Notes under the pieces: generated by a model
Seen by the model: only the letters and a program-made list of their open reading frames with translations
The model's database searches: none
What the model was told of the DNA's origin: nothing
Translations under genes and position numbers: made by a program
In this document: positions 1 through 64,000 of the stretch, in pieces
How the letters are laid out: every line of letters begins with the position of its first letter
Numbering within the stretch: the stretch's first letter is position 1
NCBI GenBank assembly: GCA_963726695.1
Contig: CAVSDE010000002.1
Location: 2,003 to 66,002, forward strand
DNA from: an uncultured Acidimicrobiales bacterium
GTDB taxonomy: Bacteria > Actinomycetota > Acidimicrobiia > Acidimicrobiales > DATKAS01
Direction of reading: 5' to 3'
DNA length: 64,000 bases

Positions 1-1074
1 TGTTCGAGTCGATCCTCGTCGTGCTCTACGCGGTGATCGGCGGGATCGGATTCGTCATCGGGGCGCTCGTCGGTGCCGCGCTCGCTCCGGGAGCGATCGT
101 GCCCTACGCGTTCGGTGGTCTGCTCGACAGCGCACAGGCCGTCCAGCTCTCCCTGGGGATCCTCGTGTTCGTCGTGTTGCTCGCGATACCGAACGGCCTC
201 GCGAGCCTCGTCACGAGGCTGCGGCTCGGAACGGTGAAGGGCGGCGAGGTCGCGGTTGGCGGCCGTCCCGCGATCGCGCCGCACACGCTCGCGGCCGAAT
301 CGGTGCGCGTGCGCTTCGGTGTCGTCGACGCACTCGATGACGTGTCGATCGAGGTGCGGCCGAGGGAGGTGCACGGTCTGATCGGGCCGAACGGAGCCGG
401 CAAGTCGACGCTGATCGACGCACTCACCGGCTTCGCGCGGCCCGTCGCGGGGCGGGTGCTGCTCGACGGTGCCGACATCACGGCTGGTCCGCCCGCAGAC
501 GCGCCGTCAGTCGGAGTCGGCCGTTCGTTCCAGAGCCTCGAGCTCTTCGACGGCATGACGGTGCGCGAGAACCTGCGCACGGCCGCCGACCGACGCGACT
601 CGCTTGCCTACTTCACCGATCTCGTCCACCCGGGCAAGGCGCCGCTGAGCGCAGCGGCGTCCGCGGTGGTCCAGGAGTTCGGCTTGGAGGAAGACCTCGA
701 CCGGCGACCCGAGGATCTCTCGTTCGGGAAGCGCCGACTGGTTGCATTGGCACGCGCGGTCGCCGCCGAGCCGTCGGTGCTGTTGCTCGACGAGCCCGCC
801 GCCGGGCCTCGGCGAGCACGAGACCGCGGAGCTGGGCCGGCTCGTGCGCAAGCTCGCCGACGACTGGGGGATGGCCGTGCTCCTCGTGGAGCACGACGTC
901 TCCCTCGTGCTCGGCGTCTGCGACCGCGTGTCGGTGCTCGACTTCGGCCATGTCATCGCCCACGGCGATCCGCAGTCGATCGGCCGCGACCGCACCGTCG
1001 TCGAGGCCTACCTCGGCGACGAGGTCGCCGCGGCTGCGCCCCGGCCCACGCCCGCGGCTCGAGGCACTGAACCC
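1..1074 (+). CDS. Branched-chain amino acid ABC transporter, permease C-terminus fused to ATP-binding domain (LivM/LivG-like). The 5' end is outside the window and there is one frameshift near 805.
   Basis: The frame of ORF 21..1070 is open from base 3 (FESILVVLYAVIGGIG.. membrane segment), then shows Walker A GPNGAGKST. After LLLDEPAAG the conserved continuation (EHETAELGRLVRKLADDWGMAVLLVEHDV) lies in the frame of ORF 742..1758, a +1 shift inside gccgggcctc. Confidence 0.8.
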
Positions 1075-1758
1075 GTGCTCGTCGCCCAAGGGCTGTCTGC
1101 GGGCTACAACGATCAACCGGCGATACGAGACCTCGACCTTGAGGTGCGCGCCGGCGAAGTGCTGCTGGTCCTGGGGGCGAACGGAGCCGGGAAGAGCACC
1201 ACGCTGCTGGCACTCGCGGGCGAGCTGAGGCCACTCGCCGGCGAGATCCGTTGGCAGGGCAAGGCCACGCTGCAGCCTCTCCACCGGAGAGCCGCTCGCG
1301 GCACCGCGCTCGTTCCGGAAGAGCGGTCCGCGGTGCGCTCGCTCTCGGTCGCCGACAACTTGCGGCTCGGAGGCGTGTCGGTCGAGAGCGCGATCGCGCT
1401 CTTTCCCGAGCTCGAGCCGCTGCTCGCACGTTCCGCTGGGCTCATCTCTGGCGGCGAGCAGCAGATGCTCACGCTGGCCCGTGCGCTCGGCCGACGTCCT
1501 GAGCTGGTGCTCGCCGACGAGGTGTCACTGGGCCTGGCCCCGATCGTCGTGGACCGTCTGCTCAGTGCTCTCCGCCAGGCGGCGGACCAGGGCATGGCCG
1601 TCGTGGTCGTCGAACAACGCGCCCGTCGAGCACTCGACATCGCGGACCACGTGATCGTGCTGCGCCGCGGTCGCGTCGAGCTCGCCGGGCCTGCCGCCGA
1701 GCTGCGCGACTCGTTCGACCGGATCGAGCGCGCCTATCTCACCGGCGTGACGGAGTGA
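1075..1758 (+). CDS. LivF-like ABC transporter ATP-binding protein
   Basis: Walker A GANGAGKSTT, signature LISGGEQQML and Walker B LVLADEVSLGLAP. GTG 1075 lies 5 nt after a TGA (1068-1070) in the neighbouring frame. In its own frame it is contiguous with the upstream ATPase, so it is either fused or separated by an indel. Confidence 0.8.
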   Translation: MLVAQGLSAGYNDQPAIRDLDLEVRAGEVLLVLGANGAGKSTTLLALAGELRPLAGEIRWQGKATLQPLHRRAARGTALVPEERSAVRSLSVADNLRLGGVSVESAIALFPELEPLLARSAGLISGGEQQMLTLARALGRRPELVLADEVSLGLAPIVVDRLLSALRQAADQGMAVVVVEQRARRALDIADHVIVLRRGRVELAGPAAELRDSFDRIERAYLTGVTE

Positions 1759-1765
1759 ACGCTCC

Positions 1766-2982
1766 TCACCGGCGTTCAGGAGTGAACGCCACCGGCATGT
1801 GACGCACACCGGCGATGAAGCTCGAAGCCAGCAGCTCGGGCTCGCCGGCCGGCGCCAGATCGGGACAGCCGGGTGAGCAGCTCGCGCAGCATCGCGGCGA
1901 TCTCGATGCGGGCGACGTGCATGCCGAGGCAGAGGTGCGGGCCGCCGCCGCCGAACGCCATGTGCGGGTTCGGTTGCGGCCGACGTCGAAGCGGTCGGGG
2001 TCGGCGAACACATCTCCGTCGCGGTTGCCGGAGCCGTAGAAGACCATCATCTTGTCGCCCGCCGCGATCGGCTGGTCGCGGATCACGGTGTCCTCCATCG
2101 CGGTGCGCCGGAAGTGCGACACCGGTGACGTGTAGCGGAGCATCTCCTCGACCGCCGTCGGAAGCAGGCCGTCGAGATCGGCCTGCAGCCGCGCTCGCTC
2201 GTCGGGGTGGTCGAACAGCAGCTGCATGCCCGGCGGCCAGCAGGTTGCGCGTGGTGTCGCCGCCGGCGTTGACGAGCAGCAGGAAGAACCACTGGAGCTC
2301 GGCGTCGGTGAGCCGGTCGCCGTCGACCTCGGCCTCGACGAGCATCGAGGCGATGTCGTCTCCGGGCTCGTCGCGCTTCGCCTTGCCGACCTCGTCGGCG
2401 TAGTTCAGCATCTCGATCATCGCGGCCATGCGGCGCTCCGGCGATGGCGCACCGCGTCGTCGGTGGTGTGCATGAGCTCGGTGAGCTCGTAGAGGTGCTC
2501 GCCGTCCGCGCGCGGGATGCCCATCAGCTCCGCGATGAGACCCGACGGCAGCCGCCCGGCGACGTCCGCGACGAGGTCGCACTCGCCTCGTTCGATGACG
2601 TCGTCGACGATCTCACGGGCCAGCTCGTCGATGCGGTTGCGGAGGAGCTCCGCGTTCTTCGGCGTGAACCCCCGGCTGACGAGCAGCTTGAATCGGTCGT
2701 GCTGCGGCGGATCCATGTTCAGCATCATCTGGCGCGACGCCATGAGGCCCATCTCGTCGCGTCGCTCGACCATCGTGCCCTTGCGCGTACGAGCTGAAGA
2801 GCCGCGGCTGACGGCTCACCATGCGGATGTCGTCGTACTTGGTGATCGCCCAGAAGTCCTGGCCCTGCGGGTAGGGATGGCGGAAGACGGGCGCGTGCTC
2901 GCGCAGCCACGCGTACTGGTCCCATGGGTGGCCGTGAGCGAACGCGGCCGCGAGAGATCAGGTCGATGTCGCTGGCATCCAT
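1766..2982 (-). pseudogene. Cytochrome P450 (CYP124/125/142-like), at least 6 frame switches
   Basis: MDASDIDLISR.., MDPPQHDRFKLLVSRGFTP, LLLVNAGGDTTRN, EEMLRYTSPV and the haem loop FGGGGPHLCLG are all present. They are spread over ORFs 2725..2982, 2613..2822, 2417..2773, 1776..2582 and 1766..2227 in three frames. Confidence 0.85.
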
Positions 2983-3008
2983 CGGGCGACGCTATCGCCC
3001 GACGGTGG

Positions 3009-3231
3009 TCAGCTCCCCGAGGTGGTCGCTGCGGTGTCGACGGCTGACGTCGTCTCCGCCGAGGTCGACGTCGTCGCGTCGGAGCTCGGCTCTACGGGCG
3101 TGCTGTCCGTGATGGCCGGCAGCGTCGACCCGGGCGAGTTGCTTCCGGAGTCGTCGCCGCAGGCGGGCACCATGGTCAGCACGAGCGCGTAGAGCGGGAG
3201 CGGCAAGGAGGTACCGAGGGTTCATTCGCAT
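3009..3231 (-). CDS. Small secreted / lipoprotein-like protein with a Ser/Thr-rich tail
   Basis: MRMNPRYLLA.. (ORF 2992..3273 frame) joins LPLYALVLTMVPACGDDSGSN.. (ORF 3009..3206) after one frame switch near 3195. It has a hydrophobic signal followed by Cys, and no family assignment. Confidence 0.35.
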
Positions 3232-3327
3232 GACTGCGAAGTACCCGCGGTCGCAGCCGCTCGAACTCGTCACGCTGCTTCGTCACCGAACTCACAACGC
3301 CCCCATGCAGCTCCCAGAGAAGTTACG

Positions 3328-3717
3328 GTGCGGCCCGTGGGCAGCTTCGACGACGGGATGCGCGCCCGAGCAGAGGTGTTGGGCGCCGAACACGTCCGCA
3401 GATCGAACGCCGACGCGACCGATCTCGACCGCCCGTTCCTCGAGTGGATCACCACCCACGTGTGGGGTGACCTCTGGGCGGACGCGACACTCGACCGCAA
3501 GACCCGCAGCATGGTCACGATCGCGATCCTCGCCGCGCTCGGTCGCGAGGAGCTGGCGTTGCACCTACGGGCGTCGGCGACGACCGGAGTCACCGACGCA
3601 GAGCTCGCCCAGGTGTTGCAGCACGTCGCGATCTACGCCGGCGTGCCCGCAGCGAACCACGCCTTCCAGACCGCAAAGACCGTGCGACCTCCCGCGACCC
3701 AGGTGACGGACACATGA
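3328..3717 (+). CDS. pcaC: 4-carboxymuconolactone decarboxylase
   Basis: 129 aa of the AhpD/CMD type (..WGDLWADATLDRKTRSMVTIAILAALGREELALHLRA..IYAGVPAA..). Its stop overlaps the start of pcaH. Confidence 0.85.
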   Translation: MRPVGSFDDGMRARAEVLGAEHVRRSNADATDLDRPFLEWITTHVWGDLWADATLDRKTRSMVTIAILAALGREELALHLRASATTGVTDAELAQVLQHVAIYAGVPAANHAFQTAKTVRPPATQVTDT

Positions 3718-4399
3718 CCATCGTCTACACACCCCGTGCCCACGAGGATCACCCTCCGTTCCTCTACTCCGACTACAAGGGCACGCGGAAGCGATCGCCC
3801 GAGATGGGCCTGATACCCATCGTGCAGTCGCTGTCCGAGATCACCGGACCCGGTCCGGCATGGACCGAGCTGTCCGAGGACGACGCGGACCTCACCACCA
3901 ACGCGGGAACAGGGGCGAGGCGATCGGGCAACGGTCGATCATCACCGGGCGCGTGCTCGACCAGCACGGTGAGGCCGTCCCGGACGTGCTCATCGAGATC
4001 TGGCAGGCGAACGCGTGCGGCCGGTACATGCACTGGCGGGAGGTCGACTTCCCCGCGCCGCTCGACCCGAACTTCCTCGGAGTCGGGCAGTGCCGCACGA
4101 ACGATGACGGCGAGTACCGCTTCCTGACCGTCAAGCCGGGTCCGTATCCGTGGGGCAACCACTACAACGTGTGGAGGCCCGCACACATCCACTTCTCGCT
4201 GCTCGGACCGGCGCTGACCACGCGCCTCGTGACGCAGATGTACTTCCCCGACGATCCGCTCTTCGAGTTCGATCCGATCTTCCAGTCGGTGCCCGAGCAC
4301 GCGCGCGGACGAATGGTCTCGACGTACGACCATGAGGTGACGATGCCGAACTGGGCGCTCGGCTACCGGTGGGACATCGTGTTGCGAGGCGCGGAGTGA
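3714..4399 (+). CDS. pcaH: Protocatechuate 3,4-dioxygenase beta subunit, one frameshift near 3910
   Basis: N-terminus in ORF 3714..4127 and the remainder in ORF 3860..4399. Motifs: LIEIWQANACGRYMH, GVGQCRTNDDGEYRFLTVKPGPYPW, RPAHIHFS. Confidence 0.85.
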
Positions 4400-5004
4400 C
4401 CGACCGCGAGACCCTCCGCGAGACCCGCGGCCCCACCCCGAGCCAGACCGTGGGGCCGTACTTCACGATGCGCCTCGCGGGTGAGGGCGAGAACGTGCTC
4501 ACGCAGCCCGAGACGATCGGCGAGCGCATCCGCATCGAGGGGTTCGTGTTCGACGGAGACCGCAAGCACATAGAAGACGCACTGCTCGAGCTCTGGCAGG
4601 CGAACGCGGCCGGCCGGTACAACCATCCGGCCGACGACCGCGACGACGTTCCCCTCGACCCCGAGTTCACGGGCTTCGGTCGCTGCGCGAGCGACTTCAC
4701 GACCGGCGCGTTCTCGTTCCTGACGATCAAACCCGGACCGGTCCCGCACCCGATCGGAGGCATGCAAGCGCCGCACGTCTCCCTCATCGTGCAGTCCCGC
4801 GGCATGCTCGATCCGACCTACACCCGCATCTATTTCGCCGACGAGGTCGAAGCCAACGCTTCCGACCCTGTCCTGGCGACGGTCCCCGAGGCTCGACGGT
4901 GGACGCTCATCGCCGAGCGAGTCGACGACGGCGGATCGGTGCCCGTGTACCGGTTCGACGTCCGCTATCAGGGCGACGACGAGACCGTCTTCTTCGACGT
5001 GTAG
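4396..5004 (+). CDS. pcaG: Protocatechuate 3,4-dioxygenase alpha subunit
   Basis: GTG 4396 overlaps the pcaH TGA (GTGA). Motifs: PSQTVGPYF, LELWQANAAGRYNH, FLTIKPGPVP. Confidence 0.85.
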   Translation: MTDRETLRETRGPTPSQTVGPYFTMRLAGEGENVLTQPETIGERIRIEGFVFDGDRKHIEDALLELWQANAAGRYNHPADDRDDVPLDPEFTGFGRCASDFTTGAFSFLTIKPGPVPHPIGGMQAPHVSLIVQSRGMLDPTYTRIYFADEVEANASDPVLATVPEARRWTLIAERVDDGGSVPVYRFDVRYQGDDETVFFDV

Positions 5005-5007
5005 GCG

Positions 5008-6000
5008 ATGCCCCTCTATCCCGGCTTCTCGACACAAGCGATGGATGCGATCTGGAGCCCCGAGTCGCGCATCGCCGCGATGCTCGAGGTCGAGGCCGCG
5101 GTCGCGTACGCGCAGGGCGAGGCCGGCGACATCCCGAAGACGGCGGCGATGGCGATCGCCGTCGCGACGGCCGAGCCGGTGCCCACGAGCATCCTCGCGG
5201 AGGGCTGGACTGCAGGAACGCCCGTCCTTCCGCTGCTCGACGCGTTGCGCTCGCGGCTCGATCCCGCGGCGGCCGAGCACCTTCACCGTGGACTCACCAC
5301 ACAAGACGTCGTCGACACCGCGGCGATGCTCCTCATGCGCGACGCGACAGGCGAGCTCCGAAGGCTCGGCGAAGCCGAGGCACGCACGCTCGTGTCGGCA
5401 ACCGAGCGATTCGGAAACCGCTCCACGACGGCGCGCTCATTCCTCCAGCCGGCCGAGCAGACCACGTACGGGTTCCGGTTCGGGCGGTGGGCCGCGGCGC
5501 TCGACAGGCAGCTGCGTGCGCCGGTCACCTTCCCGGTGCAGCTCGGAGGGCTCATCGGCGACCGCCGAGAGCTAGGGCCCGAGGTCGTCGCGATGACGTC
5601 GCTCGGGCTCGAGCTCGATCATGTCCCCGCGGCGTGGCACACCGACCGCACGCCGGTCGTCGACCTCGTCACGCTTGCGCTTCGCTTCGCGCAGTGGGCC
5701 GAGAAGGTGGCAGGCGACATCGCGCTGCTCTCGGCGTTCGGAGAGGTGGCCACCCGCGCCGGCGGCTCGAGCGCCGCCGCCGGCAAGCAGAACCCGATCG
5801 ACGCCATGCGGGCGATGGCCGCGGCCGAGGCGTGCGCCGGGGTCGCGTCCATCGTGCTCACCGGCAAGCCGCACGAGCTCGAGCGAGGGCTCGGCTCCTG
5901 GCACGCCGAGTGGTTCGCCCTCCCACTCGTGTTCATGACGGCAGGTGCCGCGATGGAGGCCGTGGGTGCCTCGCTCGCGTCGCTGGAGGTGCTCACGTGA
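5008..6000 (+). CDS. pcaB: 3-carboxy-cis,cis-muconate cycloisomerase (short, 330 aa)
   Basis: Fumarate-lyase-superfamily features (TTQDVVDTA, signature-like GGSSAAAGKQNP). It sits between pcaG and pcaD. Confidence 0.75.
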   Translation: MPLYPGFSTQAMDAIWSPESRIAAMLEVEAAVAYAQGEAGDIPKTAAMAIAVATAEPVPTSILAEGWTAGTPVLPLLDALRSRLDPAAAEHLHRGLTTQDVVDTAAMLLMRDATGELRRLGEAEARTLVSATERFGNRSTTARSFLQPAEQTTYGFRFGRWAAALDRQLRAPVTFPVQLGGLIGDRRELGPEVVAMTSLGLELDHVPAAWHTDRTPVVDLVTLALRFAQWAEKVAGDIALLSAFGEVATRAGGSSAAAGKQNPIDAMRAMAAAEACAGVASIVLTGKPHELERGLGSWHAEWFALPLVFMTAGAAMEAVGASLASLEVLT

Positions 6001-6779
6001 CCGACACCGTGACGGTCTCGGACGGCACCGCGATCGGGGTTGCCGTCCAGGGCGACGAGAGCGCGGCCCCGCTGCTTCTGATGCATTCGCTCGGCTGCGA
6101 CCACCACATGTGGGACCACCAGCTCGGCGTGTTCAGTCGCTCCCACCGCGTCGTGGCGGTCGACATCCGCGGCCACGGTGTGAGCGGCGCGCCTCACGGG
6201 GACTACACGCTCGAGCGGCTCGGTCAGGACGTGGTCGACGTCGCCGACGCGCTCTCCATCGACCGCTTCGACTACTGCGGGCTCTCCATCGGCGGCCTCA
6301 TCGGCCAGTGGCTCGGGCTGCACGCCGCTGCCCGCCTGCGCTCACTCACGCTCTGCAACACCGGTGCGAAGATCAGCGACGTCGAGCGGTGGAACGAGCG
6401 CATCGACGTCGCCCGCACCACCGGGATGGCGGCGCTCGTGGACGCCGTGATCGACCGCTGGTTCACCCCTGAGTTCGCAGACGCGCATCCCGAGGACATC
6501 GAACAGTTCCGGTCGCAGCTGCTCGCGACCGACCCGCAGGGCTACGCCGGGTGCTGCGCGGCCATCCGCGGCGCGGATCTCCGCGACGACGTCCACGGGA
6601 TCGTCACCCGAACCCTGCTCGTCGCTGGCACCCGTGACATCGCCACTCCACCGGAGCTGACCGACCACCTGCACGCGCAGATCGAGGGCAGCCACGTCGT
6701 CTCACTCGAAGCCGGGCACCTGAGCAACGTCGAGCAGCCCGACGCGTTCACCGACGCGCTCACCGGCTTCCTGGCATGA
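5997..6779 (+). CDS. pcaD: 3-oxoadipate enol-lactonase
   Basis: GTG 5997 overlaps the pcaB stop. Alpha/beta hydrolase with LLLMHSLGCDHHMWD, nucleophile elbow GLSIGG and C-terminal EAGHLSNVEQP. Only the last 261 codons of ORF 4899..6779 are used. Confidence 0.8.
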   Translation: MTDTVTVSDGTAIGVAVQGDESAAPLLLMHSLGCDHHMWDHQLGVFSRSHRVVAVDIRGHGVSGAPHGDYTLERLGQDVVDVADALSIDRFDYCGLSIGGLIGQWLGLHAAARLRSLTLCNTGAKISDVERWNERIDVARTTGMAALVDAVIDRWFTPEFADAHPEDIEQFRSQLLATDPQGYAGCCAAIRGADLRDDVHGIVTRTLLVAGTRDIATPPELTDHLHAQIEGSHVVSLEAGHLSNVEQPDAFTDALTGFLA

Positions 6780-7948
6780 CGCGGACGCAGGTTGTGATCG
6801 TCGGCGGCGGACCGGCGGGCCTGATGCTCGCCCATCGGCTGCATCGCTCCGGACACGAGGCCGTCATCCTCGAACGCCAGACCCGCGACTACGTCATGGC
6901 GCGGATCCGCGCGGGGGTCCTCGAATGGGGATCGGTCGACATGCTCCGCGACGCCGGCCTCGGCGATCGGATGATGCAGGAAGGCTTCGTCCACGACGGC
7001 GTGGGGCTCTCGTTCCTGGGACAGCTGCTTCGCGTCGACTTCACTCGTCACACCGGCAAGTCGGTGATGGTCTACGGCCAGACCGAAGTCACCAAGGACC
7101 TGTACCGCGCGCTCGATGCCGAAGGCGTGACGATCGTCGACGAAGCGCAAGACGTGACACTGCACGACGTCACGACCGACGCGCCGCACGTCACGTACTC
7201 CAAGGACGGCGCGACTCATCGCGTCGACTGCGCATACATCGCCGGGTGCGACGGCTACCACGGGGTGAGTCGGCCGACGATCCCGAAGACCGTCCTGCGG
7301 GAGTACGAACGCGAATACCCGTTCGGCTGGCTGGGCGTGCTGTCCGAGACCCCGCCGGTCGATGACGAGCTGATCTACGCGCATCACGAACGGGGTTTCG
7401 CTCTCTGCTCGATGCGCCACCAGATGCTCAGCCGGTATTACGTGCAGTGCCCGCTCGACGACACACTGGACGACTGGCCCGACGACCGGTTCTGGGACGA
7501 GCTCCGCCGCCGGCTCCCCGACGACGTGGCGGCTCGCCTCGTGACGGGCGCCTCGATCGAGAAGTCGATCGCGCCCCTGCGGAGCTTCGTCGCCGAGCCA
7601 CTTCGATACGGGCGACTGCTGCTCGCGGGCGACGCCGGCCACATCGTCCCGCCGACCGGAGCGAAGGGCCTGAACCTGGCGTTCTCGGATGTGCACTACC
7701 TGTTCGAGGGGCTCGACGACGCGCTCTCGGGTCGCACGACCGCAGGCATCGACGAGTACTCCGATCGGGCGTTGCGCCGCGTGTGGCAGGCCGTGCGGTT
7801 CTCGTGGTGGATGACGACGCAGCTGCACCGCTTCCCCGACGCGGGGCCGTTCGGCCTCAAGATGCAAGAGGCCGAGCTCTCGAACCTCGCTCGATCCGAA
7901 ACCGCCCAACGGCTGATGGCCGAGAACTACGTCGGCCTGCCGATCTGA
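6776..7948 (+). CDS. pobA: 4-hydroxybenzoate 3-monooxygenase
   Basis: 390 aa with GGGPAGL FAD motif, IAGCDGYHGVSR, GRLLLAGDAGHIVPPTGAKGLNLA and C-terminal AENYVGLP. The start overlaps the pcaD stop. Confidence 0.9.
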   Translation: MTRTQVVIVGGGPAGLMLAHRLHRSGHEAVILERQTRDYVMARIRAGVLEWGSVDMLRDAGLGDRMMQEGFVHDGVGLSFLGQLLRVDFTRHTGKSVMVYGQTEVTKDLYRALDAEGVTIVDEAQDVTLHDVTTDAPHVTYSKDGATHRVDCAYIAGCDGYHGVSRPTIPKTVLREYEREYPFGWLGVLSETPPVDDELIYAHHERGFALCSMRHQMLSRYYVQCPLDDTLDDWPDDRFWDELRRRLPDDVAARLVTGASIEKSIAPLRSFVAEPLRYGRLLLAGDAGHIVPPTGAKGLNLAFSDVHYLFEGLDDALSGRTTAGIDEYSDRALRRVWQAVRFSWWMTTQLHRFPDAGPFGLKMQEAELSNLARSETAQRLMAENYVGLPI

Positions 7949-8763
7949 TGCCAGCGCTCGAGATCAACGGCACGACGATCTGGTACGAGCGGGATGGCGC
8001 CGGCCCGCCGTGCCTCGTGCTGCACGGTGGTCTCGGTGTCGACCACACGCTCTATCGCAGGACATTGCAACCTCTCACCGGTCAGCTCGAGCTCGTCTTC
8101 TTCGACCACCGTGGCAACGGTCGATCCGGACGGCCGCCGCTCGACACCATCACGATCGAGCAGCTCGCCGACGACGCGGCAATGGTGGCTCACGACCTCG
8201 AGCTCGATCACACACTGGTCTTCGGGCACTCGTACGGCGGCTTCGTCGCGCAGGAGCTCACATTGCGTCATCCGGAACTCGTGCGAGGGCTGATGCTCGT
8301 CGACACCACTCCAGGCCAGCTCGGCACCGGCGAGACCGAAGACGACTACCGCGGACCTCCTCCCCCTCCCGAGTTCCTCGACCTCGTGTCGCAGCTGCCC
8401 GAGACCGACGCGGAGCTCGCAGACGGCATGACCGAGCTCTTGCCCTTCTACCTGCACCACAGCGACGTGGCGGATGCGGAGGCCGCGTTCGAAGGAACGA
8501 TCTTCTCTTGCGACGCGATGATGCAGGGCTTCATCGCACTCAGGGGGTGGAGCGCAGTCGATCGCCTCGCGACGATCGAGGCGCCGACACTCGTATTGGG
8601 CGGCCTCCACGATCTGTTCACGGCAGCGCCGCAGGCGGACCGGATCGCCGATCGCATCCCGCACGCCGACCGCGTCCTGTTCGAACACAGCGGGCACTTC
8701 CCCTGGTTCGACGAGCCCGAGGCGTTCTTCACGGTGGTCAACGCTTGGCTGGACCGACTCTGA
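7948..8763 (+). CDS. Alpha/beta hydrolase (proline-iminopeptidase-like fold)
   Basis: ATG 7948 overlaps the pobA TGA. Motifs: LVLHGGLG, DHRGNGRS, nucleophile elbow GHSYGG, C-terminal SGHFPWFDEP. Confidence 0.75.
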   Translation: MPALEINGTTIWYERDGAGPPCLVLHGGLGVDHTLYRRTLQPLTGQLELVFFDHRGNGRSGRPPLDTITIEQLADDAAMVAHDLELDHTLVFGHSYGGFVAQELTLRHPELVRGLMLVDTTPGQLGTGETEDDYRGPPPPPEFLDLVSQLPETDAELADGMTELLPFYLHHSDVADAEAAFEGTIFSCDAMMQGFIALRGWSAVDRLATIEAPTLVLGGLHDLFTAAPQADRIADRIPHADRVLFEHSGHFPWFDEPEAFFTVVNAWLDRL

Positions 8764-8770
8764 GTGAGCG

Positions 8771-9568
8771 TCAGATGAAGAACAGGGTCGCGCCGAGGAC
8801 GAGCAGCCCGGCCCCGTAGAGCTGCTCGAGGCGGCCGGCGTTCATCCGCAACGCCGTCTTGGCACCGAGGCTCGACAGCGGCACCGAGGCGAGCCCGAAG
8901 ACCAACGTCACCGTCCAATCGATGTGGCCGAGCGCTGCGTGCACGATCGTGCCGGGGATGGCGAGGACTGCCGCGACCGCCAGCGAGCACGACAGCGCGG
9001 TCTTGATCGGGAGCTTCAACGCGGCGAGGTAGAGCGGCACGAGCAGAAAGCCGCCGGCGTTCGCGAGCAGCCCGGCGAGGAACCCCACGGCGAGCGCGAC
9101 CGCAGCCATGCGTAGCCCCCGTCCGGACACGTCGTCGCGCACGACCTCGGGGTCGTCGGGCCTCAGCAACACCTTGAGACCGATGAGGGCGATGACCACA
9201 TCGGTGACCTTGACGAGCGATTCACCGCCGACCCAGCGGCTCGCGTAGGCGCCGATGATCGTCGCCGGCACGCCGAAGGCGATGCTCCACCGAACGACTC
9301 GAGGGTCGCTGATGCCCAACCGGCGATACCGGTTGTACGCGACGAGGGTGCCGGGGATCGTGGCGGGCAGCGGGGACGCGACGGCGATCAGCGGCGGCAC
9401 ACCGATCGCGGCGAGCAGCGGCGTCGCGATCGCTGACCCGCCTTTGCCGAAGAGGCCTCCGAGGTAGCCCACTCCCGCGCCGATCAGCGCGATCAGGACC
9501 CAATGCACATTCCCATGGGACCACGGGTCGCATGGTGCGGTCCAAGACAATGTTTCTCTGTTTTCCAT
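8771..9568 (-). CDS. TauE/SafE family sulfite/anion exporter-like membrane protein
   Basis: Multi-TM protein with GYLGGLFGKGGSAIATPLL and a repeated GxxAGxLxNAGG motif. The likely true start is GTG 9508 (VHWVLIALIG..). Confidence 0.8.
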   Translation of the reverse strand: MENRETLSWTAPCDPWSHGNVHWVLIALIGAGVGYLGGLFGKGGSAIATPLLAAIGVPPLIAVASPLPATIPGTLVAYNRYRRLGISDPRVVRWSIAFGVPATIIGAYASRWVGGESLVKVTDVVIALIGLKVLLRPDDPEVVRDDVSGRGLRMAAVALAVGFLAGLLANAGGFLLVPLYLAALKLPIKTALSCSLAVAAVLAIPGTIVHAALGHIDWTVTLVFGLASVPLSSLGAKTALRMNAGRLEQLYGAGLLVLGATLFFI

Positions 9569-9585
9569 AGTCTCTAACTATGGAA
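9563..9585. promoter_or_regulatory. Inverted repeat TTCCATAG-N7-CTATGGAA in the divergent TauE/LysR region (LysR T-N11-A type box)
   Basis: Perfect 8-bp arms read directly. The arms contain the CAT/ATG of both ORF-track start codons. Confidence 0.4.
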
Positions 9586-10446
9586 GTCCACCAGGTTCGC
9601 TACGCGCTCGCCGTCGTCGATGAGGGCACGTTCACGGCGGCGGCGGCGGCGTGCTTCGTCGCACAACCCTCGCTTTCTCACGCCGTGCGAGCGCTCGAGC
9701 GTGAGCTCGGCGTCGAGCTCTTCCGCCGGGTCGGCCGCCGACCCACACTGACCTCCGCAGGCGAGGCGTTCGTGCCTGCGGCTCGCGAGGTCATGCGGGC
9801 GCTCGACACCGTTCGAGCCGAAGTCGACGCGGTGTCAGGAGTGGTCGCCGGGCATCTCGACCTCGTCGCGCTGCCGACGCTGGCGGTCGCGCCCGTCACG
9901 CCGATGGTCGGTGCGTTTCGTGCCGCCCATCCCGCAGTGACGGTACGGCTCGGCCATCCCGAAGGCCCCACAGCGCTCATCGACGCGGTTCGGTCAGGAG
10001 ACAGCGAAGTCGGCATCACCGAGATCCCTGTGGCCGCGGCACGGATCAAGGCGATCCCGCTCGGCCGTCAGCAGCTCGTCGCGATCCTTCCCCCGGGCTC
10101 GCCACCGGTGGCAGTGCTCCGACTCGAAGCGCTCGCGCGCTTTCCTCTCGTCGCGCTCAGAGTCGGCGGATCGACGCGCGACGTGCTCGACGCCGCATTC
10201 GACGCCGCGGGGGCGGTGCCGGCGATCGCTGTCGAGACCGATCAGCGCGAAGCCATCGTGCCGCTCGTGCTCGCGGGAGCGGGGGCAGCGGTGGTGCCCG
10301 CGCCGATGGCCGAGGTCGCGCGACAGCAAGGCGCAGTGGTCGCTCGTCTGAGCCCCGCGCTCTGGCGCAACCTCGGACTCATCCATCGTGACGCGACGCT
10401 CTCCCCCGCGGCTCGCGCGTTCATCGCTCTCGCCCGAGGTCAGTAG
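9580..10446 (+). CDS. LysR family transcriptional regulator
   Basis: N-terminal wHTH MEVHQVRYALAVVDEGTFTAAAAACFVAQPSLSHAVRALE followed by a LysR substrate-binding domain, 288 aa. Confidence 0.9.
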   Translation: MEVHQVRYALAVVDEGTFTAAAAACFVAQPSLSHAVRALERELGVELFRRVGRRPTLTSAGEAFVPAAREVMRALDTVRAEVDAVSGVVAGHLDLVALPTLAVAPVTPMVGAFRAAHPAVTVRLGHPEGPTALIDAVRSGDSEVGITEIPVAAARIKAIPLGRQQLVAILPPGSPPVAVLRLEALARFPLVALRVGGSTRDVLDAAFDAAGAVPAIAVETDQREAIVPLVLAGAGAAVVPAPMAEVARQQGAVVARLSPALWRNLGLIHRDATLSPAARAFIALARGQ

Positions 10447-12021
10447 AGCCGCTCGATCGTCGTATCGACCCACACGTCGAGCAGCGTCGGTGTCGGACTG
10501 TCGAACGACTCGACGAGCGCAGGCTCGAGTCGCTCCGCCAGATCGATGCGTTCAGCGGCGAGACCGAACCCGGTCGCGATGCTGACGAAATCGAGGCCGG
10601 GAAGGTTGACGCCCGGCAGCGTCTCGATGCCCATCGCGAGCCCGAACGCCTTGAGCGCCGAGTAGCCACGGTTGTCGAGGATCACGAACGTGATGGGCAG
10701 ACGATGCTCCGCCGCGGTCCACAGCGCCTGGATCGAATACAGGCTCGAGCCATCGCCGAGCAAGCAGACGATCCGGCGCCCTGCGTCCGCGAGCGCGATG
10801 CCGACGGCGGCGGGCATCGCCCACCCGAGTCCCCCGCTTGCGCCGCAATAGAAGCCGTCGGTGATCCGGATGGGAAGGTGATCGTGCATCGCGTTGCGAT
10901 GCGACGGCGCCTCCTCGACGATCGCCGCGTCTCTCGGCATCACGCGGCTCAGGGTGTGCAGGACGAACGCTCCGGACATGGGAGCGGTCGGCGGTGGACT
11001 CGCGAGCGGCACGCGACCGGCGGGCGTGCGGTCGGCGGGCGGTCACGCGTCCCAACAGATCAGCGATGCCGCGACGCAAGGTGGTGAGGATCGCTGCGCC
11101 AACCGGAGCGAACGCCGCCGCGTCCGGGTCGTCGGTGAGCAAGAACAGCATCGTGCCGTCCGTGACCACGGGACCGTCGGAGCGCACGTGATAGGTGAAC
11201 ACCGGCGCGCCCAGCACCACGACGACGTCGTGGCCCTCGAGCTGTGCAGCGAGCGGGCGCCGCGAAGGAGTCAGGAAGCCGGCGAAGGCAGGGTGGTCCT
11301 CGGGGAAGCTGCACCGACCCGAGAGCGGACTCACCCACACGGTCGCGCCCGTGCGTTCGGCGAGCGCGACCACGAGATCCCCCGCTCCGTCGCGGTCCAC
11401 GCCGGCGCCGACGACCAGCGCTGGGCGCACGCTGTCGTTCAGGGCCGCCGCAACCGCACCCAGCCCCTCGGGCTCGCCGACGAAGCCCCCGCGCACCTCG
11501 CGCCGCGCGACTGGGCTCGCGTCGGCATCCCAGTCGTCTTCGGGAATCGAGACGAAGGTCGGGCCCTGTGGTGGCTGCATCGCGGTGTAGTAGGCACGGG
11601 CGATCGCGGCGGGCACATCGGCTGCTCGGGCTGGTTCCACGCTCCACTTCACATACGGCTTCGGCAGCTCGGTCGCCTGCTCGGAGAAGAGGTAGGGCTC
11701 CCCGGTGAGCAGCTCGCGCGCCTGCTGACCGGCCGTGATGACGAGCGGGGTCTGGTTGCGCATCGCCGTGAAGATGCTGCCGAGCGCGTGTCCCACCCCC
11801 ACTGCGGAGTGGAGGTTGACGAAGGAAGCATTCCGCGTCGCTTGCGCGAACCCATCCGCCATGGCGACGGCGGATGATTCCTGCAGGGCGAGCACGTAGC
11901 GGAAGTCAGCAGGCGCATCCCTGAAGAACCTCAGCTCGGTCGAGCCCGGGTTCCCGAAGATCGTGGTCATCCCGAGCTCGCGCATCAGCGCATGCGTCAC
12001 GGAACGAACGGTCTCACTCAC
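10440..12021 (-). CDS. mdlC: Thiamine-diphosphate enzyme, benzoylformate decarboxylase-like, one frameshift near 11030
   Basis: 527 codons. N-terminal TPP-pyrimidine domain (FGNPGSTELRF) in ORF 10552..12021. C-terminal TPP-binding motif GDGSSLYSIQALWTAA..ILDNRGY in ORF 10440..11012. Confidence 0.8.
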
Positions 12022-13202
12022 AAGCGCCGGCTCTTCGCGTCCCAGTTGCGCTCGAGGTTGTCGATGAGCGCGGGGCTGTAAAGGCAGTACGCCTGCTCAC
12101 GCGAGTAGACGCTCATGTAGCGACGAAACGCATCGAGCGGCTCGTGGCCGACGCGTAGCGCCTTGCGATTCGCGACGAGGCTCGTCATGCCTGCACTCGT
12201 CAGCTCGCCCGCCGCTCGCTCAACTGCCGCGGCCATGTCGGCGCTCGTCACGACCTCGCCGGCGAGCAATCGGCCTTCGGGCGTGTCCGCGTGGAAGACG
12301 TAGTTGAAGAAGATCGCCTCACGCGTGAGCCGCTCGCCCACGAAGCGGGGCAGCCGGAGGTTCGCCGAGCCCGGGATGATCCCTTCCTTGCGGGCGGGGA
12401 GGTTGAAGTACGAGCCGCTCTCGGCGATCACGCGATCCACGACGAGGAGCCACTGACAGGCGCCACCGATGGCAAACGTGTCGACTGCGGCGATCCAGGG
12501 CTTCTCCCGCCGCTGCTCGAGGTCCGGCGTGTCGAAGTCGCCCACGCTGTGACCGCGGTACAGCTTGCTGACGCCGCCGAGCTCGCGCTCGATCATGAAC
12601 TCGACCAACGAGATCTTCCCGTAGTAGAGGTGCGTCAGGTTGATGCCGGCACCGAAGACGCGCCGGCCTTCGTACTTCGGATGGGTCGCGGGCGCGCCGC
12701 GGACGACGCCTACCTCGATCGCATCGTCGAGCAGGACCAGATCGACGGCGACCTCGAACGCGCCCGTCGACACGTCATCCTCCGCGTTGAGGAACGCATG
12801 GTTCTGGATCGTGACCCGCCCGATCGAGCCGTCGCGCTCGACGAGGATCGGGCCGAGGTCGACGTGCCCTGTTCGGCGAAAGCCGTCGATGTGAGCGAGG
12901 GCCTCGGGACGCGGCTGCGACATCGAGTGCATGAGGTGCAACCCGATGCGAGGCCTGGCGAGAACGTGCGAGACGAAGACGCCTTGGTCGATCTCGAGCC
13001 CGGCCTTCTGCTTCTGAGGGAGCTCACGCTCGGCGTCGATGTCAGCGCGGGTGGGCACGAGACCGGGGTAGCGCTCGGCGGCGAGGTACACGAGGTCGGA
13101 GACCCGGAGGTCGAGACGGAGGCCGTCCGTGAGCTCGTCGTAGATCGAGTCGATGTGCTCGTGGAGGTGCTCGTCTCGAGCCGATCGCAGATCAGTGGTC
13201 AC
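12018..13202 (-). CDS. Crotonase-fold protein with an approximately 130 aa N-terminal extension, DpgC-like (arylacetyl-CoA dioxygenase-like)
   Basis: Enoyl-CoA hydratase core (LNAEDD.., RVFGAGINLTHL, FAIGGACQ). GTG 13202 overlaps the ligase TGA, and its own TGA overlaps the decarboxylase GTG (GTGA twice). Confidence 0.6.
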   Translation of the reverse strand: MTTDLRSARDEHLHEHIDSIYDELTDGLRLDLRVSDLVYLAAERYPGLVPTRADIDAERELPQKQKAGLEIDQGVFVSHVLARPRIGLHLMHSMSQPRPEALAHIDGFRRTGHVDLGPILVERDGSIGRVTIQNHAFLNAEDDVSTGAFEVAVDLVLLDDAIEVGVVRGAPATHPKYEGRRVFGAGINLTHLYYGKISLVEFMIERELGGVSKLYRGHSVGDFDTPDLEQRREKPWIAAVDTFAIGGACQWLLVVDRVIAESGSYFNLPARKEGIIPGSANLRLPRFVGERLTREAIFFNYVFHADTPEGRLLAGEVVTSADMAAAVERAAGELTSAGMTSLVANRKALRVGHEPLDAFRRYMSVYSREQAYCLYSPALIDNLERNWDAKSRRL

Positions 13203-14710
13203 GTGCCGCCCACTCTCGATTCGACACCGGCCCAATACGGCTCGCGCAGCTCGCGCTTCAAGACCTTCCCCGCGCCGGACTTCGGCAGCGGCTCGGCGCG
13301 CAGCTCGATCCGCTTCGGCACCTTGTAGCCCGCGATCACTTGCCGGCAGTGCTCGATGAGCTCACGCTCGGTGATATCGCCGCGAGGGATGACGACGGCA
13401 TGGACGGCTTCGCCCCATTGAGGATCGGGCACGCCGAACACCGCCGCCTCGAGCACCGCGGGATGGCGATAGAGCACGTCCTCCACTTCGGTGCTGTAGA
13501 CGTTCTCTCCGCCGCTCACGATCATGTCCTTCGCGCGATCGACGAGGTACACGTACCCCTCGTCGTCGAGGTAGCCGAGATCGCCGGAGCGGTACCAGCC
13601 GTCGACGAGTGCGGCCGCGGTCTGCTCGGGCTTGTTCCAGTACCCCACCATCACGTTGTCGCCTCGGATCACGACCTCGCCGACTTCGCCTGTCGGCATC
13701 GCACTGCCGTCGGTACCGACGATGCGGATCTCGACGCCGACCGCGGGCTGACCGCACGACCGAGCGCGGGGCGAGTCGAGCCATTGCTCCTCACCGCGGA
13801 ACGTCGTCGCGATCGGGGCAGTCTCGGTGGTGCCGTACATCTCGAGCAGCTCGGCCGCGGGGAAAGCGACATGTGCTCGTCGCAACGTCTCGGTCGCGAC
13901 CGGCGACCCGCCGTGGAAGATCGCTCTCAAGCTCACGACATCGCGCGGACGGGCGAGCTGCTCCTCGTTGAGCGCGGCGAGCATCGTCGGCACGAGCAGA
14001 GTCGCCGTCACGCCATGGCGCTCGATGAGGTCGAGGGCCATCGCAGCCTCGAATGTCGGCAACACGACCTGACGGCCTCCCGCCCACACAGTCGGAAGGA
14101 CGGCGATCGACCCCGCGGCGTGGAACAGCGGCGCGGCGATGAGCCAGCACATCTCCGGACGGAACGGGGAGAACGCTTGGAAGTGCAGCGCGTTCGCGAT
14201 CAGGTTGCGATGCGTGAGCATCACGCCCTTCGACGCGCCGGTCGTCCCGCCTGTGTAGAAGAGTCCCGCGAGCGTCGTGTCGGGGACGTCGTCGGCGAGA
14301 CCGGCGGGCTCGGCACCGGTGAGCAGCTTCTCGTATCCGTCCTCGAGGTCGATCACATGCTCGACGCAGGGCGGAAGCCCGTCGATGACCCGGTTCGTGA
14401 AGACCACCTTCGTGTCGGAGTCGGCGAGCGCGTAGTTGAGCTCGGCGTCGGTGTGGCGCTGGTTGAGCGGGACGAGCGCCATGCCGTCTCCGGGCACCGC
14501 TTGGTAGAGCTCGACGTAGCGATGGCAGTTCGCACCGACGACCGCAACGCGATCTCCGTCGCGTAGACCGAGCGAACGCAACGCGCCGACGAGCCGCCGG
14601 CACCGCTCGAACGTCTCGGCATAGGTGAGCTTGGTGTCACCGCAGACGATCGCGGCCTGATGAGGAGCGATCTGGTTGGCCCGACGCAGCGGTCCGATCA
14701 TGGTCGTCAT
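13199..14710 (-). CDS. AMP-dependent acyl-CoA synthetase/ligase
   Basis: AMP-binding motifs LFYTGGTTGASKGV, YGTTE, SGDLGYLDDEGYVYLVDRAKDMI and final PKSGAGKVLKRELR. The start is taken at MTTMIGPL. Confidence 0.85.
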   Translation of the reverse strand: MTTMIGPLRRANQIAPHQAAIVCGDTKLTYAETFERCRRLVGALRSLGLRDGDRVAVVGANCHRYVELYQAVPGDGMALVPLNQRHTDAELNYALADSDTKVVFTNRVIDGLPPCVEHVIDLEDGYEKLLTGAEPAGLADDVPDTTLAGLFYTGGTTGASKGVMLTHRNLIANALHFQAFSPFRPEMCWLIAAPLFHAAGSIAVLPTVWAGGRQVVLPTFEAAMALDLIERHGVTATLLVPTMLAALNEEQLARPRDVVSLRAIFHGGSPVATETLRRAHVAFPAAELLEMYGTTETAPIATTFRGEEQWLDSPRARSCGQPAVGVEIRIVGTDGSAMPTGEVGEVVIRGDNVMVGYWNKPEQTAAALVDGWYRSGDLGYLDDEGYVYLVDRAKDMIVSGGENVYSTEVEDVLYRHPAVLEAAVFGVPDPQWGEAVHAVVIPRGDITERELIEHCRQVIAGYKVPKRIELRAEPLPKSGAGKVLKRELREPYWAGVESRVGGT

Positions 14711-14732
14711 GCGCGGCGACCGTACCTCTGGC

Positions 14733-15927
14733 TCAAGCGCCTCTGCCGAACAGGTCGAGCTGGGGCGTTTCGGGCTGCGACACGGAGCGCTCGGCACGGA
14801 AGTGCTTGCTCAAGGTCTGCATCTGCCCCTGGTAGTTCGAACCGACGTCGTCGCCGTACAGCTCGTCGGGCTCGGCGAGCATGCGCTCGAACGTGAGCTT
14901 GCACACGCCTTGCCCCTGCTCGATCATGAACGGCACGTCGTGCGCGCGCACTTCGAGCGCAGCCCGCGAGCCGAGAAGCAGGCCATCGCGCGAGAAGCCG
15001 AAGCCCGGATCGAAGAACCCCGCGTAGTGCGTGCGCAGCTCGCCGCTCGTCGGGTCGAATGCCGTCATCTCCGCGGCAAGGCTTGGCGGCACGCGCACGC
15101 TCTCCTCGGACAGCAGCAGGTAGAAGCGCTCGGGGTCGAGGACGATGCCGCGCTCGTTCCTCACTCGTCACACGCTCCCAGTAGTCATCGACGCGATGCG
15201 AGCCGATCGCGGACATGTCGAGACCGGGCGTGTTCAGCTTCGCCCGGAAGCCGACGTGGCCACGCTTGTCGCCGCGCAGATCGAGGCTGAGGAAGAGGCC
15301 GTCGGACACAGCCAAGTCGTCGGTCGGCACGGGCTGGCCGCCACGGAAGAGCAACGGGCTGGCGCGGTGCACCTCGACCAGCTCGCCGTCGGTCAGCGGG
15401 GCCCGCCCGACGATGAGACGCAGCTGGTTCAGCGACAGCCCCTCCTCGACCTCGACCGCGAACGACAGGGGCACGACCTCGAGGTAGAGCGGTCCGCGGT
15501 AGCCGTCGGCGATCTCGTCGAACCGGTAGCTGCCGTCGGTGACGACACGGGTGAACACGTCGAGTCGACCCGTCGAGCTCTTGGGGTTGGTCTTCGCCCT
15601 CAGGCCCTCGGGCAGGGCAAGGTGCTCGGCGAGCGGGATGAGGTATGGACGGTTCGGCTCGAGGACTGCTCCCCCGCGCAGGTCGAGCTCGTCGATGATC
15701 AGCGGTCGCATCTTGCGGTCGACCGAGTCGACGCCGGGCAGGAAGCTGCACCGCAGCCGGAATGCCCGTGGCCCGAGCCGCAGGTCGAGGCTCGCCGGCT
15801 GCACACGGTCTTCCGGGACCTTTTCGCCAGCGGCGTGCACGTAGCCGAGCGAGATGGCCTCGCGGATGAGCTGCGACGGCAAGACGCCGCTTGCCCCGTC
15901 GCGTAGCCCCCGCAACGTCAGCGTCAC
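14733..15927 (-). CDS. DCD-family 2'-deoxycytidine 5'-triphosphate deaminase-like protein (two dUTPase-fold halves), one frameshift near 15165
   Basis: N-terminal part in ORF 14707..15927 (ASLDLRLG.., KSSTGRLDVFTRV) and C-terminal part in ORF 14733..15164 (YAGFFDPGFG, ALEVRAHDVPF). Confidence 0.7.
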
Positions 15928-15934
15928 CCGTGGA

Positions 15935-16786
15935 TCATTGCATGCCCTTGCGAATCGTCATCCCGAACGAGGTGATCACGTAGCCGTCCATCCGCCGGTT
16001 GAGGTGGACGTTCGTCCACGGCTCGGTGTCGACGTGGCGATCCTCGGGCCGGTCCCCGAGCGTGAAGTTCAGCGTCATCGTGTGACCCTCGCTCGCGAGC
16101 TCACGGCGCAGCCGCTCGAGATCGCGCCGCCGGTACAGCACGGTCTCCCCCGCGTCGATCGTCGCGAGGTTGCAGCACACGTTGAGCTCGGTGGTGTGGA
16201 CGGCAATCCCGCCGGGACGCAGCACCTCCATCTGGCGGTGGATGAACCGCAGCCCGTCGTGCAGGGTGCCGAGGTGCTCGAACGCGCAGGACGACCAGCT
16301 GAAGTCGTAGCCGTGGAGGTCGTTGGGGATCTCCCGCATGTCGACCGGCCGGAAGTCGGCGTTGGCCATGAACATCTCGGGCGTGCAGAGGCGTTCGTCG
16401 CAGGCCGCCGCGAGGTCCTGAGCCCACTGCGCGGCGCCGCTCCAGTGGTCGGTCTCCGCCGCAGCCGAGGGAAGGTCGGTGACCGTCACTCGACACCCCT
16501 GGCTCACGAGATACGAGGCGATCGGCTCGCGCCCGACCCCGAAGCCGATGCCTCGCGCCCCGGGCACGATCGCCCCCCCGGACTCGAGCGCTTCGAGGAT
16601 GTAGCACCACTCCCAGAGCTTGCGATGCATCAGCACCGGGCTCTGGACGCGTGCACACCACTCGACGAACTTCGGGTCGGCGATCTGCGCCGCGGTGCAC
16701 GCCTGGGACACTGGAGCGACGAAGCTCGGCGCGCCCTCCTGATCGGGGCGGGCCGCGAGCTCGTCGGTGCGCTCGTGCCCGAGCAT
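15935..16786 (-). CDS. Class I SAM-dependent methyltransferase
   Basis: HRKLWEWCYILEAL.. followed by the GIGFGVGREP motif-I region and VLRPGGIAVHT. 283 aa. Confidence 0.75.
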   Translation of the reverse strand: MLGHERTDELAARPDQEGAPSFVAPVSQACTAAQIADPKFVEWCARVQSPVLMHRKLWEWCYILEALESGGAIVPGARGIGFGVGREPIASYLVSQGCRVTVTDLPSAAAETDHWSGAAQWAQDLAAACDERLCTPEMFMANADFRPVDMREIPNDLHGYDFSWSSCAFEHLGTLHDGLRFIHRQMEVLRPGGIAVHTTELNVCCNLATIDAGETVLYRRRDLERLRRELASEGHTMTLNFTLGDRPEDRHVDTEPWTNVHLNRRMDGYVITSFGMTIRKGMQ

Positions 16787-16843
16787 CCGATGGAAGGCGC
16801 GTCGGGCGCCGCCTCTTCACCCCCGCGACCGACGCCACAGGGC

Positions 16844-17353
16844 ATGATCGCGCTCGTGGCCACCTGGACCCACTACTGGAAGCGCGAGATGGTCGAACAG
16901 GGGGAGGGCACGTTCGTCGGTCACTCGGCATCGGGGGTTTTCCGGCGGAGTGGAGTGCAGCCCGGCGACCGCATGTACGTGATCTCGGTCGCCGGCGGCC
17001 GGCTGCGCATCGTGGGCCGCCTCGATGTCGAGGACATCGTCACTCAGAAGCGGGCCGACGAGCTCTTCGGCCGCCCCATGTGGGAGGGCGCCGAGCACGT
17101 GATCGCCCGCCCAGGGTCGGGGACACCCCGCCGCACCGATGCCTACCTCGCCGCTCATGGGCTGGTCGATGTCGAGTTCGTCGGTGCGGACGGCGACATC
17201 GTGCCGCCGAAGCTGAACCTGGCAGGACACCCCGATGTGCTGTGGCTGCAAGGCGTGCGCGAGATCACCGCGAGGACAGCCCTGCTGTTCGACCAGGTGC
17301 TCGGCGTCAAGACGACCGAGGACATCGTGGAGCGCGGCTCGGACTCGAGCTAA
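16844..17353 (+). CDS. Hypothetical protein (169 aa)
   Basis: Only the last 169 codons of ORF 15854..17353 look protein-like (MIALVATWTHYWKRE..GDRMYVISVAGGRLRIVGRL..). It is divergent from the methyltransferase and no family was recognised. Confidence 0.5.
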   Translation: MIALVATWTHYWKREMVEQGEGTFVGHSASGVFRRSGVQPGDRMYVISVAGGRLRIVGRLDVEDIVTQKRADELFGRPMWEGAEHVIARPGSGTPRRTDAYLAAHGLVDVEFVGADGDIVPPKLNLAGHPDVLWLQGVREITARTALLFDQVLGVKTTEDIVERGSDSS

Positions 17354-18691
17354 GCGGCGAGTAGGTGTTCGAGGTAGACGCTGAGTGCGTAGGTGGTGAG
17401 TCGTTCGCCGCCGCTGGCGGCACGCGCGGTGTCGGGGGTGATGCTGCGGGGTGGGTCGGGGAGCTGGTCGATGAGGGGCAGCGTGGCGAGGTCGGGTGGT
17501 CGCCCGCCGGTGGTGTCGCCTCGCGTGGTGCCGCCGAGGCAGCGTTCGCCTCGCCAGAACGTGTAGGTCTGGTCGCCGTGGGTGGTGATGGTCCAGCCGT
17601 GGTCGTGGATCTGGCGGTGGTGGTAGCCGCACAGCAGCACGAGGTTGTCGAGGTCGGTGGGGCCGCCGTGACGGTAGAAGCGGACATGGTGCGCGTCGAC
17701 GTAGCGGGTCTGGGTGCATCCGGGGAACTCGCAGCCGGTGACTCCGGCACGGAACCGCAGCGCTCGCCGTTGATGCCGTGACGCCGTGCGGACTTCGTTG
17801 CCGAGCCACAACGGCACCCCGTGGTGGTGGACCAACATCTGCACACTCGCCCCGCACATGATGCGGGCGAGCTCGGGATCGGAGAGCCGCTGCCCGGTGG
17901 CGGGCATGAAGCAATGCGACCCCAACCCGACCGGCAGGCGCTCGTCGAAGTCGAAGCCGAGCACCCGGGCCAACGTCGCCAGGTCGACCGAGACCTGGAC
18001 GCAGAACTTCTCGTCACCCCGATCCCGCAGACCCGCCCCGGCGGCGGCGTCGAGCATCGCCTGCGCGAACCGCCCCGCGATCTCGTTCGCGTTCAGCCGT
18101 CGGCGCTGCTCCAGATCGGTCGGGTCGAGATCCTTCTCGCCGGCCGCACGAGCCGCCGCCCACGCCTGCCGCGAACAGCGCTCCGGTGACCGCGTCGAGC
18201 GCCAAGTCGTACCGGTCCCGTCCGAGGTCGTCGACCCAATGCTTCTCCCAGAAGTCGACGTCGGGATCGGGCCCCGGCTCGGGCTCGTCCTGCTTGCGAC
18301 AGTCGCGGTACTTCGCGAAGATCCGCGCCGCCTGGGTCGGGACCGTGTCACGCACGACCTTCGCGACCAGCGCCTCGTTGTCGGGTGTCGCGACCCGCGC
18401 CGCCATCGCCAACACCCCGACCGAGAGCTGCCCGGCCAACGCGTCCGCGTGGATCGACCCGACATTGGCGAGCCGCAACGCCGCCGTCTGGAACGCGCGG
18501 CCCTCGGCCAACGTGACCTTGCCCCGCACCGACAACCAGTGCGCCAACGACCGATACCCCTCGCCCTGCCAGCCGTCGAGCCCGTCCAGCTCGGCCAGAC
18601 ACTCCACGACCTCCGCGCCCAAAGCGTGCTGCTGCGCGACCAGGACCCCGATCCGCGCCTCCAGCTCCCTCGCCCGCTCGGACTCCCGCAT
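17350..18691 (-). CDS. DUF222-type HNH endonuclease (REP13E12-like family), one frameshift near 18185
   Basis: N-terminal DUF222-like part in ORF 18014..18691. C-terminal HNH part (CEFPGC..DAHHV..NLVLLCGYHHRQIH) in ORF 17350..18726. Confidence 0.85.
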
Positions 18692-18802
18692 CCCACCACG
18701 CTACCGAACACCTGTTCGAGAACCAACGCCCCTTCTGATATTTTTCATGGTTTACCCAACCTTGCCACTTGATCGCGAGCCCTCCCCTCCCGATAGGACG
18801 AG

Positions 18803-20377
18803 GTGAACAACCTGGACGAGGTTGTCGAGGCTCTTCGCCCCGTCGCGCACTTGCTGCCGACGCGCATCTTCGTCACGGACCCGAGAGGTGGCTACGTCTG
18901 GGGAAGTGTCGTCCCGTCCGAGGTGGCGGAGATCACCGCCGCCGGACCTCTCGCGACATCTGACCATCGAATGGCCCAGCCCGACGGTCCCGCGCGATGG
19001 ATGCGGTGCGCCACCGAGGCGCTCACCGACGACCAGGGCACGTTGATCGGCCACCTGAGCTCACTCACGGACATCTCCGACCGCGTGGCGAGCGAGACAC
19101 GCTTCCGCCAGATCGCAGAGCACACGACGGACACGGTCGTGCGAGTGGACCGCGCCGGCAAGGTGACCTACATCTCGCGGGCCGCCGAGCTGCTCGGCTA
19201 CACCTCCGAGGAGCTTGCCGGCATCTCCATGGCCGAGCTCGTCCATCCCGACGACCTCGTGCAATTCGCAGATCGCGACTCGCTCTTCGCCACCGACGAC
19301 ATGCGACAGCGCCGATTTCGCGCCGTCACCCGCAACGGAGAGGCGATCTGGGTCCACGCTCGGAGCCAGAGGGCGTTCGATCCCGAGACCGGCGAGGCGA
19401 ACGAGATCCAGTCGTCGGTCCGCGAGATCACCCATGAGATCGCCGCCGAGGAGGCGCTGCGCGAAAGCGAGGAGCGTTTCAGGTGCCTCGCGGAGGCCAC
19501 GACTGACGGGGTCTGCATCAGTGAGGACGGCGTCGTCGTCAGCGCGAACGCCGCGTTCGCGACGATGTTCGGCTTCGAACCCGACGCCCTGTCAGGGCTG
19601 CCGATCGAGATGTTCGTCGCGCCCGAGCTGCACTCGAGGCTCGTCGCCCGCCTGGCGTCGCCCGCCTCTGCCCCCGGCGAGTTCATCGGTCTGCGACGGG
19701 ACGGCACTCGATTCGAAGGTACCGCGACCGGACGAAACGTCTCCTTCCAGGGTCGCCCCGTCCGGGTGACGACGATCACCGATCTCACGGTCATGAAGCG
19801 GACAGTCGCGCTCGAGGAGCGCAGGCGTGTCGCCCGCGACCTCCACGACGGGCTCGCTCACGAGCTGGCGTTCATCGCCACGAAGACACGGGCTGCGACG
19901 CGCACGTCGACCGACGGGGAAGCCCTGCGCCAGATCGCGAACGCGGCCGAACGCGCTCTCGACGAGGCGCGCCGTGCCATCACGCTCCTGTCGTCCGCGG
20001 TTCCCGAGCGCCTCGACGTCGCGGTCGCGCAGACCGCCGAGGATCTGGGGAGCCGTCACCAGATGGCGGTGTCACTCGACCTCAGCCCTCACGTCGTCGT
20101 TCCCGGCGACGTCGCCGAGAACCTGCTTCGGATCCTGCGCGAAGCCATGACAAACGCCGGTCGACACGGACGTGCCAACCGCGTGGCCGTCCGTCTTTGG
20201 CAGAACGGAGATGTGCATCTCGTGGTCGACGACGACGGCTGCGGGTTCATGGAAGAGCAAAGAGAATGTGGCTTCGGCCTCCTCAGCATGGAAGAGCGAG
20301 CGGAGGCGATGGACGGAAGACTGATGGTCGCGTCGTCGCCGGGACGCGGCACATGCGTCGAGGCGGTGATTCCGTGA
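18803..20377 (+). CDS. PAS-domain sensor histidine kinase (HisKA_3 / NarL-partner type)
   Basis: Three PAS-like stretches, then H-box RRVARDLHDGLAHELAFI and ATPase NAGRHG..VVDDDGCGF..GFGLLSM. 524 aa. Confidence 0.9.
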   Translation: MNNLDEVVEALRPVAHLLPTRIFVTDPRGGYVWGSVVPSEVAEITAAGPLATSDHRMAQPDGPARWMRCATEALTDDQGTLIGHLSSLTDISDRVASETRFRQIAEHTTDTVVRVDRAGKVTYISRAAELLGYTSEELAGISMAELVHPDDLVQFADRDSLFATDDMRQRRFRAVTRNGEAIWVHARSQRAFDPETGEANEIQSSVREITHEIAAEEALRESEERFRCLAEATTDGVCISEDGVVVSANAAFATMFGFEPDALSGLPIEMFVAPELHSRLVARLASPASAPGEFIGLRRDGTRFEGTATGRNVSFQGRPVRVTTITDLTVMKRTVALEERRRVARDLHDGLAHELAFIATKTRAATRTSTDGEALRQIANAAERALDEARRAITLLSSAVPERLDVAVAQTAEDLGSRHQMAVSLDLSPHVVVPGDVAENLLRILREAMTNAGRHGRANRVAVRLWQNGDVHLVVDDDGCGFMEEQRECGFGLLSMEERAEAMDGRLMVASSPGRGTCVEAVIP

Positions 20378-21015
20378 ACGTTGCGCGAGTGTTGATCGCT
20401 GACGATCAAGCACGGGCGCGCGCGACAGTACGATCAGCGCTGGATGACGATCCCGCGTTCGAGGTCTGCGGGGAAGCCGCCGACGCGGACGGCGCCGTCG
20501 CGAAGGCGCTGGAACTGACACCGGATGTATGCGTGCTCGACATCAACATGCCCGGAAGCGGCATCGCGGCTGCCGGTCGCATCAGCGCGCTGCTCCCTGA
20601 CACAGCAATCGTCATGCTCACTGTTTCGCGACAGGATTCTGACCTGTTCGACGCGCTCCGAGCCGGTGCCTCGGGCTACCTGTTGAAGGACATCGACCAG
20701 GATCGGTTGGGCCCCGCCATGCAACAGGTGCTGCGCGGCGAAGCAAGCCTGCCCGGCACCCTCGTCACCCGACTCGTCGAGGAGTTCCGCGACAGGGAGG
20801 CCCGGCGCGTACCCCTGCTCGAGCAAGGGGCTGCCCGCCTGACGGGTCGCGAGTGGGACGTCCTGGAGTTGATGCGGGCTGGCTTGACGACCAACGAGAT
20901 GGCGGAGCGACTGTTCGTCTCGCCGACGACCGTCCGGACGCACGTCTCGGCGGTGCTGCGGAAGCTGCGGGTGGACGACCGCGAGGCGGCGGTCCGTTTG
21001 GTGACGCGCCAGTAA
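20374..21015 (+). CDS. NarL/LuxR family response regulator
   Basis: GTG 20374 overlaps the kinase TGA. Receiver domain (VLIADDQ, VCVLDINMPG) plus LuxR HTH (LTGREWDVLELMRAGLTTNEMAERLFVSPTTVRTHV). Confidence 0.9.
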   Translation: MNVARVLIADDQARARATVRSALDDDPAFEVCGEAADADGAVAKALELTPDVCVLDINMPGSGIAAAGRISALLPDTAIVMLTVSRQDSDLFDALRAGASGYLLKDIDQDRLGPAMQQVLRGEASLPGTLVTRLVEEFRDREARRVPLLEQGAARLTGREWDVLELMRAGLTTNEMAERLFVSPTTVRTHVSAVLRKLRVDDREAAVRLVTRQ

Positions 21016-21018
21016 CCA

Positions 21019-21675
21019 TTGCTGTCGAGGGATCTGGACGGTCACGGCCCTCTGTCGCTTACCTTTCGTACCGACAAGAACTGGGTGAAGACATCTCAGA
21101 CCCGCGGCCGCAAGGTCGTCATCACTGCGTCCATCCTCGCTCTCCTCGTCGGACTCCTGAGCGCGACCGCCCTCGGCTTGTTCACCGACACTGATTCGGT
21201 GGGCGCGAACGCGTTCAGCACGGGCAAGATCGACCTCACGGTCGCTCCGGCGTCCGCGCTGGTCACGTTCAACGGGATGCTGCCGGGTGACCAAGTCACT
21301 GCGCCGCTCACTGTGACGAACGCCGCCGGCAGCTCGGCGCTGCGCTACGCGGTCACGTCCACGACGACCGAGAACGTCCTCGCCACGCAGCTACAGCTGA
21401 CCGTGAAGTCCGGGGTGACCACGTGCAGCACCGCCGGATTCGGAGCGACGGGCACCGTGCTCTACACCGGCGCGCTCGGCAACACCGTGCCCCTGGCCAT
21501 CATCGGCAACGTGGCGCAGGGCGCCCAGGGCGGCGATCGACCCCTCGGGGTCGCAGGGTCCGAGGTCCTGTGCTTCAACGTCAGCCTGCCGATCGCGACG
21601 GGCAACGCATTCCAGAGCCTGTCCAGCACGGCGACGTTCACGTTCCAGTCGGAGCAGACGGCGAACAACCCGTGA
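21019..21675 (+). CDS. TasA/camelysin-like exported protein with a SipW-cognate type signal peptide
   Basis: KVVITASILALLVGLLSATALGLFTDTDSVGANAFSTGKIDL, then a Thr/Ala-rich beta-type domain. The likely true start is GTG 21085. Confidence 0.7.
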   Translation: MLSRDLDGHGPLSLTFRTDKNWVKTSQTRGRKVVITASILALLVGLLSATALGLFTDTDSVGANAFSTGKIDLTVAPASALVTFNGMLPGDQVTAPLTVTNAAGSSALRYAVTSTTTENVLATQLQLTVKSGVTTCSTAGFGATGTVLYTGALGNTVPLAIIGNVAQGAQGGDRPLGVAGSEVLCFNVSLPIATGNAFQSLSSTATFTFQSEQTANNP

Positions 21676-22184
21676 GTCGCATCGGTCGCGCCCTGCTCGT
21701 CGGCGCCGCGGCATTCGTCGGGCTGCTGATGGCGTTGCTGTTGGTCGCTCGACCGGTGGGGTACCGCACCATCGTCGTGCACGGCCCGAGCATGGGGAAG
21801 TCCGTGCCGAGCGGCAGTCTCGTCGTCGGTCGGCTCGTCGGGCCGGGCTCGGTGCAGGTCGGCGACATCATCGTCGTGCGCGAGTCAGTCGACGGTGCGC
21901 CGAACACTCCGAAGGTCCACAGAGTCACGTCGATCGTCGAGGACGACGGTCAGACGCTCGTCACGACGAAGGGCGACGCGAACAGCGCCGCTGATCCTGT
22001 GCCGTACGTCCTCTCCTCGCACACCCTCCGCATCGTGACGACCATCCCGTTCGTCGGCCGTCTCGTCCGCTTCGTCGGATCGCCCGTTGGATGGCTGCTG
22101 TTGATCGTCGTCCCCGCGATCTCGTTGTCAGCGGTGTACCTGCAGAGGCTGTGGAGGAAGGACCCCGTCCCCGCGACGGCATGA
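21672..22184 (+). CDS. sipW: Signal peptidase I, archaeal/ER (SipW) type
   Basis: GTG overlaps the upstream TGA. N-terminal TM, GPSMGKSVP serine box, TTKGDANSAADP box and C-terminal TM. 170 aa. Confidence 0.8.
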   Translation: MSRIGRALLVGAAAFVGLLMALLLVARPVGYRTIVVHGPSMGKSVPSGSLVVGRLVGPGSVQVGDIIVVRESVDGAPNTPKVHRVTSIVEDDGQTLVTTKGDANSAADPVPYVLSSHTLRIVTTIPFVGRLVRFVGSPVGWLLLIVVPAISLSAVYLQRLWRKDPVPATA

Positions 22185-23188
22185 AGCGGCTGGGCGCGCT
22201 CTCGGGGATCGTCGCAGCGATCCTCGCGGTGACGGTGGCGATCGCTCAGCCCATCGATGCTCTCGGTCTGTTCACATCGACGCGCACGGTGCCCGCCAAT
22301 GCCTTCACCACGGGTTCGCTCGCCGCGCCCACATCGCTCGCCGCGTCGCCCAGTGGCGCGTCCATCGCGCTCTCCTGGAGCGCCACCGTGAGCGCCTTCG
22401 CCACCGGCTACAAAGTGCTGCGGGCGACGGCGAGCGGCGGGCCGTTCACGGCGATCGGGCAAGTGACGCCCCGCACGACCGTCGCCTATACGGACTCCAC
22501 GGCGACAGCGGGGATCACCTACTACTACGTGGTCCAGGCCTACTACCAGAGCTGGGTCAGCCCCAACAGCAACCAAGCGAGCGCGTCGACGTGCACGATC
22601 GCGCTGATCCAGACGGCGACGGGTGGAGGGAGCGCAGCCTCCTTTTCGGCAACGTTCGCGGCGACTCCGACTGTCGGGAACATGCTCATCGCAGTCGCGG
22701 GCACGCGTATCAACGGGACGATGACTGCCCCCGCGGGCTGGGCGACGGCGATCAACGAGGCAGCGAACCCTGCCCCGCAGGCGGCGATCTTCTACAAGCT
22801 CGCCGGCCCCTCAGAGCCGACGACGGTGACCGTGACGACGGATGCGACCGGCAACGGCAACGGCATCCACCTGTTCGAGTACCGATGCCTGACGACGCTG
22901 GACCAGGTGTCGTCGGACCACGCGTCGAGCAAGGCGGTCGCGTCCGGCTCGGTGACCACGACGCGCCCCTCGTCGCTCATCATCGCCGGACTCGTGGCGA
23001 GACAAGGCTCGGACCTGACCGGTTGGACCAACGGCTTCATGGAGCAGACCGACTTCACGCAGGGCGCCGGCGGTGCGGTCACCGTGTTCGCGGCGGCCGA
23101 CCGCATCGCATCCCCTGGGACTTACTCGACCACCGCGACGAGCGCTCAAGCCGGATTGTGGCGAGGCCAGATCGTCGCGTTCCACTGA
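22181..23188 (+). CDS. Exported protein: SipW-type signal, FN3 domain and an approximately 200 aa unassigned C-terminal domain
   Basis: ATG overlaps the SipW TGA. Signal ..ALGLFTSTRTVPANAFTTGSL. FN3-like SLAASPSGASIALSWSA..GYKVLRA..ITYYYVVQAY. Confidence 0.65.
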   Translation: MKRLGALSGIVAAILAVTVAIAQPIDALGLFTSTRTVPANAFTTGSLAAPTSLAASPSGASIALSWSATVSAFATGYKVLRATASGGPFTAIGQVTPRTTVAYTDSTATAGITYYYVVQAYYQSWVSPNSNQASASTCTIALIQTATGGGSAASFSATFAATPTVGNMLIAVAGTRINGTMTAPAGWATAINEAANPAPQAAIFYKLAGPSEPTTVTVTTDATGNGNGIHLFEYRCLTTLDQVSSDHASSKAVASGSVTTTRPSSLIIAGLVARQGSDLTGWTNGFMEQTDFTQGAGGAVTVFAAADRIASPGTYSTTATSAQAGLWRGQIVAFH

Positions 23189-23204
23189 CGGCTACCTTCG
23201 GGCC

Positions 23205-24761
23205 ATGTACCCGGGAGAACATGCCAAGACGAGGGCAGACGAGCCGGCGCTGATCATGGCGAACAGCGGCGAGGTGGTGACCTTCCGCCAGTTCGAAGCA
23301 GCGGCAAACCGGATGGCCCACCTCTATCGAGCGCAGGGCCTGCAGCGCACGGACCACGTCGCGCTCTTCTTCGAGAACAACCCGCGCATGCTCGAGTGCG
23401 AGGGCGGCGCCGAGCGAACCGGCCTCTACTACACGTGCATCAACTCGTACCTCGCTCCCGACGAGGTGGCCTACATCATCAACGACAGCGAGGCGCGGGT
23501 CGTCGTGACGTCAGCTGGCCAAGCGCGAGGTCGCCATGCAGCTTCCCGCGCTGTGCCCGAAGGTCGAGCGGTGGCTCATGGCCGACATCGACGCCGCCGA
23601 CGCTCCCTTCGAGAGCCTCGCGGAGGCGGCTTCGAAGTTCCCTGACACTCCGGTCGACGACGAGCAGCTGGGCGCAGCGATGCTCTACTCGTCGGGCACG
23701 ACCGGGCAGCCGAAGGGCATCCTGCGACCGCTTCCCGACGCGCATCCGAGCGCTGCGATGCCGGTGATGCAGTTCGTGCAAATGATGTTCCACTTCCGCG
23801 AGGCAAGACCTACCTGTCGCCCGCGCCGCTCTACCACTCTGCGCCGCAGGCGAGCGTGTCGGGCACGATGCGCCTCGGCGGCACCTCGGTGATCATGGAG
23901 CACTTCGATCCCGCGCAGTTCCTCGACCTCGTCGCCGAGCACCGCATCACGCATTCGCAGATGGTGCCGACGATGTTCTCGCGGCTGCTGAAGCTGCCCG
24001 ACGAGGTGCGCGCCGCGGCCGACCTGTCGTCGCTCGAGGTCATCATCCATGCCGCGGCGCCGTGCCCGGTGCCGGTGAAGCAGCAGATGATCGAGTGGTT
24101 CGGCCCGATCATCATCGAGTACTACGGCGCGACCGAGGCGAACGGCTTCACGTTCTGCGACTCGCAGGAGTGGCTCGCCCACCCGGGCACGGTCGGCAAG
24201 TGCATCCTCGGTCGAGCTGCTGATCCTCGACGAGGACGGCAACCCGTGCCCGACGGGCACGCCCGGCACCGTCTGGTTCAAGGGCGCGACCAACTTCGAG
24301 TACTTCAACGACGCCGGACAAGACGGCGGAGTCGCGCAACGAGACCGGCGATGACGAGCACGGTGGGCGACGTCGGGCTACGTCGACGACGACGGCTACC
24401 TCTACCTGACCGACCGCAAGACGCTACATGATCATCTCGGGCGGCGTGAACATCTATCCGCAGGAGACCGAGAACCTGCTCATCACCCATCCGAAGGTGA
24501 TGGACGCCGCGGTGTTCGGCGTGCCCAACGAGGACCTCGGCGAGGAGGTGAAGGCGGTCGTGCAGCCGATCGACGGGCGTCGAGCCCGGTCCCGAGCTCG
24601 AGCGCGAGCTGATCGCGTTCTGCCGCGAGCACCTCGCGCACTTCAAGTGCCCGCGCACGATCGACTTCGAGGCCGAGCTGCCGCGGTTGCCCACCGGCAA
24701 GCTCTACAAGCGGTTGCTGCGCGACCGCTACTGGGAAGGCCACACGACGAGGATCGCGTGA
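23205..24761 (+). pseudogene. Acyl-CoA synthetase (FadD-like), at least 5 frame switches
   Basis: [38 protein letters not shown]-type region, [12 protein letters not shown] and final [12 protein letters not shown] are found across ORFs 23073..23645, 23536..23892, 23856..24431, 24428..25336 and unlisted frames. Confidence 0.8.
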
Positions 24762-24763
24762 TC

Positions 24764-25336
24764 ATGCCTAGCGAAGTCGACGTCGTCGATCAGATGGAGC
24801 GCTCGTTCGCGCTGGCAACGGAGGTGCTGGGCCGAGTCCGTGAGGACCAGTGGGACTCGCCCTCGCCGTGCGAAGGGTGGACGGTCCGCGACGTCGTGAA
24901 CCACATGGTCGGCGGGGCCAAGATCGTGTCGATCGAGCTGTCGGGACACGGCGAGGGCGTGAACTACCACGTGAACCACCTGCGCGGGCTCGATCCGGTC
25001 GACGCGTATCGCGTGGCGGCTGCCGACGCGGTCGCGGTCTTCCGCAACGACCCTGAGCTCGTGGATCGCACGCTGCCGATGCCCTGGGGTCCCGAGACGG
25101 GCGCGACGGTGGCGACCATGTTCATGGGCGATCACTTCGCGCACGCGTGGGATGTTGCGAAGGCGACAGGTCAGAGCACCGACCTCGACCCGGACCTCGC
25201 CGAGAGCCTGATCCCGTTCGCTCGGGAGTACTCCACGCGCCATCGCGGGCCGGGGATGTTCGACGACGAGCAGATCGCCCCGCCCGACGCGACCGCTGCC
25301 GATCGACTCGCCGCGGTGCTCGGTCGCACGGTGTAA
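24764..25336 (+). CDS. DinB/MDMPI-N (TIGR03086-like) family protein
   Basis: [22 protein letters not shown].. and C-terminal [12 protein letters not shown] lies 3 nt after the upstream stop. Confidence 0.7.
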
Positions 25337-25366
25337 GCCGTCGCGGGTGAGACGTCGCGGTGTACT

Positions 25367-26291
25367 TCAGTCGCCTCGGTAGACCGGTCCACCGAGGTAC
25401 TTGAGGCCGGAATCGACTTGGATCGTGACCACGCGGTGGCCCTCTCCGAGACGGCGGGCGAGTGCGATTGCCGCGGTGAGGTTTGCACCAGTGGACGGAC
25501 CGGAGAACAGCCCCTCTTCCCGGGTCGCGCGCCGGGCCATCGCGAACGCGTCCGCAGTCGAGACCGCCATCACCTCGTCGAAGTCAGTGGTGGTCAGGAG
25601 GTCGGGCAAGAAGCCCGTCCCGCCCCCTTCGATTCGATGCGTCCCGGCCGCACCGCCCGACAGCACTGCCGACTCGGCGGGCTCGACGACGACGCGATGC
25701 ATCTCGGTGTGGCGGCTCCGCAACGTCTGGCTCACACCGAGGAAGCATCCTGCGGTGCCGACGTAGAGACTCAGCGCGTCGATGCGACCGGGAAGCTGAG
25801 CGAGGATCTCAGCGCCGAGCTGCCGGTAGCCATCGACCATGTCGGGGTTCGTGAACTGATCGGTCTGGTAGCCGCTGACCTCTGATGCGAGCTCAGCAGC
25901 TCGTGCGCGCATGCGAGGGATCAGCTCCGGAGTGATGCCGTCGGGGCTCGTGAGCACTTCGAGGTGCGCGCCGAACGCCTCCATCGTGCGGAGCTTCTCG
26001 TCGGCGAACGCGTCGGAGGTGACGATGTGCAGCGGGTATCCCTTGACCGCACATACAAAGGCGAGCGAGCTACCCGTGCTGCCGCCGGTGTACTCGACGA
26101 CAGGCTGGCCGGGCTTCAGACGACCGGACCGCTCGGCGCCTTCGATCATGGCGAGAGCCATTCGGTCCTTGTAGGAGCCGGTGGGGTTCGCGGCTCTCGA
26201 GCTTCACCCACACGTCGGCCATGCCCGGCTCCGCGAGGCGCTCGAGCCTCGCGAGCGGCGTGTTGCCGATCGCTCCGAGCATCCCGTCCAC
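25367..26291 (-). CDS. cysK: Cysteine synthase (PLP-dependent, CysK/CysM family), one frameshift near 26185
   Basis: N-terminus GNTPLARL..VWVKLES in ORF 26070..26291 and the remainder (GGSTGSSLAF, GTAGCFLG, GPSTGANL) in ORF 25367..26161. Confidence 0.85.
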
Positions 26292-26308
26292 GCGGCGAGG
26301 CTACGAGG

Positions 26309-27358
26309 TCACCAGCCCGGGTAGCGCTGCCACCACTCGTCCGGCGGGCTTCCCCACTCGTCAGCTGTCGGAGGATCGGTCATCTCGCTGACGAAGTCGT
26401 CGGCGACCGTCTCCACCAGGTCGCGTGCGTCGAGCACGTCGAGCCACCTCGTGGGGATCGCCTCCTCGCCGTGCAACGCCCCGAGGATGTTGCCGCAGAT
26501 CGAGCCCGTCGAGTCGGTGTCCCCCGAGTGGTTCACGGCCGCGAGCACCCCCTGTGCGAGGTCGCCCGCCGCAAGCGCGCAGCTCACCGCGATCGCGAGC
26601 GCTTCCTCGCCCACCCAGCCACCGCCGAGACGCGACTCGATGGTCGATGCGCTGGGCAGCCCGGTGGCCGCGACATCGACCGCGATGACGAGCACGGCAC
26701 GCATCTCCAGCGACGTCAGCTGCATCGCCGCGACGACCGCTTCGCTCAGCGGCGCGCCGTCAAGGACCGCTCGGATGATGACGGCGAGCACCCCTGCTGA
26801 CTGCCAACCGAGGGCATGCCCGTGGGTGAGCGTGGCGATGTCGCAGCCCAGTAGGTAGGTCTCGGGCAACGAGAGGCTCGGACACAGGCCGGCGGGCGCG
26901 GCCCTCATCACTCCCCCGCATCCCTTCGAGTCGTTGATGGGGTCTGTCGTCGTGCCCATCTCGCCGCTCGCAAGCGCGGACAGACAGGTGTTGCCCGGCG
27001 CCTCGCGACAGTGGAGGCGCCGATCGCGCGACGAGCCAACCGTCGAGCTCGCGGTCAATCGATCCCCCCTGCGTGTGGAGCCAGCGCAGATATGCAGAGT
27101 GGACGACGGAAGGTCCGTGCACGATGCCCCGAGTGCGTCCGCGCACGCTCGCGGATGAGTCCTTCGCACGTGAAGAGCGTCATCTGGGTGTCGTCCGTGA
27201 AACGACCGGGCGGCAGGAGCTCGGTGACGCCCACGGCTGCCGTGGAGGCGTTGGATCTCCTCCCACGACATGAACTCGATCGGGGCGCCGAGCGCATCGC
27301 CGGACGCCCCGCCGAGCAGGCAACCGCGGACTCGGTCCGCGAAGTCGACGCCGGTCAC
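26309..27358 (-). pseudogene. ADP-ribosylglycohydrolase (DraG/ARH family), canonical motifs, at least 3 frame switches
   Basis: GGASGDALGAPIEF near the N-terminus and NHSGDTDSTGSICGNILGALHG near the C-terminus. The middle part is spread over ORFs 27055..27297 and 26760..27146. GTG 27358 overlaps the stop of the upstream gene. Confidence 0.8.
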
Positions 27359-28960
27359 TCGTCGTCTGCGAGCTCCTCGGCCTCTTTGCGGCCACCCCAG
27401 AACTGCTCCTTGTCGAGCATCCGCATCCGGGCTGACTTCCCCCGCCACTCACGGGTGGCGCGATTGAGGCCGACGTACGCGGCGGCGACGCTCGAAGCCG
27501 TTGGCTGGAAGTTCGAGGTGCTGCCAGAGGAGAAGCCGAGCGCCCCACCCTCGGCGTAGCTGTCCTGGTTGGCACCGAGGAACACGAACGTCCAGCCGCG
27601 ATCCTGAAGGTCGGAGATGCGGCGGAACAGGCGACCGCGGTCCCAACGACGGCTCGCGTTCTCGTGGCCGTCGGTGAAGACCACGACGAGGTTGTCGGTT
27701 GCTGCGCCTCCGCGAGCTTCGGCGCGGTCGAGGAGCAACGCCGTCGCGTCAAGGAGCGGCGTGGTGCCGCGCGGGACGAACTCGGTGCTCTCCGAGAGGC
27801 ACCACAGAGGCGAGGTCTACGTCGTCGAGCAACACCTCGTGAGGGTCAGTGTCGTCGAACTGCACGAAGGTCACCCTTGCGGCACCCGTGACCGCACGCT
27901 GCTCGGAGAAGAACGCGTTGCATCCGCCCACGACCGCCTCTGAGATCGACGCCATTGAGCCGGATCGATCGAGCAGGAACCAGATGCGGGACTCGCCTTC
28001 GGTCGGCTCGTCGAGAAGGCGACTGACGATGCGCGTGGCGAGCGCGCGCAGGTCGCTCGCGAACTCGACACCAGCCGTCCATCGATTGGGGAGCGCACTC
28101 GCGCCCGACGCCGCCCCTGCGAGCGCGCCCGTGAGCGCCGCGAAGGTGTCGGCATTGCCCGGCACTGACGCTGCCGTCGTGATGGCGCGGACGGGCTCGC
28201 TGGGGAAGGAGCTGACGACGGCGATTGCCGCCGCGACGGTCGACACGGCCTGTTGGTCGAGCGACACGGTCGCGAGCAGCGTGTCGAGATCGAAGGTCGA
28301 GCTCGCGACATCTTCGCCACGGATCATCGATGCGATCGCGGCGGCGGCAATCGTCGCGGCATGAACCGCCTGAGCCGACGCGTGCGTCGTTGCCGCGTCG
28401 AGCCCAGCAAGCACAGGGCGCCGCATCGGGTCGTTCGCGAACACGAGGCCGGCGGCGACGGCGCGGCACAGCGCGCCTTCGCCGAACGACCCGGTTCCCG
28501 CCTCGAACCACGGCAGACCCGCCCGCCGCTGTTCGACCGTCGCGACGATCGCCCTTCCGGGGACGCGCAAGCGACGAGCGTGCGCGACGATGCGATCGCT
28601 GACGATCGGGGGCGCACCCACACCGTTGGTCAGCAGCGCCTCGGCCGAAATGACGAGCTGCTGCACGCCGGCCCGCACCTTGCCGTTCGGACCGTCGAGG
28701 CGCCGGGCCTCGAGCCAATCGGTCGACACAAAGTCGGCCGCGCCGCGCTGACGCTGCTTCTTCTCACCCAGGCGGCCGAGCGCGTTGCCGATCGCAGCGC
28801 CGAGCAACGCGCCGGCGACGCGATCGAGCAGGACCTCGCGGTCCGGCAGGGCCTCGTCGGCAGGGTTGCCGGCAGCAGGGAGCAGACCGCGGCTCTGCAG
28901 GCTCATCATGGCGACCGGGCCCACAGCCAGGTCCAGCTCGGCAAACACGTCGTCGGTCAT
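27355..28960 (-). CDS. Fusion protein: ARH-like domain with substituted metal-site motifs plus a C-terminal vWA domain, one frameshift near 27750
   Basis: ORF 27749..29107 carries the ARH-like part, then MIDAS LLDRSGSM. ORF 27355..27738 continues the vWA domain (VVVFTDGHENAS, FVFLGANQD). GAGGAGG sits 6 nt upstream of ATG 28960. Confidence 0.7.
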
Positions 28961-28977
28961 GCGCATCCTCCTCAGGA

Positions 28978-29017
28978 TCTTGTCGAAATGACTATAGCAG
29001 GTTCTTGTCGTATCGAC
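28978..29017. promoter_or_regulatory. Two 15-bp direct repeats TCTTGTCG(A/T)A(A/T)(T/C)GAC, 25 bp apart, in a divergent intergenic region
   Basis: tcttgtcgaaatgac at 28978-28992 and tcttgtcgtatcgac at 29003-29017, 12 of 15 identical. They lie between the ARH-vWA gene and the Nudix regulator gene. Confidence 0.25.
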
Positions 29018-29050
29018 TCTTTCTAGGTAGCGTCGAGGCGTGACCGGACC

Positions 29051-29813
29051 GTGAGCACCAGACGTCGGGGCCATACGGCCCCCAAGGGCTACGACCCGAG
29101 CGAGCACCCGCAGTTCGCAGTGACGGTCGACGTCGTGATCCTGACGATCGTCGACGAGCAGCTGCAGGTGGTCTTAGTGAGGCGCCGTGACGATCCCTAC
29201 AGGGGGATGTGGGCGTTGCCCGGTGGGTTCAAACGGCCCGACGAGACCCTCAAGGACGCTGCTTCGCGTGAGCTGCCGAGAGGAGACCGGCGTCGAGGCG
29301 GCCGACTACTTGAGCGAGTTCGGCGCCTACGGCGACCCGGGGCGCGATCCGCGGATGAACGTGGTGACCATCGGCTTCCTGGCCGTGCTGCGCGATGTCG
29401 GTCAGCTCGAGGGCGGGAGCGACGCGGCCGAAGCGAGGTTGGTTCCCGTCGCCGAAGCGATCAGCGGCGACGACGAGCTTGCTTTCGACCACGCACAGAT
29501 CTTGCGAGACGCAGTCGAGCGCGCTCGCCGCGACCTCGAGACGACGAGCCTGGCGAAGGCGTTCGTCGGACCGACCTTCACTCTGAAGAGCCTGCGCAAC
29601 GTCTTCGAAGCGGTATGGGAGACCGAGCTCGACGCGGCGAACTTCCATCGCACGATGACGCGGTCGCCAGGACTCGTGAAGCCGTTGGGTACTCACGTCG
29701 CGCCAAGCCGGATCGGCGGGAAGCCCGCGCAGCAGTTCGAGTTCGGCGAAGACTTCCGCGCCGCACCGATGCGGCGGCCGCCAGAGGAGTCGACGGACGA
29801 GGGCGATAAATGA
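29051..29813 (+). CDS. Nudix hydrolase domain plus C-terminal winged-helix (NrtR-like ADP-ribose-responsive regulator), one frameshift near 29275
   Basis: The Nudix box GGFKRPDETLKDAASRELREETGV is restored by joining ORF 29051..29809 to ORF 29187..29813. The C-terminal part (FTLKSLRNVFEAVWE..ANFHR) is NrtR-like. Confidence 0.75.
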
Positions 29814-29829
29814 CTGAGGAGCCTCGGGC

Positions 29830-31230
29830 CTAGCCCGTCGCTTCCTCCAGCGCGTCCCACGCCTCGGCGAGGCACTCCCGATAGAACGCGGGGTCGGGCA
29901 TCATCTCGCGGCAGGCGGTGAACGCCGAGCACGAGCTCGTCGCAGTAGCTGGTGATCACGTTGATCAGGCCCATGCCGTCGACGACGGGGCCACCGCCCC
30001 ACGACGAGACCATCTTCGCCCCGGCGAAGTACAACGGCTGCCGCGCTCCCGGAACGTTCGTACACGTCGTGTTCGCGGCCGCCGGCGCATGCGCGCGCGA
30101 AACGCGAGGAGAGGCGCATGCCGATGCCGACGAGCCCGCCGGGGATGAACTGGCTCAGCTCACTGAGCGACCGAGCATCGGATGCCTCCGCGAACTCCTT
30201 CGACGCGTGGCTCGCGGACTTCACGAACTTCAGGCGCTCGAGCGGATCCGCGATCTGCGTGCCCAGCGGAACGACCATCGCCGACACCTGATTGCCTCCG
30301 GCCTTCGCTTCCTCCGCTGAGCGCAACGAGATGGGGCACATCGCGAGAAGCGACGCGTCGGGCAGCTCGCCCTTCGCCGTGAGGTACGTGCGGAGGCCAC
30401 CGCCGTAGACGGTGAGCACGACGTCGTTGATCGTCGCTCCTGTCACCTCCGACTTGATCGCCTTCGCCGACGAGATCGTCGTTCTGAACGCGTCCATCAC
30501 CCGATGCGGCGTGACCGGTCCGTTGAACCGCGTGCGTGGCGCCGTCTCCGGACGCTGCCGCGTCGCGGCCGCCCGACCCATCCCCGGCACGACCCGTCCC
30601 ATCACGCGGGCGAAGTGCGCGGGCCGCGTCAGGTTGTTCAGTCCCGAGCGTGACAACAGCTCCGCGTTCGAGGGCACGCTCTCCGGAACCCACGGCTCCG
30701 CGGGCGGAGGCGGCGGATCGGCATCGGGCGTCTGATCGTGGATCGCGGTGATCATCTCGACGCCGGCCATCCCGTCGATCGCCGCGTGGTGGACCTTCAG
30801 CACGACCCCGAAGCTGCCCTTCGGCAAGCCATCGATGCCGTCGAGCCCCTCGATGACGTACATCTCCCAGAGCGGGCCTCGACAAGTCCAGCGGCCGCGC
30901 GTGCAGCCGGGCCGCCTGGATGCAGAACTGGCGCCAGTCCCCCGGCTTCGGGCAGCGCGATGTGGCGCACGTGGTACTCGAGGTCGAACTCGCCGTCCTC
31001 GATCCAGTACGGATGGTCGAGGTCGAACGGACACGCGCACGAGCCTCCTGGCGGAACGCGCGCGCCAGGTGCACCCGCTGCTCGAGGTGGTCGAGGATCC
31101 CCTTGAAGGTCACCTCCCCGCTCCGGGGCCGTCGACTGGTCGTAGACGAGGATGCGACGTCACGTGCGTCGGCGCGTGAGGCGACTCGCTGTACACGAAC
31201 GAGGCGTCCGAGTCCGCTCAGCTGCTGCAT
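29830..31230 (-). pseudogene. Wax ester synthase / diacylglycerol acyltransferase (WS/DGAT), at least 4 frame switches
   Basis: N-terminus MQQLSGL.., active site HHAAIDG (ORF 29901..31040) and C-terminus YFAGAKMVSSWGGGPVVDGMGLINVITSY (ORF 29693..30034). The true stop is TAG at 29830-29832. Confidence 0.8.
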
Positions 31231-31290
31231 GGCGTCCCCTTCCGATCGGAACGGGACGCTACGACCGGTTGACGACCACGTCCATCGCCG

Positions 31291-32880
31291 TCAGCTATAC
31301 GGGCTGGCGGTGGCCTCGGCGACGACGAGCTCGGTGCGCTCCTCGACTTCAGTCGGCTCATCGGGCATGCCCGTGTGCTGCGCGATGTGCCGTGGCAGGA
31401 ACTTCAAGACGAGCAGCGACGCACATGTGGCGAGCACCGCGCCGACGATGGCGACGGTGTGGATGCCTGACACGAATGCGTTCTCCGCGGCCGACGTGAG
31501 CTCGGCAGCCGCCTGCGCAGGCAGCCGCGCCGCGGTCTGCAACGCAGCGCCGAGCGACGCGCTGGCCGCCGCCTTCTCGACCGCGGGAAGCGTCGAGATC
31601 GCGTCCGTGATCCCCGACGCGTAGCGCGAGGCAGCAACGCTGCCGAGCACCGCGACACCGAGCGCCGCGCCGAGCTCACGAGTTGCGTCGTTCATCGCCG
31701 AGCCCGCACCGGCACGCCGCGGCGGGACCGCGGACATGATCGCCGCGGTGAGGGGCGACATGGTCAACGCGATGCCGGTGATGAGCACGAGCATCGTCCC
31801 CAAGACCTGAAAGTAGGCCGTGTCGACTCCGACGAACGCGAAGAGGAGGAAGCCGATCGCGACGAGCCCCATCCCGAACGCGACCGTACGGTTGACGCCG
31901 AAGCGACCGGAGATCCGCGGGGTCATCGGAGCGACGACCATCATCACGGGAGCGATCGGCAGGAACCGCAGCGCGGTGGAGAACGGACTGAAACCGAGGA
32001 TCAGCTGGAAGTACTGCGTGATGAGGAACATCACGCCGAACATCGACAGGAACACAAGCACCATGCCACCGGTCGCCGTGCTGAACGCCGGGTTGCGGAA
32101 GTACTTCATGTCGAGCATGGGCTCGTCGACCCTGCGCTCCCACCACACGAAGAGCGTGAGCGCGATCGCACTCACGACGAACGCGACGATCGGCGTGGCA
32201 CCGGTCCAGCCTCGGTCGGGCGCCTCGATGAGCCCGTAGACGAGGGACGAGATGCCGACGATCGAGAGGAACGCACCGACGAGGTCGAGCGCGGCCTCCT
32301 CTGGATCTTTCGAGCGGGGCACGAAGAAGAGCCCGAGCGCCAATGCGATGAAGATGAGCGGCACGTTCACGAGGAAGACCGATCCGTACCAGAAGTGGCC
32401 GAGCATCCATCCGCTCGCGATCGGGCCGAGGGTGCCCGCTCCGCCGGCGACACCCGCCCAGATCGCGATCGCCTTCGTGCGCTCATGCGCCTCGAACACG
32501 TTCACCAGGATCGAGAGCGTCGACGGCATGATGAACGCCGCACATGCACCCATGAGGGCGCGGGACGCGATGATCTCCCACATCTCTGTCGACGCGGTGG
32601 CGAGCAGCACACCGATCAGGAACCCGATCAGGCCGAGCTGCAACGCACCCTTGCGGCCGAAGCGGTCGCCGATCGCCCCGGCGCTGAACAGCAGGCCTGC
32701 GAACACCAGCGAGTAGGAGGCGACGGCCCACTGCAGCTGCGAAGTCGTCGCGTGGAGCTCCTTCGACAACGTCGGGATGGCGACGTTCAGGGCCGAGTTG
32801 CCGGTCTGGACGATGATCAGGCTCAAGCAGAGGACGCCGAGCGTCCACCAGCGGCGCGCGTGCACGACTGCGGCATCCAT
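31291..32880 (-). CDS. MFS transporter, 14-TMS DHA2 (EmrB/QacA) type
   Basis: The long hydrophobic ORF 31291..32907 has GDRFGRKG and a 14-helix pattern. ATG 32880 (MDAAVVHARRWW) is preferred over the TTG at 32907. Confidence 0.85.
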   Translation of the reverse strand: MDAAVVHARRWWTLGVLCLSLIIVQTGNSALNVAIPTLSKELHATTSQLQWAVASYSLVFAGLLFSAGAIGDRFGRKGALQLGLIGFLIGVLLATASTEMWEIIASRALMGACAAFIMPSTLSILVNVFEAHERTKAIAIWAGVAGGAGTLGPIASGWMLGHFWYGSVFLVNVPLIFIALALGLFFVPRSKDPEEAALDLVGAFLSIVGISSLVYGLIEAPDRGWTGATPIVAFVVSAIALTLFVWWERRVDEPMLDMKYFRNPAFSTATGGMVLVFLSMFGVMFLITQYFQLILGFSPFSTALRFLPIAPVMMVVAPMTPRISGRFGVNRTVAFGMGLVAIGFLLFAFVGVDTAYFQVLGTMLVLITGIALTMSPLTAAIMSAVPPRRAGAGSAMNDATRELGAALGVAVLGSVAASRYASGITDAISTLPAVEKAAASASLGAALQTAARLPAQAAAELTSAAENAFVSGIHTVAIVGAVLATCASLLVLKFLPRHIAQHTGMPDEPTEVEERTELVVAEATASPYS

Positions 32881-32914
32881 AGGCGTCCACTTTGCCTGAA
32901 CCGGCAAAATGACA

Positions 32915-32936
32915 CAACATGACGTTTGTCATGTTG
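32915..32936. promoter_or_regulatory. Inverted repeat CAACATGAC-N4-GTCATGTTG, candidate TetR operator
   Basis: Perfect 9-bp arms centred in the MFS/TetR divergent spacer. Confidence 0.45.
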
Positions 32937-32969
32937 CGACAGCACAGGTCCCGATGGGACACTCGTCCT

Positions 32970-33564
32970 ATGTCAGAGGCCGGCCTCAGGGAGCGGAAGC
33001 GGGAGAAGACGCGCGACGCGCTGGTGCGCACCGCGCTGCAGCTCTTCTCGGAGCGGGGCTTCGACCACGTGACGGTCGAGGAGATCGCCGCCGGCTACGA
33101 CCTCTCGGCCCGCACGTTCTTCCGCTACTTCGCGTCGAAGGAGGATGTCCTTTTCTCCGAGGGCGACCGCCACCGCACGCACCTGATGCAGGCGCTCGCC
33201 GACCAAGACGCCTCGATGGGACCGTTCGCCGCACTCGAGACTGCGCTGCGACTCGTCGCCGCGGACTACGCGGCAGGAACGCGACCTCCTGCGGATGCGC
33301 CACCAGATCGTCGCATCGACGCCCTCGCTGTCGACCCGCGCCGCAGAGCGCAAGCAGGGTTGGGAAGCAGAGGTCACCGACCAGCTCCGGGCTTCCGGAC
33401 GCGCTCGGGGGATGAGCGACGTCGATCTCCGCCTCGTCGTCGCGGCCACGACGACAGCTCTCCAAGTCGCGATCGAGGCGTGGGTCGTGAGCGACGACGA
33501 TGCCGATCTCGACCCCCTCCTCGACGCAGTGTTCGAGCGCCTGCGCACCGGTCTGGGTCGCTGA
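32970..33564 (+). CDS. TetR family transcriptional regulator, one frameshift near 33290
   Basis: HTH RDALVRTALQLFSERGFDHVTVEEIAAGYDLSARTFFRYF in ORF 32919..34319 and the C-terminal part in ORF 33295..33564. Confidence 0.85.
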
Positions 33565-34319
33565 TGGACCTCGGGCTGGAGGGCAAGAAGGCGATCGTCA
33601 CCGGCGGCAGTCGCGGCATCGGGAAGGCGATCGCCCGACAGCTCGCGTGGGAGGGCGTCGACGTCGGGCTCGCCGCCCGCGACGCCGAGCGCCTCGATGC
33701 GGCGGCGGCCGAGCTGTCCGCGGAGACGGGCCGACGGATCGTGCCGCGCTCCTGTGACACGGGCGACGACGAGTCGGTGCGATCGATGGTCACTGGCCTC
33801 GCGGCGACGCTCGGTGGCATCGACATCCTGGTGAATGCGGCCGCGATGCCGGGAGGCGTGGTCGCCCCGCCGAAGCTCGCCGAGATCACCACCGATGCGC
33901 TGTGGAGCGAGATCAACACCAAGGTGATGGGCTACCTCCGATGTGCGCGTGAGGTGGCGCCGTTCATGATCGAGAACGGATGGGGACGCATCGTCAACAT
34001 CAGCGGGTTGGCCGCGCGCCAGTCCGGGTCGACGCTCGGTTCCATTCGCAACGTGGCCGTCGCTGCGATGACGAAGAACCTCGCGGACGAGCTCGGTCCG
34101 CATGGCATCAACGTCACCGTCGTCCATCCGGGCATCACCCGCACCGAGCGCACGACCGACGAGGCCGCGGCGCGGGCGACGGGCAACACGATCGGCCGCA
34201 TCGTCGATGCCGAGGAAGTCGCGTACGTGGTCGCGTTCTTGGCATCGCCGAAGAGTGCTGCGATCACCGGCGACGCGATCGCGTGCGGAGGCGGCGCTTC
34301 CCGAGCCATCCACTACTAA
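33564..34319 (+). CDS. Short-chain dehydrogenase/reductase (SDR)
   Basis: ATG overlaps the TetR TGA. Motifs TGGSRGIGKA, NAAA and a catalytic region. 251 aa. Confidence 0.9.
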   Translation: MDLGLEGKKAIVTGGSRGIGKAIARQLAWEGVDVGLAARDAERLDAAAAELSAETGRRIVPRSCDTGDDESVRSMVTGLAATLGGIDILVNAAAMPGGVVAPPKLAEITTDALWSEINTKVMGYLRCAREVAPFMIENGWGRIVNISGLAARQSGSTLGSIRNVAVAAMTKNLADELGPHGINVTVVHPGITRTERTTDEAAARATGNTIGRIVDAEEVAYVVAFLASPKSAAITGDAIACGGGASRAIHY

Positions 34320-35298
34320 GCGCGACGGCGAAGCGCTCGAAGGGCTCGAATCCGGCTGACGTACAGAGACTCGAGCATCGACACGAGCTCGGCCGGACGC
34401 TCAGCCTCCTCCCACGTCGGGTATTCGACCGCCCAACCGTCACGCTTCAGCCACATGTCCCTCGCCTTGTCCGCGCGCTCGCGGCTGGGGGTGCCAGGCC
34501 ATCGCCGGCTTGTCGCTTCGACGGCGAGCATCGCTTCGGGCCAGGCCAGGTCGAGTCGAGCCCTCCGGGTGCCGTTCGTCTCTCGCACCCAGAGCTGGCG
34601 CGGTGGAGGTGGCAGCACCGTGCTGGTGAGCACGCGCTCGACGATGCGCTCGAACCAGGAATCCGGGAGCGCTCCGGCGTGATCCAGGCGTGCGAGCACT
34701 CGACGCAGCGACGCGGTGCCACTCGGCCCGGGACGGTCGACGCGGTCGAGCGTCTCCCGGATCCACCTCTCGCTCACGCCAGATCTGAGGGCACTGTCCA
34801 AGGCCTGCTCGACCCGGTCGTCGGACACCACGGCGCCGAGGTCACACAGCGTGCGCGCCACATTCGTGCACGGGATGCCGTCGACGAGCGTGTGATCGCG
34901 CGGATCCCACGCCCCGTCACGATGGACCGTCACGCCCGACATCTGTGGGTGTCGCGCCGCCTGCACTGTGATCTCCACCTCCCGCTCGGGGAAGCCATCG
35001 AAGCCGTGGAGCGCCGCCGCGGCGCGATGCGAGGCCACGACGTCGCCGGGCCGAATGAGCGTCGGGATCATCAGCCGCTGACGCCACGTTCGCGGCGCAC
35101 CCGCGAGAACAAGTACACCCGACACGGGCTCGAGCCACGCCCGCCATCGTTTCGCGCGTCGATGACCTCGTGCGAGATCCCCATCTCGGCGGCCTGCCGT
35201 CTGCCGAAGGCGCTGTGCTGCGAGGCCGCGAGCGCAGCCACAGCGCCATCGGCGCGTGCTGCTCGCATTGAACGGACCATACGAGGGGGGTGCGACAT
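34316..35298 (-). CDS. DUF559 / AbiEi-N-like domain protein, one frameshift near 35090
   Basis: N-terminus (ALAASQHSAFGRRQAAEMGISHEVIDAR) in ORF 35071..35391 and the remainder (VVASHRAAAALHGFDGFP.., C-terminal DUF559-like) in ORF 34316..35326. Confidence 0.6.
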
Positions 35299-35356
35299 TC
35301 CCGGGGACTTGACCCTGCGGCCCCACAATCCCCGGGCGCCACGGTCAAGTCGACCG

Positions 35357-36260
35357 CTAGGTGGGCGAGCCCACCTCCTCGAGTCGGACATCGCCGTCCA
35401 CGATCAGACGGAAGCGACCGCGACCGGTCTTCTCCAGTCGGATGCGCGCGTCGCGCTCGTCGAGGCGGCGCTTCAACAAGATGAGTCGAGTGTCGAGGTT
35501 GTCGCGGAAGCCGGGCAGCTCGAGCCGCGGATCGAGGCGGATCTCCTTGTTCGTGAAGTCGACGCGACCCGACGCACTGTGCTGCTCGAGCAACGACCAC
35601 AGGATGCGGCCCGCCACACCCCGGATGAGGTAGTCGCCGTCCAGGAACGTGCTCCCGTCGACGGGGAAGTACCGCACGACGGTCGCGCTCCCCACGGGAA
35701 CGGAGGGCGTCGCCGCGGAGGCCGCCTGCCGCGGCAGGCGCTTCCTTCTCGCGTGACCGGTCGATCTCGATCGCGCTCGCGACGAAGGACGCGACCACGC
35801 CGAGCAACATCTCGTCTTCGCCGTCGAAGGCCACCGCTCGGTTCGATTCGACCATCAACACCCCGGCCAGCTCGCCGAGCGACACGCACGGCACGGCGAG
35901 TCGGCTCTCGGTGCCGTACAGATCGGGAAGCGGGATCTCCCGTCCCGGCCCCACTCCCTCATCCTCGAACGACCGCCGCACCGCGCTCGAGTACTTGCGC
36001 ATCTGGCGGAGGTTGCCGATGCGGATCGGAGTCGACCGAGCCGCTGCCATCCCGGCCGTGCCTTCCCCGACAGGCACCTCGGATCCGACACCCTGGGTGT
36101 CGTATCCGTGCGACGCGATGGTGAAGAGACGCCCGCCATCTTCGTCGAGGAGCATCAGCACCGAGTGCGTGTAGCCCAACAGCTCGGCGAGCCCGTCAAC
36201 GGTCGCGCCCACGAGCGTGTCGAGATCTGGGCAACGGCTGAGCCGCGGCGACGAGCTCAC
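35357..36260 (-). CDS. GAF domain plus OmpR/PhoB-type winged-helix regulator, one frameshift near 35700; possibly continuous with 36196..36732
   Basis: GAF part in ORF 34917..36260 (LLGYTHSVLMLLDEDGGRLFTIASHGY). C-terminal ILWSLLEQHSASGRVDFTNKEIRLD..LDTRLILLKRRL..GRGRFRL in ORF 35357..35695. Confidence 0.7.
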
Positions 36261-36732
36261 CGAGCGCCGCGGGGCGCGCCTGCGACCCGCGCTTCTCGTG
36301 TGAGCTGAACGCTTCGAGGTTGACTCGTTCGACGTCGAGCACCCGGAAGATGTCCGCGGCCCGGAGCTTGAACACGCCCTGCATCCCGTGAAAGGCGGCG
36401 GCCTCGTCGACGTCTTCGCGCAGCTTCTGAAAGATCGGGCCTTTGCGCACCGTACGTTCGAACTCGATCGTGAGCCGGTACTCGTCGTAGGTCGTGGGGT
36501 CGATGAGCATCATCGACGCCCGCGGATGCTCGGCGAGGTTGCGCACCGTCTTGGAGAAGAACTGGTTCGACAGGACGATGTGCTCGTCGTCGACGTAGCG
36601 CACCCGCGACAAGTAGGTGACGTTCGGCTCGCCGGTCGCCGATGTCGTCGCGAGCACGGCGGGAACCGCACCCTCGAAGCAGACCTGCAGGCTGACGAGC
36701 GGGATGTCGACGTCGTCGGTCACGTCAGACAT
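36196..36732 (-). CDS. Pyridoxamine 5'-phosphate oxidase-like (split-barrel flavin/F420-binding) protein
   Basis: VPAVLATTSATGEPNVTYLSRVRYVDDEHIVLSNQFFSKT. Its 3' end overlaps the GAF ORF in another frame, so a single-base change would fuse them. Confidence 0.6.
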   Translation of the reverse strand: MSDVTDDVDIPLVSLQVCFEGAVPAVLATTSATGEPNVTYLSRVRYVDDEHIVLSNQFFSKTVRNLAEHPRASMMLIDPTTYDEYRLTIEFERTVRKGPIFQKLREDVDEAAAFHGMQGVFKLRAADIFRVLDVERVNLEAFSSHEKRGSQARPAALGELVAAAQPLPRSRHARGRDR

Positions 36733-37181
36733 GACCCCGCTCGCGGTCCTGGGGTCTGGTCATACAGCTCATCGACCTGGACGGTGAGCGCGAGGACCTC
36801 GGCCGGTGTCATCCGATCCAACAGGTCACGGGGCACGTGGTCGGACGCTTCGACATCGCTGTAGAAGGCAGCCGTGTACCGCACCAACTTCAAGGCGTCC
36901 GTCTCGTTTCCCTGCTCAGCCGCTACGACGGAGCCCTTCATCTGGATCGAGTGCAACGTCGGCACGTCGGTGCTGGTGATCGCGATGCGTCCAGACGTGA
37001 CGACGTCAGGCGTGGCGAGCAGGCGGATGCGCACCGGCTCGTCGGCCGAGATCACCGTCAACCCCCACGCACGCGAGGCGTACGGCTCGCCGTCGGCGTC
37101 GAGTGTGCACACGATGAGCGCACAGCCTCCTTGAAGGAACTGAACCAACTCGTCGTCGAGCACTAAGCGAGTTCTTAGCAT
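36720..37181 (-). CDS. Pyridoxamine 5'-phosphate oxidase-like protein (second copy)
   Basis: The start is taken at MLRTRLVLDDELVQFLQGGCALIVCTLDADGEPYASRAWG. The upstream part of ORF 36720..37439 lies in a lower-GC spacer. Confidence 0.55.
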   Translation of the reverse strand: MLRTRLVLDDELVQFLQGGCALIVCTLDADGEPYASRAWGLTVISADEPVRIRLLATPDVVTSGRIAITSTDVPTLHSIQMKGSVVAAEQGNETDALKLVRYTAAFYSDVEASDHVPRDLLDRMTPAEVLALTVQVDELYDQTPGPRAGSCLT

Positions 37182-37268
37182 TCGGTTACGAGCCTTTTGG
37201 GAGCCCCGATCCTGAAGATCCCGGACCATGTCCCCAACGAACAGAGACACGAGCAAAGGGGACTTCCG

Positions 37269-37976
37269 ATGACCGCAGTCGATGCACCGATCAAGGCTCT
37301 CGAGGCAGTGACGTTCAGCCTGTACCGCGATGTCCACAAGGGCATCCGCAAGAACCTCTTCACCCTCGTCGAGCGGGCCGGCTCCGCGGATCCGTCGGTG
37401 CGGAAGGCTCGCGCTCGAGCTGGCCGATGAGCTCGGCAAGACGATCTACCTGCTGACACTGCACGCCCATCACGAGGACGGGTCGATCGGCCCGGTGCTC
37501 GAGCGGGAGGCGCCGGATCTGGCCGCGGAGATCGTCAGCGACCACGAGAGGCTCGACTCGCGGCTCGTCGACCTGCAGGCCATGGCGAGCGAGCTGGTTG
37601 ACGCTCCCGCAGGCGTCCAGCGGGAGGCCATGTACCGCGCTCTACGTCGAGCTCGCGGCGTTCACGAGCTCGTACCTCGCCCACCAGGACCTCGAGGAGC
37701 GAGTCGTGATGCCCGCCATCGAGACAGGCGGTCGGCGTGGAAGCCGTCATCGGCATCCATGGTCAGATCCTCGGGACGCTGACACCCGAGCAATCTGCGA
37801 TGTCCCTCTCGTTGATGCTGCCCGCGATGAACATCGACGACCGCTCGGAGCTGCTCGGCGGAATGCGCGCGCACGCACCGGCCGAGGTGTTCGAAGGCGT
37901 GTGGGGCCTGACTGGCTCGGTCCTCACGGTCCCCGACCTCCGCGACCTCGGCAAGCGCCTGCAGATCGCGGCCTGA
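37269..37976 (+). pseudogene. Hemerythrin-like (HHE cation-binding) domain protein, 3 frame switches
   Basis: Pieces in ORFs 37197..37430, 37330..37782, 37598..38044 and 37737..37976. His/Glu motifs LHAHHEDGS, SDHERLD, YLAHQDLEERVVMP. aaagggga precedes ATG 37269. Confidence 0.7.
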
Positions 37977-37979
37977 ACC

Positions 37980-38527
37980 TCAGGCGCGCCGGCCGAGGAA
38001 GGCGAGCAGCTTCGTCTGTTCGTCGGCCTCGGCCGGCACTTTGATCTCCGGGCCGAACGCCTGGGGACCGCGCATCTTGTCGGCAAGCGGCGCCATCGCC
38101 TCGCGCACATCGGCCAGATCCTTCGAGTCGATGTGATCGTCGAGGCCGGCGGCACGGGCGAGATCCCAGCCGTGCACGATCAGGTCCGTGCAGATGAACT
38201 GGTCGATGCCTTGCTCGAACGTCGCCTTGCCGGCGAAGCCGTCGTACTCCTTCTTCGCGACGGAAGGATCGTCGAGTGCGGCTTGGGTGGCGTCACGAGC
38301 CACTGCCCAAGCGGCAGCCGGATCGTCCTCGACCGACGGCACCTTCGGCGGGTCCTCTTTCGCCATGCCGAAGAACAGTCCTGGTGTCTCAGTCAGATGC
38401 CGGACGACGTCGATCGCCGTCCAGTCTTTGCACGGGCTCTGTGCGTCCCACTTGCCCGGCGGCACCGGTCGATCTTCTCGGTGACTCCCGCGGCCAACCG
38501 CCGGTATCGATCGCTGATCGCAGTCAT
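37980..38527 (-). CDS. DinB/MDMPI-N (TIGR03086-like) family protein, one frameshift near 38460
   Basis: MTAISDRYRRLAAGVTEKIDR.. joins ..VPPGKWDAQSPCKDWTAIDVVRHL of ORF 37980..38588. Confidence 0.65.
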
Positions 38528-38697
38528 GGGCGGACCGTACCCGCTCGCTCGTGAGCCCAGCCTGGGTCGCTCGAGCAGCGCGGACCATTCCTACTCACCC
38601 AAAGAACCCGACCAAACCTCCCGGGTCCCCCGGAAGTGTCCATTACGTCGCACAGCGAGTGCAGCGGCGTTGGCGGGAACCACTCGGGCGTCGACCA

Positions 38698-38722
38698 CCC
38701 CGGCCTGGCGGGAGGGCCGGGG
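38698..38722 (-). terminator. Stem-loop CCCCGGCC-N9-GGCCGGGG
   Basis: Perfect 8-bp GC stem about 55 nt downstream of the stop of small ORF 38777..38962, with no U-tract. Confidence 0.35.
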
Positions 38723-38776
38723 CGTTCGACTTTTGTCGCCGCCTCGTTCTGCCCGAGTGGCTCCGGACACGAGGTC

Positions 38777-38962
38777 TCAGCTGCCCGCAAGCCCGCTGGC
38801 CGGGTCGTCGGCCACCGGCTTCCCGCCGTCGAGGTGCACGTCGACCGCCACGGGATCGCCGTCGCCTGACTCCTGCGTGAACGTCACTTGGATGCTCGCT
38901 GCGTCGGACTTCGTCTCGCTGATCAACCATCCTGGCGACGGCGAGATTCCGATGCTCCCCAA
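38777..38962 (-). CDS. Small hypothetical protein (61 aa, TTG start)
   Basis: Strong G/C bias at third positions, balanced composition (GISPSPGWLISETKSDAASIQVTFTQESGDGDPVAVDVHLDGGKPV) and a hairpin downstream. Confidence 0.3.
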   Translation of the reverse strand: MGSIGISPSPGWLISETKSDAASIQVTFTQESGDGDPVAVDVHLDGGKPVADDPASGLAGS

Positions 38963-39015
38963 ACCTTTCGCGGGGGCGCGTCGTGTGAGCGCTATCCGTC
39001 CGATAGGAGGCCAAC

Positions 39016-39584
39016 ATGGAGCGACGACACGCGTTTGCGATGGCCGCGGCTGTCACCCTGGTCGCAGCGAGCTCGACAGTGGCGGCCTGCCGCGATCGCT
39101 GTCCCCGGCGAGCCTCGGCTTCGGAGCCGGGGCTTCCGCGGATCCCTCCGAGCCGACGACCGCGTCATCGATCGCGACTGAGGCTCTCCCAACGGTCCCT
39201 TCCACCGTGGTGGAGGTGAGGACGCGAATGATCGACGACGTCGTGCACGTCCCCGCCCCCGACGCTCCGACGTCCGCTGCAGCGGCCGCGCCGACCGCCT
39301 CCGTGAGGCTCGACGATCCCTGCCGGCAAGGGGGCCGATGAGGGCACCGAGGGCGACGACGAGATGGCTTCGAACAGTCGCTGCGCAAGCGGCAGTAGAC
39401 CACGATGGCGACGAGCTCGTCAACGGCCGCCGCCGCGACGGCAGCTCCGCCCACGACGATGCACGAGCACGACGACGACGAGCACGAGGGTTCTTCGACG
39501 AGTGCACCGGCAATGACTGCCACCACGATGGGCGCATCGACGAGCTCACCACGCGGCCCGCACGACGGTGGCTCCGACGACTGA
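39016..39584 (+). pseudogene. Signal-anchored low-complexity protein with a His/Asp/Glu-rich tail; frame repeatedly broken
   Basis: AGGAGG at 39005-39010, then ATG 39016 MERRHAFAMAAAVTLVAASSTVAA. Later pieces (..TVPSTVVEVRTRMIDDVVHVPAPDAP.., ..HEHDDDEHEGSS..PHDGGSDD stop at 39582-39584) lie in other frames. Confidence 0.3.
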
Positions 39585-40215
39585 TGGAGGGCTCGAACGA
39601 ATCGACAACAGCGAGCCAGGCCGACCGGCTCGCGGTGTCTGGCTGAGCGCCGCTCGAGACAAGCCGGCGGCAGCGCCGCCGAGGCCACGTCACCGACTCC
39701 AACGGCCTCGACTGTCGACACGCCGGACCACCCCCGCAAGCACCGCTCAGCGCCGCACCCCCCAGCGCTGGACCGGCCGCCATCGCCCTTGGCGCCCCAT
39801 TGCGACCAAGGGCGCGGTCGACCCATCGGAGGCGGACGCACAAAGCCGGCGCGGGTCGCATCCTCAGCGCGGGCCTGAGCACCGCGATGTGCCTGTTCAT
39901 CGTCGCTGTGCTTGCCGCCAACCCGCCGAGCTGGTCGTCGCCGGCAACCGGTCGCTGCCGTCGGGCCGACTCCCCCACGCTCATCGACGTCTCGGTGTAC
40001 TGCACCTGGACAGACCCAGCCGGCCCGCCGAACGACGTGACCTGCGGAGGCGGCGCCGGCGCGCCGACGGCGCCGACGTCGCAGGCGGAGGTGGAGGTGA
40101 CCGAGGCTGTGCGCAGGACTGGCCGGATGCCTGACGCCCGGCGCCGCACTCACGGTCACCGTGGCACCCGACGCCTCTTGACCGCCGCCCGCCGCCGAAC
40201 CGCCGCCGAGCGCGC

Positions 40216-40570
40216 TGGTGCCCCGTCCGCGAGGACGCCACGCTCGGGGTTCAGTCGTTCACCACCGACGTCAAGGAAGGCGCCCGTCGCGATGAGCACG
40301 ACGCTCATCCGCCGTTGGCGGCGGGGGGAAGTCGAGGTCCACCACATCATCGATCCGGCCAAAGGTCGTCCAGCTCACTCGGGGCTCGTGGCAGCCGGTC
40401 GTGTCAGCGTCCGAGGCTTGGTGGGCTGAAGGCCTGGCGAAGGCGGCGATCGTCGAAGGCCCGCACGCGGGCGAAGCCCTCCTCCGGCGCTGCGGCGTCG
40501 AGGGTTGGCTCACCTCCGAAGATGGCACGACGACACGCGCGTCGCGAGCACTGCGGAGGGATCGTCGTGA
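40216..40570 (+). pseudogene. apbE: FAD:protein FMN transferase (ApbE) C-terminal half, at least 3 frame switches; the N-terminal half could not be traced
   Basis: W.PVRED..VKEGA / VAMSTTLIRRW..VEVHHIIDPAKGRPA / SWQPVVSASEAWWAEGLAKAAIVEG in three frames. A TGA at 40568-40570 overlaps GTG 40567 of the next gene. Confidence 0.6.
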
Positions 40571-41259
40571 TCGCAGAAGTGACCCCGCAGCTGTGGTGGT
40601 ACGTCGCCCGGGCGAGCGGGCTGACCGCGTACGCGCTCGCGACTCTGTCGGTGCTCTTGGGACTGGCGTTCTCAGCCCGCGCAGTGAGACGGCGGGGCGC
40701 TCCCGCGTGGATGAACGACCTCCACCGGTTCCTCGGCTTCCTCACCGTCGTGTTCACCGCGGTCCACCTGCTCGGGCTGTGGGCCGACAGCTACGTGCAC
40801 TTCGGTCCGAGCGAGCTCTTCGTGCCCATGGCTTCGACCTGGAACCCCGGTGCCGTCGCGTGGGGAGTCGTCGCTGCGTATCTGCTCGTCGCGATCGAGC
40901 TCACGTCGTGGGCGCGACGGCTGTTGCCTCGCCGTGTCTGGCACGCCGTGCACCTCTCGAGCATCGGGCTCTTCGCTCTGGCGACGGTCCACGCGGTGCA
41001 GGCAGGCACCGACACGGACATGGTTGCGCTGGTGTGGACGTTCGTCGGCTGCGTGCTGACCGTCGGCTTCCTCGTGCTCTACCGGTGGCTGACCCGGCGG
41101 TCCGCTGGAGGCTCGACGAGGAGAGCGACCGGTCGAGCTCGTCGAGGCCGCCTGATGAGCTCCGAGCCGAGCCCCTACTCGTCGAAGTGCACCTGCTGGG
41201 GGAAGCCGTCCACGAGACGGAGGTGGATGCCCGCCGGCCGTCCTCACCGCTTCGCTTGA
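40567..41259 (+). CDS. Ferric-reductase-like transmembrane (MsrQ/YedZ-type di-haem) protein; 3' end uncertain
   Basis: QLWWYVARASGLTAYAL.., LHRFLG..AVHLL, ELTSWARRLLPRRVWHAVHLSS..TVHAV. The paralogue at 48688..49242 is 185 aa, so the last 30-40 codons here may be read-through. Confidence 0.75.
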   Translation: MIAEVTPQLWWYVARASGLTAYALATLSVLLGLAFSARAVRRRGAPAWMNDLHRFLGFLTVVFTAVHLLGLWADSYVHFGPSELFVPMASTWNPGAVAWGVVAAYLLVAIELTSWARRLLPRRVWHAVHLSSIGLFALATVHAVQAGTDTDMVALVWTFVGCVLTVGFLVLYRWLTRRSAGGSTRRATGRARRGRLMSSEPSPYSSKCTCWGKPSTRRRWMPAGRPHRFA

Positions 41260-42010
41260 ACTGAATTCGGATGTCGTCGGGCTGCGCGTTCGTGGTGCCA
41301 ACCGTGAACCCGGGCGCCGGCGTCACCTCGAGCAGTGCTCATCGCTGTCGGTGTGTAGCTGATCTGACACCGAGCCCCCGGCGGACGAGAACGACGCGGT
41401 CGACGCCGCTGTCGTCAACGACGTCGAGGACGAGGTCGACGAGGTCGACGACGTCGAGGTCGACGTCGACGACGTCGAGGACGAGCTCGACGCCGTCGAA
41501 GACGGGACCGACGCGGTCGTCACTGACGGTCGACTCAGACGTCGAAGCCCCGTCCGACCGCGGACACCGACGGGGTCGCGGGGGCTGCGGCACCGTCGCC
41601 CCGACCGTGGTCGGGGCAACGGCCCGCGGCGTGGTCGGAGCCGCAGTTGGGCCTCCGGCTGTCCCCGACCGTGGCTCGGGGAACGTCGGTGGATCGGGAG
41701 CAACGGAGGCCGAGGTCGTCGGCGCCACCGAGGACGACGCGTAAGGCGGTGGCTCCGCAACCGTGTCGTCTCGATCGTCGGGCCGGTGCCGGCGACGCGG
41801 AGCCGGCTGGCACCCTCGTCGGAAGACCGCGCCACGATCGCTCCGAGGGCAACCACGCCGATCAGCCCAGCGCCGCCACGTACCGCTGCCCGCCGCTGGT
41901 GCGCCCGCCGGATCCGTGGCCGGATCTGGGCCGAGCGCGTCGTCGGCCGATGGCTGCTCCCCCGCCGCCCGCTCGAACATCTGCTTCACATTGCTCTCAT
42001 CGTCAACCAT
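41175..42010 (-). pseudogene. Anti-sigma-factor-like membrane protein with a Ser/Thr- and Pro-rich linker; several frame switches
   Basis: ATG 42010 overlaps the sigma-factor stop (ATGGTTGA). MVDDESNVKQMFERAAGE.., TM GLIGVVALGAIVA.., low-complexity stretch, C-terminus FTVGTTNAQPDDIRIQFKR..IHLRLVDGFPQQVHFDE with stop at 41175-41177. Confidence 0.45.
41400..41500. repeat. Imperfect short-period repeat (gacgtcgag / gtcgac units) inside the anti-sigma-like gene
   Basis: The run gtcgtcaacgacgtcgaggacgaggtcgacgaggtcgacgacgtcgaggtcgacgtcgacgacgtcgaggacgagctcgac reads as a Ser/Thr run in one minus frame. Confidence 0.6.
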
Positions 42011-42504
42011 CTCGCGCCCCTATCGCCGCCGGTCGCAGCCGGGCACTCCCTTGACTCATGTGGAACTTGACGCGCCCCCCGGACAATGACATCGCTGCTC
42101 GCGACCTCTGCGACCGACAGCCCTTCGACGTAGTACAGCGACATCGCCAGGCGCTGCCGTGGAGGCAGAGACGCGAGCAGCGCTGTCGCGTCATGTCGGA
42201 AGCCGGTGCCTCGACCGCCCAAACCAGCTCGGCAGCGAGCAGCCGCCGCGCCTTCGACGCCCGCTCCTCACGTCGGAAGTGATCGCGCATCTTGTGGATC
42301 GCGACACGCCGCACCCATGCGACGGGATCGTCGTACCGGGAGATCTGTCGCCATCGCAGGTGTGCCTTCACCCAGGACGCTTCCTGCACGGAGTCGGCCG
42401 CAACCTCGGCGTCACCGCACGCGGCAGTGAGCGCTCGTACGAGCGACGGGATAGTGGGCTTGGAACGCCTCGTCGAAGCCCGGCGCTCGATGTGGTGCGA
42501 CCAT
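42003..42504 (-). pseudogene. ECF (sigma-70 group 4) sigma factor, about 3 frame switches
   Basis: Region 2 (FDEAFQAHYP / SLVRALTAACGDAEVAADSVQEA..DDPVAWVRRVAIHKMRDHFRRE). Region 4 (LPPRQRLAMSLYYVEGLSVAEVA / MSLSGGRVKFHMSQG). Pieces lie in ORFs 42003..42704, 41986..42222 and a third frame. Confidence 0.75.
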
Positions 42505-42596
42505 CGGGCGGGGCGTCGTTCACCGGGCGTCCACGCTTCCTGGCCCCGGAAAGGTTTGGTCGACCACCACAATTCTGTCGGCGCGACGATGGGTCC

Positions 42597-43708
42597 ATGC
42601 TCATGATCGGCACCCGCAAGGGCGCATGGCTGGTCAGACCCGATGCAAAGCGCCATGACTGGGCCGTGACCGGCCCGATCTTCCTCGGTCAGATCATCCA
42701 GCACCTCGTGCAGGATCCTCGACGACCGGCCTCGCTGCTCATGGCCTCACGCACGGGCCACCTCGGTCCCACCGTGTTTCGGTCCACCGACCTGGGTGAC
42801 ACTTGGCAGGAGGCGACCCGGCCCCCACGTTCGCCAGGGGCGACGCCCTCGATCGCAGCGTCGGCTCAGTCGTGTGGTTGAGCCCGGGCCATCACGACGA
42901 ACCCGGCGTCTGGTACGCCGGCACAGTCCCCCAGTGCCTGTTCCGCAGCGAAGACGGCGGCGACAGCTGGGAACCGGTCACCGGCTTCAACGACCACCCG
43001 ATGTGGAAGACCTGGGCCAACTACCCGGAGGACCAGACGCCGGACGGATCAATGCTCCATTCGGTCATCGTCGATCCGCGCGATCCGCGCCATCTCTACA
43101 TCGGCCTGTCGGGCGGCGGCGTGTTCGAGAGCGTCGATCGTGGCGCCGACTGGGAGCCACTGAACGCGGGCTCGAAGGCCGACTTCTTCCCCGACCCCGA
43201 TCCCGAATTCGGCCAGGACCCGCACACGGTCAGGCTCCATCCCCTTCGACCGGATCGCCTCTATCAGCAGAACCACTGCGGCATCTACAAGATGGAGCGA
43301 CCTGAGGGTCGCTGGGAGCGGATCGGCGACAACATGCCGCGCGAAGTCGGCGACATCGGGTTCCCCATCGAGCTTCATCCCCGCGACCCCGATACGGCTT
43401 GGGTGTTCCCGATGGACGGCACCGATGTGTGGCCCCGCACGAGCCCGGACGGCAAGCCGTGCGTCTACGTGACACGTGACGCGGGCGCGTCGTGGGCGCG
43501 ATGCGACAAAGGCCTGCCGAAGCAGGCGTGGTACACGGTGAAGCGGCAAGCCATGACGGTCGATCAGGCGGATCCCGTAGGCGTTTACTTCGGCACGACG
43601 AGCGGGGAGGTCTGGGGCAGCGTCGACGAGGGAGACTCGTGGGTCACGATCGCCGAGCACCTGCCGGAGATCTACTCGGTCGAGCATGCAGAGCCGATCA
43701 CCGCATGA
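42597..43708 (+). CDS. BNR/sialidase-like (Ycf48-like) beta-propeller protein, one frameshift near 42830
   Basis: Repeated S.D.G.sW motifs (RSTDLGDTWQEA, RSEDGGDSWEPV, ESVDRGADWEPL, TRDAGASWARC, GSVDEGDSWVTI) across ORFs 42159..42881 and 42803..43708. Confidence 0.7.
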
Positions 43709-43965
43709 AGGTACGGATCCCGACACCGCTGCGGTCGTACACCGATCACCACGCCTGGGTAGAGGGTTGCGGAGCCACCGTCGACGAGCTGCTACGTGAC
43801 CTTGACCGGACCTACCCCGGCATGCGGTTTCGCATCGTGGACGAGCAGGGCAGGTTGCGCACCCACGTGAAGGTGTGGGTCAACGCTGACCCCGTGCGCG
43901 ACCTCTCGACCCCCGTGGTCGCCTCGGACGAGGTCACGATCATGCAGGCGTTGTCCGGCGGCTGA
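43705..43965 (+). CDS. MoaD/ThiS-family ubiquitin-fold protein ending in Gly-Gly
   Basis: ATG overlaps the propeller TGA. 86 aa, MKVRIPTPLRSYT..VWVNADPV..DEVTIMQALSGG then stop. Confidence 0.8.
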   Translation: MKVRIPTPLRSYTDHHAWVEGCGATVDELLRDLDRTYPGMRFRIVDEQGRLRTHVKVWVNADPVRDLSTPVVASDEVTIMQALSGG

Positions 43966-44446
43966 GGTGAGAGACGACCTTGTGACTGATCGTCGCGAGG
44001 ACCTCGATCTCCTGTGGGCTGAGCAAGTCGATGAGGTGTCGGCGGACCGACGCGACGTGGGGCGGCGCCGCCTTCTGGATTGCGCGCAGCCCTTGCCTGG
44101 TCAGGGCGACGAATGAGCCGCGGCCATCGGTCGTGCACTCCTCTCGACTGACGAGGCCGCGCTCCTGCATCCGATCGATGTGGTGCGAGAGCCGGCTCTT
44201 GGACCAGAGCATGCGAGCGGCGAGCTCGTTGAGTCGCCAGCGGTGGCCGTCGACCTCGGACAGGTTCGAGAGCACCGTGTAGTCGGGCTCAGAGAGGCCG
44301 GAGTCCTCGGTCAGGTCGCGCGCCAGCTGTGCAGTGAGCAGCATCCGCATCTGTTGGTAGCCCCGCCACGCTCGCGCTTCCGCTTCGTCCAACCACACGA
44401 CATCGTCCACGGAAGCAGTGTAGGCTATTGGTTGACATGTCAACAT
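43940..44446 (-). CDS. MarR family transcriptional regulator
   Basis: wHTH LNELAARMLWSKSRLSHHIDRMQERGLVSREECTTDGRGSFVALT. The likely true start is GTG 44410. Confidence 0.85.
   Translation of the reverse strand: MLTCQPIAYTASVDDVVWLDEAEARAWRGYQQMRMLLTAQLARDLTEDSGLSEPDYTVLSNLSEVDGHRWRLNELAARMLWSKSRLSHHIDRMQERGLVSREECTTDGRGSFVALTRQGLRAIQKAAPPHVASVRRHLIDLLSPQEIEVLATISHKVVSHLSRRTTPA
44431..44444. promoter_or_regulatory. Perfect 14-bp palindrome GTTGACATGTCAAC, candidate MarR operator
   Basis: Read directly. It lies between the MarR gene and the divergent FMN reductase gene, and the reductase ATG (44437) is at its centre. Confidence 0.45.
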
Positions 44447-45234
44447 CTACTGCGCCGCTCACCCCACAGCTCATGGTGATCGTCTCGAGCACGCGACCGG
44501 GGCGCGTCGGGCGCAAGGTCGCCGACTGGGTCGTGGAGCGGGCCGAGGACCACGGTGGGTTCGACGTCGTGCTGGTCGATCTCGCCGAGCTCGCGCTCCC
44601 CTTCCTCGATGAGCCGAAGCACCCGCGCTTCGGCGACTACTCGCAGCAGCACACGAAGGACTGGAGCGCGAAGGTCAACGCTGCCGACGCGTTCGTCTTC
44701 GTCATGGCCGAGTACAACCACAGCTTCACGGCACCGTTGAAGAACGCTCTGGACTTCCTCAACCGCGAGTGGTCCTACAAGGCCGTGGGCTTCGTGAGCT
44801 ATGGCGGAGTCGCCGGCGGCACGCGCGCCGTGCAGGCGATCAAGCCGGTGTGCATCGGGCTGCGGATGGTCCCCCTCTTCGACGCCGTGCCGATCCCGTG
44901 GATCGCACAACAGATCGATGAGCAGGGCGCGTTCACCTCCAACGATGCGCTCGAAGCGGGCGCGAAGGCGATGCTCGGCGAGCTCGCGAAGATGACCGAC
45001 GCGCTCGACCGCGGTGCGGAGGCCTGCACCGTCGCCTTGACCTGTGGCCTTGACCTGTGGCCTTGGCTACGAGAGGCGGAACTCGGCAAGCGCCTCGGGA
45101 TTGGCGAGCGCCTCGGTGTTGCGCACCGGCCGTCCGTTCACGACGTCCGCAACCGCGAGCTCGGTGACCTTTCCGCTGCGGGTACGGGGGATGTCGCTGA
45201 CCGCGACGATCAGCGCGGGCACATGACGAGGTGA
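44437..45234 (+). CDS. NADPH-dependent FMN reductase family protein; 3' end probably earlier (at or before 45066)
   Basis: LMVIVSSTRPGRVGRKVADWV, FVFVMAEYNHSFTAPLKNALDFL, SYGGVAGG. The family is normally about 190 aa. The ORF reads through a tandem repeat and into the convergent gene. Confidence 0.8.
   Translation: MSTSTAPLTPQLMVIVSSTRPGRVGRKVADWVVERAEDHGGFDVVLVDLAELALPFLDEPKHPRFGDYSQQHTKDWSAKVNAADAFVFVMAEYNHSFTAPLKNALDFLNREWSYKAVGFVSYGGVAGGTRAVQAIKPVCIGLRMVPLFDAVPIPWIAQQIDEQGAFTSNDALEAGAKAMLGELAKMTDALDRGAEACTVALTCGLDLWPWLREAELGKRLGIGERLGVAHRPSVHDVRNRELGDLSAAGTGDVADRDDQRGHMTR
45034..45066. repeat. Tandem direct repeat, 13-bp unit gccttgacctgtg, two full copies plus 6 nt
   Basis: Copies at 45034-45046, 45047-45059 and 45060-45065, read directly. 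The repeat abuts the stop (45067-45069) of the convergent synthetase gene. Confidence 0.8.
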
Positions 45235-47010
45235 GCATTGCTCGCGCAGCGTGCGCTTGATCGTCTCGCGCAGCGCGTCGTCGAGCTCGACTCCATCGAC
45301 CAGGCGGACGAACAGCACGATGCGCGTGTCGCCGTCCCAGTCTTGGCCGACCGCCACCGACTCGAGCACCTGCGGAAGCCGCTCGACCTGCCGGTAGATC
45401 TCGGCTGTCCCGATGCGCACCCCCGACGAGTTCAGGGTCGCGTCGCTGCGCCCGTGGATGACCATCCCGCCGTGCTCGGTCCACGACGCGAAGTCGCCGT
45501 GCGTCCAAACGCCGGGGAACCGCTCGAAGTACGCGCGCCCGTACGCGGCGCCGCCGGCATCCCCCCAGAACCCGATCGGCGTCGTCGGGAACGGCCGCGT
45601 GCAGACGAGCTCACCCTTGACGCCGGGCGGCGCAGGATTGCCCTCACCGGTCCAGACGTCGACCGCCATGCCGAGCGCGGGCCCTTGGATCTCGCCGGCC
45701 CAGACCGGAAGGGTCGGGTCTCCGAGCACGAAGCAGCCGCACAGATCGGTGCCTCCCGAGATCGACGCGAGGTGCACGTCGGGCTTCACCGCGTCGTAGA
45801 TGTAGGCGAATCCCTCGGCTGACAACGGCGAGCCGGTGGAGCAGATCGTGCGGAGCGACGACAGCCGGTGCGTGTCACGAGGGCGGACGCCGGCCTTTGT
45901 GAGCCCGTCGATCAGCTTTGCGGACACGCCGAGCAACGTGAGGTCGTGACGGTCGGCGAGGTCGAAGAGCACGTCGGGCTTCGGATGCGTCGGGTTGCCG
46001 TCGTACAAGACGATGGTGGCCTTCGACGCCAGCGCGGAGACGAGCCAGTTCCACATCATCCAACCGCAGGTCGTGAAGTAGAAGACCCGGTCGCCCGCCT
46101 TCACGTCGCAGTGCAGCTGATGCTCGGTCAGGTGTTTGAGGAGCAGCCCTCCGGCGCGGTGGACGATGCACTTCGGCGGCCCGGTCGTGCCCGACGAATA
46201 GAGGATCGCCGCGGGGTGGTCGAACGATGTGCGCACGTACTCGAGCACGCCTGCTCCGGCGCCTGTGAATGCCGCGAACGACATCGCGCCGGGCACGCCG
46301 CTGAGGTCGGGGTCATCGCGCAGGTTTCCGACGACGACGATCCTGCGCACGCTGGGGAGGCCCACGGCGATGTCGGCGAGCCGCGCGAGGCAGTCGACGC
46401 GCTTGCCGCCGTACGTGTACCCGTCCGCCGCGAACAGGACGACCGGGTCGATCTGACCGAACCGGTCGATCACGCCGGACGTGCCGAAGTCGGCCGACGT
46501 CGACGAGAACACCGCTCCGATCGCATTCGTCGCGAGGAACGCGATCACGGTCTCGGGGAGGTTCGGCATCCACGCAGCCACCCGGTCACCGGGATGCACA
46601 TCGGCGGCCTGCAGACCGGCAACCACCGCGGCGACCGAGACCCGGAGCTGCCCCCACGTGATCGTGCGTCGCTGACCGTCTTCACGCTCGAAGATGATCG
46701 CCGGAGCGACGTCGTCCTCCGGTCCGGCGAGCAAGTTCTCGGCGAGGTTGAGCGACGCGTCGGGAAAGAAGTGGGCACCGGCGACGGTGCCGTCACCCAC
46801 ATCGAACGACGTCGTACCCGGTGGGCTCACGATGCCGCACACGTCCCACACCTCGCGCCAGAACGCTCCCGGCTCCGCGACGCTCCACTCGTGCAGTGCC
46901 GCGGCATCGTCGAAGCCGGCCCGCCGACGGAACCGGTGCATCAGCGATGCTTCGATGCGTTCCGCGCTCGGCGTCCACAAGGGGGCGCTGTCCACGAAGG
47001 AACTATGCAC
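45067..47010 (-). CDS. aacS: Acetoacetyl-CoA synthetase
   Basis: Intact 647 aa. N-terminus PLWTPSAERIEASLMHRF, then AILYSSGTTGPPKCIVH, WMMWNW and C-terminal RTRSGKVTELAV. Confidence 0.9.
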   Translation of the reverse strand: MHSSFVDSAPLWTPSAERIEASLMHRFRRRAGFDDAAALHEWSVAEPGAFWREVWDVCGIVSPPGTTSFDVGDGTVAGAHFFPDASLNLAENLLAGPEDDVAPAIIFEREDGQRRTITWGQLRVSVAAVVAGLQAADVHPGDRVAAWMPNLPETVIAFLATNAIGAVFSSTSADFGTSGVIDRFGQIDPVVLFAADGYTYGGKRVDCLARLADIAVGLPSVRRIVVVGNLRDDPDLSGVPGAMSFAAFTGAGAGVLEYVRTSFDHPAAILYSSGTTGPPKCIVHRAGGLLLKHLTEHQLHCDVKAGDRVFYFTTCGWMMWNWLVSALASKATIVLYDGNPTHPKPDVLFDLADRHDLTLLGVSAKLIDGLTKAGVRPRDTHRLSSLRTICSTGSPLSAEGFAYIYDAVKPDVHLASISGGTDLCGCFVLGDPTLPVWAGEIQGPALGMAVDVWTGEGNPAPPGVKGELVCTRPFPTTPIGFWGDAGGAAYGRAYFERFPGVWTHGDFASWTEHGGMVIHGRSDATLNSSGVRIGTAEIYRQVERLPQVLESVAVGQDWDGDTRIVLFVRLVDGVELDDALRETIKRTLREQCSPRHVPALIVAVSDIPRTRSGKVTELAVADVVNGRPVRNTEALANPEALAEFRLS

Positions 47011-47817
47011 CGCGCTCTTCGGTCCTTGCGTACCGTGCCCGGCGTGGACGCTGCCGACGAGCTGCTTGCGGACGCCGCAGCCCGCGGCATGGCGGGCTGG
47101 GACTTCACCTGGCTCGACGGACGCATGACCTCAGACGGCTTGCCCTGGGACTACGCCGCGCTCGTCGAGCGTCACGCGGCGACGGCGTCGGCCGTGCTCG
47201 ACATGGGCACCGGCGGTGGCGAGGTGCTGTCGGCGATCCACGCACTACCCCGCTGCACGGTGGCCACCGAGGGCTGGACCCCGAACGTCCTCGTCGCCGC
47301 GCGCCGGCTCGCACCGATGGGCATCCCCGTCGTTCACGACGAAGGTTCGGTCGACAACTTCGAGCAACAGCACCGAGACCCACGGGGCCGGCTGCCGTTT
47401 CGAGATCAGGCCTTCGATCTCGTGATCAACCGGCACGAGGCCTTCACCGCCGAGGAAGTGCATCGTGTGCTGCAGCCCCACGGCCAGTTCCTCACGCAGC
47501 AAGCAGGGTCCGGCGGCGCGGATGCAGGCCGCTTGCTCGGCGAGCCCGTCGCCCTCGAGACGTTCGACCGAGCGTTTGCGGCGTGCCAGCTGCGCGGTGC
47601 CGGGTTCGACGTGCTCGACGGTGCGAGCGCGGTCGAGACGATGACGTTCGCCGACGTCGGCGCCTTCGCGTGGTACCTCACCGTGATCCCGTGGATGGTG
47701 CCCGCCTTCTCCATCGAGACCCATCGAGGGGCTTTCCGCGAGCTTCACCGGCGCGGAGTCGTGCTCGAAATCCACGCGACGCGGTTCTGGCTCGTCGCGA
47801 GAAGGGCGGCCGGGTGA
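47005..47817 (+). CDS. Class I SAM-dependent methyltransferase
   Basis: VLDMGTGGGEV motif I, DLVINRHEAF and LQPHGQFLTQQ, from the last 271 codons of ORF 45868..47817. The start is uncertain (ATG 47005 or GTG 47044). Confidence 0.75.
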   Translation: MHRALRSLRTVPGVDAADELLADAAARGMAGWDFTWLDGRMTSDGLPWDYAALVERHAATASAVLDMGTGGGEVLSAIHALPRCTVATEGWTPNVLVAARRLAPMGIPVVHDEGSVDNFEQQHRDPRGRLPFRDQAFDLVINRHEAFTAEEVHRVLQPHGQFLTQQAGSGGADAGRLLGEPVALETFDRAFAACQLRGAGFDVLDGASAVETMTFADVGAFAWYLTVIPWMVPAFSIETHRGAFRELHRRGVVLEIHATRFWLVARRAAG

Positions 47818-48347
47818 CCTTGGCCGGAGAGATCCTCATCGTCACCGGGCCGCCCGGCGCGGGGAAGTCGACCATGGCGCGGACCTTGGTCGAGCAGCTC
47901 GACCTGGCGGTGTTGCTTCAGGGCGACTGGTACTTCGCACGCATCGTGCGCGGATGGATCGAGCCGTGGACGACGCCATCGCAGCACCAGAACACAGTCG
48001 TGACGCGAGCCATCGCGGCGTCGGCGCGCGAATACGCGCTCGGTGGATACGCCGTCGTCGTCGAGGGAATCGTCGGTCCGTGGTTCCTCGACACGTTCGT
48101 TCCCGCAGTCGGAGAGGTGGCCGTCCACTACGTCGTGATCCGACCGACGGCGGAGACCGCGATGGCGCGCGCCCTGGCGCGGGAGGCGCCGGCCCTCGTC
48201 GATCCCGAGCCGGTCTCCCACATGTATCGGGCGTTCGAGGCGCTCGGACCGCACGAGCACCACGTGATCGACACGAGCGGGCAGGACGTCGACGACACCG
48301 TGGTCGAAGTCCTCGCTCGGCTCGAGGCCGGGAGCCTGCGCCTGTAG
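47814..48347 (+). CDS. P-loop kinase-like protein (AAA / small-molecule kinase fold)
   Basis: GTG overlaps the methyltransferase TGA. Walker A VTGPPGAGKST. 177 aa. Confidence 0.65.
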   Translation: MTLAGEILIVTGPPGAGKSTMARTLVEQLDLAVLLQGDWYFARIVRGWIEPWTTPSQHQNTVVTRAIAASAREYALGGYAVVVEGIVGPWFLDTFVPAVGEVAVHYVVIRPTAETAMARALAREAPALVDPEPVSHMYRAFEALGPHEHHVIDTSGQDVDDTVVEVLARLEAGSLRL

Positions 48348-48415
48348 CCCAGCTTCTTGCACTGCTCTCACACGAGGTTGCGGCCGTTCTTGCAGTCGAC
48401 GCTCACATTGTGCCC

Positions 48416-48688
48416 ATGGAAGACACACCCCGAGCCGTGAAGCGCCGCCGACCCCATCCCGCGCGCCGAGCGCGCCGCGTCACCGCTGCGGCGAGCGCCG
48501 CCGCGTTCGCCGCGATGACCGCGGCGATGGCTCTTCCGGCAACGGCGACAGCCACGGATACCGCGTCCATTACAGCGACGACCGCAACGACGACCGCGAC
48601 GACCGATTCGTCGTGGGCGGCCACGACGCCAGTGACGACGCCGGTGACGACGTCAGCCGCCGCCCACACGCAGACGCAGGGCAGCTGA
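48416..48688 (+). CDS. Small exported Thr/Ala-rich protein (90 aa)
   Basis: Arg-rich N-region and hydrophobic AAASAAAFAAMTAAMALPATATA, then a Thr-rich tail. The stop overlaps the ATG of the next gene. Confidence 0.4.
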   Translation: MEDTPRAVKRRRPHPARRARRVTAAASAAAFAAMTAAMALPATATATDTASITATTATTTATTDSSWAATTPVTTPVTTSAAAHTQTQGS

Positions 48689-49242
48689 TGGCACAGCTCT
48701 GGTGGTACGTGGCACGCGCCAGTGGCATCGTCGCCTGGGCACTGCTCACCGCGTCGGTGCTGTGGGGCCTCTCGCTCTCGACAAAGGTCCGGCCTCCGCG
48801 CGTCAGGCCGGCGTGGATGCTCGACCTCCACCGCTTCCTCGGTGGCGCGGCCACGATCTTCACGGCCCTCCACATCGGATCGATCTTCCTCGACTCGTAC
48901 GTGCATTTCGGGCCAGCCGAGATCCTGGTGCCGTTCGCGTCATCGTGGAAGCCCGCCGCGGTCGCACTCGGTGTGCTCTCGCTGTACCTCCTCCTGACTG
49001 TGGAGCTCACCTCGCTCGCGAAGCGACGTCTTCCGCATCGTGTGTGGCGCCGCATCCACGTGCTCTCCCTTCCCCTGTTCGCGCTCGCCACCCTCCACTT
49101 CGTCGCCGCCGGCACCGACGCTCGCGGCATGCTCGTGCTGAGCGCTGTGCTCGCCAGCACATTGGCTGTTGTCGCTCTGGTCGCTCTGAGGATCCGCCAG
49201 ACGGCGACCCCAGCTCGGGAGCTTGTGGCAGCCTCGCGTTGA
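48688..49242 (+). CDS. Ferric-reductase-like transmembrane (MsrQ/YedZ-type) protein, paralogue of 40567..41259
   Basis: MAQLWWYVARASGIVAWALL.., LHRFLGG..ALHIG, ELTSLAKRRLPHRVWRRIHVLS..TLHFV. Confidence 0.75.
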   Translation: MAQLWWYVARASGIVAWALLTASVLWGLSLSTKVRPPRVRPAWMLDLHRFLGGAATIFTALHIGSIFLDSYVHFGPAEILVPFASSWKPAAVALGVLSLYLLLTVELTSLAKRRLPHRVWRRIHVLSLPLFALATLHFVAAGTDARGMLVLSAVLASTLAVVALVALRIRQTATPARELVAASR

Positions 49243-50516
49243 TGAAGGTCGTGATCGTCGGCGGCGGCATCGGGGGATGTGCGCTCGCACTCAGCCTCCA
49301 CGGTGCGGGCATCACCGACGTCGACGTGTACGAAGCAGTGAGCGAGGTGCGCGAGCTGGGCGTCGGCGTGAACGTCCTGCCGCACGCCTCGCGCGAGCTC
49401 ACCGAGCTCGGTCTCGGCGACCAGCTCGCGGCAACGGCGATCTCGACTGCGGCACTCGTCTTCTTCAACCGGCACGGTCAGCGCGTCTTCGGTGAGGACC
49501 GTGGCCTCGCAGCCGGCTACCGGTGGCCCCAGTACTCGATCCACCGTGGCGAGCTGCTCGGCATTCTGTACCGCGCAGTGTGCGACCGTCTCGGAGCGGA
49601 GCGATACCACTCGGGCCACGCGGCCGTGCGTGTCGGTGGCGATGGCGATGGCGCGTGGGCCGACCTCGAGCACCGGGGCACGCATGCCCCACTCGGTCGC
49701 GCCGCGGGTGATGTCGTCGTCGCGTGCGACGGGATCCACTCCGTCATACGGGCCCAGCTCCATCCCGATGAGGGGCCGCCGCTGTGGAACGGCATCACGA
49801 TGTGGAGAGCGGTCACCGAGCACGCGCCATTCTTCGACGGGCGCACGATGATGCTCGTCGGCCACATGCAACGGCGCATGGTCATCTACCCGATCTCGAA
49901 GCGTCACGCCGACGCCGGTCGCTCGCTCGTCAACTGGGTCGCGGAGATGAAGACCGCGGTCGGTCAGCCCATGCCGAGGCAGGACTGGGAGTTCACCGCC
50001 GACCCCGAGCTCGCGGCGAGCGCGTTCGCCGACTTCCGGTTCGACTGGCTCGACGTGCCTGCGCTGATCCACGGCGCCCACGAGGTGTTCCAGTATCCGA
50101 TGGTCGACCGCGACCCGCTGTCGCAGTGGACGTTCGGACGCATCACGCTCCTCGGCGACGCCGCCCATCCCATGTACCCCGTCGGCTCGAACGGCGCGTC
50201 ACAGGCGATCGTCGATGCCCGCGTGCTCGCGCACCATCTCGCGACCGCGCCTGACCCTGAGACGGGTCTCGCCCGCTACGAGGGAATGAGACGACCGCTC
50301 ACCTCCGAGATCGTGCTCGCGAACCGCAACGTCGGGCCTGAACGGATGATGGAGCTCGCGGAGCAACGCGCGCCCGACGGCTTCCGCGACATCCACGACG
50401 TCGTGTCCGAAGAGGAGATGCTCGAGATCTCGTCGTCGTACAAGCGCATGGCCGGCTTCGACGCCGCTGCCTTGAACGAACGACCGAGCTGGTCAGTGAG
50501 ACCGGCGAGCGCCTAG
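49242..50516 (+). CDS. FAD-dependent aromatic-ring monooxygenase (salicylate / 3-hydroxybenzoate hydroxylase-like)
   Basis: ATG overlaps the upstream TGA. Motifs VGGGIGGCALAL, ACDGIHSVIR, LLGDAAHPMYPVGSNGASQAI. 424 aa. Confidence 0.85.
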   Translation: MKVVIVGGGIGGCALALSLHGAGITDVDVYEAVSEVRELGVGVNVLPHASRELTELGLGDQLAATAISTAALVFFNRHGQRVFGEDRGLAAGYRWPQYSIHRGELLGILYRAVCDRLGAERYHSGHAAVRVGGDGDGAWADLEHRGTHAPLGRAAGDVVVACDGIHSVIRAQLHPDEGPPLWNGITMWRAVTEHAPFFDGRTMMLVGHMQRRMVIYPISKRHADAGRSLVNWVAEMKTAVGQPMPRQDWEFTADPELAASAFADFRFDWLDVPALIHGAHEVFQYPMVDRDPLSQWTFGRITLLGDAAHPMYPVGSNGASQAIVDARVLAHHLATAPDPETGLARYEGMRRPLTSEIVLANRNVGPERMMELAEQRAPDGFRDIHDVVSEEEMLEISSSYKRMAGFDAAALNERPSWSVRPASA

Positions 50517-50517
50517 C

Positions 50518-50545
50518 CCTCCTCCACCGTGTCCTCCTCCACCGT
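50518..50545. repeat. 13-bp direct repeat cctcctccaccgt, two copies separated by 2 nt
   Basis: Copies at 50518-50530 and 50533-50545, read directly, starting 2 nt after the monooxygenase stop. Confidence 0.8.
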
Positions 50546-50547
50546 TT

Positions 50548-50582
50548 GCGCGCCAGAGCGACGATGCGTCCGGCTGGCGCGC
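50548..50582. terminator. Stem-loop GCGCGCCAG-N17-CTGGCGCGC between convergent genes
   Basis: Perfect 9-bp GC-rich stem in the 72-nt spacer between 49242..50516 (+) and 50589..50930 (-). Confidence 0.45.
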
Positions 50583-50588
50583 AATCGG

Positions 50589-50930
50589 TCAGGTCCGATC
50601 GAGCTGGGCGAGCAGCCGGGGCGGGGCGCAGTAACGCCACGCTTCCACGAGCCGCTCCTCGAGATCGCCCTTGCTCACCTTCGCGAGCCGCACGATCACC
50701 ATCGGGTAGCCCTCGTAGTGCGGCGTGACCGCGTAGATCTTCGGGGATTCCTGCACGAGGGCAGCGCGCTCGTCGAAGTCCACCTTCACGACGATCGAGG
50801 CTCCATCGTCGAGTGCACGGGCGAAGATCTTGCCCTTCACGTACCACGCCGGCGTGCCCCAGCAGAGCTTCTCGGTCGCAGCCGGAAGGCCGAGCGCGAT
50901 CGCGCGCACAGCGTCAACTGAGACCGTCAT
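50589..50930 (-). CDS. MmcQ/YjbR family protein
   Basis: 113 aa. ALGLPAATEKLCWGTPAWYVKGKIFA, PHYEGYPMVIVRL. Confidence 0.75.
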   Translation of the reverse strand: MTVSVDAVRAIALGLPAATEKLCWGTPAWYVKGKIFARALDDGASIVVKVDFDERAALVQESPKIYAVTPHYEGYPMVIVRLAKVSKGDLEERLVEAWRYCAPPRLLAQLDRT

Positions 50931-51274
50931 CGCGGACGCTTGCGGGTGCGTTCCGCGTGCGCCTTGAACGACCCGAGCTGCTCGGACCAGAACGCCTCGA
51001 CCTGGTCGAGCCAGGCCTGGAGCGCGACGAGCGACTGCGGGCGCAACCGATACATCCGCAGCCGGGCGTCTTCATCAACGAGCTCGGCCTCGACGAGTCC
51101 GCTCTCGCGCAGCACTCGAAGGTGCCGGCTCATCGCGGGTCCGCTCATCCCGACGCTGGCGGCGAGCTCACCGGCCCGCTTCGGGCCTGACCCGAGGAGG
51201 TCGACGACCGCGCGACGGGTCGGGTCGGCAAGCGCGGCCAGCGTGACGTCGACAGGCGCAAGATCATTCGCCAC
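50927..51274 (-). CDS. ArsR/SmtB family transcriptional regulator
   Basis: ALADPTRRAVVDLLGSGPKRAGELAASVGMSGPAMSRHLRVLRESGLV. 4-nt overlap with the downstream YjbR gene. Confidence 0.85.
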   Translation of the reverse strand: MANDLAPVDVTLAALADPTRRAVVDLLGSGPKRAGELAASVGMSGPAMSRHLRVLRESGLVEAELVDEDARLRMYRLRPQSLVALQAWLDQVEAFWSEQLGSFKAHAERTRKRPR

Positions 51275-51297
51275 TGAACAAATAGATAACCACGTCG

Positions 51298-52380
51298 TTA
51301 CTGATTGTCAAGCGCTCCCGACAGGACCAGCGCTTCGATCGTCTCGATCGGACCCCAGGCCCCGTGCTCTGAGCTGCACAGCACGACCGTCGTGATGTCG
51401 GGCTTCGGGTAGTAGGCCACCTCGGCGCTCACGCCGACGTTGATGCCCTCCTTCCCCCACCACACGACCTCGCCGTCGTCGTTGACCTGCATACGGAACC
51501 CGAAGCCGTAGTGATGCATCGCGCCGGTCCTCGGCGAGCGGTACCACTCGACCTGGGGAGCGACCATGTCCTCGGCGAAGGGGCTCGGGAGCAGCGTGTG
51601 ATCGCGACACGTGCGGACGAACCTGATCAGGTCGCCGGCCGTGACGTGCGCGCCACCGTCGGGCGATCCGATCGGCGGATACGAGTAGATGTTCCGCTTC
51701 CAACCGGTGATGGCGCCGGCTTCGTCGCGCACCGGCTCACAAGGTTCGGCGATCCCCGCCACCACCTCGTCCATGCGGAAGAAGCCGCAGCGGGTCATTC
51801 CTGCGGGAGCGAAGACGTGAGATCGCACATAGTCGCGGTAGGTCGTGCCGGTCGCCTTCTCGATCATGAGGCCGAGAAGGATGAAGCCGACGTTGCAGTA
51901 CCGGCACGCCTCTCCCGGCGGGAAGTTGGGCGGCTTGAAGGCGAAGTCCGGCAGGTGATCGGCGGTCTCGATCTCGGAGTAGTTCGCCTTCTCGACGAAC
52001 AGGTCCTCATAGCGCTCTCCGGCCTCCTCATCCGCGTCGTCGGCGATGCCGGAGGTGTGGGTCAGGAGGTGGCGCACGGTGACGGCCGAGGAGATCGTGG
52101 TGCCCTCGAGGCCGACGTACTCGATCGCCGAGGTCTCGAGGTCGAATGCGCCCTGGCTCACGAGCTGCAGCGTGGCGACGGCGGTGAACGCCTTGGTGAT
52201 CGACGCGCAGTCGAAGCGCAGGTCTGCCGTCATCGGCTGGCGCCACGCTCGATTCGCCCACCCGTACGCACCCTCGAACACCGTCGAGGTGCCGCGAGCG
52301 AGGACGACGACACCAGACAGCTCGTCGTTCGCCGCGAGCCCGCGCAGGTGGTGATCGAGGTCGGTCAGTGCCTCGTTCAC
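51298..52380 (-). CDS. Serine hydrolase, beta-lactamase / PBP4* family
   Basis: SxxK motif in FDCASITKAFTAVA. 360 aa. Confidence 0.8.
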   Translation of the reverse strand: MNEALTDLDHHLRGLAANDELSGVVVLARGTSTVFEGAYGWANRAWRQPMTADLRFDCASITKAFTAVATLQLVSQGAFDLETSAIEYVGLEGTTISSAVTVRHLLTHTSGIADDADEEAGERYEDLFVEKANYSEIETADHLPDFAFKPPNFPPGEACRYCNVGFILLGLMIEKATGTTYRDYVRSHVFAPAGMTRCGFFRMDEVVAGIAEPCEPVRDEAGAITGWKRNIYSYPPIGSPDGGAHVTAGDLIRFVRTCRDHTLLPSPFAEDMVAPQVEWYRSPRTGAMHHYGFGFRMQVNDDGEVVWWGKEGINVGVSAEVAYYPKPDITTVVLCSSEHGAWGPIETIEALVLSGALDNQ

Positions 52381-52754
52381 GCGTCGAGCTCGGCGATCAG
52401 CTTCTTCGGCGCGATCGCCCGGTAGCTCTCCTCGACCCAGTCGCAGAGCACGTCGGCCGACGGGCGATCACTCGCTGAGAGCTGGATGTTGACCCAGCCG
52501 GCCTTGCCGAGGCCATAGCCGCTCGGCGTCGCGCAGTCGAGGCTCAACGCCTGCTCCTTCGAATCGGGAAGCTTGAGCGCGACGCCCGGCGTCGACGAAT
52601 CGAGGTCGCCCATGAAGACGAAGATCTTCTTGCCCACCTTCGCCACGTGATCTTCCTCCCAGGGCTGGTCTTCCCACGCTCCGGGGAGGTCGAGCGCGAA
52701 CTTCCGGATCGCCGCGTGCACCTTCTTCGCATCGGACTTCGGGCGGGCCATCAT
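52377..52754 (-). CDS. MmcQ/YjbR family protein (second copy)
   Basis: GGAGG precedes ATGATG at 52754. Motifs LDLPGAWEDQPWEEDHVAKVGKKIFVF, GYGLGKAGWVNI. Only the last 125 codons of ORF 52377..54938 are used. Confidence 0.75.
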   Translation of the reverse strand: MMARPKSDAKKVHAAIRKFALDLPGAWEDQPWEEDHVAKVGKKIFVFMGDLDSSTPGVALKLPDSKEQALSLDCATPSGYGLGKAGWVNIQLSASDRPSADVLCDWVEESYRAIAPKKLIAELDA

Positions 52755-53983
52755 GGACCTCCGGCCGAGTGTGCGCTCACCTTTCGGCCGAGCCGGATGA
52801 AAGGTTGCTCGATCCACCGATAGGACAGTGCCGAAACGACGATCGTCGCTGCGAGCCACACGGCGAAGGTGAGCGGCCGGTACGCCGTCGGCGAGATCGC
52901 CCGCAGCACGACTGCGTGCCAGAGGTACAGCGAGTAGCTGATCGCGCCCAGCCACACGAGCACAGCAGGGAATCGGAAGCGGCGAAGCAGCAGGCCGGCG
53001 CCGAATACGAGGTACGCGACGACGAACGTGAGCGACTCGGCGCGCCAGTTCGTGATCGCGCCGGTCGTGGGCTCGACGAAGGAGACCTCGCGCACCTTCT
53101 CGACGACGACGATCATGACGAGCGCGAAGCCGAAGACGGCTCCGCCCACCCAGCCCGGCAGCTGGCCCGAGGTCGAGCGATACAGCACGGTTCCGACGAA
53201 CATCGTCCCGAGCACGAGCAGCGCGAACCAGATCGGCTCGGGACGGTTCAGCACCAACGGCACGGCGAGCGCGGTGAGCACCCCGGCGAGCACGCGGCCG
53301 CCGGGGGAGCGCGCCAGCGTGACCGCGACGAGCACAGCGATCGCGGTGACTGCGATCACCACGGCTCGCGACGAGCCCGAGGGCGTCGTGACCGCGAGAG
53401 GTTTGAGCGAGTTGCCGACGGCCAACGCACCGCCGAAGAGAAGCAGCGACAACGCGACCGACCGACGATGCAGACCCGCGACGAAGAGCACCGAGACGAG
53501 CCCGTAGAAGACGAGCTCGTAGCCGAGCGTCCACGACTGGCCGAGGATCAACGGCTGACCGAGCAGATGCTGCGCCATCGTCGCGTTGGCCGCGAGGCCC
53601 TCGATCGGATGGGCCGTGAGCCCAGGTGCAAGCGGATACCGGTGGACGAGGTGCAGTGCGAGGGCCGCCGCGATCGCGGCGAGGTACGCGGGCAGCAGCC
53701 GGAACCCTCGACCGATCCAGAACTGACGCATCGACCCGCGCCGCTCGAGCGACGCGGGGATGATGAATCCGCTGCAGAGGAAGAAGATCATCACGCCGCA
53801 CTCGCCGACTCGGAACGTCTCGGTTGTGAAGCGCAGCGCCTGCGGCCACAGCCGTTCGGCGAAGTGCGTGGCCACCACCATCATCGCTGCGATGCCGCGC
53901 AACGCATCGAGGAATTCGAGACGTCCGCCTCGAGCTGCCGCGTCCGGCGCGGCGGGGACCGATGTCCGTGCGGTGACCGCCAC
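52751..53983 (-). CDS. Acyltransferase family 3 (membrane O-acyltransferase)
   Basis: LEFLDALRGIAAMMVVATHF and about 10 TM segments. 410 aa. The stop overlaps the YjbR ATG (ATGA). Confidence 0.85.
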   Translation of the reverse strand: MAVTARTSVPAAPDAAARGGRLEFLDALRGIAAMMVVATHFAERLWPQALRFTTETFRVGECGVMIFFLCSGFIIPASLERRGSMRQFWIGRGFRLLPAYLAAIAAALALHLVHRYPLAPGLTAHPIEGLAANATMAQHLLGQPLILGQSWTLGYELVFYGLVSVLFVAGLHRRSVALSLLLFGGALAVGNSLKPLAVTTPSGSSRAVVIAVTAIAVLVAVTLARSPGGRVLAGVLTALAVPLVLNRPEPIWFALLVLGTMFVGTVLYRSTSGQLPGWVGGAVFGFALVMIVVVEKVREVSFVEPTTGAITNWRAESLTFVVAYLVFGAGLLLRRFRFPAVLVWLGAISYSLYLWHAVVLRAISPTAYRPLTFAVWLAATIVVSALSYRWIEQPFIRLGRKVSAHSAGGP

Positions 53984-54017
53984 CGCGCCAGCGTAGGCGG
54001 GCCCCTAACGTGAGGCA

Positions 54018-55020
54018 GTGACCGACCGACCCCCCGCCATCCTCGTCGAGGGCGTCGTGAAACGCTTCGGCCGGGTCGAAGCGCTGTGTGGCATCGATCT
54101 CGCCGTCCCTGCCGGCACCGTGCTCGGGCTGCTCGGGCCCAACGGGGCGGGAAAGACGACCGCCGTGCGGATTCTCACGACGATCCTCGTACCCGACTCG
54201 GGGCATGCGAGCGTGCTCGGCATCGACGTCACGAGCGATCCCGAGCGCGTGCGCGAGTCGATCGGCCTCGCCGGCCAATACGCGGCCGTCGATGAGCACC
54301 TCACCGGACGGGAAAACCTCAAGCTCGTCGGACGCCTCACACATCAGCCGAAGAGGGAGCTCGGAGAACGCGCGGCCGAGCTGCTCGAGCAGTTCCGCCT
54401 CACGAAAGCAGCCGACCGACCGGTGCGCACCTACTCCGGCGGCATGCGGCGCCGTCTCGACCTCGCCGCCGCGCTCGTGCACCGCCCGACGGTCCTGTTC
54501 CTCGACGAGCCGACCTCGGGCCTCGACCCCCGGAGTCGCGTCGAGCTCTGGAAGGTCATCGGCGGCCTCGTGGCGAGTGGCACGACCTTGCTTCTGACGA
54601 CGCAGTACCTCGAGGAGGCCGACCGGCTCGCCGACCGCATCGCGGTCATCGATGGAGGGAAGGTGATCGCCGAAGGCACCGCCACCGAGCTCAAGGCGCG
54701 CTTCGGCGCGACGATCATTGACGTCGCGCTGCCAAGCCATGAGGCCGCGACGAGCGCGGCCGCTCTGCTGACGATGGTCGGTGCACCCGCGGTGAACGGA
54801 AACGATGTGGAGGTGACCGTCGAGGACGGTCAGCGGGCGCTGTTCGAAGCCGTTCGCCGCGCTTGATCGCCACGGGATCATGCCGCTCGGGATGAACGTG
54901 CGCGAACCCACGCTCGACGATGTCTTCCTGGCGCTCACCGGTCACCGAGCCGAGGCACAGCAGCCAACCGAAGAGGAGCCCGAAGTGGACCCGGTGCTCA
55001 TCGGAGAAGGGCGGGAGTGA
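54018..55020 (+). CDS. drrA: ABC transporter ATP-binding protein (DrrA-like), one frameshift near 54865
   Basis: GPNGAGKTT, YSGGMRRRLDLA and LFLDEPTSGLD. The conserved tail MNVREPTLDDVFLALTG lies in the next frame and ends at TGA 55018-55020, overlapping GTG 55017. Confidence 0.85.
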
Positions 55021-55829
55021 CCGTGACCACCGCCTCTGGGATCACCCCGGCTCCCCGCCGGCGAGCAAGCCTCGAACATGTCATCGGTGACTCGTTCGCC
55101 CTCGCCGGTCGGAACCTCACGGTGATCCGGCGAACACCTCAGCTTCTGGTGTTCACGGCCATCCAGCCGATCCTGTTCGTGTTGATGTTCACCTATGTGT
55201 TCGGCGGCGCGATCTCGGTGCCGGGCATCCCGTACGTCGACTATCTGATGCCGGGCGTGTTCGTGCAGGTCGTCACGTTCGGTGCCGTGAACACGGGCGT
55301 CGGCCTCGCCGAGGACCTCCACGCAGGCATCATCGAGCGGTTTCGGTCGCTTCCGATGGCCCGCTCTGCGGTGCTGACCGGACGCACCCTCGCCGACCTG
55401 GCGCGCAACGTCGTCGTCGTCCTGCTCATGGTCGTGGTCGGCTTCACCGTCGGCGCCCGCATTCACACGAACGTGTTCGCGTTCCTGGGCGCCCTTTGCA
55501 TCCTCTTGCTCTTCTCGTTCGCCCTCGCGTGGCTCTTCGTCATCGTCGGTCTCCGCGCGCCGAACGCCGAGACCGCTCAGGCGGCCTCATTCCCCATCCT
55601 CTTGCCCCTCGTGTTCGCGTCGTCCGCGTTCGTGCCCATCAGCACGATGCCAGGGTGGCTGCAAGTGTTCGCCAGCCATCAGCCCGTGACTGCAACGGTG
55701 AACACGGTGAGGGCCCTGACCATCGGAGGGCCCACTACGACCTACGTGCTCACGGCTCTGGCATGGTCGGTCGCCATGATCATCGCCTTCGGTCCCGCCG
55801 GAGTGCGCACCTATCGCAAGGCGAAGTAA
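55017..55829 (+). CDS. drrB: ABC-2 type transporter permease (DrrB-like)
   Basis: Six-TM ABC-2 pattern, 270 aa, translationally coupled to drrA. Confidence 0.8.
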   Translation: MTVTTASGITPAPRRRASLEHVIGDSFALAGRNLTVIRRTPQLLVFTAIQPILFVLMFTYVFGGAISVPGIPYVDYLMPGVFVQVVTFGAVNTGVGLAEDLHAGIIERFRSLPMARSAVLTGRTLADLARNVVVVLLMVVVGFTVGARIHTNVFAFLGALCILLLFSFALAWLFVIVGLRAPNAETAQAASFPILLPLVFASSAFVPISTMPGWLQVFASHQPVTATVNTVRALTIGGPTTTYVLTALAWSVAMIIAFGPAGVRTYRKAK

Positions 55830-55866
55830 CCGGCAGGCGTGAGGAGTTGGGCCTAGCCTGCCCGCG

Positions 55867-56163
55867 ATGGGCTGCCTGATCCTGTTGACGTCGATGATCT
55901 CGCCACGGCTGGCGCTCGTCCTGGTGTGGATCTTCACCGACTTCGTGGATCGGGCCTACGACTCGTTCATCGTGCCGTTCCTCGGCTTGCTCGTGCTGCC
56001 TTGGACGACGCTCATCTACTCGCTGGCCTACGCGCCGCGGGTCGGAGTCACCGGGTGGGGCTGGTTCTTCGTCCTCCTCGGCCTGCTCGCTGACCTCAGC
56101 AGCTACGGAGAGAACGCTCGCCGCAACCGCGAGCGAGTGCCGGGCTGGAACCAGACCTACTGA
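55867..56163 (+). CDS. Small integral membrane protein (98 aa, about 3 TM)
   Basis: Hydrophobic ORF RLALVLVWIFTDF.., LGLLVLPWTTLIYSLAY, GWGWFFVLLGLLADL. No family recognised. Confidence 0.45.
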   Translation: MGCLILLTSMISPRLALVLVWIFTDFVDRAYDSFIVPFLGLLVLPWTTLIYSLAYAPRVGVTGWGWFFVLLGLLADLSSYGENARRNRERVPGWNQTY

Positions 56164-56170
56164 GCCAACG

Positions 56171-57385
56171 TCACGCGACGAGGGAGCGCAGGCAGTCCAT
56201 CGCGTCCCAGACGTCGACGAATCGAGTCGTGATCGGCGCCGGGCCGAACCGGACGCGATCAGGAGTGCGGAAGTCGGGAACGACGCCCCGCTCGGTCAAC
56301 GCCGCGCACAGCGCTCGGGCGTCGGGGTGACGCAGCGCAACGTGTGATCCCCGCGTCGCGGGATCACGCGGCGAACCGAGCCCGACGCCGAGCGGCTGCA
56401 GCCACGCGTCGTAGAGATCGATCAGGTACGACGTGAGCGCGACGCCCTTCTCGCGCAAGCGCCCGATGCCTGCCTCGGCGAGAAGCTTCACGCCTTCGTC
56501 GACGGCGGCGAGGCCGAGGATCGGGGAGGTACCGACGAGGAACTGCGCGATGCCAGGCTCGGGGTCGTAGGCGGGACCCATCTCGAACTGGTCGCGCTGG
56601 CCGAACCATCCCCAGATCGGCTGGCGCAGCCGAGGTTGCTGCGACCGGTTCACGTACAGGAAAGCCGGCGCCCCCGGCCCGGCGTTCACGTACTTGTACG
56701 TGCACCCGACCGCGAGATCGACGTGCGCGGCATCGAGCTCGACGGGATACGAACCGACGGTGTGCGACAGGTCCCACAGCACGAGTGCGCCCGCGTGGTG
56801 CGCGACCTCGGTGATCGCACGCATGTCCGCGACCGCGCTCGACGCGAAGCCGACGTGTGAGAACGTGACGAGGGCAACGTCGTCGTCGATCGCGTCGCTC
56901 ACCGCCTCTGCGGTGAGCCGTTCGACGGGATCGGACTGCACCATCCGCAGCTCGAGGCCGCGCTGTCGCGCGAGTCCTTCGACGACGTAGCGGTCGGTCG
57001 GAAAGTTCTCGGAGTCGGTGACGATGACGCGTCGCTCGCCGCGGGCGTCGAGGGCGGCGGACGCGCACTTGTAGAGGTTCACCGTCGTCGAGTCGCTCAC
57101 CACGACCTGACCCGGCGCCGCGCCGAGGAGTGCGTCGCCCAATCGATCGCCGACCTGCCCGGGCCACGGCAGCCACTTGTCCCAGGTCAGCGCGAGCCCG
57201 CCGCCCCACTCCTGCCGGATGAGCGTCGCGAGGCGCTGTTCCGTCGCGATCGAAAGTCGACCGAGGGAGTTGCCGTCCATGTAGGTCAACGACGGGTCGT
57301 CGATCACGAACCGATCTCGGAAGGCGGCGAGGGGATCCACATCGTCGAGCGCCTGCGCGCCAGCGCGAGACAGCGGTTCAGTCAC
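56171..57385 (-). CDS. kynU: Kynureninase
   Basis: 404 aa. YMDGNSLG, WDLSHTVG, CTYKYVNAGPGAPAFLYV, RFGPAPITT. Confidence 0.9.
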   Translation of the reverse strand: MTEPLSRAGAQALDDVDPLAAFRDRFVIDDPSLTYMDGNSLGRLSIATEQRLATLIRQEWGGGLALTWDKWLPWPGQVGDRLGDALLGAAPGQVVVSDSTTVNLYKCASAALDARGERRVIVTDSENFPTDRYVVEGLARQRGLELRMVQSDPVERLTAEAVSDAIDDDVALVTFSHVGFASSAVADMRAITEVAHHAGALVLWDLSHTVGSYPVELDAAHVDLAVGCTYKYVNAGPGAPAFLYVNRSQQPRLRQPIWGWFGQRDQFEMGPAYDPEPGIAQFLVGTSPILGLAAVDEGVKLLAEAGIGRLREKGVALTSYLIDLYDAWLQPLGVGLGSPRDPATRGSHVALRHPDARALCAALTERGVVPDFRTPDRVRFGPAPITTRFVDVWDAMDCLRSLVA

Positions 57386-58105
57386 CGAGCCAGTCCATCA
57401 CGATCCTCCACGACTCCCCAGCGGGATCGATCACCTCGAAGTGATCGACACCCGGTCGCACGACGAGCTCGACGTCGTCGCCCGCCGCGTGAGCCGCCTG
57501 CGCGAAGGAGACGCTCAGCTCGACGGGCACGTTCTCGTCTCGGTCGCCGTGAACCAGGAGCGCAGGGACGCCGAGCGGCAGCAGGGCCATCGGCGAGGTC
57601 TGGTCGTATCGCTCGGGGAAGTCGGCCGGGCTGCCCCCGAGGAACCCGCCCGTCGCGTTCGAGGACAGCCCCAGGTCGAACGCGCGGCGCAGGTCGGTCA
57701 CTCCCGCGAGCGACACAGCCCCCGTGATCCCAGGCACGACACGACCGGCCCAGAGTGCGAGGTGACCCCCGGCTGAATGGCCGATCGTGACCACGCGGTC
57801 GCGCGGCAAGTCGTTGACTCCGGCGGAGGCGATCTCGGCGAGCGCCTCGATGCCTGCCCGCACGTCATCGAAGGTCGTCGGCCATCCCCCGCCATCAGCG
57901 CCGACGCGCCGGTACTCGAGGTTCCACGCGGCCCACCCGCGCGCCGCGAGGTGCGCACCCAAACCGTCCATCAGGTGACGGTCGTATCGATCACGCCAGA
58001 AGCCTCCGTGGATGAGGACAGCTGTCCCACGCGCGGGCTCGCCGTCGGGAAGAAACAGCTCCCCGTGCTGACTCGGGAGGACGCCGTACCGTGGATCGAC
58101 CTCAC
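57378..58105 (-). CDS. Alpha/beta hydrolase, possible kynurenine formamidase; start unresolved
   Basis: The frame of ORF 57378..57971 is open upstream to 58112 (EVDPRYGVLPSQHGELFLPDGEPARGTAVLIHGGFW). Nucleophile GHSAGG. No in-frame start codon; a GTG at 58105 is one base out of frame. Confidence 0.65.
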
Positions 58106-58579
58106 GAAGCGGTCAGGGCGCGGCGAGACGTACTGGTCCAGCCCGATGATGAACCGCTCGAGCAACGCCGCGAGCTGCTCGCGGTCTCGGGCGCTGAAGT
58201 CGGTGAGGATGCCTTCGAGCGCGTTGCGACGCCTCGCGGTGAGTGCCCGATGGACCTCGTTGCCTCGCTTCGTGATCGCGACGACCATGACCCGGCCGTC
58301 TTCGTCAGAGCGGCGCCGCTGCGCGAGGCCGGTGTCCACCAGCCGATTGACCGCGCGGGTCGCGGTCGACGCGTCGACACGGAGCGACTCCGCGAGCTCG
58401 CCCATCCGCACGGGACCGTGGAAGACGAGAAGGTCCAGCGCGTCGACCTGGCCGAGATCGAGAGCATCCTCACCCTCGCCATAGACGATCGGGCGGAAGG
58501 CTTGCATGGCCGCACCGCGTCGCAGCTCACGCCACGCAGCTCCCACTCTGAAGAGCACGGCAACGTTCGGGTCGGCCAT
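57971..58579 (-). CDS. MarR family transcriptional regulator; the 3' third of the ORF is probably read-through
   Basis: wHTH MGELAESLRVDASTATRAVNRLVDTGLAQRRRSDEDGRVMVVAIT. The family length suggests an end near 58110, where the hydrolase frame has a TGA. Confidence 0.8.
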   Translation of the reverse strand: MADPNVAVLFRVGAAWRELRRGAAMQAFRPIVYGEGEDALDLGQVDALDLLVFHGPVRMGELAESLRVDASTATRAVNRLVDTGLAQRRRSDEDGRVMVVAITKRGNEVHRALTARRRNALEGILTDFSARDREQLAALLERFIIGLDQYVSPRPDRFVRSIHGTASSRVSTGSCFFPTASPRVGQLSSSTEASGVIDTTVT

Positions 58580-58741
58580 GCGGTTCGTATACTAGCGTAA
58601 AGGTTGCATGCTGCAAGTACTCGCGCTGAGTCGCGCTGGCGTGAAGGACGGCGCAATGCGACGCCGGGGCGAGCGAAGCACCGATTGTGGAGCGCAGCGA
58701 CCCGAGCCGGCGGAAGCTCAGCGGACGCCAGCGAGGAAGAC

Positions 58742-59971
58742 TCAGACCTTCGGCTCACGCGGCAGGCCGAGCACGCGCTCCCCCACGATGTTGCGTTGGA
58801 TCTCGGCGGTGCCACCCCAGATCGTCTCCGACCGCGAGAAGAAGAACGACGCCTGCATCGGGTTGACCGCATAGCCCTCTCGGCCGCGCTGACGCATCAC
58901 GCCCGGCCACGAGTCTTCCTCGTCGCCGGTGAGGATCTGCGCCTCGATGCCGACGATGTCGAGCGCGAGCTCCATCACTGCTCGGTGGTGCTCAGACCAG
59001 AACATCTTGTTCGTCGCTCCGAGCGCAGCGACGCCCAGGTCGCGGGCGCCGGTGAGCGTCGCGGTGAGCGAGCGCCACCCGTTGACCTTCATGATCTGCA
59101 CGTTCGTCCAGGCCTTCATCAGGCGCTGACGGATCGAGGCGTCCTCGATCCGGCCGTTCGCCTTCGCGAGGTCGAAGAGGTGCTCGAGCTCGCGCTCGAA
59201 CCGGCGGTACGACGTCGTCGCCGAAGAGCCACGCTCGAACCCGAGGGTCGTGTTCGTGACCTCCCAACCGTTGTTGACCCCGCCGACGACGTTCTCCTTC
59301 GGGCAACGCGCGTTGTCGAAGAACACCTCGTTGAACTCCGATGACCCATCCGGCTGGGTGATCGGGCGCACCTCGACACCCGGCTGCTTCATCGGCACCA
59401 GGAGATACGAGATGCCCTTGTGCTTCGACGCGTCGGGGTTGGTGCGGGCGAGCAGGAAGACGTAGTCCGCGTACTGCGCCTGCGTCGTCCAGACCTTCTG
59501 TCCGTTGATCACCCACTCGTCGCCGTCGAGCACTGCGCTCGTCTTGAGCGACGCCAGGTCCGATCCCGAGTTCGGCTCGCTGAACCCCTGGCACCACGAG
59601 ATCTCGCCCCTCATGATCGGCGGCAGGAACTGGTGCTTCTGCTCCTCGGTGCCCCACCGCAAGATCGTCGGGCCGACCAACGTGTCGCCGAAGAAGTCCG
59701 CGCGCATCGGGGCGCCAGCTCGCGCGAACTCTTCGTTCAGCACCACGTTCTCCATCACCGAGAGGCCCTTGCCGCCGTACTCCGTCGGCCACGACGCGCA
59801 GATCCATCCGCCCTCTTGGAGCTTCTTCACCCAGTCGAGGTTGAACTGCTTGCGGTCATCGCCCTTCAGCTCGAAGCTCTCGTCGAACCACCCGTCCGGC
59901 AGGTTGTCTTCCAACCAGGTGCGGATCTCTTTGCGGAAGGCTTCGGCTTCGGGGGGGTAGGTCAGATCCAT
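58742..59971 (-). CDS. Acyl-CoA dehydrogenase
   Basis: WPTEYGGKG, ISWCQGFSEPNSGSDLASL and C-terminal IWGGTAEIQRNIVGERVLGLP. The start is taken at MDLTYPPEAEAF. Confidence 0.9.
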   Translation of the reverse strand: MDLTYPPEAEAFRKEIRTWLEDNLPDGWFDESFELKGDDRKQFNLDWVKKLQEGGWICASWPTEYGGKGLSVMENVVLNEEFARAGAPMRADFFGDTLVGPTILRWGTEEQKHQFLPPIMRGEISWCQGFSEPNSGSDLASLKTSAVLDGDEWVINGQKVWTTQAQYADYVFLLARTNPDASKHKGISYLLVPMKQPGVEVRPITQPDGSSEFNEVFFDNARCPKENVVGGVNNGWEVTNTTLGFERGSSATTSYRRFERELEHLFDLAKANGRIEDASIRQRLMKAWTNVQIMKVNGWRSLTATLTGARDLGVAALGATNKMFWSEHHRAVMELALDIVGIEAQILTGDEEDSWPGVMRQRGREGYAVNPMQASFFFSRSETIWGGTAEIQRNIVGERVLGLPREPKV

Positions 59972-60030
59972 CCCCACATTCTTGACCTTCGGGTCAGGGC
60001 AGCGAAAGGCGAGGGGCATAGAGTGCCGCC

Positions 60031-61242
60031 GTGGCTGTGACTGAGAGCGCCCCGACGCCCAACACGCCGGCCGAGCTTCCCACCGGCCGCTGGACGTACC
60101 AGTGGAAAGAGCTCTACTCCGAGGTCATCCAGAGCGGGCTGTGCACGGGATGCGCCGGCTGCGTCGTGGCGTGCCCGCACGACGTCATCGGGTATGACCA
60201 CGTCGAAAAGGGCTACAAGCCGTTCCACCTCGAGGCCGAGCTCGGCGCCGACAACTGCACCCATGGCGAGAAGGGCTGCACCTCGTGCACCCGAGCCTGC
60301 CCACGGTTTCGCACCTGGGAGCCCGAGGCCGACATGCACCTGTTCGGGCGCGTTCGCGAGCCCAACGAGATGTACGGCATCACGAAGGACCTGCTCCTAT
60401 GCCGCGCGAGCGACGCGTACGTGCACAAGATCGGGCAGGACGGCGGGTTCGTCTCGGCGCTGCTGATCTGGGCGATGGACGAGGGCTACATCGACTGCGC
60501 GCTCACCTCGTTCCTCGAGGGTGACGGCACGTCGTGGAAGGCCATCCCCGGCCTCGCCCGCAACAAGGACGAGATCCTCGCGTCGGCGGGGTCGCGGTAC
60601 ACGTACTCGGCGAACACCCTCGCGGTGAAGCAGGCGCTCGAGGAGGGCTATTCCAAGCTCGCACTCGTCGGCATGAGCTGCCAGAGCTCGGCGCTGCCGA
60701 TCATGTGGTCGCGCAAGGTCGGCAAGGCGGGCAAGCCGTTTCTCTTCAACATCGGTCTGCTCTGCTCCAAGACGTTCGACGACGCCATCTTCGAGGAGCT
60801 CTTCCTCGCCAAGTACGGCCTCCACAAGGAGGAGATGGTGAAGATGAACATCAAGGGCGTCTTCCAGATCTGGATGAGGGACGGCTCCTACCACGAGATC
60901 GATCTGAAGGAGTGCCACCAGTGGACGCGCGAGGGTTGCAAGATGTGCCCCGACTTCGCGGCCGAGCACGCGGACATCTCGACCGGCGGCATCGGTGAGG
61001 ACAACGACTGGACGCTCGTCCTCGTGCGCACCGACCTCGGACGCGAGATCGTCGGGCGGATGATCTCGACGGGTGTGATCGAGAGCCGTCCCGCGGACAC
61101 CGACGAGAAGGCGATGAAGCTGCTGCGCACGCTCTCGATCGTCAGCCGGCGGCGGTGGCCCGGGTTCGCGGAGCCCTCGGCGAAAGTAGGCGTCCCGCCT
61201 CCGAAGAAGAAGGCCGACGGCTCCACCCCCGCCGCGCACTGA
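60031..61242 (+). CDS. Coenzyme F420 hydrogenase/dehydrogenase beta-subunit family (FrhB/FdhB-like) iron-sulfur flavoprotein
   Basis: Cys clusters CTGCAGCVVACP and CTSCTRACP, then GQDGGFVSALL, SRYTYS, GLLCSKTF, CKMCPDFAAEHADIS. 403 aa. Confidence 0.8.
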   Translation: MAVTESAPTPNTPAELPTGRWTYQWKELYSEVIQSGLCTGCAGCVVACPHDVIGYDHVEKGYKPFHLEAELGADNCTHGEKGCTSCTRACPRFRTWEPEADMHLFGRVREPNEMYGITKDLLLCRASDAYVHKIGQDGGFVSALLIWAMDEGYIDCALTSFLEGDGTSWKAIPGLARNKDEILASAGSRYTYSANTLAVKQALEEGYSKLALVGMSCQSSALPIMWSRKVGKAGKPFLFNIGLLCSKTFDDAIFEELFLAKYGLHKEEMVKMNIKGVFQIWMRDGSYHEIDLKECHQWTREGCKMCPDFAAEHADISTGGIGEDNDWTLVLVRTDLGREIVGRMISTGVIESRPADTDEKAMKLLRTLSIVSRRRWPGFAEPSAKVGVPPPKKKADGSTPAAH

Positions 61243-61248
61243 CGCGGC

Positions 61249-62052
61249 GTGGATCCCGGCCCCGCGCGCGATGTCCTGACCTTCGCGGCCGGCGTCGTCA
61301 CCGGCATGCTGTCTGGGGCGTTCGGGGTCGGCGGCGCGGTGGTGTCGACACCTCTGATTCGGGGTCTCGGCGCGTCGGCAACGATCGCGATCGGCACGAC
61401 GCTTCCGTCCGTCATCCCGAGTTCGATCAGCGGCTCGCTCCGCTACAGCCGCGAGCGGCTCATCGTGTGGGCCGCAGTGATGTGGACCGTCCCAGTGGGC
61501 GTGGTGTGCGCGGTCGGAGGCGCGTTGGCGACAGAGATCATCCCGGGCGAGGGCCACGTGCAGCAGCTCATCACCGCTGGGTTCGTCGCCTTCACCGCGT
61601 GGCGCATGTATGCGGCGGGGAAGGCTGAGGTCAAGACCCCGCCCGCCGAGCGCGACACATCGGAGATCGGCGTGACCACATCCGACCGCCGACGTTTCAT
61701 CGCGATCGGAGCGTTGTCCGGCGGCCTCTCTGGCCTGCTCGGTGTGGGTGGCGGGATCGTGATGGTGCCTGCGTTCAACCAGATCATGAAGATGACGCTG
61801 AAGCAGTCGATCGCCACCTCACTCGTATGTGTGGGGCTGTTCGCCGTGCCGAGCACCATCACCCACGCGGCCCTCGGCGACATCGACTGGCGCATCGCGT
61901 TCTTCCTCACGTTGGGCGTGATCCCCGGCGCTCGCATCGGCTCGCGACTCACGCTCGCGGCGAGCGACGCCCGATTGCGCAACGCGGTGGCGTTGTTCCT
62001 CGGGATCCTCGCGGTCATCTACGCGGCCGGCGAGATCGCCGCCCTCTTCTGA
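61249..62052 (+). CDS. TauE/SafE family membrane protein (second copy)
   Basis: GMLSGAFGVGGAVVSTPL and GGLSGLLGVGGGIVMVPA repeats. 267 aa, 7 nt after the FrhB-like gene. Confidence 0.8.
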   Translation: MDPGPARDVLTFAAGVVTGMLSGAFGVGGAVVSTPLIRGLGASATIAIGTTLPSVIPSSISGSLRYSRERLIVWAAVMWTVPVGVVCAVGGALATEIIPGEGHVQQLITAGFVAFTAWRMYAAGKAEVKTPPAERDTSEIGVTTSDRRRFIAIGALSGGLSGLLGVGGGIVMVPAFNQIMKMTLKQSIATSLVCVGLFAVPSTITHAALGDIDWRIAFFLTLGVIPGARIGSRLTLAASDARLRNAVALFLGILAVIYAAGEIAALF

Positions 62053-62060
62053 GTGACGCG

Positions 62061-62819
62061 GTGACTGCACCGGAGTCCTGGGTGCTCGGTGGAAGGCCCG
62101 AAAGCATCGATCGACTCGTCAAGGAAGTCGCTGCGAGCCACCGCCGCGTGGAGACGACCGCTTCGGCGCTCGCGCACTCGGGGGAACCGCAGCCGACAAA
62201 GCTGCTTGGCTGGACGACCGCGCATCTCCTCTGCCATCTCGAGCGCAACGCTGCGAGCCACATCCGGATGCTCGAGGCAGCGCTTCGAGATGAAGTCATC
62301 GAGCAGTACGAGCGCGGCGACGCCGGACGGACGGCCGAGATCGAATCGGGGAGCCGCCGGCCGCTCGACGAGCTCTTCGTTGCACTTGTCGACACCGATC
62401 GACGGCTCGAGGCGACCTGGGCGCGGCTCGACGCTCACGCGTGGAGTCGTCCGACGGCCGCCCGCGCGGGCCTGCGCCCCGCGTTCACGTGTCTTTGGGC
62501 GCGGTGGCGTGAGGTCGAGATCCACTCTGTCGATCTCGGGAGCCCGTCGCAGTCCTGGCCCGACGTATTCGCGCTCGCCGGCCTCGACGTCGCGGTCCAA
62601 GGGCTCGAGCTGCGCCCCCTCGCCGCGCGTCTCCCGAAGGAGGTGACCGCCGCCCTCGTCGACCACGACGGCAACAGGTGGACGTCCGATGGCGAGTCGA
62701 TACCGACGCATGCCGGTGTCGGCACGAGCCAGCACTTGCTCGCGTGGATCGTGGGTCGCGGCGGCGAGGACGAGATCGACTGGTCGCCTGAAGCGCCGCC
62801 GATCTCACCGTGGCCGTGA
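62061..62819 (+). CDS. Maleylpyruvate-isomerase-type DinB/MDMPI family protein
   Basis: LLGWTTAHLLCHLERNAASHIRML and WREVEIHSVDLG, from the last 253 codons of ORF 61827..62819 starting at GTG 62061. Confidence 0.7.
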   Translation: MTAPESWVLGGRPESIDRLVKEVAASHRRVETTASALAHSGEPQPTKLLGWTTAHLLCHLERNAASHIRMLEAALRDEVIEQYERGDAGRTAEIESGSRRPLDELFVALVDTDRRLEATWARLDAHAWSRPTAARAGLRPAFTCLWARWREVEIHSVDLGSPSQSWPDVFALAGLDVAVQGLELRPLAARLPKEVTAALVDHDGNRWTSDGESIPTHAGVGTSQHLLAWIVGRGGEDEIDWSPEAPPISPWP

Positions 62820-62834
62820 GCGCTTCAGGCCCGT

Positions 62835-62878
62835 GATTGGTAGCTCGGGGTGCGCATGAGTGCCCCGACCTACCAATC
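62835..62878. terminator. Long hairpin GATTGGTAGCTCGGGG-N12-CCCCGACCTACCAATC between convergent genes
   Basis: 16-nt arms with one mismatch, read directly. It lies in the 62-nt spacer between 62061..62819 (+) and 62882..63550 (-). Confidence 0.5.
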
Positions 62879-62881
62879 TCG

Positions 62882-63550
62882 TCAGCAGGTCGAGGTGAGC
62901 GCGGTGGCTCTCGTGAACACGGCGTCGAGCATCTCGCGGGTGAGCTTGCCGGTGAAGGTGTTCTGCTGACTCGGATGGAACGAGCAGATGAGGTTCTTGC
63001 CGCTGTCGAGCGCGACCTCGACTCCATGTCCGAACTTCGGTCGCGGCTTCACACCGAGCACGCGGCATGCGGCCTCGTAGGCGAACGCTCCCAGCGCGAT
63101 GTACACCCGGGCGTCGTCGAGCAAGGCGATCTCACGGCGGAGGTACGGCTCGCACGCGTCGCGTTCCTCGATGGTCGGCTTGTTGGCAGGAGGCGCGCAG
63201 CGCACCGCCGCGGTCAGGTACGCACCGATCAGCTGGAGTCCGTCGTCGCGAGCGGTCGACGTGGGCTGGTTCGCGAGCCCCGCCCGATGCATCGCGCCGT
63301 ACAGCCACTCGCCTGACCGATCGCCCGTGAACATGCGGCCGGTGCGATTGGCGCCGTGCGCCGCCGGCGCTAGACCGATGATCACGATCCGCGCCCCGGG
63401 ATCGCCGAAGCCCGGCACGGGCTTGCCCCAATAGTCCTCGTCGCGGAACGATGCGCGCTTCTCGGCGGCGACCTCCTCGCGCCACGCGACCAGTCGAGGG
63501 CAGGCCCGGCACGCCACGATCTCCGTCGTCACCGCCGCGATCGAGTCCAT
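62882..63550 (-). CDS. udgB: Uracil-DNA glycosylase, family 5 (UdgB-like)
   Basis: CRACPRL, GLAPAAHGANRTGRMFTGDRSG and HPSQQN. The start is taken at MDSIAAV within ORF 62882..63880. Confidence 0.85.
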   Translation of the reverse strand: MDSIAAVTTEIVACRACPRLVAWREEVAAEKRASFRDEDYWGKPVPGFGDPGARIVIIGLAPAAHGANRTGRMFTGDRSGEWLYGAMHRAGLANQPTSTARDDGLQLIGAYLTAAVRCAPPANKPTIEERDACEPYLRREIALLDDARVYIALGAFAYEAACRVLGVKPRPKFGHGVEVALDSGKNLICSFHPSQQNTFTGKLTREMLDAVFTRATALTSTC

Positions 63551-63580
63551 CAGGGTCAGGGTAGGTTGACCGTTCCTCCC

Positions 63581-64000
63581 ATGAGCCGTCCCAAGCCCAC
63601 GCCCCCCACCGTTGTCGTGCTCGTTCGCCATGGTCAGACTCCGACCACTGGCACGATCCTCCCCGGCCGCGCTCCTGGGCTCCACCTCGCCGACAAGGGA
63701 CGCGAGCAGGCCGAGGCCGTCGCAGTCCGACTCGAGGCGTTGCCCAAGGTCGACGCCGTCTACGCGTCGCCCCTCGAGCGCACCCGCGAGACCGCAGCCC
63801 CCATCGCCAAGCGTCGTCACCTGAGGGTGCGCATCGAGAAGGGGCTGCTCGAGGCCGACTTCGGGGACTGGACCGGCCAACAGCTGAAGACGCTCTTCAA
63901 GCAGCCCGAGTGGCAGACGGTGCAGCGGTATCCCAGCGGCTTTCGCTTCCCGAATGGCGAGTCGTTCGCGGAGATGCAGGCCCGCATCACTGGCACGATC
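63581..64000 (+). CDS. Histidine phosphatase (phosphoglycerate-mutase-like) family protein; 3' end outside the window
   Basis: My own translation from ATG 63581: MSRPKPTPPTVVVLVRHGQTPTTG..YASPLERTRETA..FPNGESFAEMQ. The frame is open to the window end and is not in the ORF track because it has no stop. Confidence 0.8.
   Translation, partial: MSRPKPTPPTVVVLVRHGQTPTTGTILPGRAPGLHLADKGREQAEAVAVRLEALPKVDAVYASPLERTRETAAPIAKRRHLRVRIEKGLLEADFGDWTGQQLKTLFKQPEWQTVQRYPSGFRFPNGESFAEMQARITGTI

Follow-up and report, generated by a model that had tools for sequence, protein, structure and literature searches.

A three-gene unit on the minus strand of DNA from an uncultured soil actinobacterium raises the question of what an acyl-CoA ligase, a relative of the dioxygenase DpgC and a benzoylformate decarboxylase (BFD) may accomplish together. 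The stretch of DNA analysed, hereafter the window, is 64 kb long. The triad comprises the following genes, listed in the order ligase, DpgC-like gene, BFD gene, with the basis of each assignment in brackets:

13199..14710, minus strand: acyl-CoA ligase of the ANL superfamily, FadD / feruloyl-CoA-synthetase-like, 503 aa (Pfam, NCBIfam, PDB)
12018..13202, minus strand: predicted DpgC-like cofactor-independent arylacetyl-CoA 1,2-dioxygenase, 394 aa, with a helical N-terminal domain and a crotonase fold (NCBIfam, PDB)
10440..12021, minus strand: ThDP-dependent benzoylformate (arylglyoxylate) decarboxylase, frame broken (NCBIfam, PDB, residues)

We consider it moderately likely, judging from sequence, that the triad forms one translationally coupled operon for the one-carbon oxidative shortening of the side chain of an arylacetic acid. 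Probably it serves degradation, cutting aromatic acetic acids down to aromatic aldehydes.

What the sequences show is the identity of the genes, the catalytic residues that they keep, the operon arrangement and its retained synteny. The genes are chained by GTGA start/stop overlaps at 13202-13199 and 12021-12018, both read off the sequence, as the first-pass annotation had described. The ligase gene starts with ATG at 14710, and its TGA lies inside the GTGA at 13202-13199. In a survey of DpgC-like loci from 80 species-level genomes, the triad is kept as a unit in 21, with varied flanking contexts.

The gene at the head of the triad codes for an AMP-dependent acyl-CoA ligase, as first annotated, with Pfam domains AMP-binding (278.7 bits) and AMP-binding_C. 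Its top NCBIfam model is PRK06187 (468 bits, versus a cutoff of 476), and its closest solved structures are those of feruloyl-CoA synthetase (8WEV/8WEU, 325 bits), an enzyme which activates an aromatic acid. By these matches the window ligase is FadD/feruloyl-CoA-synthetase-like and lies outside the PaaK subfamily (TIGR02155), which was also considered. It is proposed to act as an arylacetate-CoA ligase.

The second gene product is a member of the DpgC family, yet not an equivalog under the NCBI threshold: it matches the NCBIfam DpgC model at 416.7 bits (E=1.2e-124, model positions 27-407 of 412), below the equivalog cutoff (NF042432, 530 bits), while the runner-up crotonase model reaches only 9e-14. 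A phmmer search of the PDB aligned residues 6-385 with residues 54-431 of the DpgC chain (2NP9/5KAG, 332 bits, E=4e-98), against 41.6 bits for the best non-DpgC match and at most 42 bits for any enoyl-CoA hydratase. The protein at 12018..13202 groups with DpgC and not with ordinary hydratases, and the earlier description of a crotonase protein whose N-terminal extension resembles DpgC is borne out, the two-domain architecture of crystallised DpgC (N-terminal helical domain and crotonase fold) being matched full length.

The residues agree with this assignment. The R254K structure 2PG8 fixed the register of the DpgC numbering, and the mutated positions were deduced from DpgC structures (R254 from 2PG8, A319 from 5KAJ, V425 from 5KAH), A319 and V425 being taken as O2-pocket positions via the mutant structures 5KAJ and 5KAH. 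Conserved relative to DpgC are E189, I235, L237, R254, G296, Q299, A319, E322 and I324. These include the oxyanion-hole positions Ile235 and Gly296 (I187 and G247 in the window protein) along with Glu189, Arg254 and Gln299 (E141, R206 and Q250), all five identical, and we take the catalytic, recognition and oxyanion roles to be those assigned in the DpgC literature. Within the hydrophobic O2 pocket L237, A319 and I324 are identical, and the replacement of V425 by Leu is the sole exception among all known catalytic and O2-pocket residues. In an alignment of 82 family sequences, E189, R254, G296 and Q299 are invariant (82/82), and the key residues of DpgC (R254, A319, V425, E189, I235, L237, G296, Q299, I324) are invariant or nearly so.

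There are also systematic differences from DpgC beside the active site, namely A298C (in 82/82 family sequences), A320R and L300W (both in most) and G297A, by which the substrate, and even the product, could differ from those of DpgC. Together with the score below the equivalog cutoff (416.7 vs 530), these substitutions favour an alternative whereby the protein does another reaction and the triad serves another 2-oxo-acid-forming pathway. The protein might then hydrolyse a thioester, carry out a hydration, or oxygenate a CoA ester other than an arylacetyl-CoA. Against it stands the retention, across the family, of every residue with a known part in DpgC catalysis or in the binding of O2.

The identity of the third enzyme bears on the same alternative. 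Compared with the NCBIfam equivalog for benzoylformate decarboxylase (PRK07092, NF005485; cutoff 493), its N-terminal part scores 505.6 bits, exceeding the cutoff by itself, and its C-terminal part 229.6 bits. Solved BFDs match at 433-466 bits and acetolactate synthase at 98.7 bits; checked against acetolactate synthase and sulfoacetaldehyde acetyltransferase (Xsc), the enzyme groups with the BFDs and with neither of those two. On alignment to the P. putida-type BFD 9V67, on which positions were counted, the two ORF translations retain S26, E47, H70, H281, A460 and F464 and the GDG...N ThDP-Mg motif. In BFDs, Ser26, His70 and His281 are catalytic, Glu47 activates the cofactor and Ala460 and Phe464 line the pocket. 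A partner decarboxylase that is a close BFD with A460 and F464 in its aromatic pocket argues against a different reaction of the DpgC-like protein.

The first-pass annotation had read this locus as a single gene; the BFD identity stands, the single frame does not. The 1582 nt of 10440..12021 are not one ORF: the N-terminal two-thirds lie in ORF 10552..12021 and the C-terminal third, in a different frame, in ORF 10440..11012, and one extra C near 11042, seen against both relatives L002 and L003, splits the gene after the middle domain. The pathway might on this account be dead in the window genome, with the BFD a true pseudogene and the triad a decaying remnant. The extra C is probably an assembly error, because the BFD gene of L002, a 94%-identical relative, runs unbroken for 526 codons, and the split would then probably stem from long-read assembly. 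Like insertions of single bases occur in neighbouring window genes at 15149 and 16810, these genes in L003 (a close long-read MAG) have indels that differ from those of the window, and fused or fragmented ORFs are found throughout the window. Both BFD halves still look strongly coding, with high third-position GC in the called ORFs, and no catalytic residue is missing. Scattered indels with an intact coding signal fit homopolymer-type assembly error, and a dead pathway appears quite unlikely.

The surroundings of the triad contain these features:

3328-3717, plus strand: pcaC (NCBIfam 147 bits, best match, below cutoff; tblastn position)
about 3749-4399, plus strand: pcaH (NCBIfam 265 bits, best match, below cutoff; tblastn position)
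4417-5004, plus strand: pcaG (NCBIfam 218 bits, cutoff 126, passes; tblastn position)
5008-6000, plus strand: pcaB (NCBIfam 202 bits, best match, below cutoff; tblastn position)
5997-6779, plus strand: pcaD (NCBIfam 293 bits, cutoff 256, passes; tblastn position)
6776..7948, plus strand: pobA, 4-hydroxybenzoate 3-monooxygenase (TIGR02360 equivalog, 632.1 bits, cutoff 538.7)
7948..8763, plus strand: alpha/beta-hydrolase, PcaD paralogue, last gene of the pca-pobA operon (tblastn with the L001 protein, Pfam)
8771..9568, minus strand: TauE/SafE-family membrane protein (Pfam PF01925 on the L001 and L002 orthologues; tblastn 100% at 8774-9568)
9580..10446, plus strand: LysR-family regulator (Pfam HTH_1 and LysR_substrate)
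14733..15927, minus strand: dCTP-deaminase-like gene, PRK07559 family, frameshifted near 15149 (Pfam DCD_N/DCD/DCD_C)

All six genes of the pobA and pcaHGBCD set named earlier are found; pobA, pcaG and pcaD pass their equivalog cutoffs, and pcaH, pcaB and pcaC fall slightly or moderately short. By its gene content, pobA with pcaCHGBD (3328-7948) is the predicted protocatechuate branch of the beta-ketoadipate pathway. The distance from the triad to pobA, first given as 1.7 kb, is actually 2.5 kb (10440 vs 7948), and the interval holds the genes of the hydrolase, the permease-like protein and the regulator. The hydrolase assignment rests on the Abhydrolase_1 protein of L001 (69% identity over 271 aa, 7948-8760, by tblastn), with the Pfam domain taken from that orthologue. 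The TauE/SafE protein is a possible organic-anion permease, a role which is speculative here. The LysR gene is divergent from the TauE gene and convergent with the BFD gene, whose 3' end it overlaps; its position is conserved among the closest relatives, and its product is a candidate regulator. Directly upstream of the ligase on the same strand, the dCTP-deaminase-like gene carries a 1-bp insertion at 15149 relative to both L002 and L003 (its intact L002 orthologue scores 444.9 bits); it is linked to the triad in the closest clade only and is probably a syntenic neighbour outside the pathway. As the first-pass annotation had stated, no aldehyde dehydrogenase was found in the window by tblastn with an ALDH query (E<=1e-3), and none is linked to the triad at the other triad loci. 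No type III PKS (chalcone-synthase-like), PKS or NRPS domains were detected among the window ORFs scanned, nor were mdlA/B-type genes seen among the window genes scanned.

Of the 80 loci, 56 have an acyl-CoA-forming enzyme within 3 kb of the DpgC-like gene: FadD-like ligases occur in 38, PaaK-family ligases in 14 and indolepyruvate:ferredoxin oxidoreductase (IOR)-family genes in 5. At 38 loci the DpgC-like gene is preceded by a ligase of the cluster to which the window ligase belongs. The PaaK-family phenylacetate-CoA ligases, which match TIGR02155 at up to 593 bits, adjoin DpgC-like genes in other lineages only; IOR-family genes, GMC oxidoreductases and aldehyde dehydrogenases also sit next to DpgC-like genes in other lineages. 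Such neighbours are an independent pointer to arylacetyl-CoA substrates. Linkage to aromatic catabolism elsewhere thus holds for arylacetyl-CoA-type neighbours in other lineages, but not for pobA/pca, whose linkage is confined to the closest clade, where it is kept in relatives of at least 80% identity and could be inherited synteny. Many family loci have no BFD and instead carry FMO-like, GMC or unknown proteins, which favours a different reaction of the DpgC-like protein; the PaaK- and IOR-family neighbours specifically imply arylacetyl-CoA, and with the retained residues and the close BFD they make that alternative unlikely.

Among the 80 loci, no cultured organism carries a member of the subfamily of the window protein. 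In cultured Streptomyces (L070), Kutzneria (L072) and Amycolatopsis (L081), DpgC-family genes have NRPS, P450, thioesterase and aminotransferase genes as neighbours, and the uses of DpgC-type enzymes described so far are all biosynthetic. As Ken4-6 and VemC/E/F do for 3,5-dihydroxybenzoate, or PglA for phenylglycine, the triad could supply a secondary metabolite or a cofactor with a building block, be it an arylglyoxylate, an aryl aldehyde or a benzoate. In the family tree, however, the NRPS-context proteins form a clade apart from the window protein, the window ORFs scanned yielded no type III PKS, PKS, NRPS or aminotransferase to go with it, the CoA ester would be supplied by the ligase from a free acid, and the neighbours are the catabolic pobA-pca genes. 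A biosynthetic role is very unlikely in this light.

For the arylacetate-shortening role, we infer the following chemistry, substrate and catabolic direction. The ligase would join a free arylacetic acid to CoA using ATP; the DpgC-like enzyme would bind the arylacetyl thioester in its crotonase oxyanion hole, form the C-alpha enolate and add O2 without metal or cofactor, yielding arylglyoxylate and CoA; and the BFD would convert the arylglyoxylate to aryl aldehyde and CO2. An aldehyde dehydrogenase encoded elsewhere would then give the benzoate, here probably 4-hydroxybenzoate, which would feed the adjacent PobA-PcaHGBCD route to beta-ketoadipate. The earlier reading from arylacetate through CoA ester and arylglyoxylate to aldehyde is supported by the sequence, and the three findings named as able to overturn it were looked for: the crotonase protein sides with DpgC and not with hydratases, the ThDP enzyme with BFDs, and a link to aromatic catabolism exists elsewhere.

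The best guess at the substrate is 4-hydroxyphenylacetate, though by itself it is less likely than not. In the 2007 work of Fielding et al., Arg254 and Glu189 of DpgC reportedly contact the meta-hydroxyl of the substrate; both are retained, so a meta-hydroxylated substrate fits at least as well. Chen et al. (PNAS, 2001) are said to have found that DpgC slowly turns phenylacetyl-CoA into phenylglyoxylate too. Counted against the arylacetate-shortening reading are the BFD frameshift, the lack of a linked aldehyde dehydrogenase, the one-clade pobA/pca adjacency, the sub-cutoff DpgC score, the changes adjacent to the active site, the kept meta-hydroxyl contacts and the absence of cultured representatives.

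Among known systems, DpgC itself (EC 1.13.11.80, glycopeptide antibiotic biosynthesis, PDB 2NP9) has in common with the window protein its architecture, oxyanion hole and Arg254/Glu189/Gln299, and presumably its chemistry, from arylacetyl-CoA and O2 to arylglyoxylate and CoA. The two are about 45-50% identical and lie on separate branches of the family tree; the window protein lacks some 50 N-terminal residues and bears the changes A298C, G297A, L300W, A320R, V425L, K428N and V429L. DpgC obtains its substrate from the DpgA/B/D type III PKS system, whereas that of the window protein would come from the ligase, and the genomic partners of DpgC (DpgA, DpgB/D, a glycopeptide/NRPS cluster) were not found here, the neighbours being the ligase, BFD, LysR and pobA-pca genes.

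The glycopeptide role of DpgC was rightly taken as established in the first-pass annotation, which overlooked a DpgC-BFD-ALDH cascade already proposed for the formation of 3,5-dihydroxybenzoate in kendomycin and venemycin biosynthesis (PMC8708025, PMC5132015). In those modules (Ken4/Ken5/Ken6, or Kmy16/15/14, and VemC/VemE/VemF) a DpgC homologue and a BFD homologue lead from arylacetyl-CoA to aryl aldehyde, as predicted here. They depend on a type III PKS for their substrate, have a dedicated benzaldehyde dehydrogenase and lie in PKS clusters; the window shares the DpgC-BFD adjacency, but is CoA ligase-fed and set beside pobA-pca, with no ALDH or type III PKS found in it. For PglA, the "Phg dioxygenase" of L-phenylglycine (pristinamycin) biosynthesis, O2-dependent C-alpha oxidation of phenylacetyl-CoA has been proposed; this biosynthetic enzyme is said to yield benzoylformyl-CoA, which requires a separate thioesterase (PMC7089894). 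In keeping with the first-pass annotation, no catabolic use of DpgC and no ligase-fed, catabolic DpgC-BFD cascade was found in the literature searched, and the triad may thus represent a ligase-fed, catabolic variant of a cascade otherwise found described only for antibiotic biosynthesis.

The window BFD shares three ThDP domains and the key residues with MdlC of Pseudomonas putida (1BFD) and the Mycobacterium smegmatis BFD (4Q9D), at 433-466 bits. In the mandelate pathway the arylglyoxylate is formed by mandelate racemase and dehydrogenase, whereas here it would come from a DpgC-type dioxygenase. The anaerobic alpha-oxidation of phenylacetate in Thauera and Aromatoleum employs phenylacetate-CoA ligase, phenylacetyl-CoA:acceptor oxidoreductase (PadBCD) and phenylglyoxylate:acceptor oxidoreductase (PadEFGHI); a molybdenum enzyme with oxygen drawn from water and a ferredoxin-type 2-oxoacid oxidoreductase lead to benzoyl-CoA. 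The triad would follow the same logic, from arylacetate through arylacetyl-CoA and arylglyoxylate to a C6-C1 product, yet by different means, through a predicted dioxygenase that uses O2 and needs no cofactor, followed by a ThDP decarboxylase that yields the aldehyde non-oxidatively.

The proposed module lies on the minus strand as three consecutive genes joined by two four-base GTGA overlaps, an arrangement described in the first-pass annotation and confirmed here by reading the sequence directly. Together with the gene directly upstream, they are:

14733-15927, minus strand: dCTP-deaminase-like gene (PRK07559 family), 400 aa, directly upstream of the ligase
13199..14710, minus strand: acyl-CoA ligase, 503 aa
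12018..13202, minus strand: crotonase-superfamily (DpgC-like) protein, 394 aa
10440..12021, minus strand: ThDP enzyme (benzoylformate decarboxylase, BFD), 1582 nt in two frames

At the first junction the GTG start of the DpgC-like gene (13202-13200) lies over the TGA stop of the ligase (13201-13199), and at the second the GTG start of the BFD gene (12021-12019) lies over the TGA stop of its neighbour (12020-12018). The BFD stretch had been taken for one gene, yet its 1582 nt are divided between two frames: ORF 10552..12021 encodes TPP_enzyme_N and TPP_enzyme_M, and ORF 10440..11012 encodes TPP_enzyme_C. Aligned to L002, a 94%-identical metagenomic locus whose copy of the gene runs unbroken through 526 codons, the window has one additional C near 11042. 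The same 7.9-kb comparison reveals further single-base insertions at 15149, which breaks the dCTP-deaminase-like gene, and at 16810. In the genes compared, the related long-read MAG L003 carries different indels of its own. Single-base indels are numerous across the window and split or fuse further genes, with P450 fragments, a fusion of TetR_N to SDR and one of AMP-binding_C to MDMPI_N as results (24428-25336, 32919-34319 and 1766-2773 are also affected). The BFD frameshift is thus most likely an assembly error. A scan of positions 9400-17000 for promoters and terminators found nothing, as expected for an actinobacterium of this composition (window GC about 68%).

The crotonase protein was claimed to resemble DpgC rather than an ordinary hydratase, and this is borne out along its whole length by the NCBIfam DpgC model (E=1.2e-124, 416.7 bits, short of the curated equivalog threshold of 530), whereas models of ordinary enoyl-CoA hydratases do no better than E ~1e-13. 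Its PDB match is Streptomyces toyocaensis DpgC (residues 54 to 431, E=4e-98), and the best non-DpgC crotonase in that search scores 42 bits. Residues were compared through sequence alignments to PDB DpgC and not through a predicted structure, with the numbering anchored by the deposited variants 2PG8 (R254K), 5KAJ (A319C) and 5KAH (V425T). The window protein shares Glu189, Ile235, Leu237, Arg254, Gly296, Gln299, Ala319, Glu322 and Ile324 with DpgC and has Leu in place of Val425; across 82 family members the catalytic and pocket positions are invariant or nearly so. The family also departs from DpgC in a consistent manner, with A298C, adjoining the catalytic Gln299, in 82/82 sequences, and G297A, L300W, A320R, K428N and V429L in most of them. 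The window-protein residues C249, W251 and R271, at the positions of DpgC A298, L300 and A320, are candidate specificity determinants. The AlphaFold2 model of the protein, built on a 15-sequence alignment, is of low quality (mean pLDDT 52.9, with the catalytic domain under 50), and assignment of a substrate from pocket residues was set aside as too speculative without a reliable model.

The N-terminal fragment of the ThDP enzyme alone scores 505.6 bits, above the NCBIfam benzoylformate decarboxylase equivalog cutoff of 493, and the C-terminal fragment adds 229.6; against solved BFDs the enzyme scores 433-466 bits, compared to 98 bits for acetolactate synthase, so that the earlier identification as a BFD holds. 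Alignment to the P. putida-type enzyme shows that Ser26, Glu47, His70, His281, Ala460, Phe464 and the GDG...N455 motif are kept, distributed over the two ORF fragments. The ligase belongs to the FadD-type ANL enzymes; its nearest solved relative is a feruloyl-CoA synthetase (325 bits), and by NCBIfam profiles it is not of the PaaK type.

Metagenomes contain thousands of close relatives of the DpgC-like protein, the top 120 clusters being at least 70% identical and many labelled DpgC by JGI, and at 50% clustering the family is small (231 clusters at E<=1e-30). With genomes sampled at one per species, 255 relatives were recovered, and the analysis continued with the best 80 loci. These are nearly all MAGs, from Acidimicrobiales/Acidimicrobiia, Thermoleophilia/Solirubrobacteraceae, other Actinomycetota, Dormibacterota, Chloroflexota, Anaeromyxobacteraceae and Acidobacteriota; the window DNA itself is about 95% identical to an Acidimicrobiales MAG. 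Clustering of the neighbouring ORFs in these best 80 of 255 loci, followed by annotation of the clusters, distinguished six contexts:

Context A: FadD-like ligase, DpgC-like gene and BFD, in Acidimicrobiia, as in the window; the flanks vary (helicases, SbcC, SDR/ECH, amine oxidase)
Context B: flavin-monooxygenase-like gene, ligase, DpgC-like gene, 461-aa protein, GAF regulator, GMC oxidoreductase and aldehyde dehydrogenase, Solirubrobacteraceae-type, without BFD
Context C: PaaK-family phenylacetate-CoA ligase (TIGR02155, up to 593 bits) adjoining the DpgC-like gene, sometimes with a GMC oxidoreductase
Context D: 1200-aa gene of the indolepyruvate:ferredoxin oxidoreductase (IOR) family that directly precedes the DpgC-like gene, with its end just before 10001 (L051, L059, L060, L064)
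Context E: branched-chain-type ABC transporter genes near the DpgC-like gene
Context F: NRPS, P450, thioesterase and aminotransferase genes, in three cultured actinomycetes (Streptomyces, Kutzneria, Amycolatopsis)

The flavin monooxygenase of context B is an FMO/BVMO-like protein with a SnoaL domain; the loci concerned are L030-L032, L035-L038, L040, L042, L045, L069 and L071, at about 6600-16500 in each. Context D suggests a passage from arylpyruvate to arylacetyl-CoA and on to arylglyoxylate, without a free-acid step. In a uniform count over the best 80 of 255 loci, an acyl-CoA-forming enzyme was found within 3 kb in 56/80 (FadD-like in 38, PaaK-family in 14, IOR in 5), several of the remaining loci being short contigs; BFD occurred in 21/80 and a GMC oxidoreductase in 16/80. 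In a neighbour-joining tree, which carries no bootstrap support and is therefore indicative only, the crystallised DpgC is an outlier, the proteins of NRPS contexts form their own clade, and the window protein falls inside the ligase-associated radiation.

On the plus strand of the window, pcaC, pcaH, pcaG, pcaB, pcaD, pobA and an alpha/beta-hydrolase gene form one tightly packed block. PobA, PcaG and PcaD score above their equivalog cutoffs, while for PcaH, PcaB and PcaC the corresponding model is the best hit, with a score slightly or moderately under its cutoff. The distance from pobA to the triad, formerly given as 1.7 kb, measures 2.5 kb and is occupied by:

7948-8763, plus strand: alpha/beta-hydrolase
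8771-9568, minus strand: TauE/SafE-family membrane protein
9580-10446, plus strand: LysR regulator

The TauE/SafE-family and LysR genes are divergent, their called starts lying only about 11 bp apart in the window and 63 bp apart in L002, and the membrane protein could be an uptake system for the aromatic acid. The P450 at 1766-2773 (minus strand; L003 19335-20546), divergent from pcaC, was considered as an aromatic O-demethylase feeding 4-hydroxybenzoate. This was rejected, since the protein scores 422 bits to an ancestral CYP125 reconstruction and is CYP125/CYP124-like, a type that hydroxylates lipids and steroids. The idea that the dCTP-deaminase-like gene, separated from the ligase by 22 bp in the intact relative L002, belongs to the pathway as its fourth member was likewise dropped; its linkage with the triad is confined to the closest clade, and it is judged a lineage-specific neighbour. 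Upstream of it, two conserved proteins at 15935-16786 and ~16817-18200 (both minus strand; 283 aa and ~443 aa in relatives) keep the same order in L001-L007, and neither has a Pfam or NCBIfam match. Elsewhere, the window contains a kynureninase with two small co-directional genes (56171-58579, minus), an F420-type FrhB-like protein (60031-61242, plus) and a second FAD_binding_3 aromatic-hydroxylase-like ORF (48702-50516, plus; 604 aa, possibly a fused frame). Pfam scans of some 40 further ORFs across the 64 kb detected no type III PKS, modular PKS, NRPS or aminotransferase partner.

The triad is thus probably, if not firmly, a three-step module leading from arylacetate to aryl aldehyde: its genes are translationally coupled and conserved in co-occurrence, the catalytic machinery of DpgC and BFD is fully retained, DpgC-like genes are repeatedly paired with three kinds of enzyme whose common product is arylacetyl-CoA, and no biosynthetic partner turned up among the window ORFs scanned. 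The ligase would activate the free arylacetate to its CoA ester, the DpgC-like enzyme would oxidise C-alpha with O2 and cleave the thioester to release the arylglyoxylate, and BFD would decarboxylate the latter to the aldehyde. Oxidation of the aldehyde would need a dehydrogenase encoded elsewhere; as noted in the first-pass annotation, none is present in the window by tblastn, nor did tblastn find any in the other triad loci. The pathway reading of that annotation withstands scrutiny on the points it had itself singled out, namely the grouping with DpgC, the separation of BFD from acetolactate synthase, and linkage to aromatic catabolism. The last of these stood in part: among the best 80 of 255 loci, pobA/pca genes lie within 10 kb only in the closest relatives (at least 80% protein identity; L001-L007 and L016), and more distant triad loci with full 10-kb flanks have no pobA/pca.

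A true PobA and the protocatechuate pathway are adjacent, and conversion of 4-hydroxyphenylacetate to 4-hydroxybenzoate is therefore a reasonable guess. The linkage is nevertheless confined to one lineage. As the specific substrate, 4-hydroxyphenylacetate is the leading guess, though less likely than not. The Arg254/Glu189 pair of DpgC reportedly contacts the meta-hydroxyl, in work ascribed to Fielding et al. 2007, and its retention would equally suit 3-hydroxy-, 3,4-dihydroxy- or 3,5-dihydroxyphenylacetate.

The finding is considered real, with comparative genomics as its entire basis. On a broader scale, it is conceivable, at slightly less than an even chance, that DpgC-type cofactor-free dioxygenases are the key enzyme of a widespread, unrecognised aerobic CoA-dependent alpha-oxidation of arylacetates to arylglyoxylates in uncultured soil Acidimicrobiia, Thermoleophilia, Dormibacterota, Chloroflexota and Myxococcota, acting on phenylacetate, hydroxyphenylacetates and possibly indoleacetate. 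Arylacetic acids arise from the breakdown of phenylalanine, tyrosine and tryptophan, flavonoid cleavage, auxin and styrene. If true, such a route would give these acids a new entry to central aromatic catabolism in abundant uncultured soil bacteria, join the paa epoxidase and the homogentisate/homoprotocatechuate pathways as a third aerobic strategy, and widen the known role of cofactor-independent oxygenases from specialised biosynthesis to bulk carbon turnover. It would also supply natural DpgC variants with different ligases, of biocatalytic interest for converting cheap arylacetates, with O2 only, to arylglyoxylates and aryl aldehydes.

The pathway logic of the module is shared with anaerobic phenylacetate oxidation, in which arylacetyl-CoA is converted to arylglyoxylate and then to a C6-C1 product, and the wider route, if true, would be the oxygen-using counterpart of the anaerobic PadBCD (phenylacetyl-CoA:acceptor oxidoreductase) route. 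The chemistry of each step is known, and the biosynthetic precedent invoked for DpgC needs the addition that a DpgC-BFD-dehydrogenase cascade has already been proposed. For kendomycin (Ken4-6/Kmy16-14; PMC8708025) and venemycin (VemC/E/F; PMC5132015), a DpgC homologue, a BFD homologue and a benzaldehyde dehydrogenase are proposed to provide 3,5-dihydroxybenzoate as starter unit. In pristinamycin biosynthesis a "Phg dioxygenase" is proposed to act on phenylacetyl-CoA (PMC7089894). The full-text literature searched, with most subscription journals outside its coverage, describes no catabolic DpgC-like enzyme, in agreement with the earlier impression that such a use was undescribed. In contrast to the kendomycin and venemycin modules, the triad is ligase-fed, lacks a type III PKS and lies beside catabolic genes. 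What appears to be new here is this ligase feed, the catabolic neighbours, the lack of a type III PKS and the existence of a large subfamily in uncultured soil bacteria.

Follow-up and report, generated by a model that had tools for sequence, protein, structure and literature searches.

Gene organization and sequence quality of the locus

Three-frame translation of positions 26309-29813 of the analysed DNA stretch of 64 kb (here called the window) revealed a module of three genes, two on the minus strand (genes A and B) and a divergent plus-strand gene encoding a Nudix/NrtR-like regulator (Table 1). Since gene B starts with the GTG at 27358, its GTGA overlap with the stop codon of gene A (27355-27358) is exact, as read in an earlier note on this DNA, and the starts at 28960 and 29051 also agree with the 90 nt given there between gene A and the divergent Nudix gene.

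Table 1. Coordinates of the genes, domains, predicted control elements and indels of the module (positions in the window)
Feature	Position	Strand	Remarks
Gene B, canonical ADP-ribosylhydrolase (ARH)	26309..27358	-	c. 350 aa after repair; GTG start 27358
Frameshifting indels in gene B (three)	~27236, ~27149, ~27030	-	
Gene A, ARH-like-vWA fusion	27355..28960	-	534 aa after repair; ATG 28960, TGA 27357-27355
vWA domain of gene A	27358..27997	-	residues c. 322-534; complete MIDAS; Pfam VWA
Extra C interrupting the deposited gene A sequence, GAGCA(C)CGAG	27785	-	alignment to L009 and L001
MIDAS D-R-S-G-S codons of gene A	27956-27970	-	
ARH-fold domain of gene A	28016..28828	-	residues c. 45-315; PF03747, Foldseek, motif table over 96 fusions
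Divergent control region between regulator gene and ARH-vWA operon	28961..29050		90 nt
Ribosome binding site of gene A, GAGGAGG	28973-28967	-	
Predicted NrtR-type operator 2, AGTCATTTCGACAAG	28979..28993	-	over 3' half of the -10-like hexamer and expected transcription start
-10-like hexamer TATAGT of the ARH-vWA operon	28991..28996	-	inferred promoter element
Predicted NrtR-type operator 1, AGTCGATACGACAAG	29004..29018	-	GT-N7-AC core; exact family-motif match
NrtR-like regulator gene, Nudix and NrtR winged helix	29051..29813	+	GTG start 29051; c. 253 aa after repair
Frameshift in the regulator gene, extra base	~29277	+	located against L009/L001

All three genes needed frame repair. Five small indels were detected within 3.5 kb, four of which are single extra bases according to the alignment to the related loci L009 and L001. 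The extra C in gene A was placed at about 27785, not near 27750 as noted before, and a public gene call on the same contig (P0003, 403 aa, 99% identical) ends at this indel. Such a number of frameshifting indels, three of them in gene B, together with the fact that two public gene calls, P0003 and P0138, are truncated at the same points, might indicate that the module in this genome is a cluster of decaying pseudogenes and that the frameshifts are real. This is quite unlikely, however, as unrelated neighbours are likewise split, e.g., the acyl-CoA synthetase gene at 23.1-25.3 kb, and related MAGs from this series, whose isolate names begin with MFD, carry similar splits at other positions (L010, L011, L013, L017-L019, and L039). 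Moreover, all indels but one are single extra bases, and the repaired frames, free of premature stops and degrading substitutions, score as high as intact orthologues. The window is part of an error-rich MAG, and split frames also occur elsewhere in it.

An eroded ARH domain fused to vWA and a canonical ARH

After frame repair, the gene A product matched both PF03747 (ADP_ribosyl_GH, 102 bits) and PF00092 (VWA, 25.0 bits, cut-off 23.8), so that the fusion of an ARH-fold domain with a vWA domain described in the earlier note was recovered by Pfam. It is no artefact of the indel, a possibility also raised there, as more than 90 intact homologues of 500-650 aa, chiefly from Acidimicrobiia, carry the same fusion; intact proteins of 530-570 aa were found at 83%, 75%, and 72% and further down to 30% identity. 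The AlphaFold2 model (mean pLDDT 91.2) displayed a confident two-domain fold, and Foldseek assigned the first domain to ARH structures as top matches (2CWC, MJ1187, ARH3, and DraG; E 1e-11 to 1e-7), with a TM score of 0.76 on the target for 2CWC.

Within the clade of the window, the binuclear-metal site of this domain is degenerate: it reads GNALG, has AGVQQ instead of TDDT, and GNADT instead of GDTDT. The metal-binding aspartates are lost, while the domain still has the SxGxG...R loop and the TH motif. A motif table over 96 fusions revealed that the catalytic residues are gone in most clades; distant fusions (P0097, P0105, P0112, and others) retain G(D/E)ALGEPxE, (S/T)DT, and GGDTDT, and judging by these motifs their ARH domains look catalytically competent.

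The vWA domain turned out to be the most conserved part of the system. Its MIDAS, reported as intact before, comprises DRSGS, the T of GTTPLLDA, and the D of FTDG, and these residues (D331, S333, S335, T400, and D430) were invariant in 24 fusions and in stand-alone vWA members. Gene A also carries GANQDSY, a motif specific to this vWA family. The modelled domain showed alternating beta-alpha secondary structure, and profile matches were obtained to TRAP and integrin I-domains.

For gene B, the assignment as a canonical DraG/ARH-type hydrolase was borne out by a full-length match to PF03747 (230 bits, profile positions 1-287 of 287) and by catalytic motifs that provide all metal-site ligands after repair (GDALGAPIE, FTDDTQ, and SGDTDST), so that it is predicted to be a catalytically intact ARH. 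Its product aligns end to end with Thermus thermophilus ARH (2CWC) and also aligns to DraG (2WOC), and an intact orthologue in L001 gave a match of 764 bits. It stayed below the NCBIfam equivalog cut-offs for DraG (83 vs. 337 bits) and Tri1 (75 vs. 490 bits).

The NrtR-like regulator and its predicted operators

The regulator matched PF00293 (NUDIX, 80 bits) and PF21906 (NrtR_WHD, 33.8 bits, cut-off 27), and residues 13-208 align over both domains to Shewanella oneidensis NrtR (3GZ5) and AraR (5BS6) and also to 2FML, which confirms the NrtR-type DNA-binding domain proposed earlier. Against NCBIfam NF050029 it reached 112 bits, far under the equivalog cut-off of 400. The Nudix box (GGFKRPDETLKDAASRELREETGV) is intact and displays the full GX5EX7REUXEEXGU signature, so the domain is canonical and not divergent, as it had been called. 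As in the NrtR family (PMC2330246; 3GZ5; Mycobacterium smegmatis NrtR, PMC6800001), an N-terminal Nudix domain is followed by a C-terminal winged helix, and palindromic GT-N7-AC operators are predicted in the divergent promoter region. The complete Nudix box differs from the degenerate ones of S. oneidensis and M. smegmatis NrtR, the latter protein (MsNrtR) being inactive.

Both predicted operators agree with the GT-N7-AC core given for NrtR sites by Rodionov et al. (2008, PMC2330246). Only two exact matches to the operator motif were found in the 64-kb window, both inside the 90-nt divergent region. Across orthologous intergenic regions, GTC-N5-GAC occurred at 4.9 per kb compared with 0.47 per kb outside (about 10-fold enrichment), at least one such site was present in 31 of the 44 loci whose homologous intergenic regions were compared, and in silico the NrtR-type operators of the divergent region are conserved across phyla. 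TATAGTC recurs in many orthologous intergenic regions; a consensus scan for the promoter of the ARH-vWA operon revealed no full sigma-70 -35/-10 pair.

The same layout of TATAGT and operator was detected on leaderless starts of NrtR-like paralogues, and the motif is present also at paralogues without vWA. Since paralogues of about 60% identity with the same operator type are predicted to control Zn-dependent dehydrogenase genes, this regulator clade does not seem to be dedicated to ADP-ribose erasers. One NrtR-like paralogue adjoins a 2H/LigT gene.

Conservation across genomes

At species level, 69 loci of this vWA family were compared, and an NrtR-like gene accompanies the vWA gene in 43 of them, namely at 24 of 29 ARH-vWA fusions, at all nine vWA-ARPP fusions, and at 10 stand-alone vWA genes; in the other 26 close loci no NrtR gene was found. 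The divergent arrangement occurred in all five contexts of fusion homologues at 83-40% identity. The divergent pair of NrtR and fusion gene persists at identities as low as 30-40% and in different phyla, but the three-gene neighbourhood, which the earlier note had also put forward, is not the conserved unit: no more than about 11 of the 29 fusion loci have a second ARH, mostly as an ARH-DSP phosphatase fusion (ARH-DSPc in L003, L005, L012-L014, L021, and L029), and most loci lack it, among them close relatives like L002. Therefore, a combination of ADP-ribose reader and eraser cannot be the universal logic of these loci; their conserved core consists of the NrtR-like gene and vWA, whether or not an ARH is present.

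Members of the vWA family have an ARH at either the N- or the C-terminus, an ARPP domain at the C-terminus, or no additional domain. The reverse-order vWA-ARH fusion (P0102, L044) shows that the link between ARH and vWA arose more than once, and the fusion to ARPP-1 (PF20208, 217 bits) was found in nine loci. The distribution is patchy, comprising Acidimicrobiia, Gemmatimonadota, Acidobacteriota, Chloroflexota, Myxococcota/Deltaproteobacteria, and one Mycobacterium MAG. Stand-alone homologues of 30-37% identity were detected in Bacilli, archaeal plasmids, and 165 phage genomes, mostly without ADP-ribose-related neighbours. The best phage homologue, from Xanthomonas jumbo phage XacN1, adjoins a WGR-PARP gene; this single case hints that the writer and eraser sides may share a common adaptor.

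These stand-alone homologues, as well as the 26 of 69 close loci in which the NrtR gene is missing, could be taken to mean that the vWA protein serves a process unrelated to ADP-ribose, e.g., a TerY/YegL-like stress or metal response, with the ARH-like domain as a structural appendage. The independent fusions of vWA to ARH in both orders and to ARPP, the tight pairing with an NrtR-type regulator, and the WGR-PARP gene abutting the XacN1 homologue argue against it, and we regard it as very unlikely.

Genomic surroundings and comparison with known systems

The surroundings were covered by a Pfam scan of the longer high-GC3 coding segments at about 0-22 kb and 33-64 kb, while the stretch at 22-33 kb was read by eye. 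No PARP/ART, SIR2, or Macro domain was found in the scanned segments, in line with the earlier remark that the window holds no ADP-ribosyltransferase or sirtuin, and the annotated flanks of the relatives' loci revealed none of these families either. NAD biosynthesis or salvage genes were detected neither in the scanned window nor in the 8-kb flanks of related loci. In this respect the regulator differs from the founding NrtR members, for which control of NAD genes is typical, though not universal. A search against PADLOC-DB 2.0 gave no match for the fusion, ARH, ARH-DSP, vWA, or vWA-ARPP; the sole match was a generic Nudix match to PDC-S07. The flanks in the window and in close relatives are syntenic and contain metabolic or housekeeping genes (WS/DGAT, acyl-CoA synthetase, cysteine synthase), which suggests vertical inheritance, and a defence role is therefore not indicated locally. 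Some copies of the module elsewhere lie beside Mrr, GIY-YIG, transposase, or ThsB-TIR genes.

That no comparable system has been described, as the earlier note had it, was overstated. In section 3.8 of their paper, Iyer, Burroughs, Anantharaman and Aravind (2022, Viruses 14:1977; PMC9503650) predicted, purely computationally, systems centred on ARG (= ARH) and regulated by Nudix- or WYL-HTH proteins. As described in that section, they have no linked writer and are associated with phosphatases (R-P/DSP, calcineurin-like, HD, or HAD, in about 55% of systems), ARPP, and peptide-binding 'chaperones' (vWA, SseB, or TY-Chap). The module shares with this description an ARH without coupled ART or sirtuin in the scanned window or annotated flanks, a one-component Nudix-HTH (NrtR-like) predicted negative regulator 90 nt away with predicted operators, a Mg-dependent vWA 'chaperone', the actinobacterial distribution, and variable accessories around a conserved core; its relatives carry ARPP and an R-P/DSP phosphatase fused to a second ARH. 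The vWA-ARPP-1 fusion (PF20208) likewise ties the vWA family to the published systems. Thus, the module is a genuine member of a computationally known class and not a new kind of system. Compared with the section cited, ARH and vWA are here joined in one polypeptide and the fused ARH has no metal ligands, the window module is without the phosphatase found in about 55% of the described systems, and the core emerging from our survey is the NrtR-vWA pair and not ARG, including loci without any ARH.

A further precedent is the Streptomyces nrtR1-draG-SCO1765 locus, listed together with nrtR2<>nrtX-nrtY divergons by Rodionov et al. (2008, PMC2330246, Table 1). In these loci, too, an actinobacterial NrtR paralogue is predicted to control an ADP-ribosylglycohydrolase gene ('reversible protein ADP-ribosylation') or genes of unknown function via a shared operator. 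The Streptomyces genes are, however, co-directional with nrtR and not divergent as here, and no vWA is mentioned in that paper. Gene B shares fold and catalytic motifs with the erasers of the DraT/DraG, Tre1/Tri1, and Listeria ART-ARH pairs (PDB 6DRE, 8ZA7), but unlike these it has no adjacent cognate writer.

Iyer et al. (2022, PMC9503650) also proposed an anti-phage role, in which host proteins become modified by phage ARTs, the ADP-ribose set free turns on the operon, ARH strips off the modification, and the vWA part holds the targets. Apart from this published rationale, the lack of a linked writer in the scanned window, the accessories that vary around a conserved core (ARH-DSP, an NYN-like gene, and ARPP), the patchy spread over phyla, and the copies beside Mrr, GIY-YIG, transposase, or ThsB-TIR genes are in favour of such a counter-measure. 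With no PADLOC match and syntenic housekeeping flanks in the window and close relatives speaking against it, we consider it possible but doubtful for the present module, and it would be a special case of the function proposed below.

Proposed function

On balance, and with modest confidence, we favour the view that the module is an ADP-ribose-responsive operon combining a reader with an eraser, close to the combination of sensor or adaptor, eraser, and ADP-ribose switch suggested in the earlier note; it agrees with the finding that the fused ARH has lost catalytic residues and that the NrtR-type operators are conserved. The NrtR-like protein is predicted to bind both GT-N7-AC palindromes in the 90 nt between the divergent genes. 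As one of them covers the putative -10 box of the ARH-vWA operon together with its expected transcription start, the operon would be held off when the regulator is bound. ADP-ribose is an established anti-repressor of NrtR family members and releases NrtR from DNA in vitro (PMC2330246, PMC6800001), and its accumulation in free form would free the operon from the repressor. As its Nudix box is intact, the regulator is probably able to hydrolyse ADP-ribose as well and would thereby reset the switch. In the cytosolic fusion, the pseudo-ARH, which keeps the nucleotide-binding loop, may bind ADP-ribose or an ADP-ribosylated protein without cleavage, and the MIDAS vWA may engage a protein partner. 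The translationally coupled ARH of gene B could then strip ADP-ribose from targets of a writer encoded elsewhere, in phage or host.

ARH3-type enzymes hydrolyse O-acetyl-ADP-ribose, so the module could instead serve a clean-up of small molecules, with ARHs acting on free O-acetyl-ADP-ribose, ADP-ribose-1''-phosphate, and the like, the Nudix domain degrading ADP-ribose, and vWA as a scaffold, unrelated to modified proteins. The intact Nudix box, the DSP-type phosphatase to which the second ARH is often coupled in relatives, and the 2H/LigT gene beside one NrtR-like paralogue point in this direction. This alternative is nevertheless unlikely, since the best-conserved part of the system is a MIDAS vWA, a protein-interaction module, the catalytic residues have been lost from the fused ARH in most clades, and NAD salvage genes are absent from the scanned window.

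Coming back to the reader and eraser operon, the attachment of a vWA domain to an ADP-ribosylation enzyme is known from vertebrate PARP4/vault PARP. There and in the WGR-PARP/vWA pair of XacN1, a MIDAS-type vWA is coupled, physically or genomically, to ADP-ribose chemistry; these enzymes are writers, whereas the module here contributes an eraser-fold domain. One may also speculate, though it is rather unlikely to hold as a whole, that the functional heart is an unrecognised two-gene unit of an ADP-ribose-sensing and -hydrolysing NrtR-like switch and a dedicated MIDAS vWA, which recruits varied heads (active ARH, pseudo-ARH, or ARPP). The head in the clade of the window would then be a dead ARH-fold ADP-ribose reader, a new class of bacterial reader that passes modified proteins to a separate eraser.

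Bacterial protein ADP-ribosylation beyond toxins and nitrogenase control is poorly understood, and we know of no host system demonstrated to reverse phage-inflicted ADP-ribosylation. The locus, although the copy in the window comes from an error-rich MAG, represents the predicted ARG-centric systems in a compact and conserved form that is open to testing. Its defined predicted operator could serve to build an ADP-ribose-responsive reporter, and its regulator may both sense and destroy its own inducer. The module also holds a natural pair of pseudo-enzyme and enzyme of the ARH fold. The partner of the vWA domain would reveal the targets, and if the dead ARH domain is indeed an ADP-ribose reader, it would represent a new reader fold beside macrodomains.

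Gene layout and domain composition

The module lies in a window with a G+C content of 68% and comprises two minus-strand genes, one for an ARH-like-vWA fusion (gene A; ARH, ADP-ribosylglycohydrolase) and one for a canonical ADP-ribosylhydrolase (gene B), as well as a plus-strand gene for an NrtR-like regulator (Nudix gene). Gene A, preceded by GAGGAGG at 28973-28967, revealed an ARH-like region followed by LLDRSGSM; its frame is lost at about 27785 and taken up one frame over with EFVPRGTTPLLDA...VVVFTDGHENAS...GANQDSY. Its stop codon and the start of gene B form an exact GTGA overlap. Based on Pfam searches with the stitched (frame-repaired) proteins, the ADP-ribosylglycohydrolase, VWA and NUDIX/NrtR domains postulated in the earlier note were all matched. 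None of the module proteins reached the NCBIfam equivalog cut-offs for DraG, Tri1, or NrtR, which places them in these superfamilies, outside the characterised orthologous groups. Searching the window for Rfam families and tRNAs resulted in no match, and a terminator scan in no convincing candidate.

Features of the ADP-ribose module and its control region
Feature	Position	Strand	Remarks	Pfam match
Gene A (ARH-like-vWA fusion)	ATG 28960 to TGA 27357-27355	minus	three-frame reading of 29010-26300	ADP_ribosyl_GH, 102 bits; VWA, 25.0 bits (cut-off 23.8)
Gene B (canonical ARH)	GTG 27358 to 26309	minus	same three-frame reading; three frame changes	ADP_ribosyl_GH, 230 bits, whole profile covered
Nudix gene (NrtR-like)	GTG 29051 to 29813	plus	one frame change; 90 nt from gene A start	NUDIX, 80 bits; NrtR_WHD, 33.8 bits (cut-off 27)
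Predicted operator site 1	29018-29004		exact AGTC-N5-GACAAG match	
Predicted operator site 2	28993-28979		exact AGTC-N5-GACAAG match; overlaps TATAGT	
TATAGT hexamer	28996-28991		putative -10 element; overlapped by site 2	

Reality and structure of the fusion

A search of 5.8 billion proteins revealed 167 relatives, 96 of them with a length of 500-660 aa. In four of these the vWA domain came first; in the others a single chain carries an N-terminal ARH and then the vWA, at identities from 83% down to about 30%. Since intact full-length homologues occur at every identity level and the split of gene A is due to one extra C compared to two relatives, we reject the possibility, raised in the earlier note, that an indel had artificially joined two separate genes; the fusion is real. 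Structure prediction of the repaired gene A protein, also suggested there, led to a confident AlphaFold2 model (mean pLDDT of 91.2), the N-terminal half of which resembles solved ARH structures, namely Thermus thermophilus 2CWC (TM 0.76 on target), MJ1187, ARH3, and DraG. Profile comparison of the vWA half revealed similarities to TRAP and integrin I-domains, and the residues of its metal site (MIDAS), D331, S333, S335, T400, and D430, are all present and invariant in all members.

Frameshifts and sequence quality

Alignment of the module to two related loci, L009 (87% DNA identity) and L001, assigned its breaks to single extra bases at 29277, 27785, 27236, and 27030 and to a loss of 2 nt at 27149. 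Unrelated neighbouring genes are broken likewise: those for an acyl-CoA synthetase, a cysteine synthase, and a WS/DGAT protein each extend over two or three frames (23073-25336, 25367-26291, and 29901-31230). Related MAGs from this series, with isolate names MFD*, are split at other positions, and the public gene calls for the same contig, P0003 (403 aa) and P0138 (181 aa), both 99% identical, end at the same breaks. We read the breaks in the module as probable assembly or sequencing errors and not as gene decay. Across the whole window we found about one frameshifting indel per 0.5-1 kb, a density that looks more like a long-read MAG left unpolished than like local gene decay. The region 37100-42800, with few long clean reading frames, fragments of a DinB/MDMPI-like gene, and a low-complexity stretch rich in Ser/Thr at around 41.4-41.7 kb, was probably hit harder by indels than the rest; by eye, a frame-broken lookalike of an ECF-type sigma factor was putatively located at about 42003-42704.

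Elsewhere in the window, an ordinary protocatechuate/4-hydroxybenzoate catabolic cluster unrelated to the module (3319-7945) harbors genes for a CMD carboxymuconolactone decarboxylase, two Dioxygenase_C proteins, a Lyase_1 protein, an alpha/beta hydrolase, and a FAD_binding_3 hydroxylase. At 17356-18174 on the minus strand, an HNH-endonuclease-type protein (...LLCGYHHRQIHDHGW...) is encoded, for which a segment scan revealed no Pfam family at E <= 1e-5 and which, judged by eye, resembles the actinobacterial REP13E12/DUF222 family.

Active sites

Gene B encodes the complete ARH signatures GDALGAPIE, TDDT, and GDTDS. At these positions, the fused ARH domain of the window's clade carries GNALGRLGE, AGVQQ, and GNADT. 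Missing are the two TDD aspartates and, from the last motif, its first aspartate; the SxGxG...R loop and the TH motif are retained as invariant columns. In ARH3 and DraG, the aspartates lost here coordinate the two metals and are essential, and the loop that is kept here forms part of the wall of the adenosine-diphosphate pocket. By its residues, the fused ARH appears to be a pseudo-enzyme in the window's clade. Apart from a few degenerate members, the full catalytic set persists in the distant fusions P0097 and P0099-P0119, and the erosion is therefore secondary.

The regulator of the window has a complete Nudix box, GGFKRPDETLKDAASRELREETGV, as has each of the five relatives for which the sequence was extracted; the box of Shewanella oneidensis NrtR, by contrast, is degenerate in our alignment, and the NrtR of Mycobacterium smegmatis is inactive (PMC6800001).

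Control region

The orthologous intergenic regions share the motif TA(T/G)AGTC-N5-GAC(A/T)A(G/A)AAC, often in two to three copies about 25 bp apart, which has the same GT-N7-AC core as that described for NrtR operators by Rodionov et al. (2008; PMC2330246). Sites 1 and 2 are the only exact AGTC-N5-GACAAG matches in the 64 kb. Among 44 loci, GTC-N5-GAC occurred at 4.9 per kb in the intergenic regions versus 0.47 per kb elsewhere, with at least one site in 31 of the loci.

A scan of the window for consensus promoters revealed no sigma-70 pair. NrtR-like paralogues that share about 60% identity with the regulator of the window precede Zn-dependent dehydrogenase genes, so that NrtR-like homologues as such were discarded as a marker of the system. 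At three of these loci, GTC-N5-GAC operators lie over the paralogues' own start codons, just after a TATAGT (L090, 5995-6011; L091, 5998-6014; L092, 5964-6014); the operons that they head carry a gene for a Zn-dependent alcohol dehydrogenase/quinone oxidoreductase, and in L091 a 2H/LigT phosphoesterase gene is located divergently upstream. Since hexamer and operator sit directly on the start codons, leaderless transcripts are implied and the paralogues are probably leaderless and autoregulated, which also supports TATAGT as a -10 element. Based on its conservation and on these paralogues, we infer that TATAGT would serve as the -10 of the ARH-vWA operon, in which case binding at the overlapping site 2 would block initiation.

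Conserved neighbourhood

An NrtR-like gene is found divergently upstream, at a distance of about 100 nt, in all annotated contexts at 83, 71, 52, 45, and 40% identity. For a broader survey, one genome per species was taken, resulting in 80 loci annotated with our own profile HMMs on six-frame translations. The gene was identified upstream on the opposite strand in 43 of 69 non-redundant loci of the close vWA family, i.e., in 24/29 loci with an ARH-vWA fusion, all nine with a vWA-ARPP fusion, and ten with a stand-alone vWA; several loci lacking it have almost no upstream sequence. A second ARH within 8 kb was found in only about 11 of the 29 fusion loci, in most cases with a fused dual-specificity phosphatase domain, which rules out the three genes as a conserved unit: the arrangement of the window, the conservation of which the earlier note had proposed to test, recurs only in its nearest relatives. 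As the NrtR-like gene recurs with vWA proteins of several architectures and the second ARH is variable, the conserved unit is the NrtR-like gene plus vWA. The vWA family is mainly acidimicrobial, with further members in Gemmatimonadota, Acidobacteriota, and Chloroflexota and in one deltaproteobacterial, one myxococcal, and one Mycobacterium MAG.

The vWA-ARPP proteins carry a C-terminal ARPP-1 domain (PF20208, 217 bits), as in L040 (7980-9593) and in L030, L032, L034, L036, L041, L042, L049, and L069; operator-like sequences accompany the upstream NrtR-like gene in all nine, which are mostly MAGs labelled Candidatus Spongiisociaceae or Spongiisocius. Fusions in reverse order were detected in L044 and in P0102. 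The context of the latter (L089, 747-1307 and 8001-9782) harbors the vWA-ARH gene (593 aa), an adjoining ThsB-type TIR gene, and genes for an SNF2 helicase, a Metallophos nuclease, and an SMC-like ATPase, yielding no NrtR gene in this region; it looks like a defence island.

In five relatives, the fusion is separated from the second ARH by a small NYN-like gene (weak Pfam match, 20 bits). Directly downstream of the fusion, a small conserved gene of about 150-175 aa was seen in the close relatives L009 (9682-10119), L003 (9697-10218), L002, L010, L039, L059, and L066, with the NYN/PIN-like match of 20 bits in L003 and none in L009. Neither the window nor L001 has this gene, and its loss accounts for the GTGA overlap there; it may encode an accessory or effector of RNase type.

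Writers, defence systems, and phages

In agreement with the earlier note, which had seen no ADP-ribosyltransferase or sirtuin in the window, Pfam scans of high-GC3 coding segments joined end to end (a GC3/GC2-filtered set in place of the six-frame set of 49.7k residues), with 22-33 kb read by eye, revealed no ART, PARP, SIR2, or Macro domain. PADLOC resulted in no defence-system model for the module, and on this basis the reading as a known defence system was dropped.

Among phage proteins, the best match to the vWA domain (37% identity) belongs to Xanthomonas jumbo phage XacN1 (L094, 3723-4994 and 5004-5654), where it lies 10 nt downstream of a gene with WGR and PARP catalytic domains, a writer-vWA pair mirroring the ARH-vWA fusion of the host. 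This is a single case: the homologues of Streptomyces, Gordonia, and Pseudomonas phages have no ADP-ribose-related neighbours, so that phage contexts were dismissed as a general link to ADP-ribose. In large actinophages, namely Streptomyces phage LukeCage (L093, 4983-5603) and Gordonia phage Sixama (L097, 3486-4160), a stand-alone vWA gene borders the tRNA gene array, and about 89 Streptomyces phage records carry a homologue at a conserved position behind the genes for terminase and HNH.

Relation to published systems and proposed function

Iyer et al. (2022; PMC9503650, section 3.8) described 'ARG-centric' systems from actinobacteria and other phyla, in which the ADP-ribosylglycohydrolase (ARG) occurs without a linked ART or sirtuin, accompanied by Nudix-HTH or WYL regulators (more than 42%), phosphatases (about 55%), an additional 'chaperone' gene, for example vWA, and accessories including ARPP; reversal of phage-inflicted ADP-ribosylation and induction by released ADP-ribose were proposed as their role. 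The module of the window has the defining features except for the phosphatase, and it is firmly linked to this class by the ARPP fusions that its vWA family forms at other loci. In Streptomyces, nrtR1-draG had already been predicted as a 'reversible protein ADP-ribosylation' regulon (PMC2330246). The module belongs to a kind already predicted computationally and is not a new one; the earlier note, which knew of no described system with an ARH-vWA fusion, had set its novelty too high. A literature search revealed no experimental study of systems with ARH, vWA, and Nudix; the module is real, conserved, and uncharacterised.

Architecture, conservation, operators, and residue loss were observed, whereas all steps of binding and catalysis, as well as the origin of the ADP-ribosylation, are part of a proposed scheme that we consider the most likely. 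The NrtR-like protein would be a repressor released by ADP-ribose and would probably also consume this inducer, the fused ARH-fold domain would act as a non-catalytic reader tethered to a protein-binding vWA domain with its MIDAS, and gene B would provide the coupled active eraser.

As a concept the module is not new, and its source sequence contains many errors; it gives good experimental handles, and this analysis adds to the published description an NrtR-vWA core, an operator motif, a fused ARH that appears to be a pseudo-enzyme in the window's clade, and an intact Nudix box.
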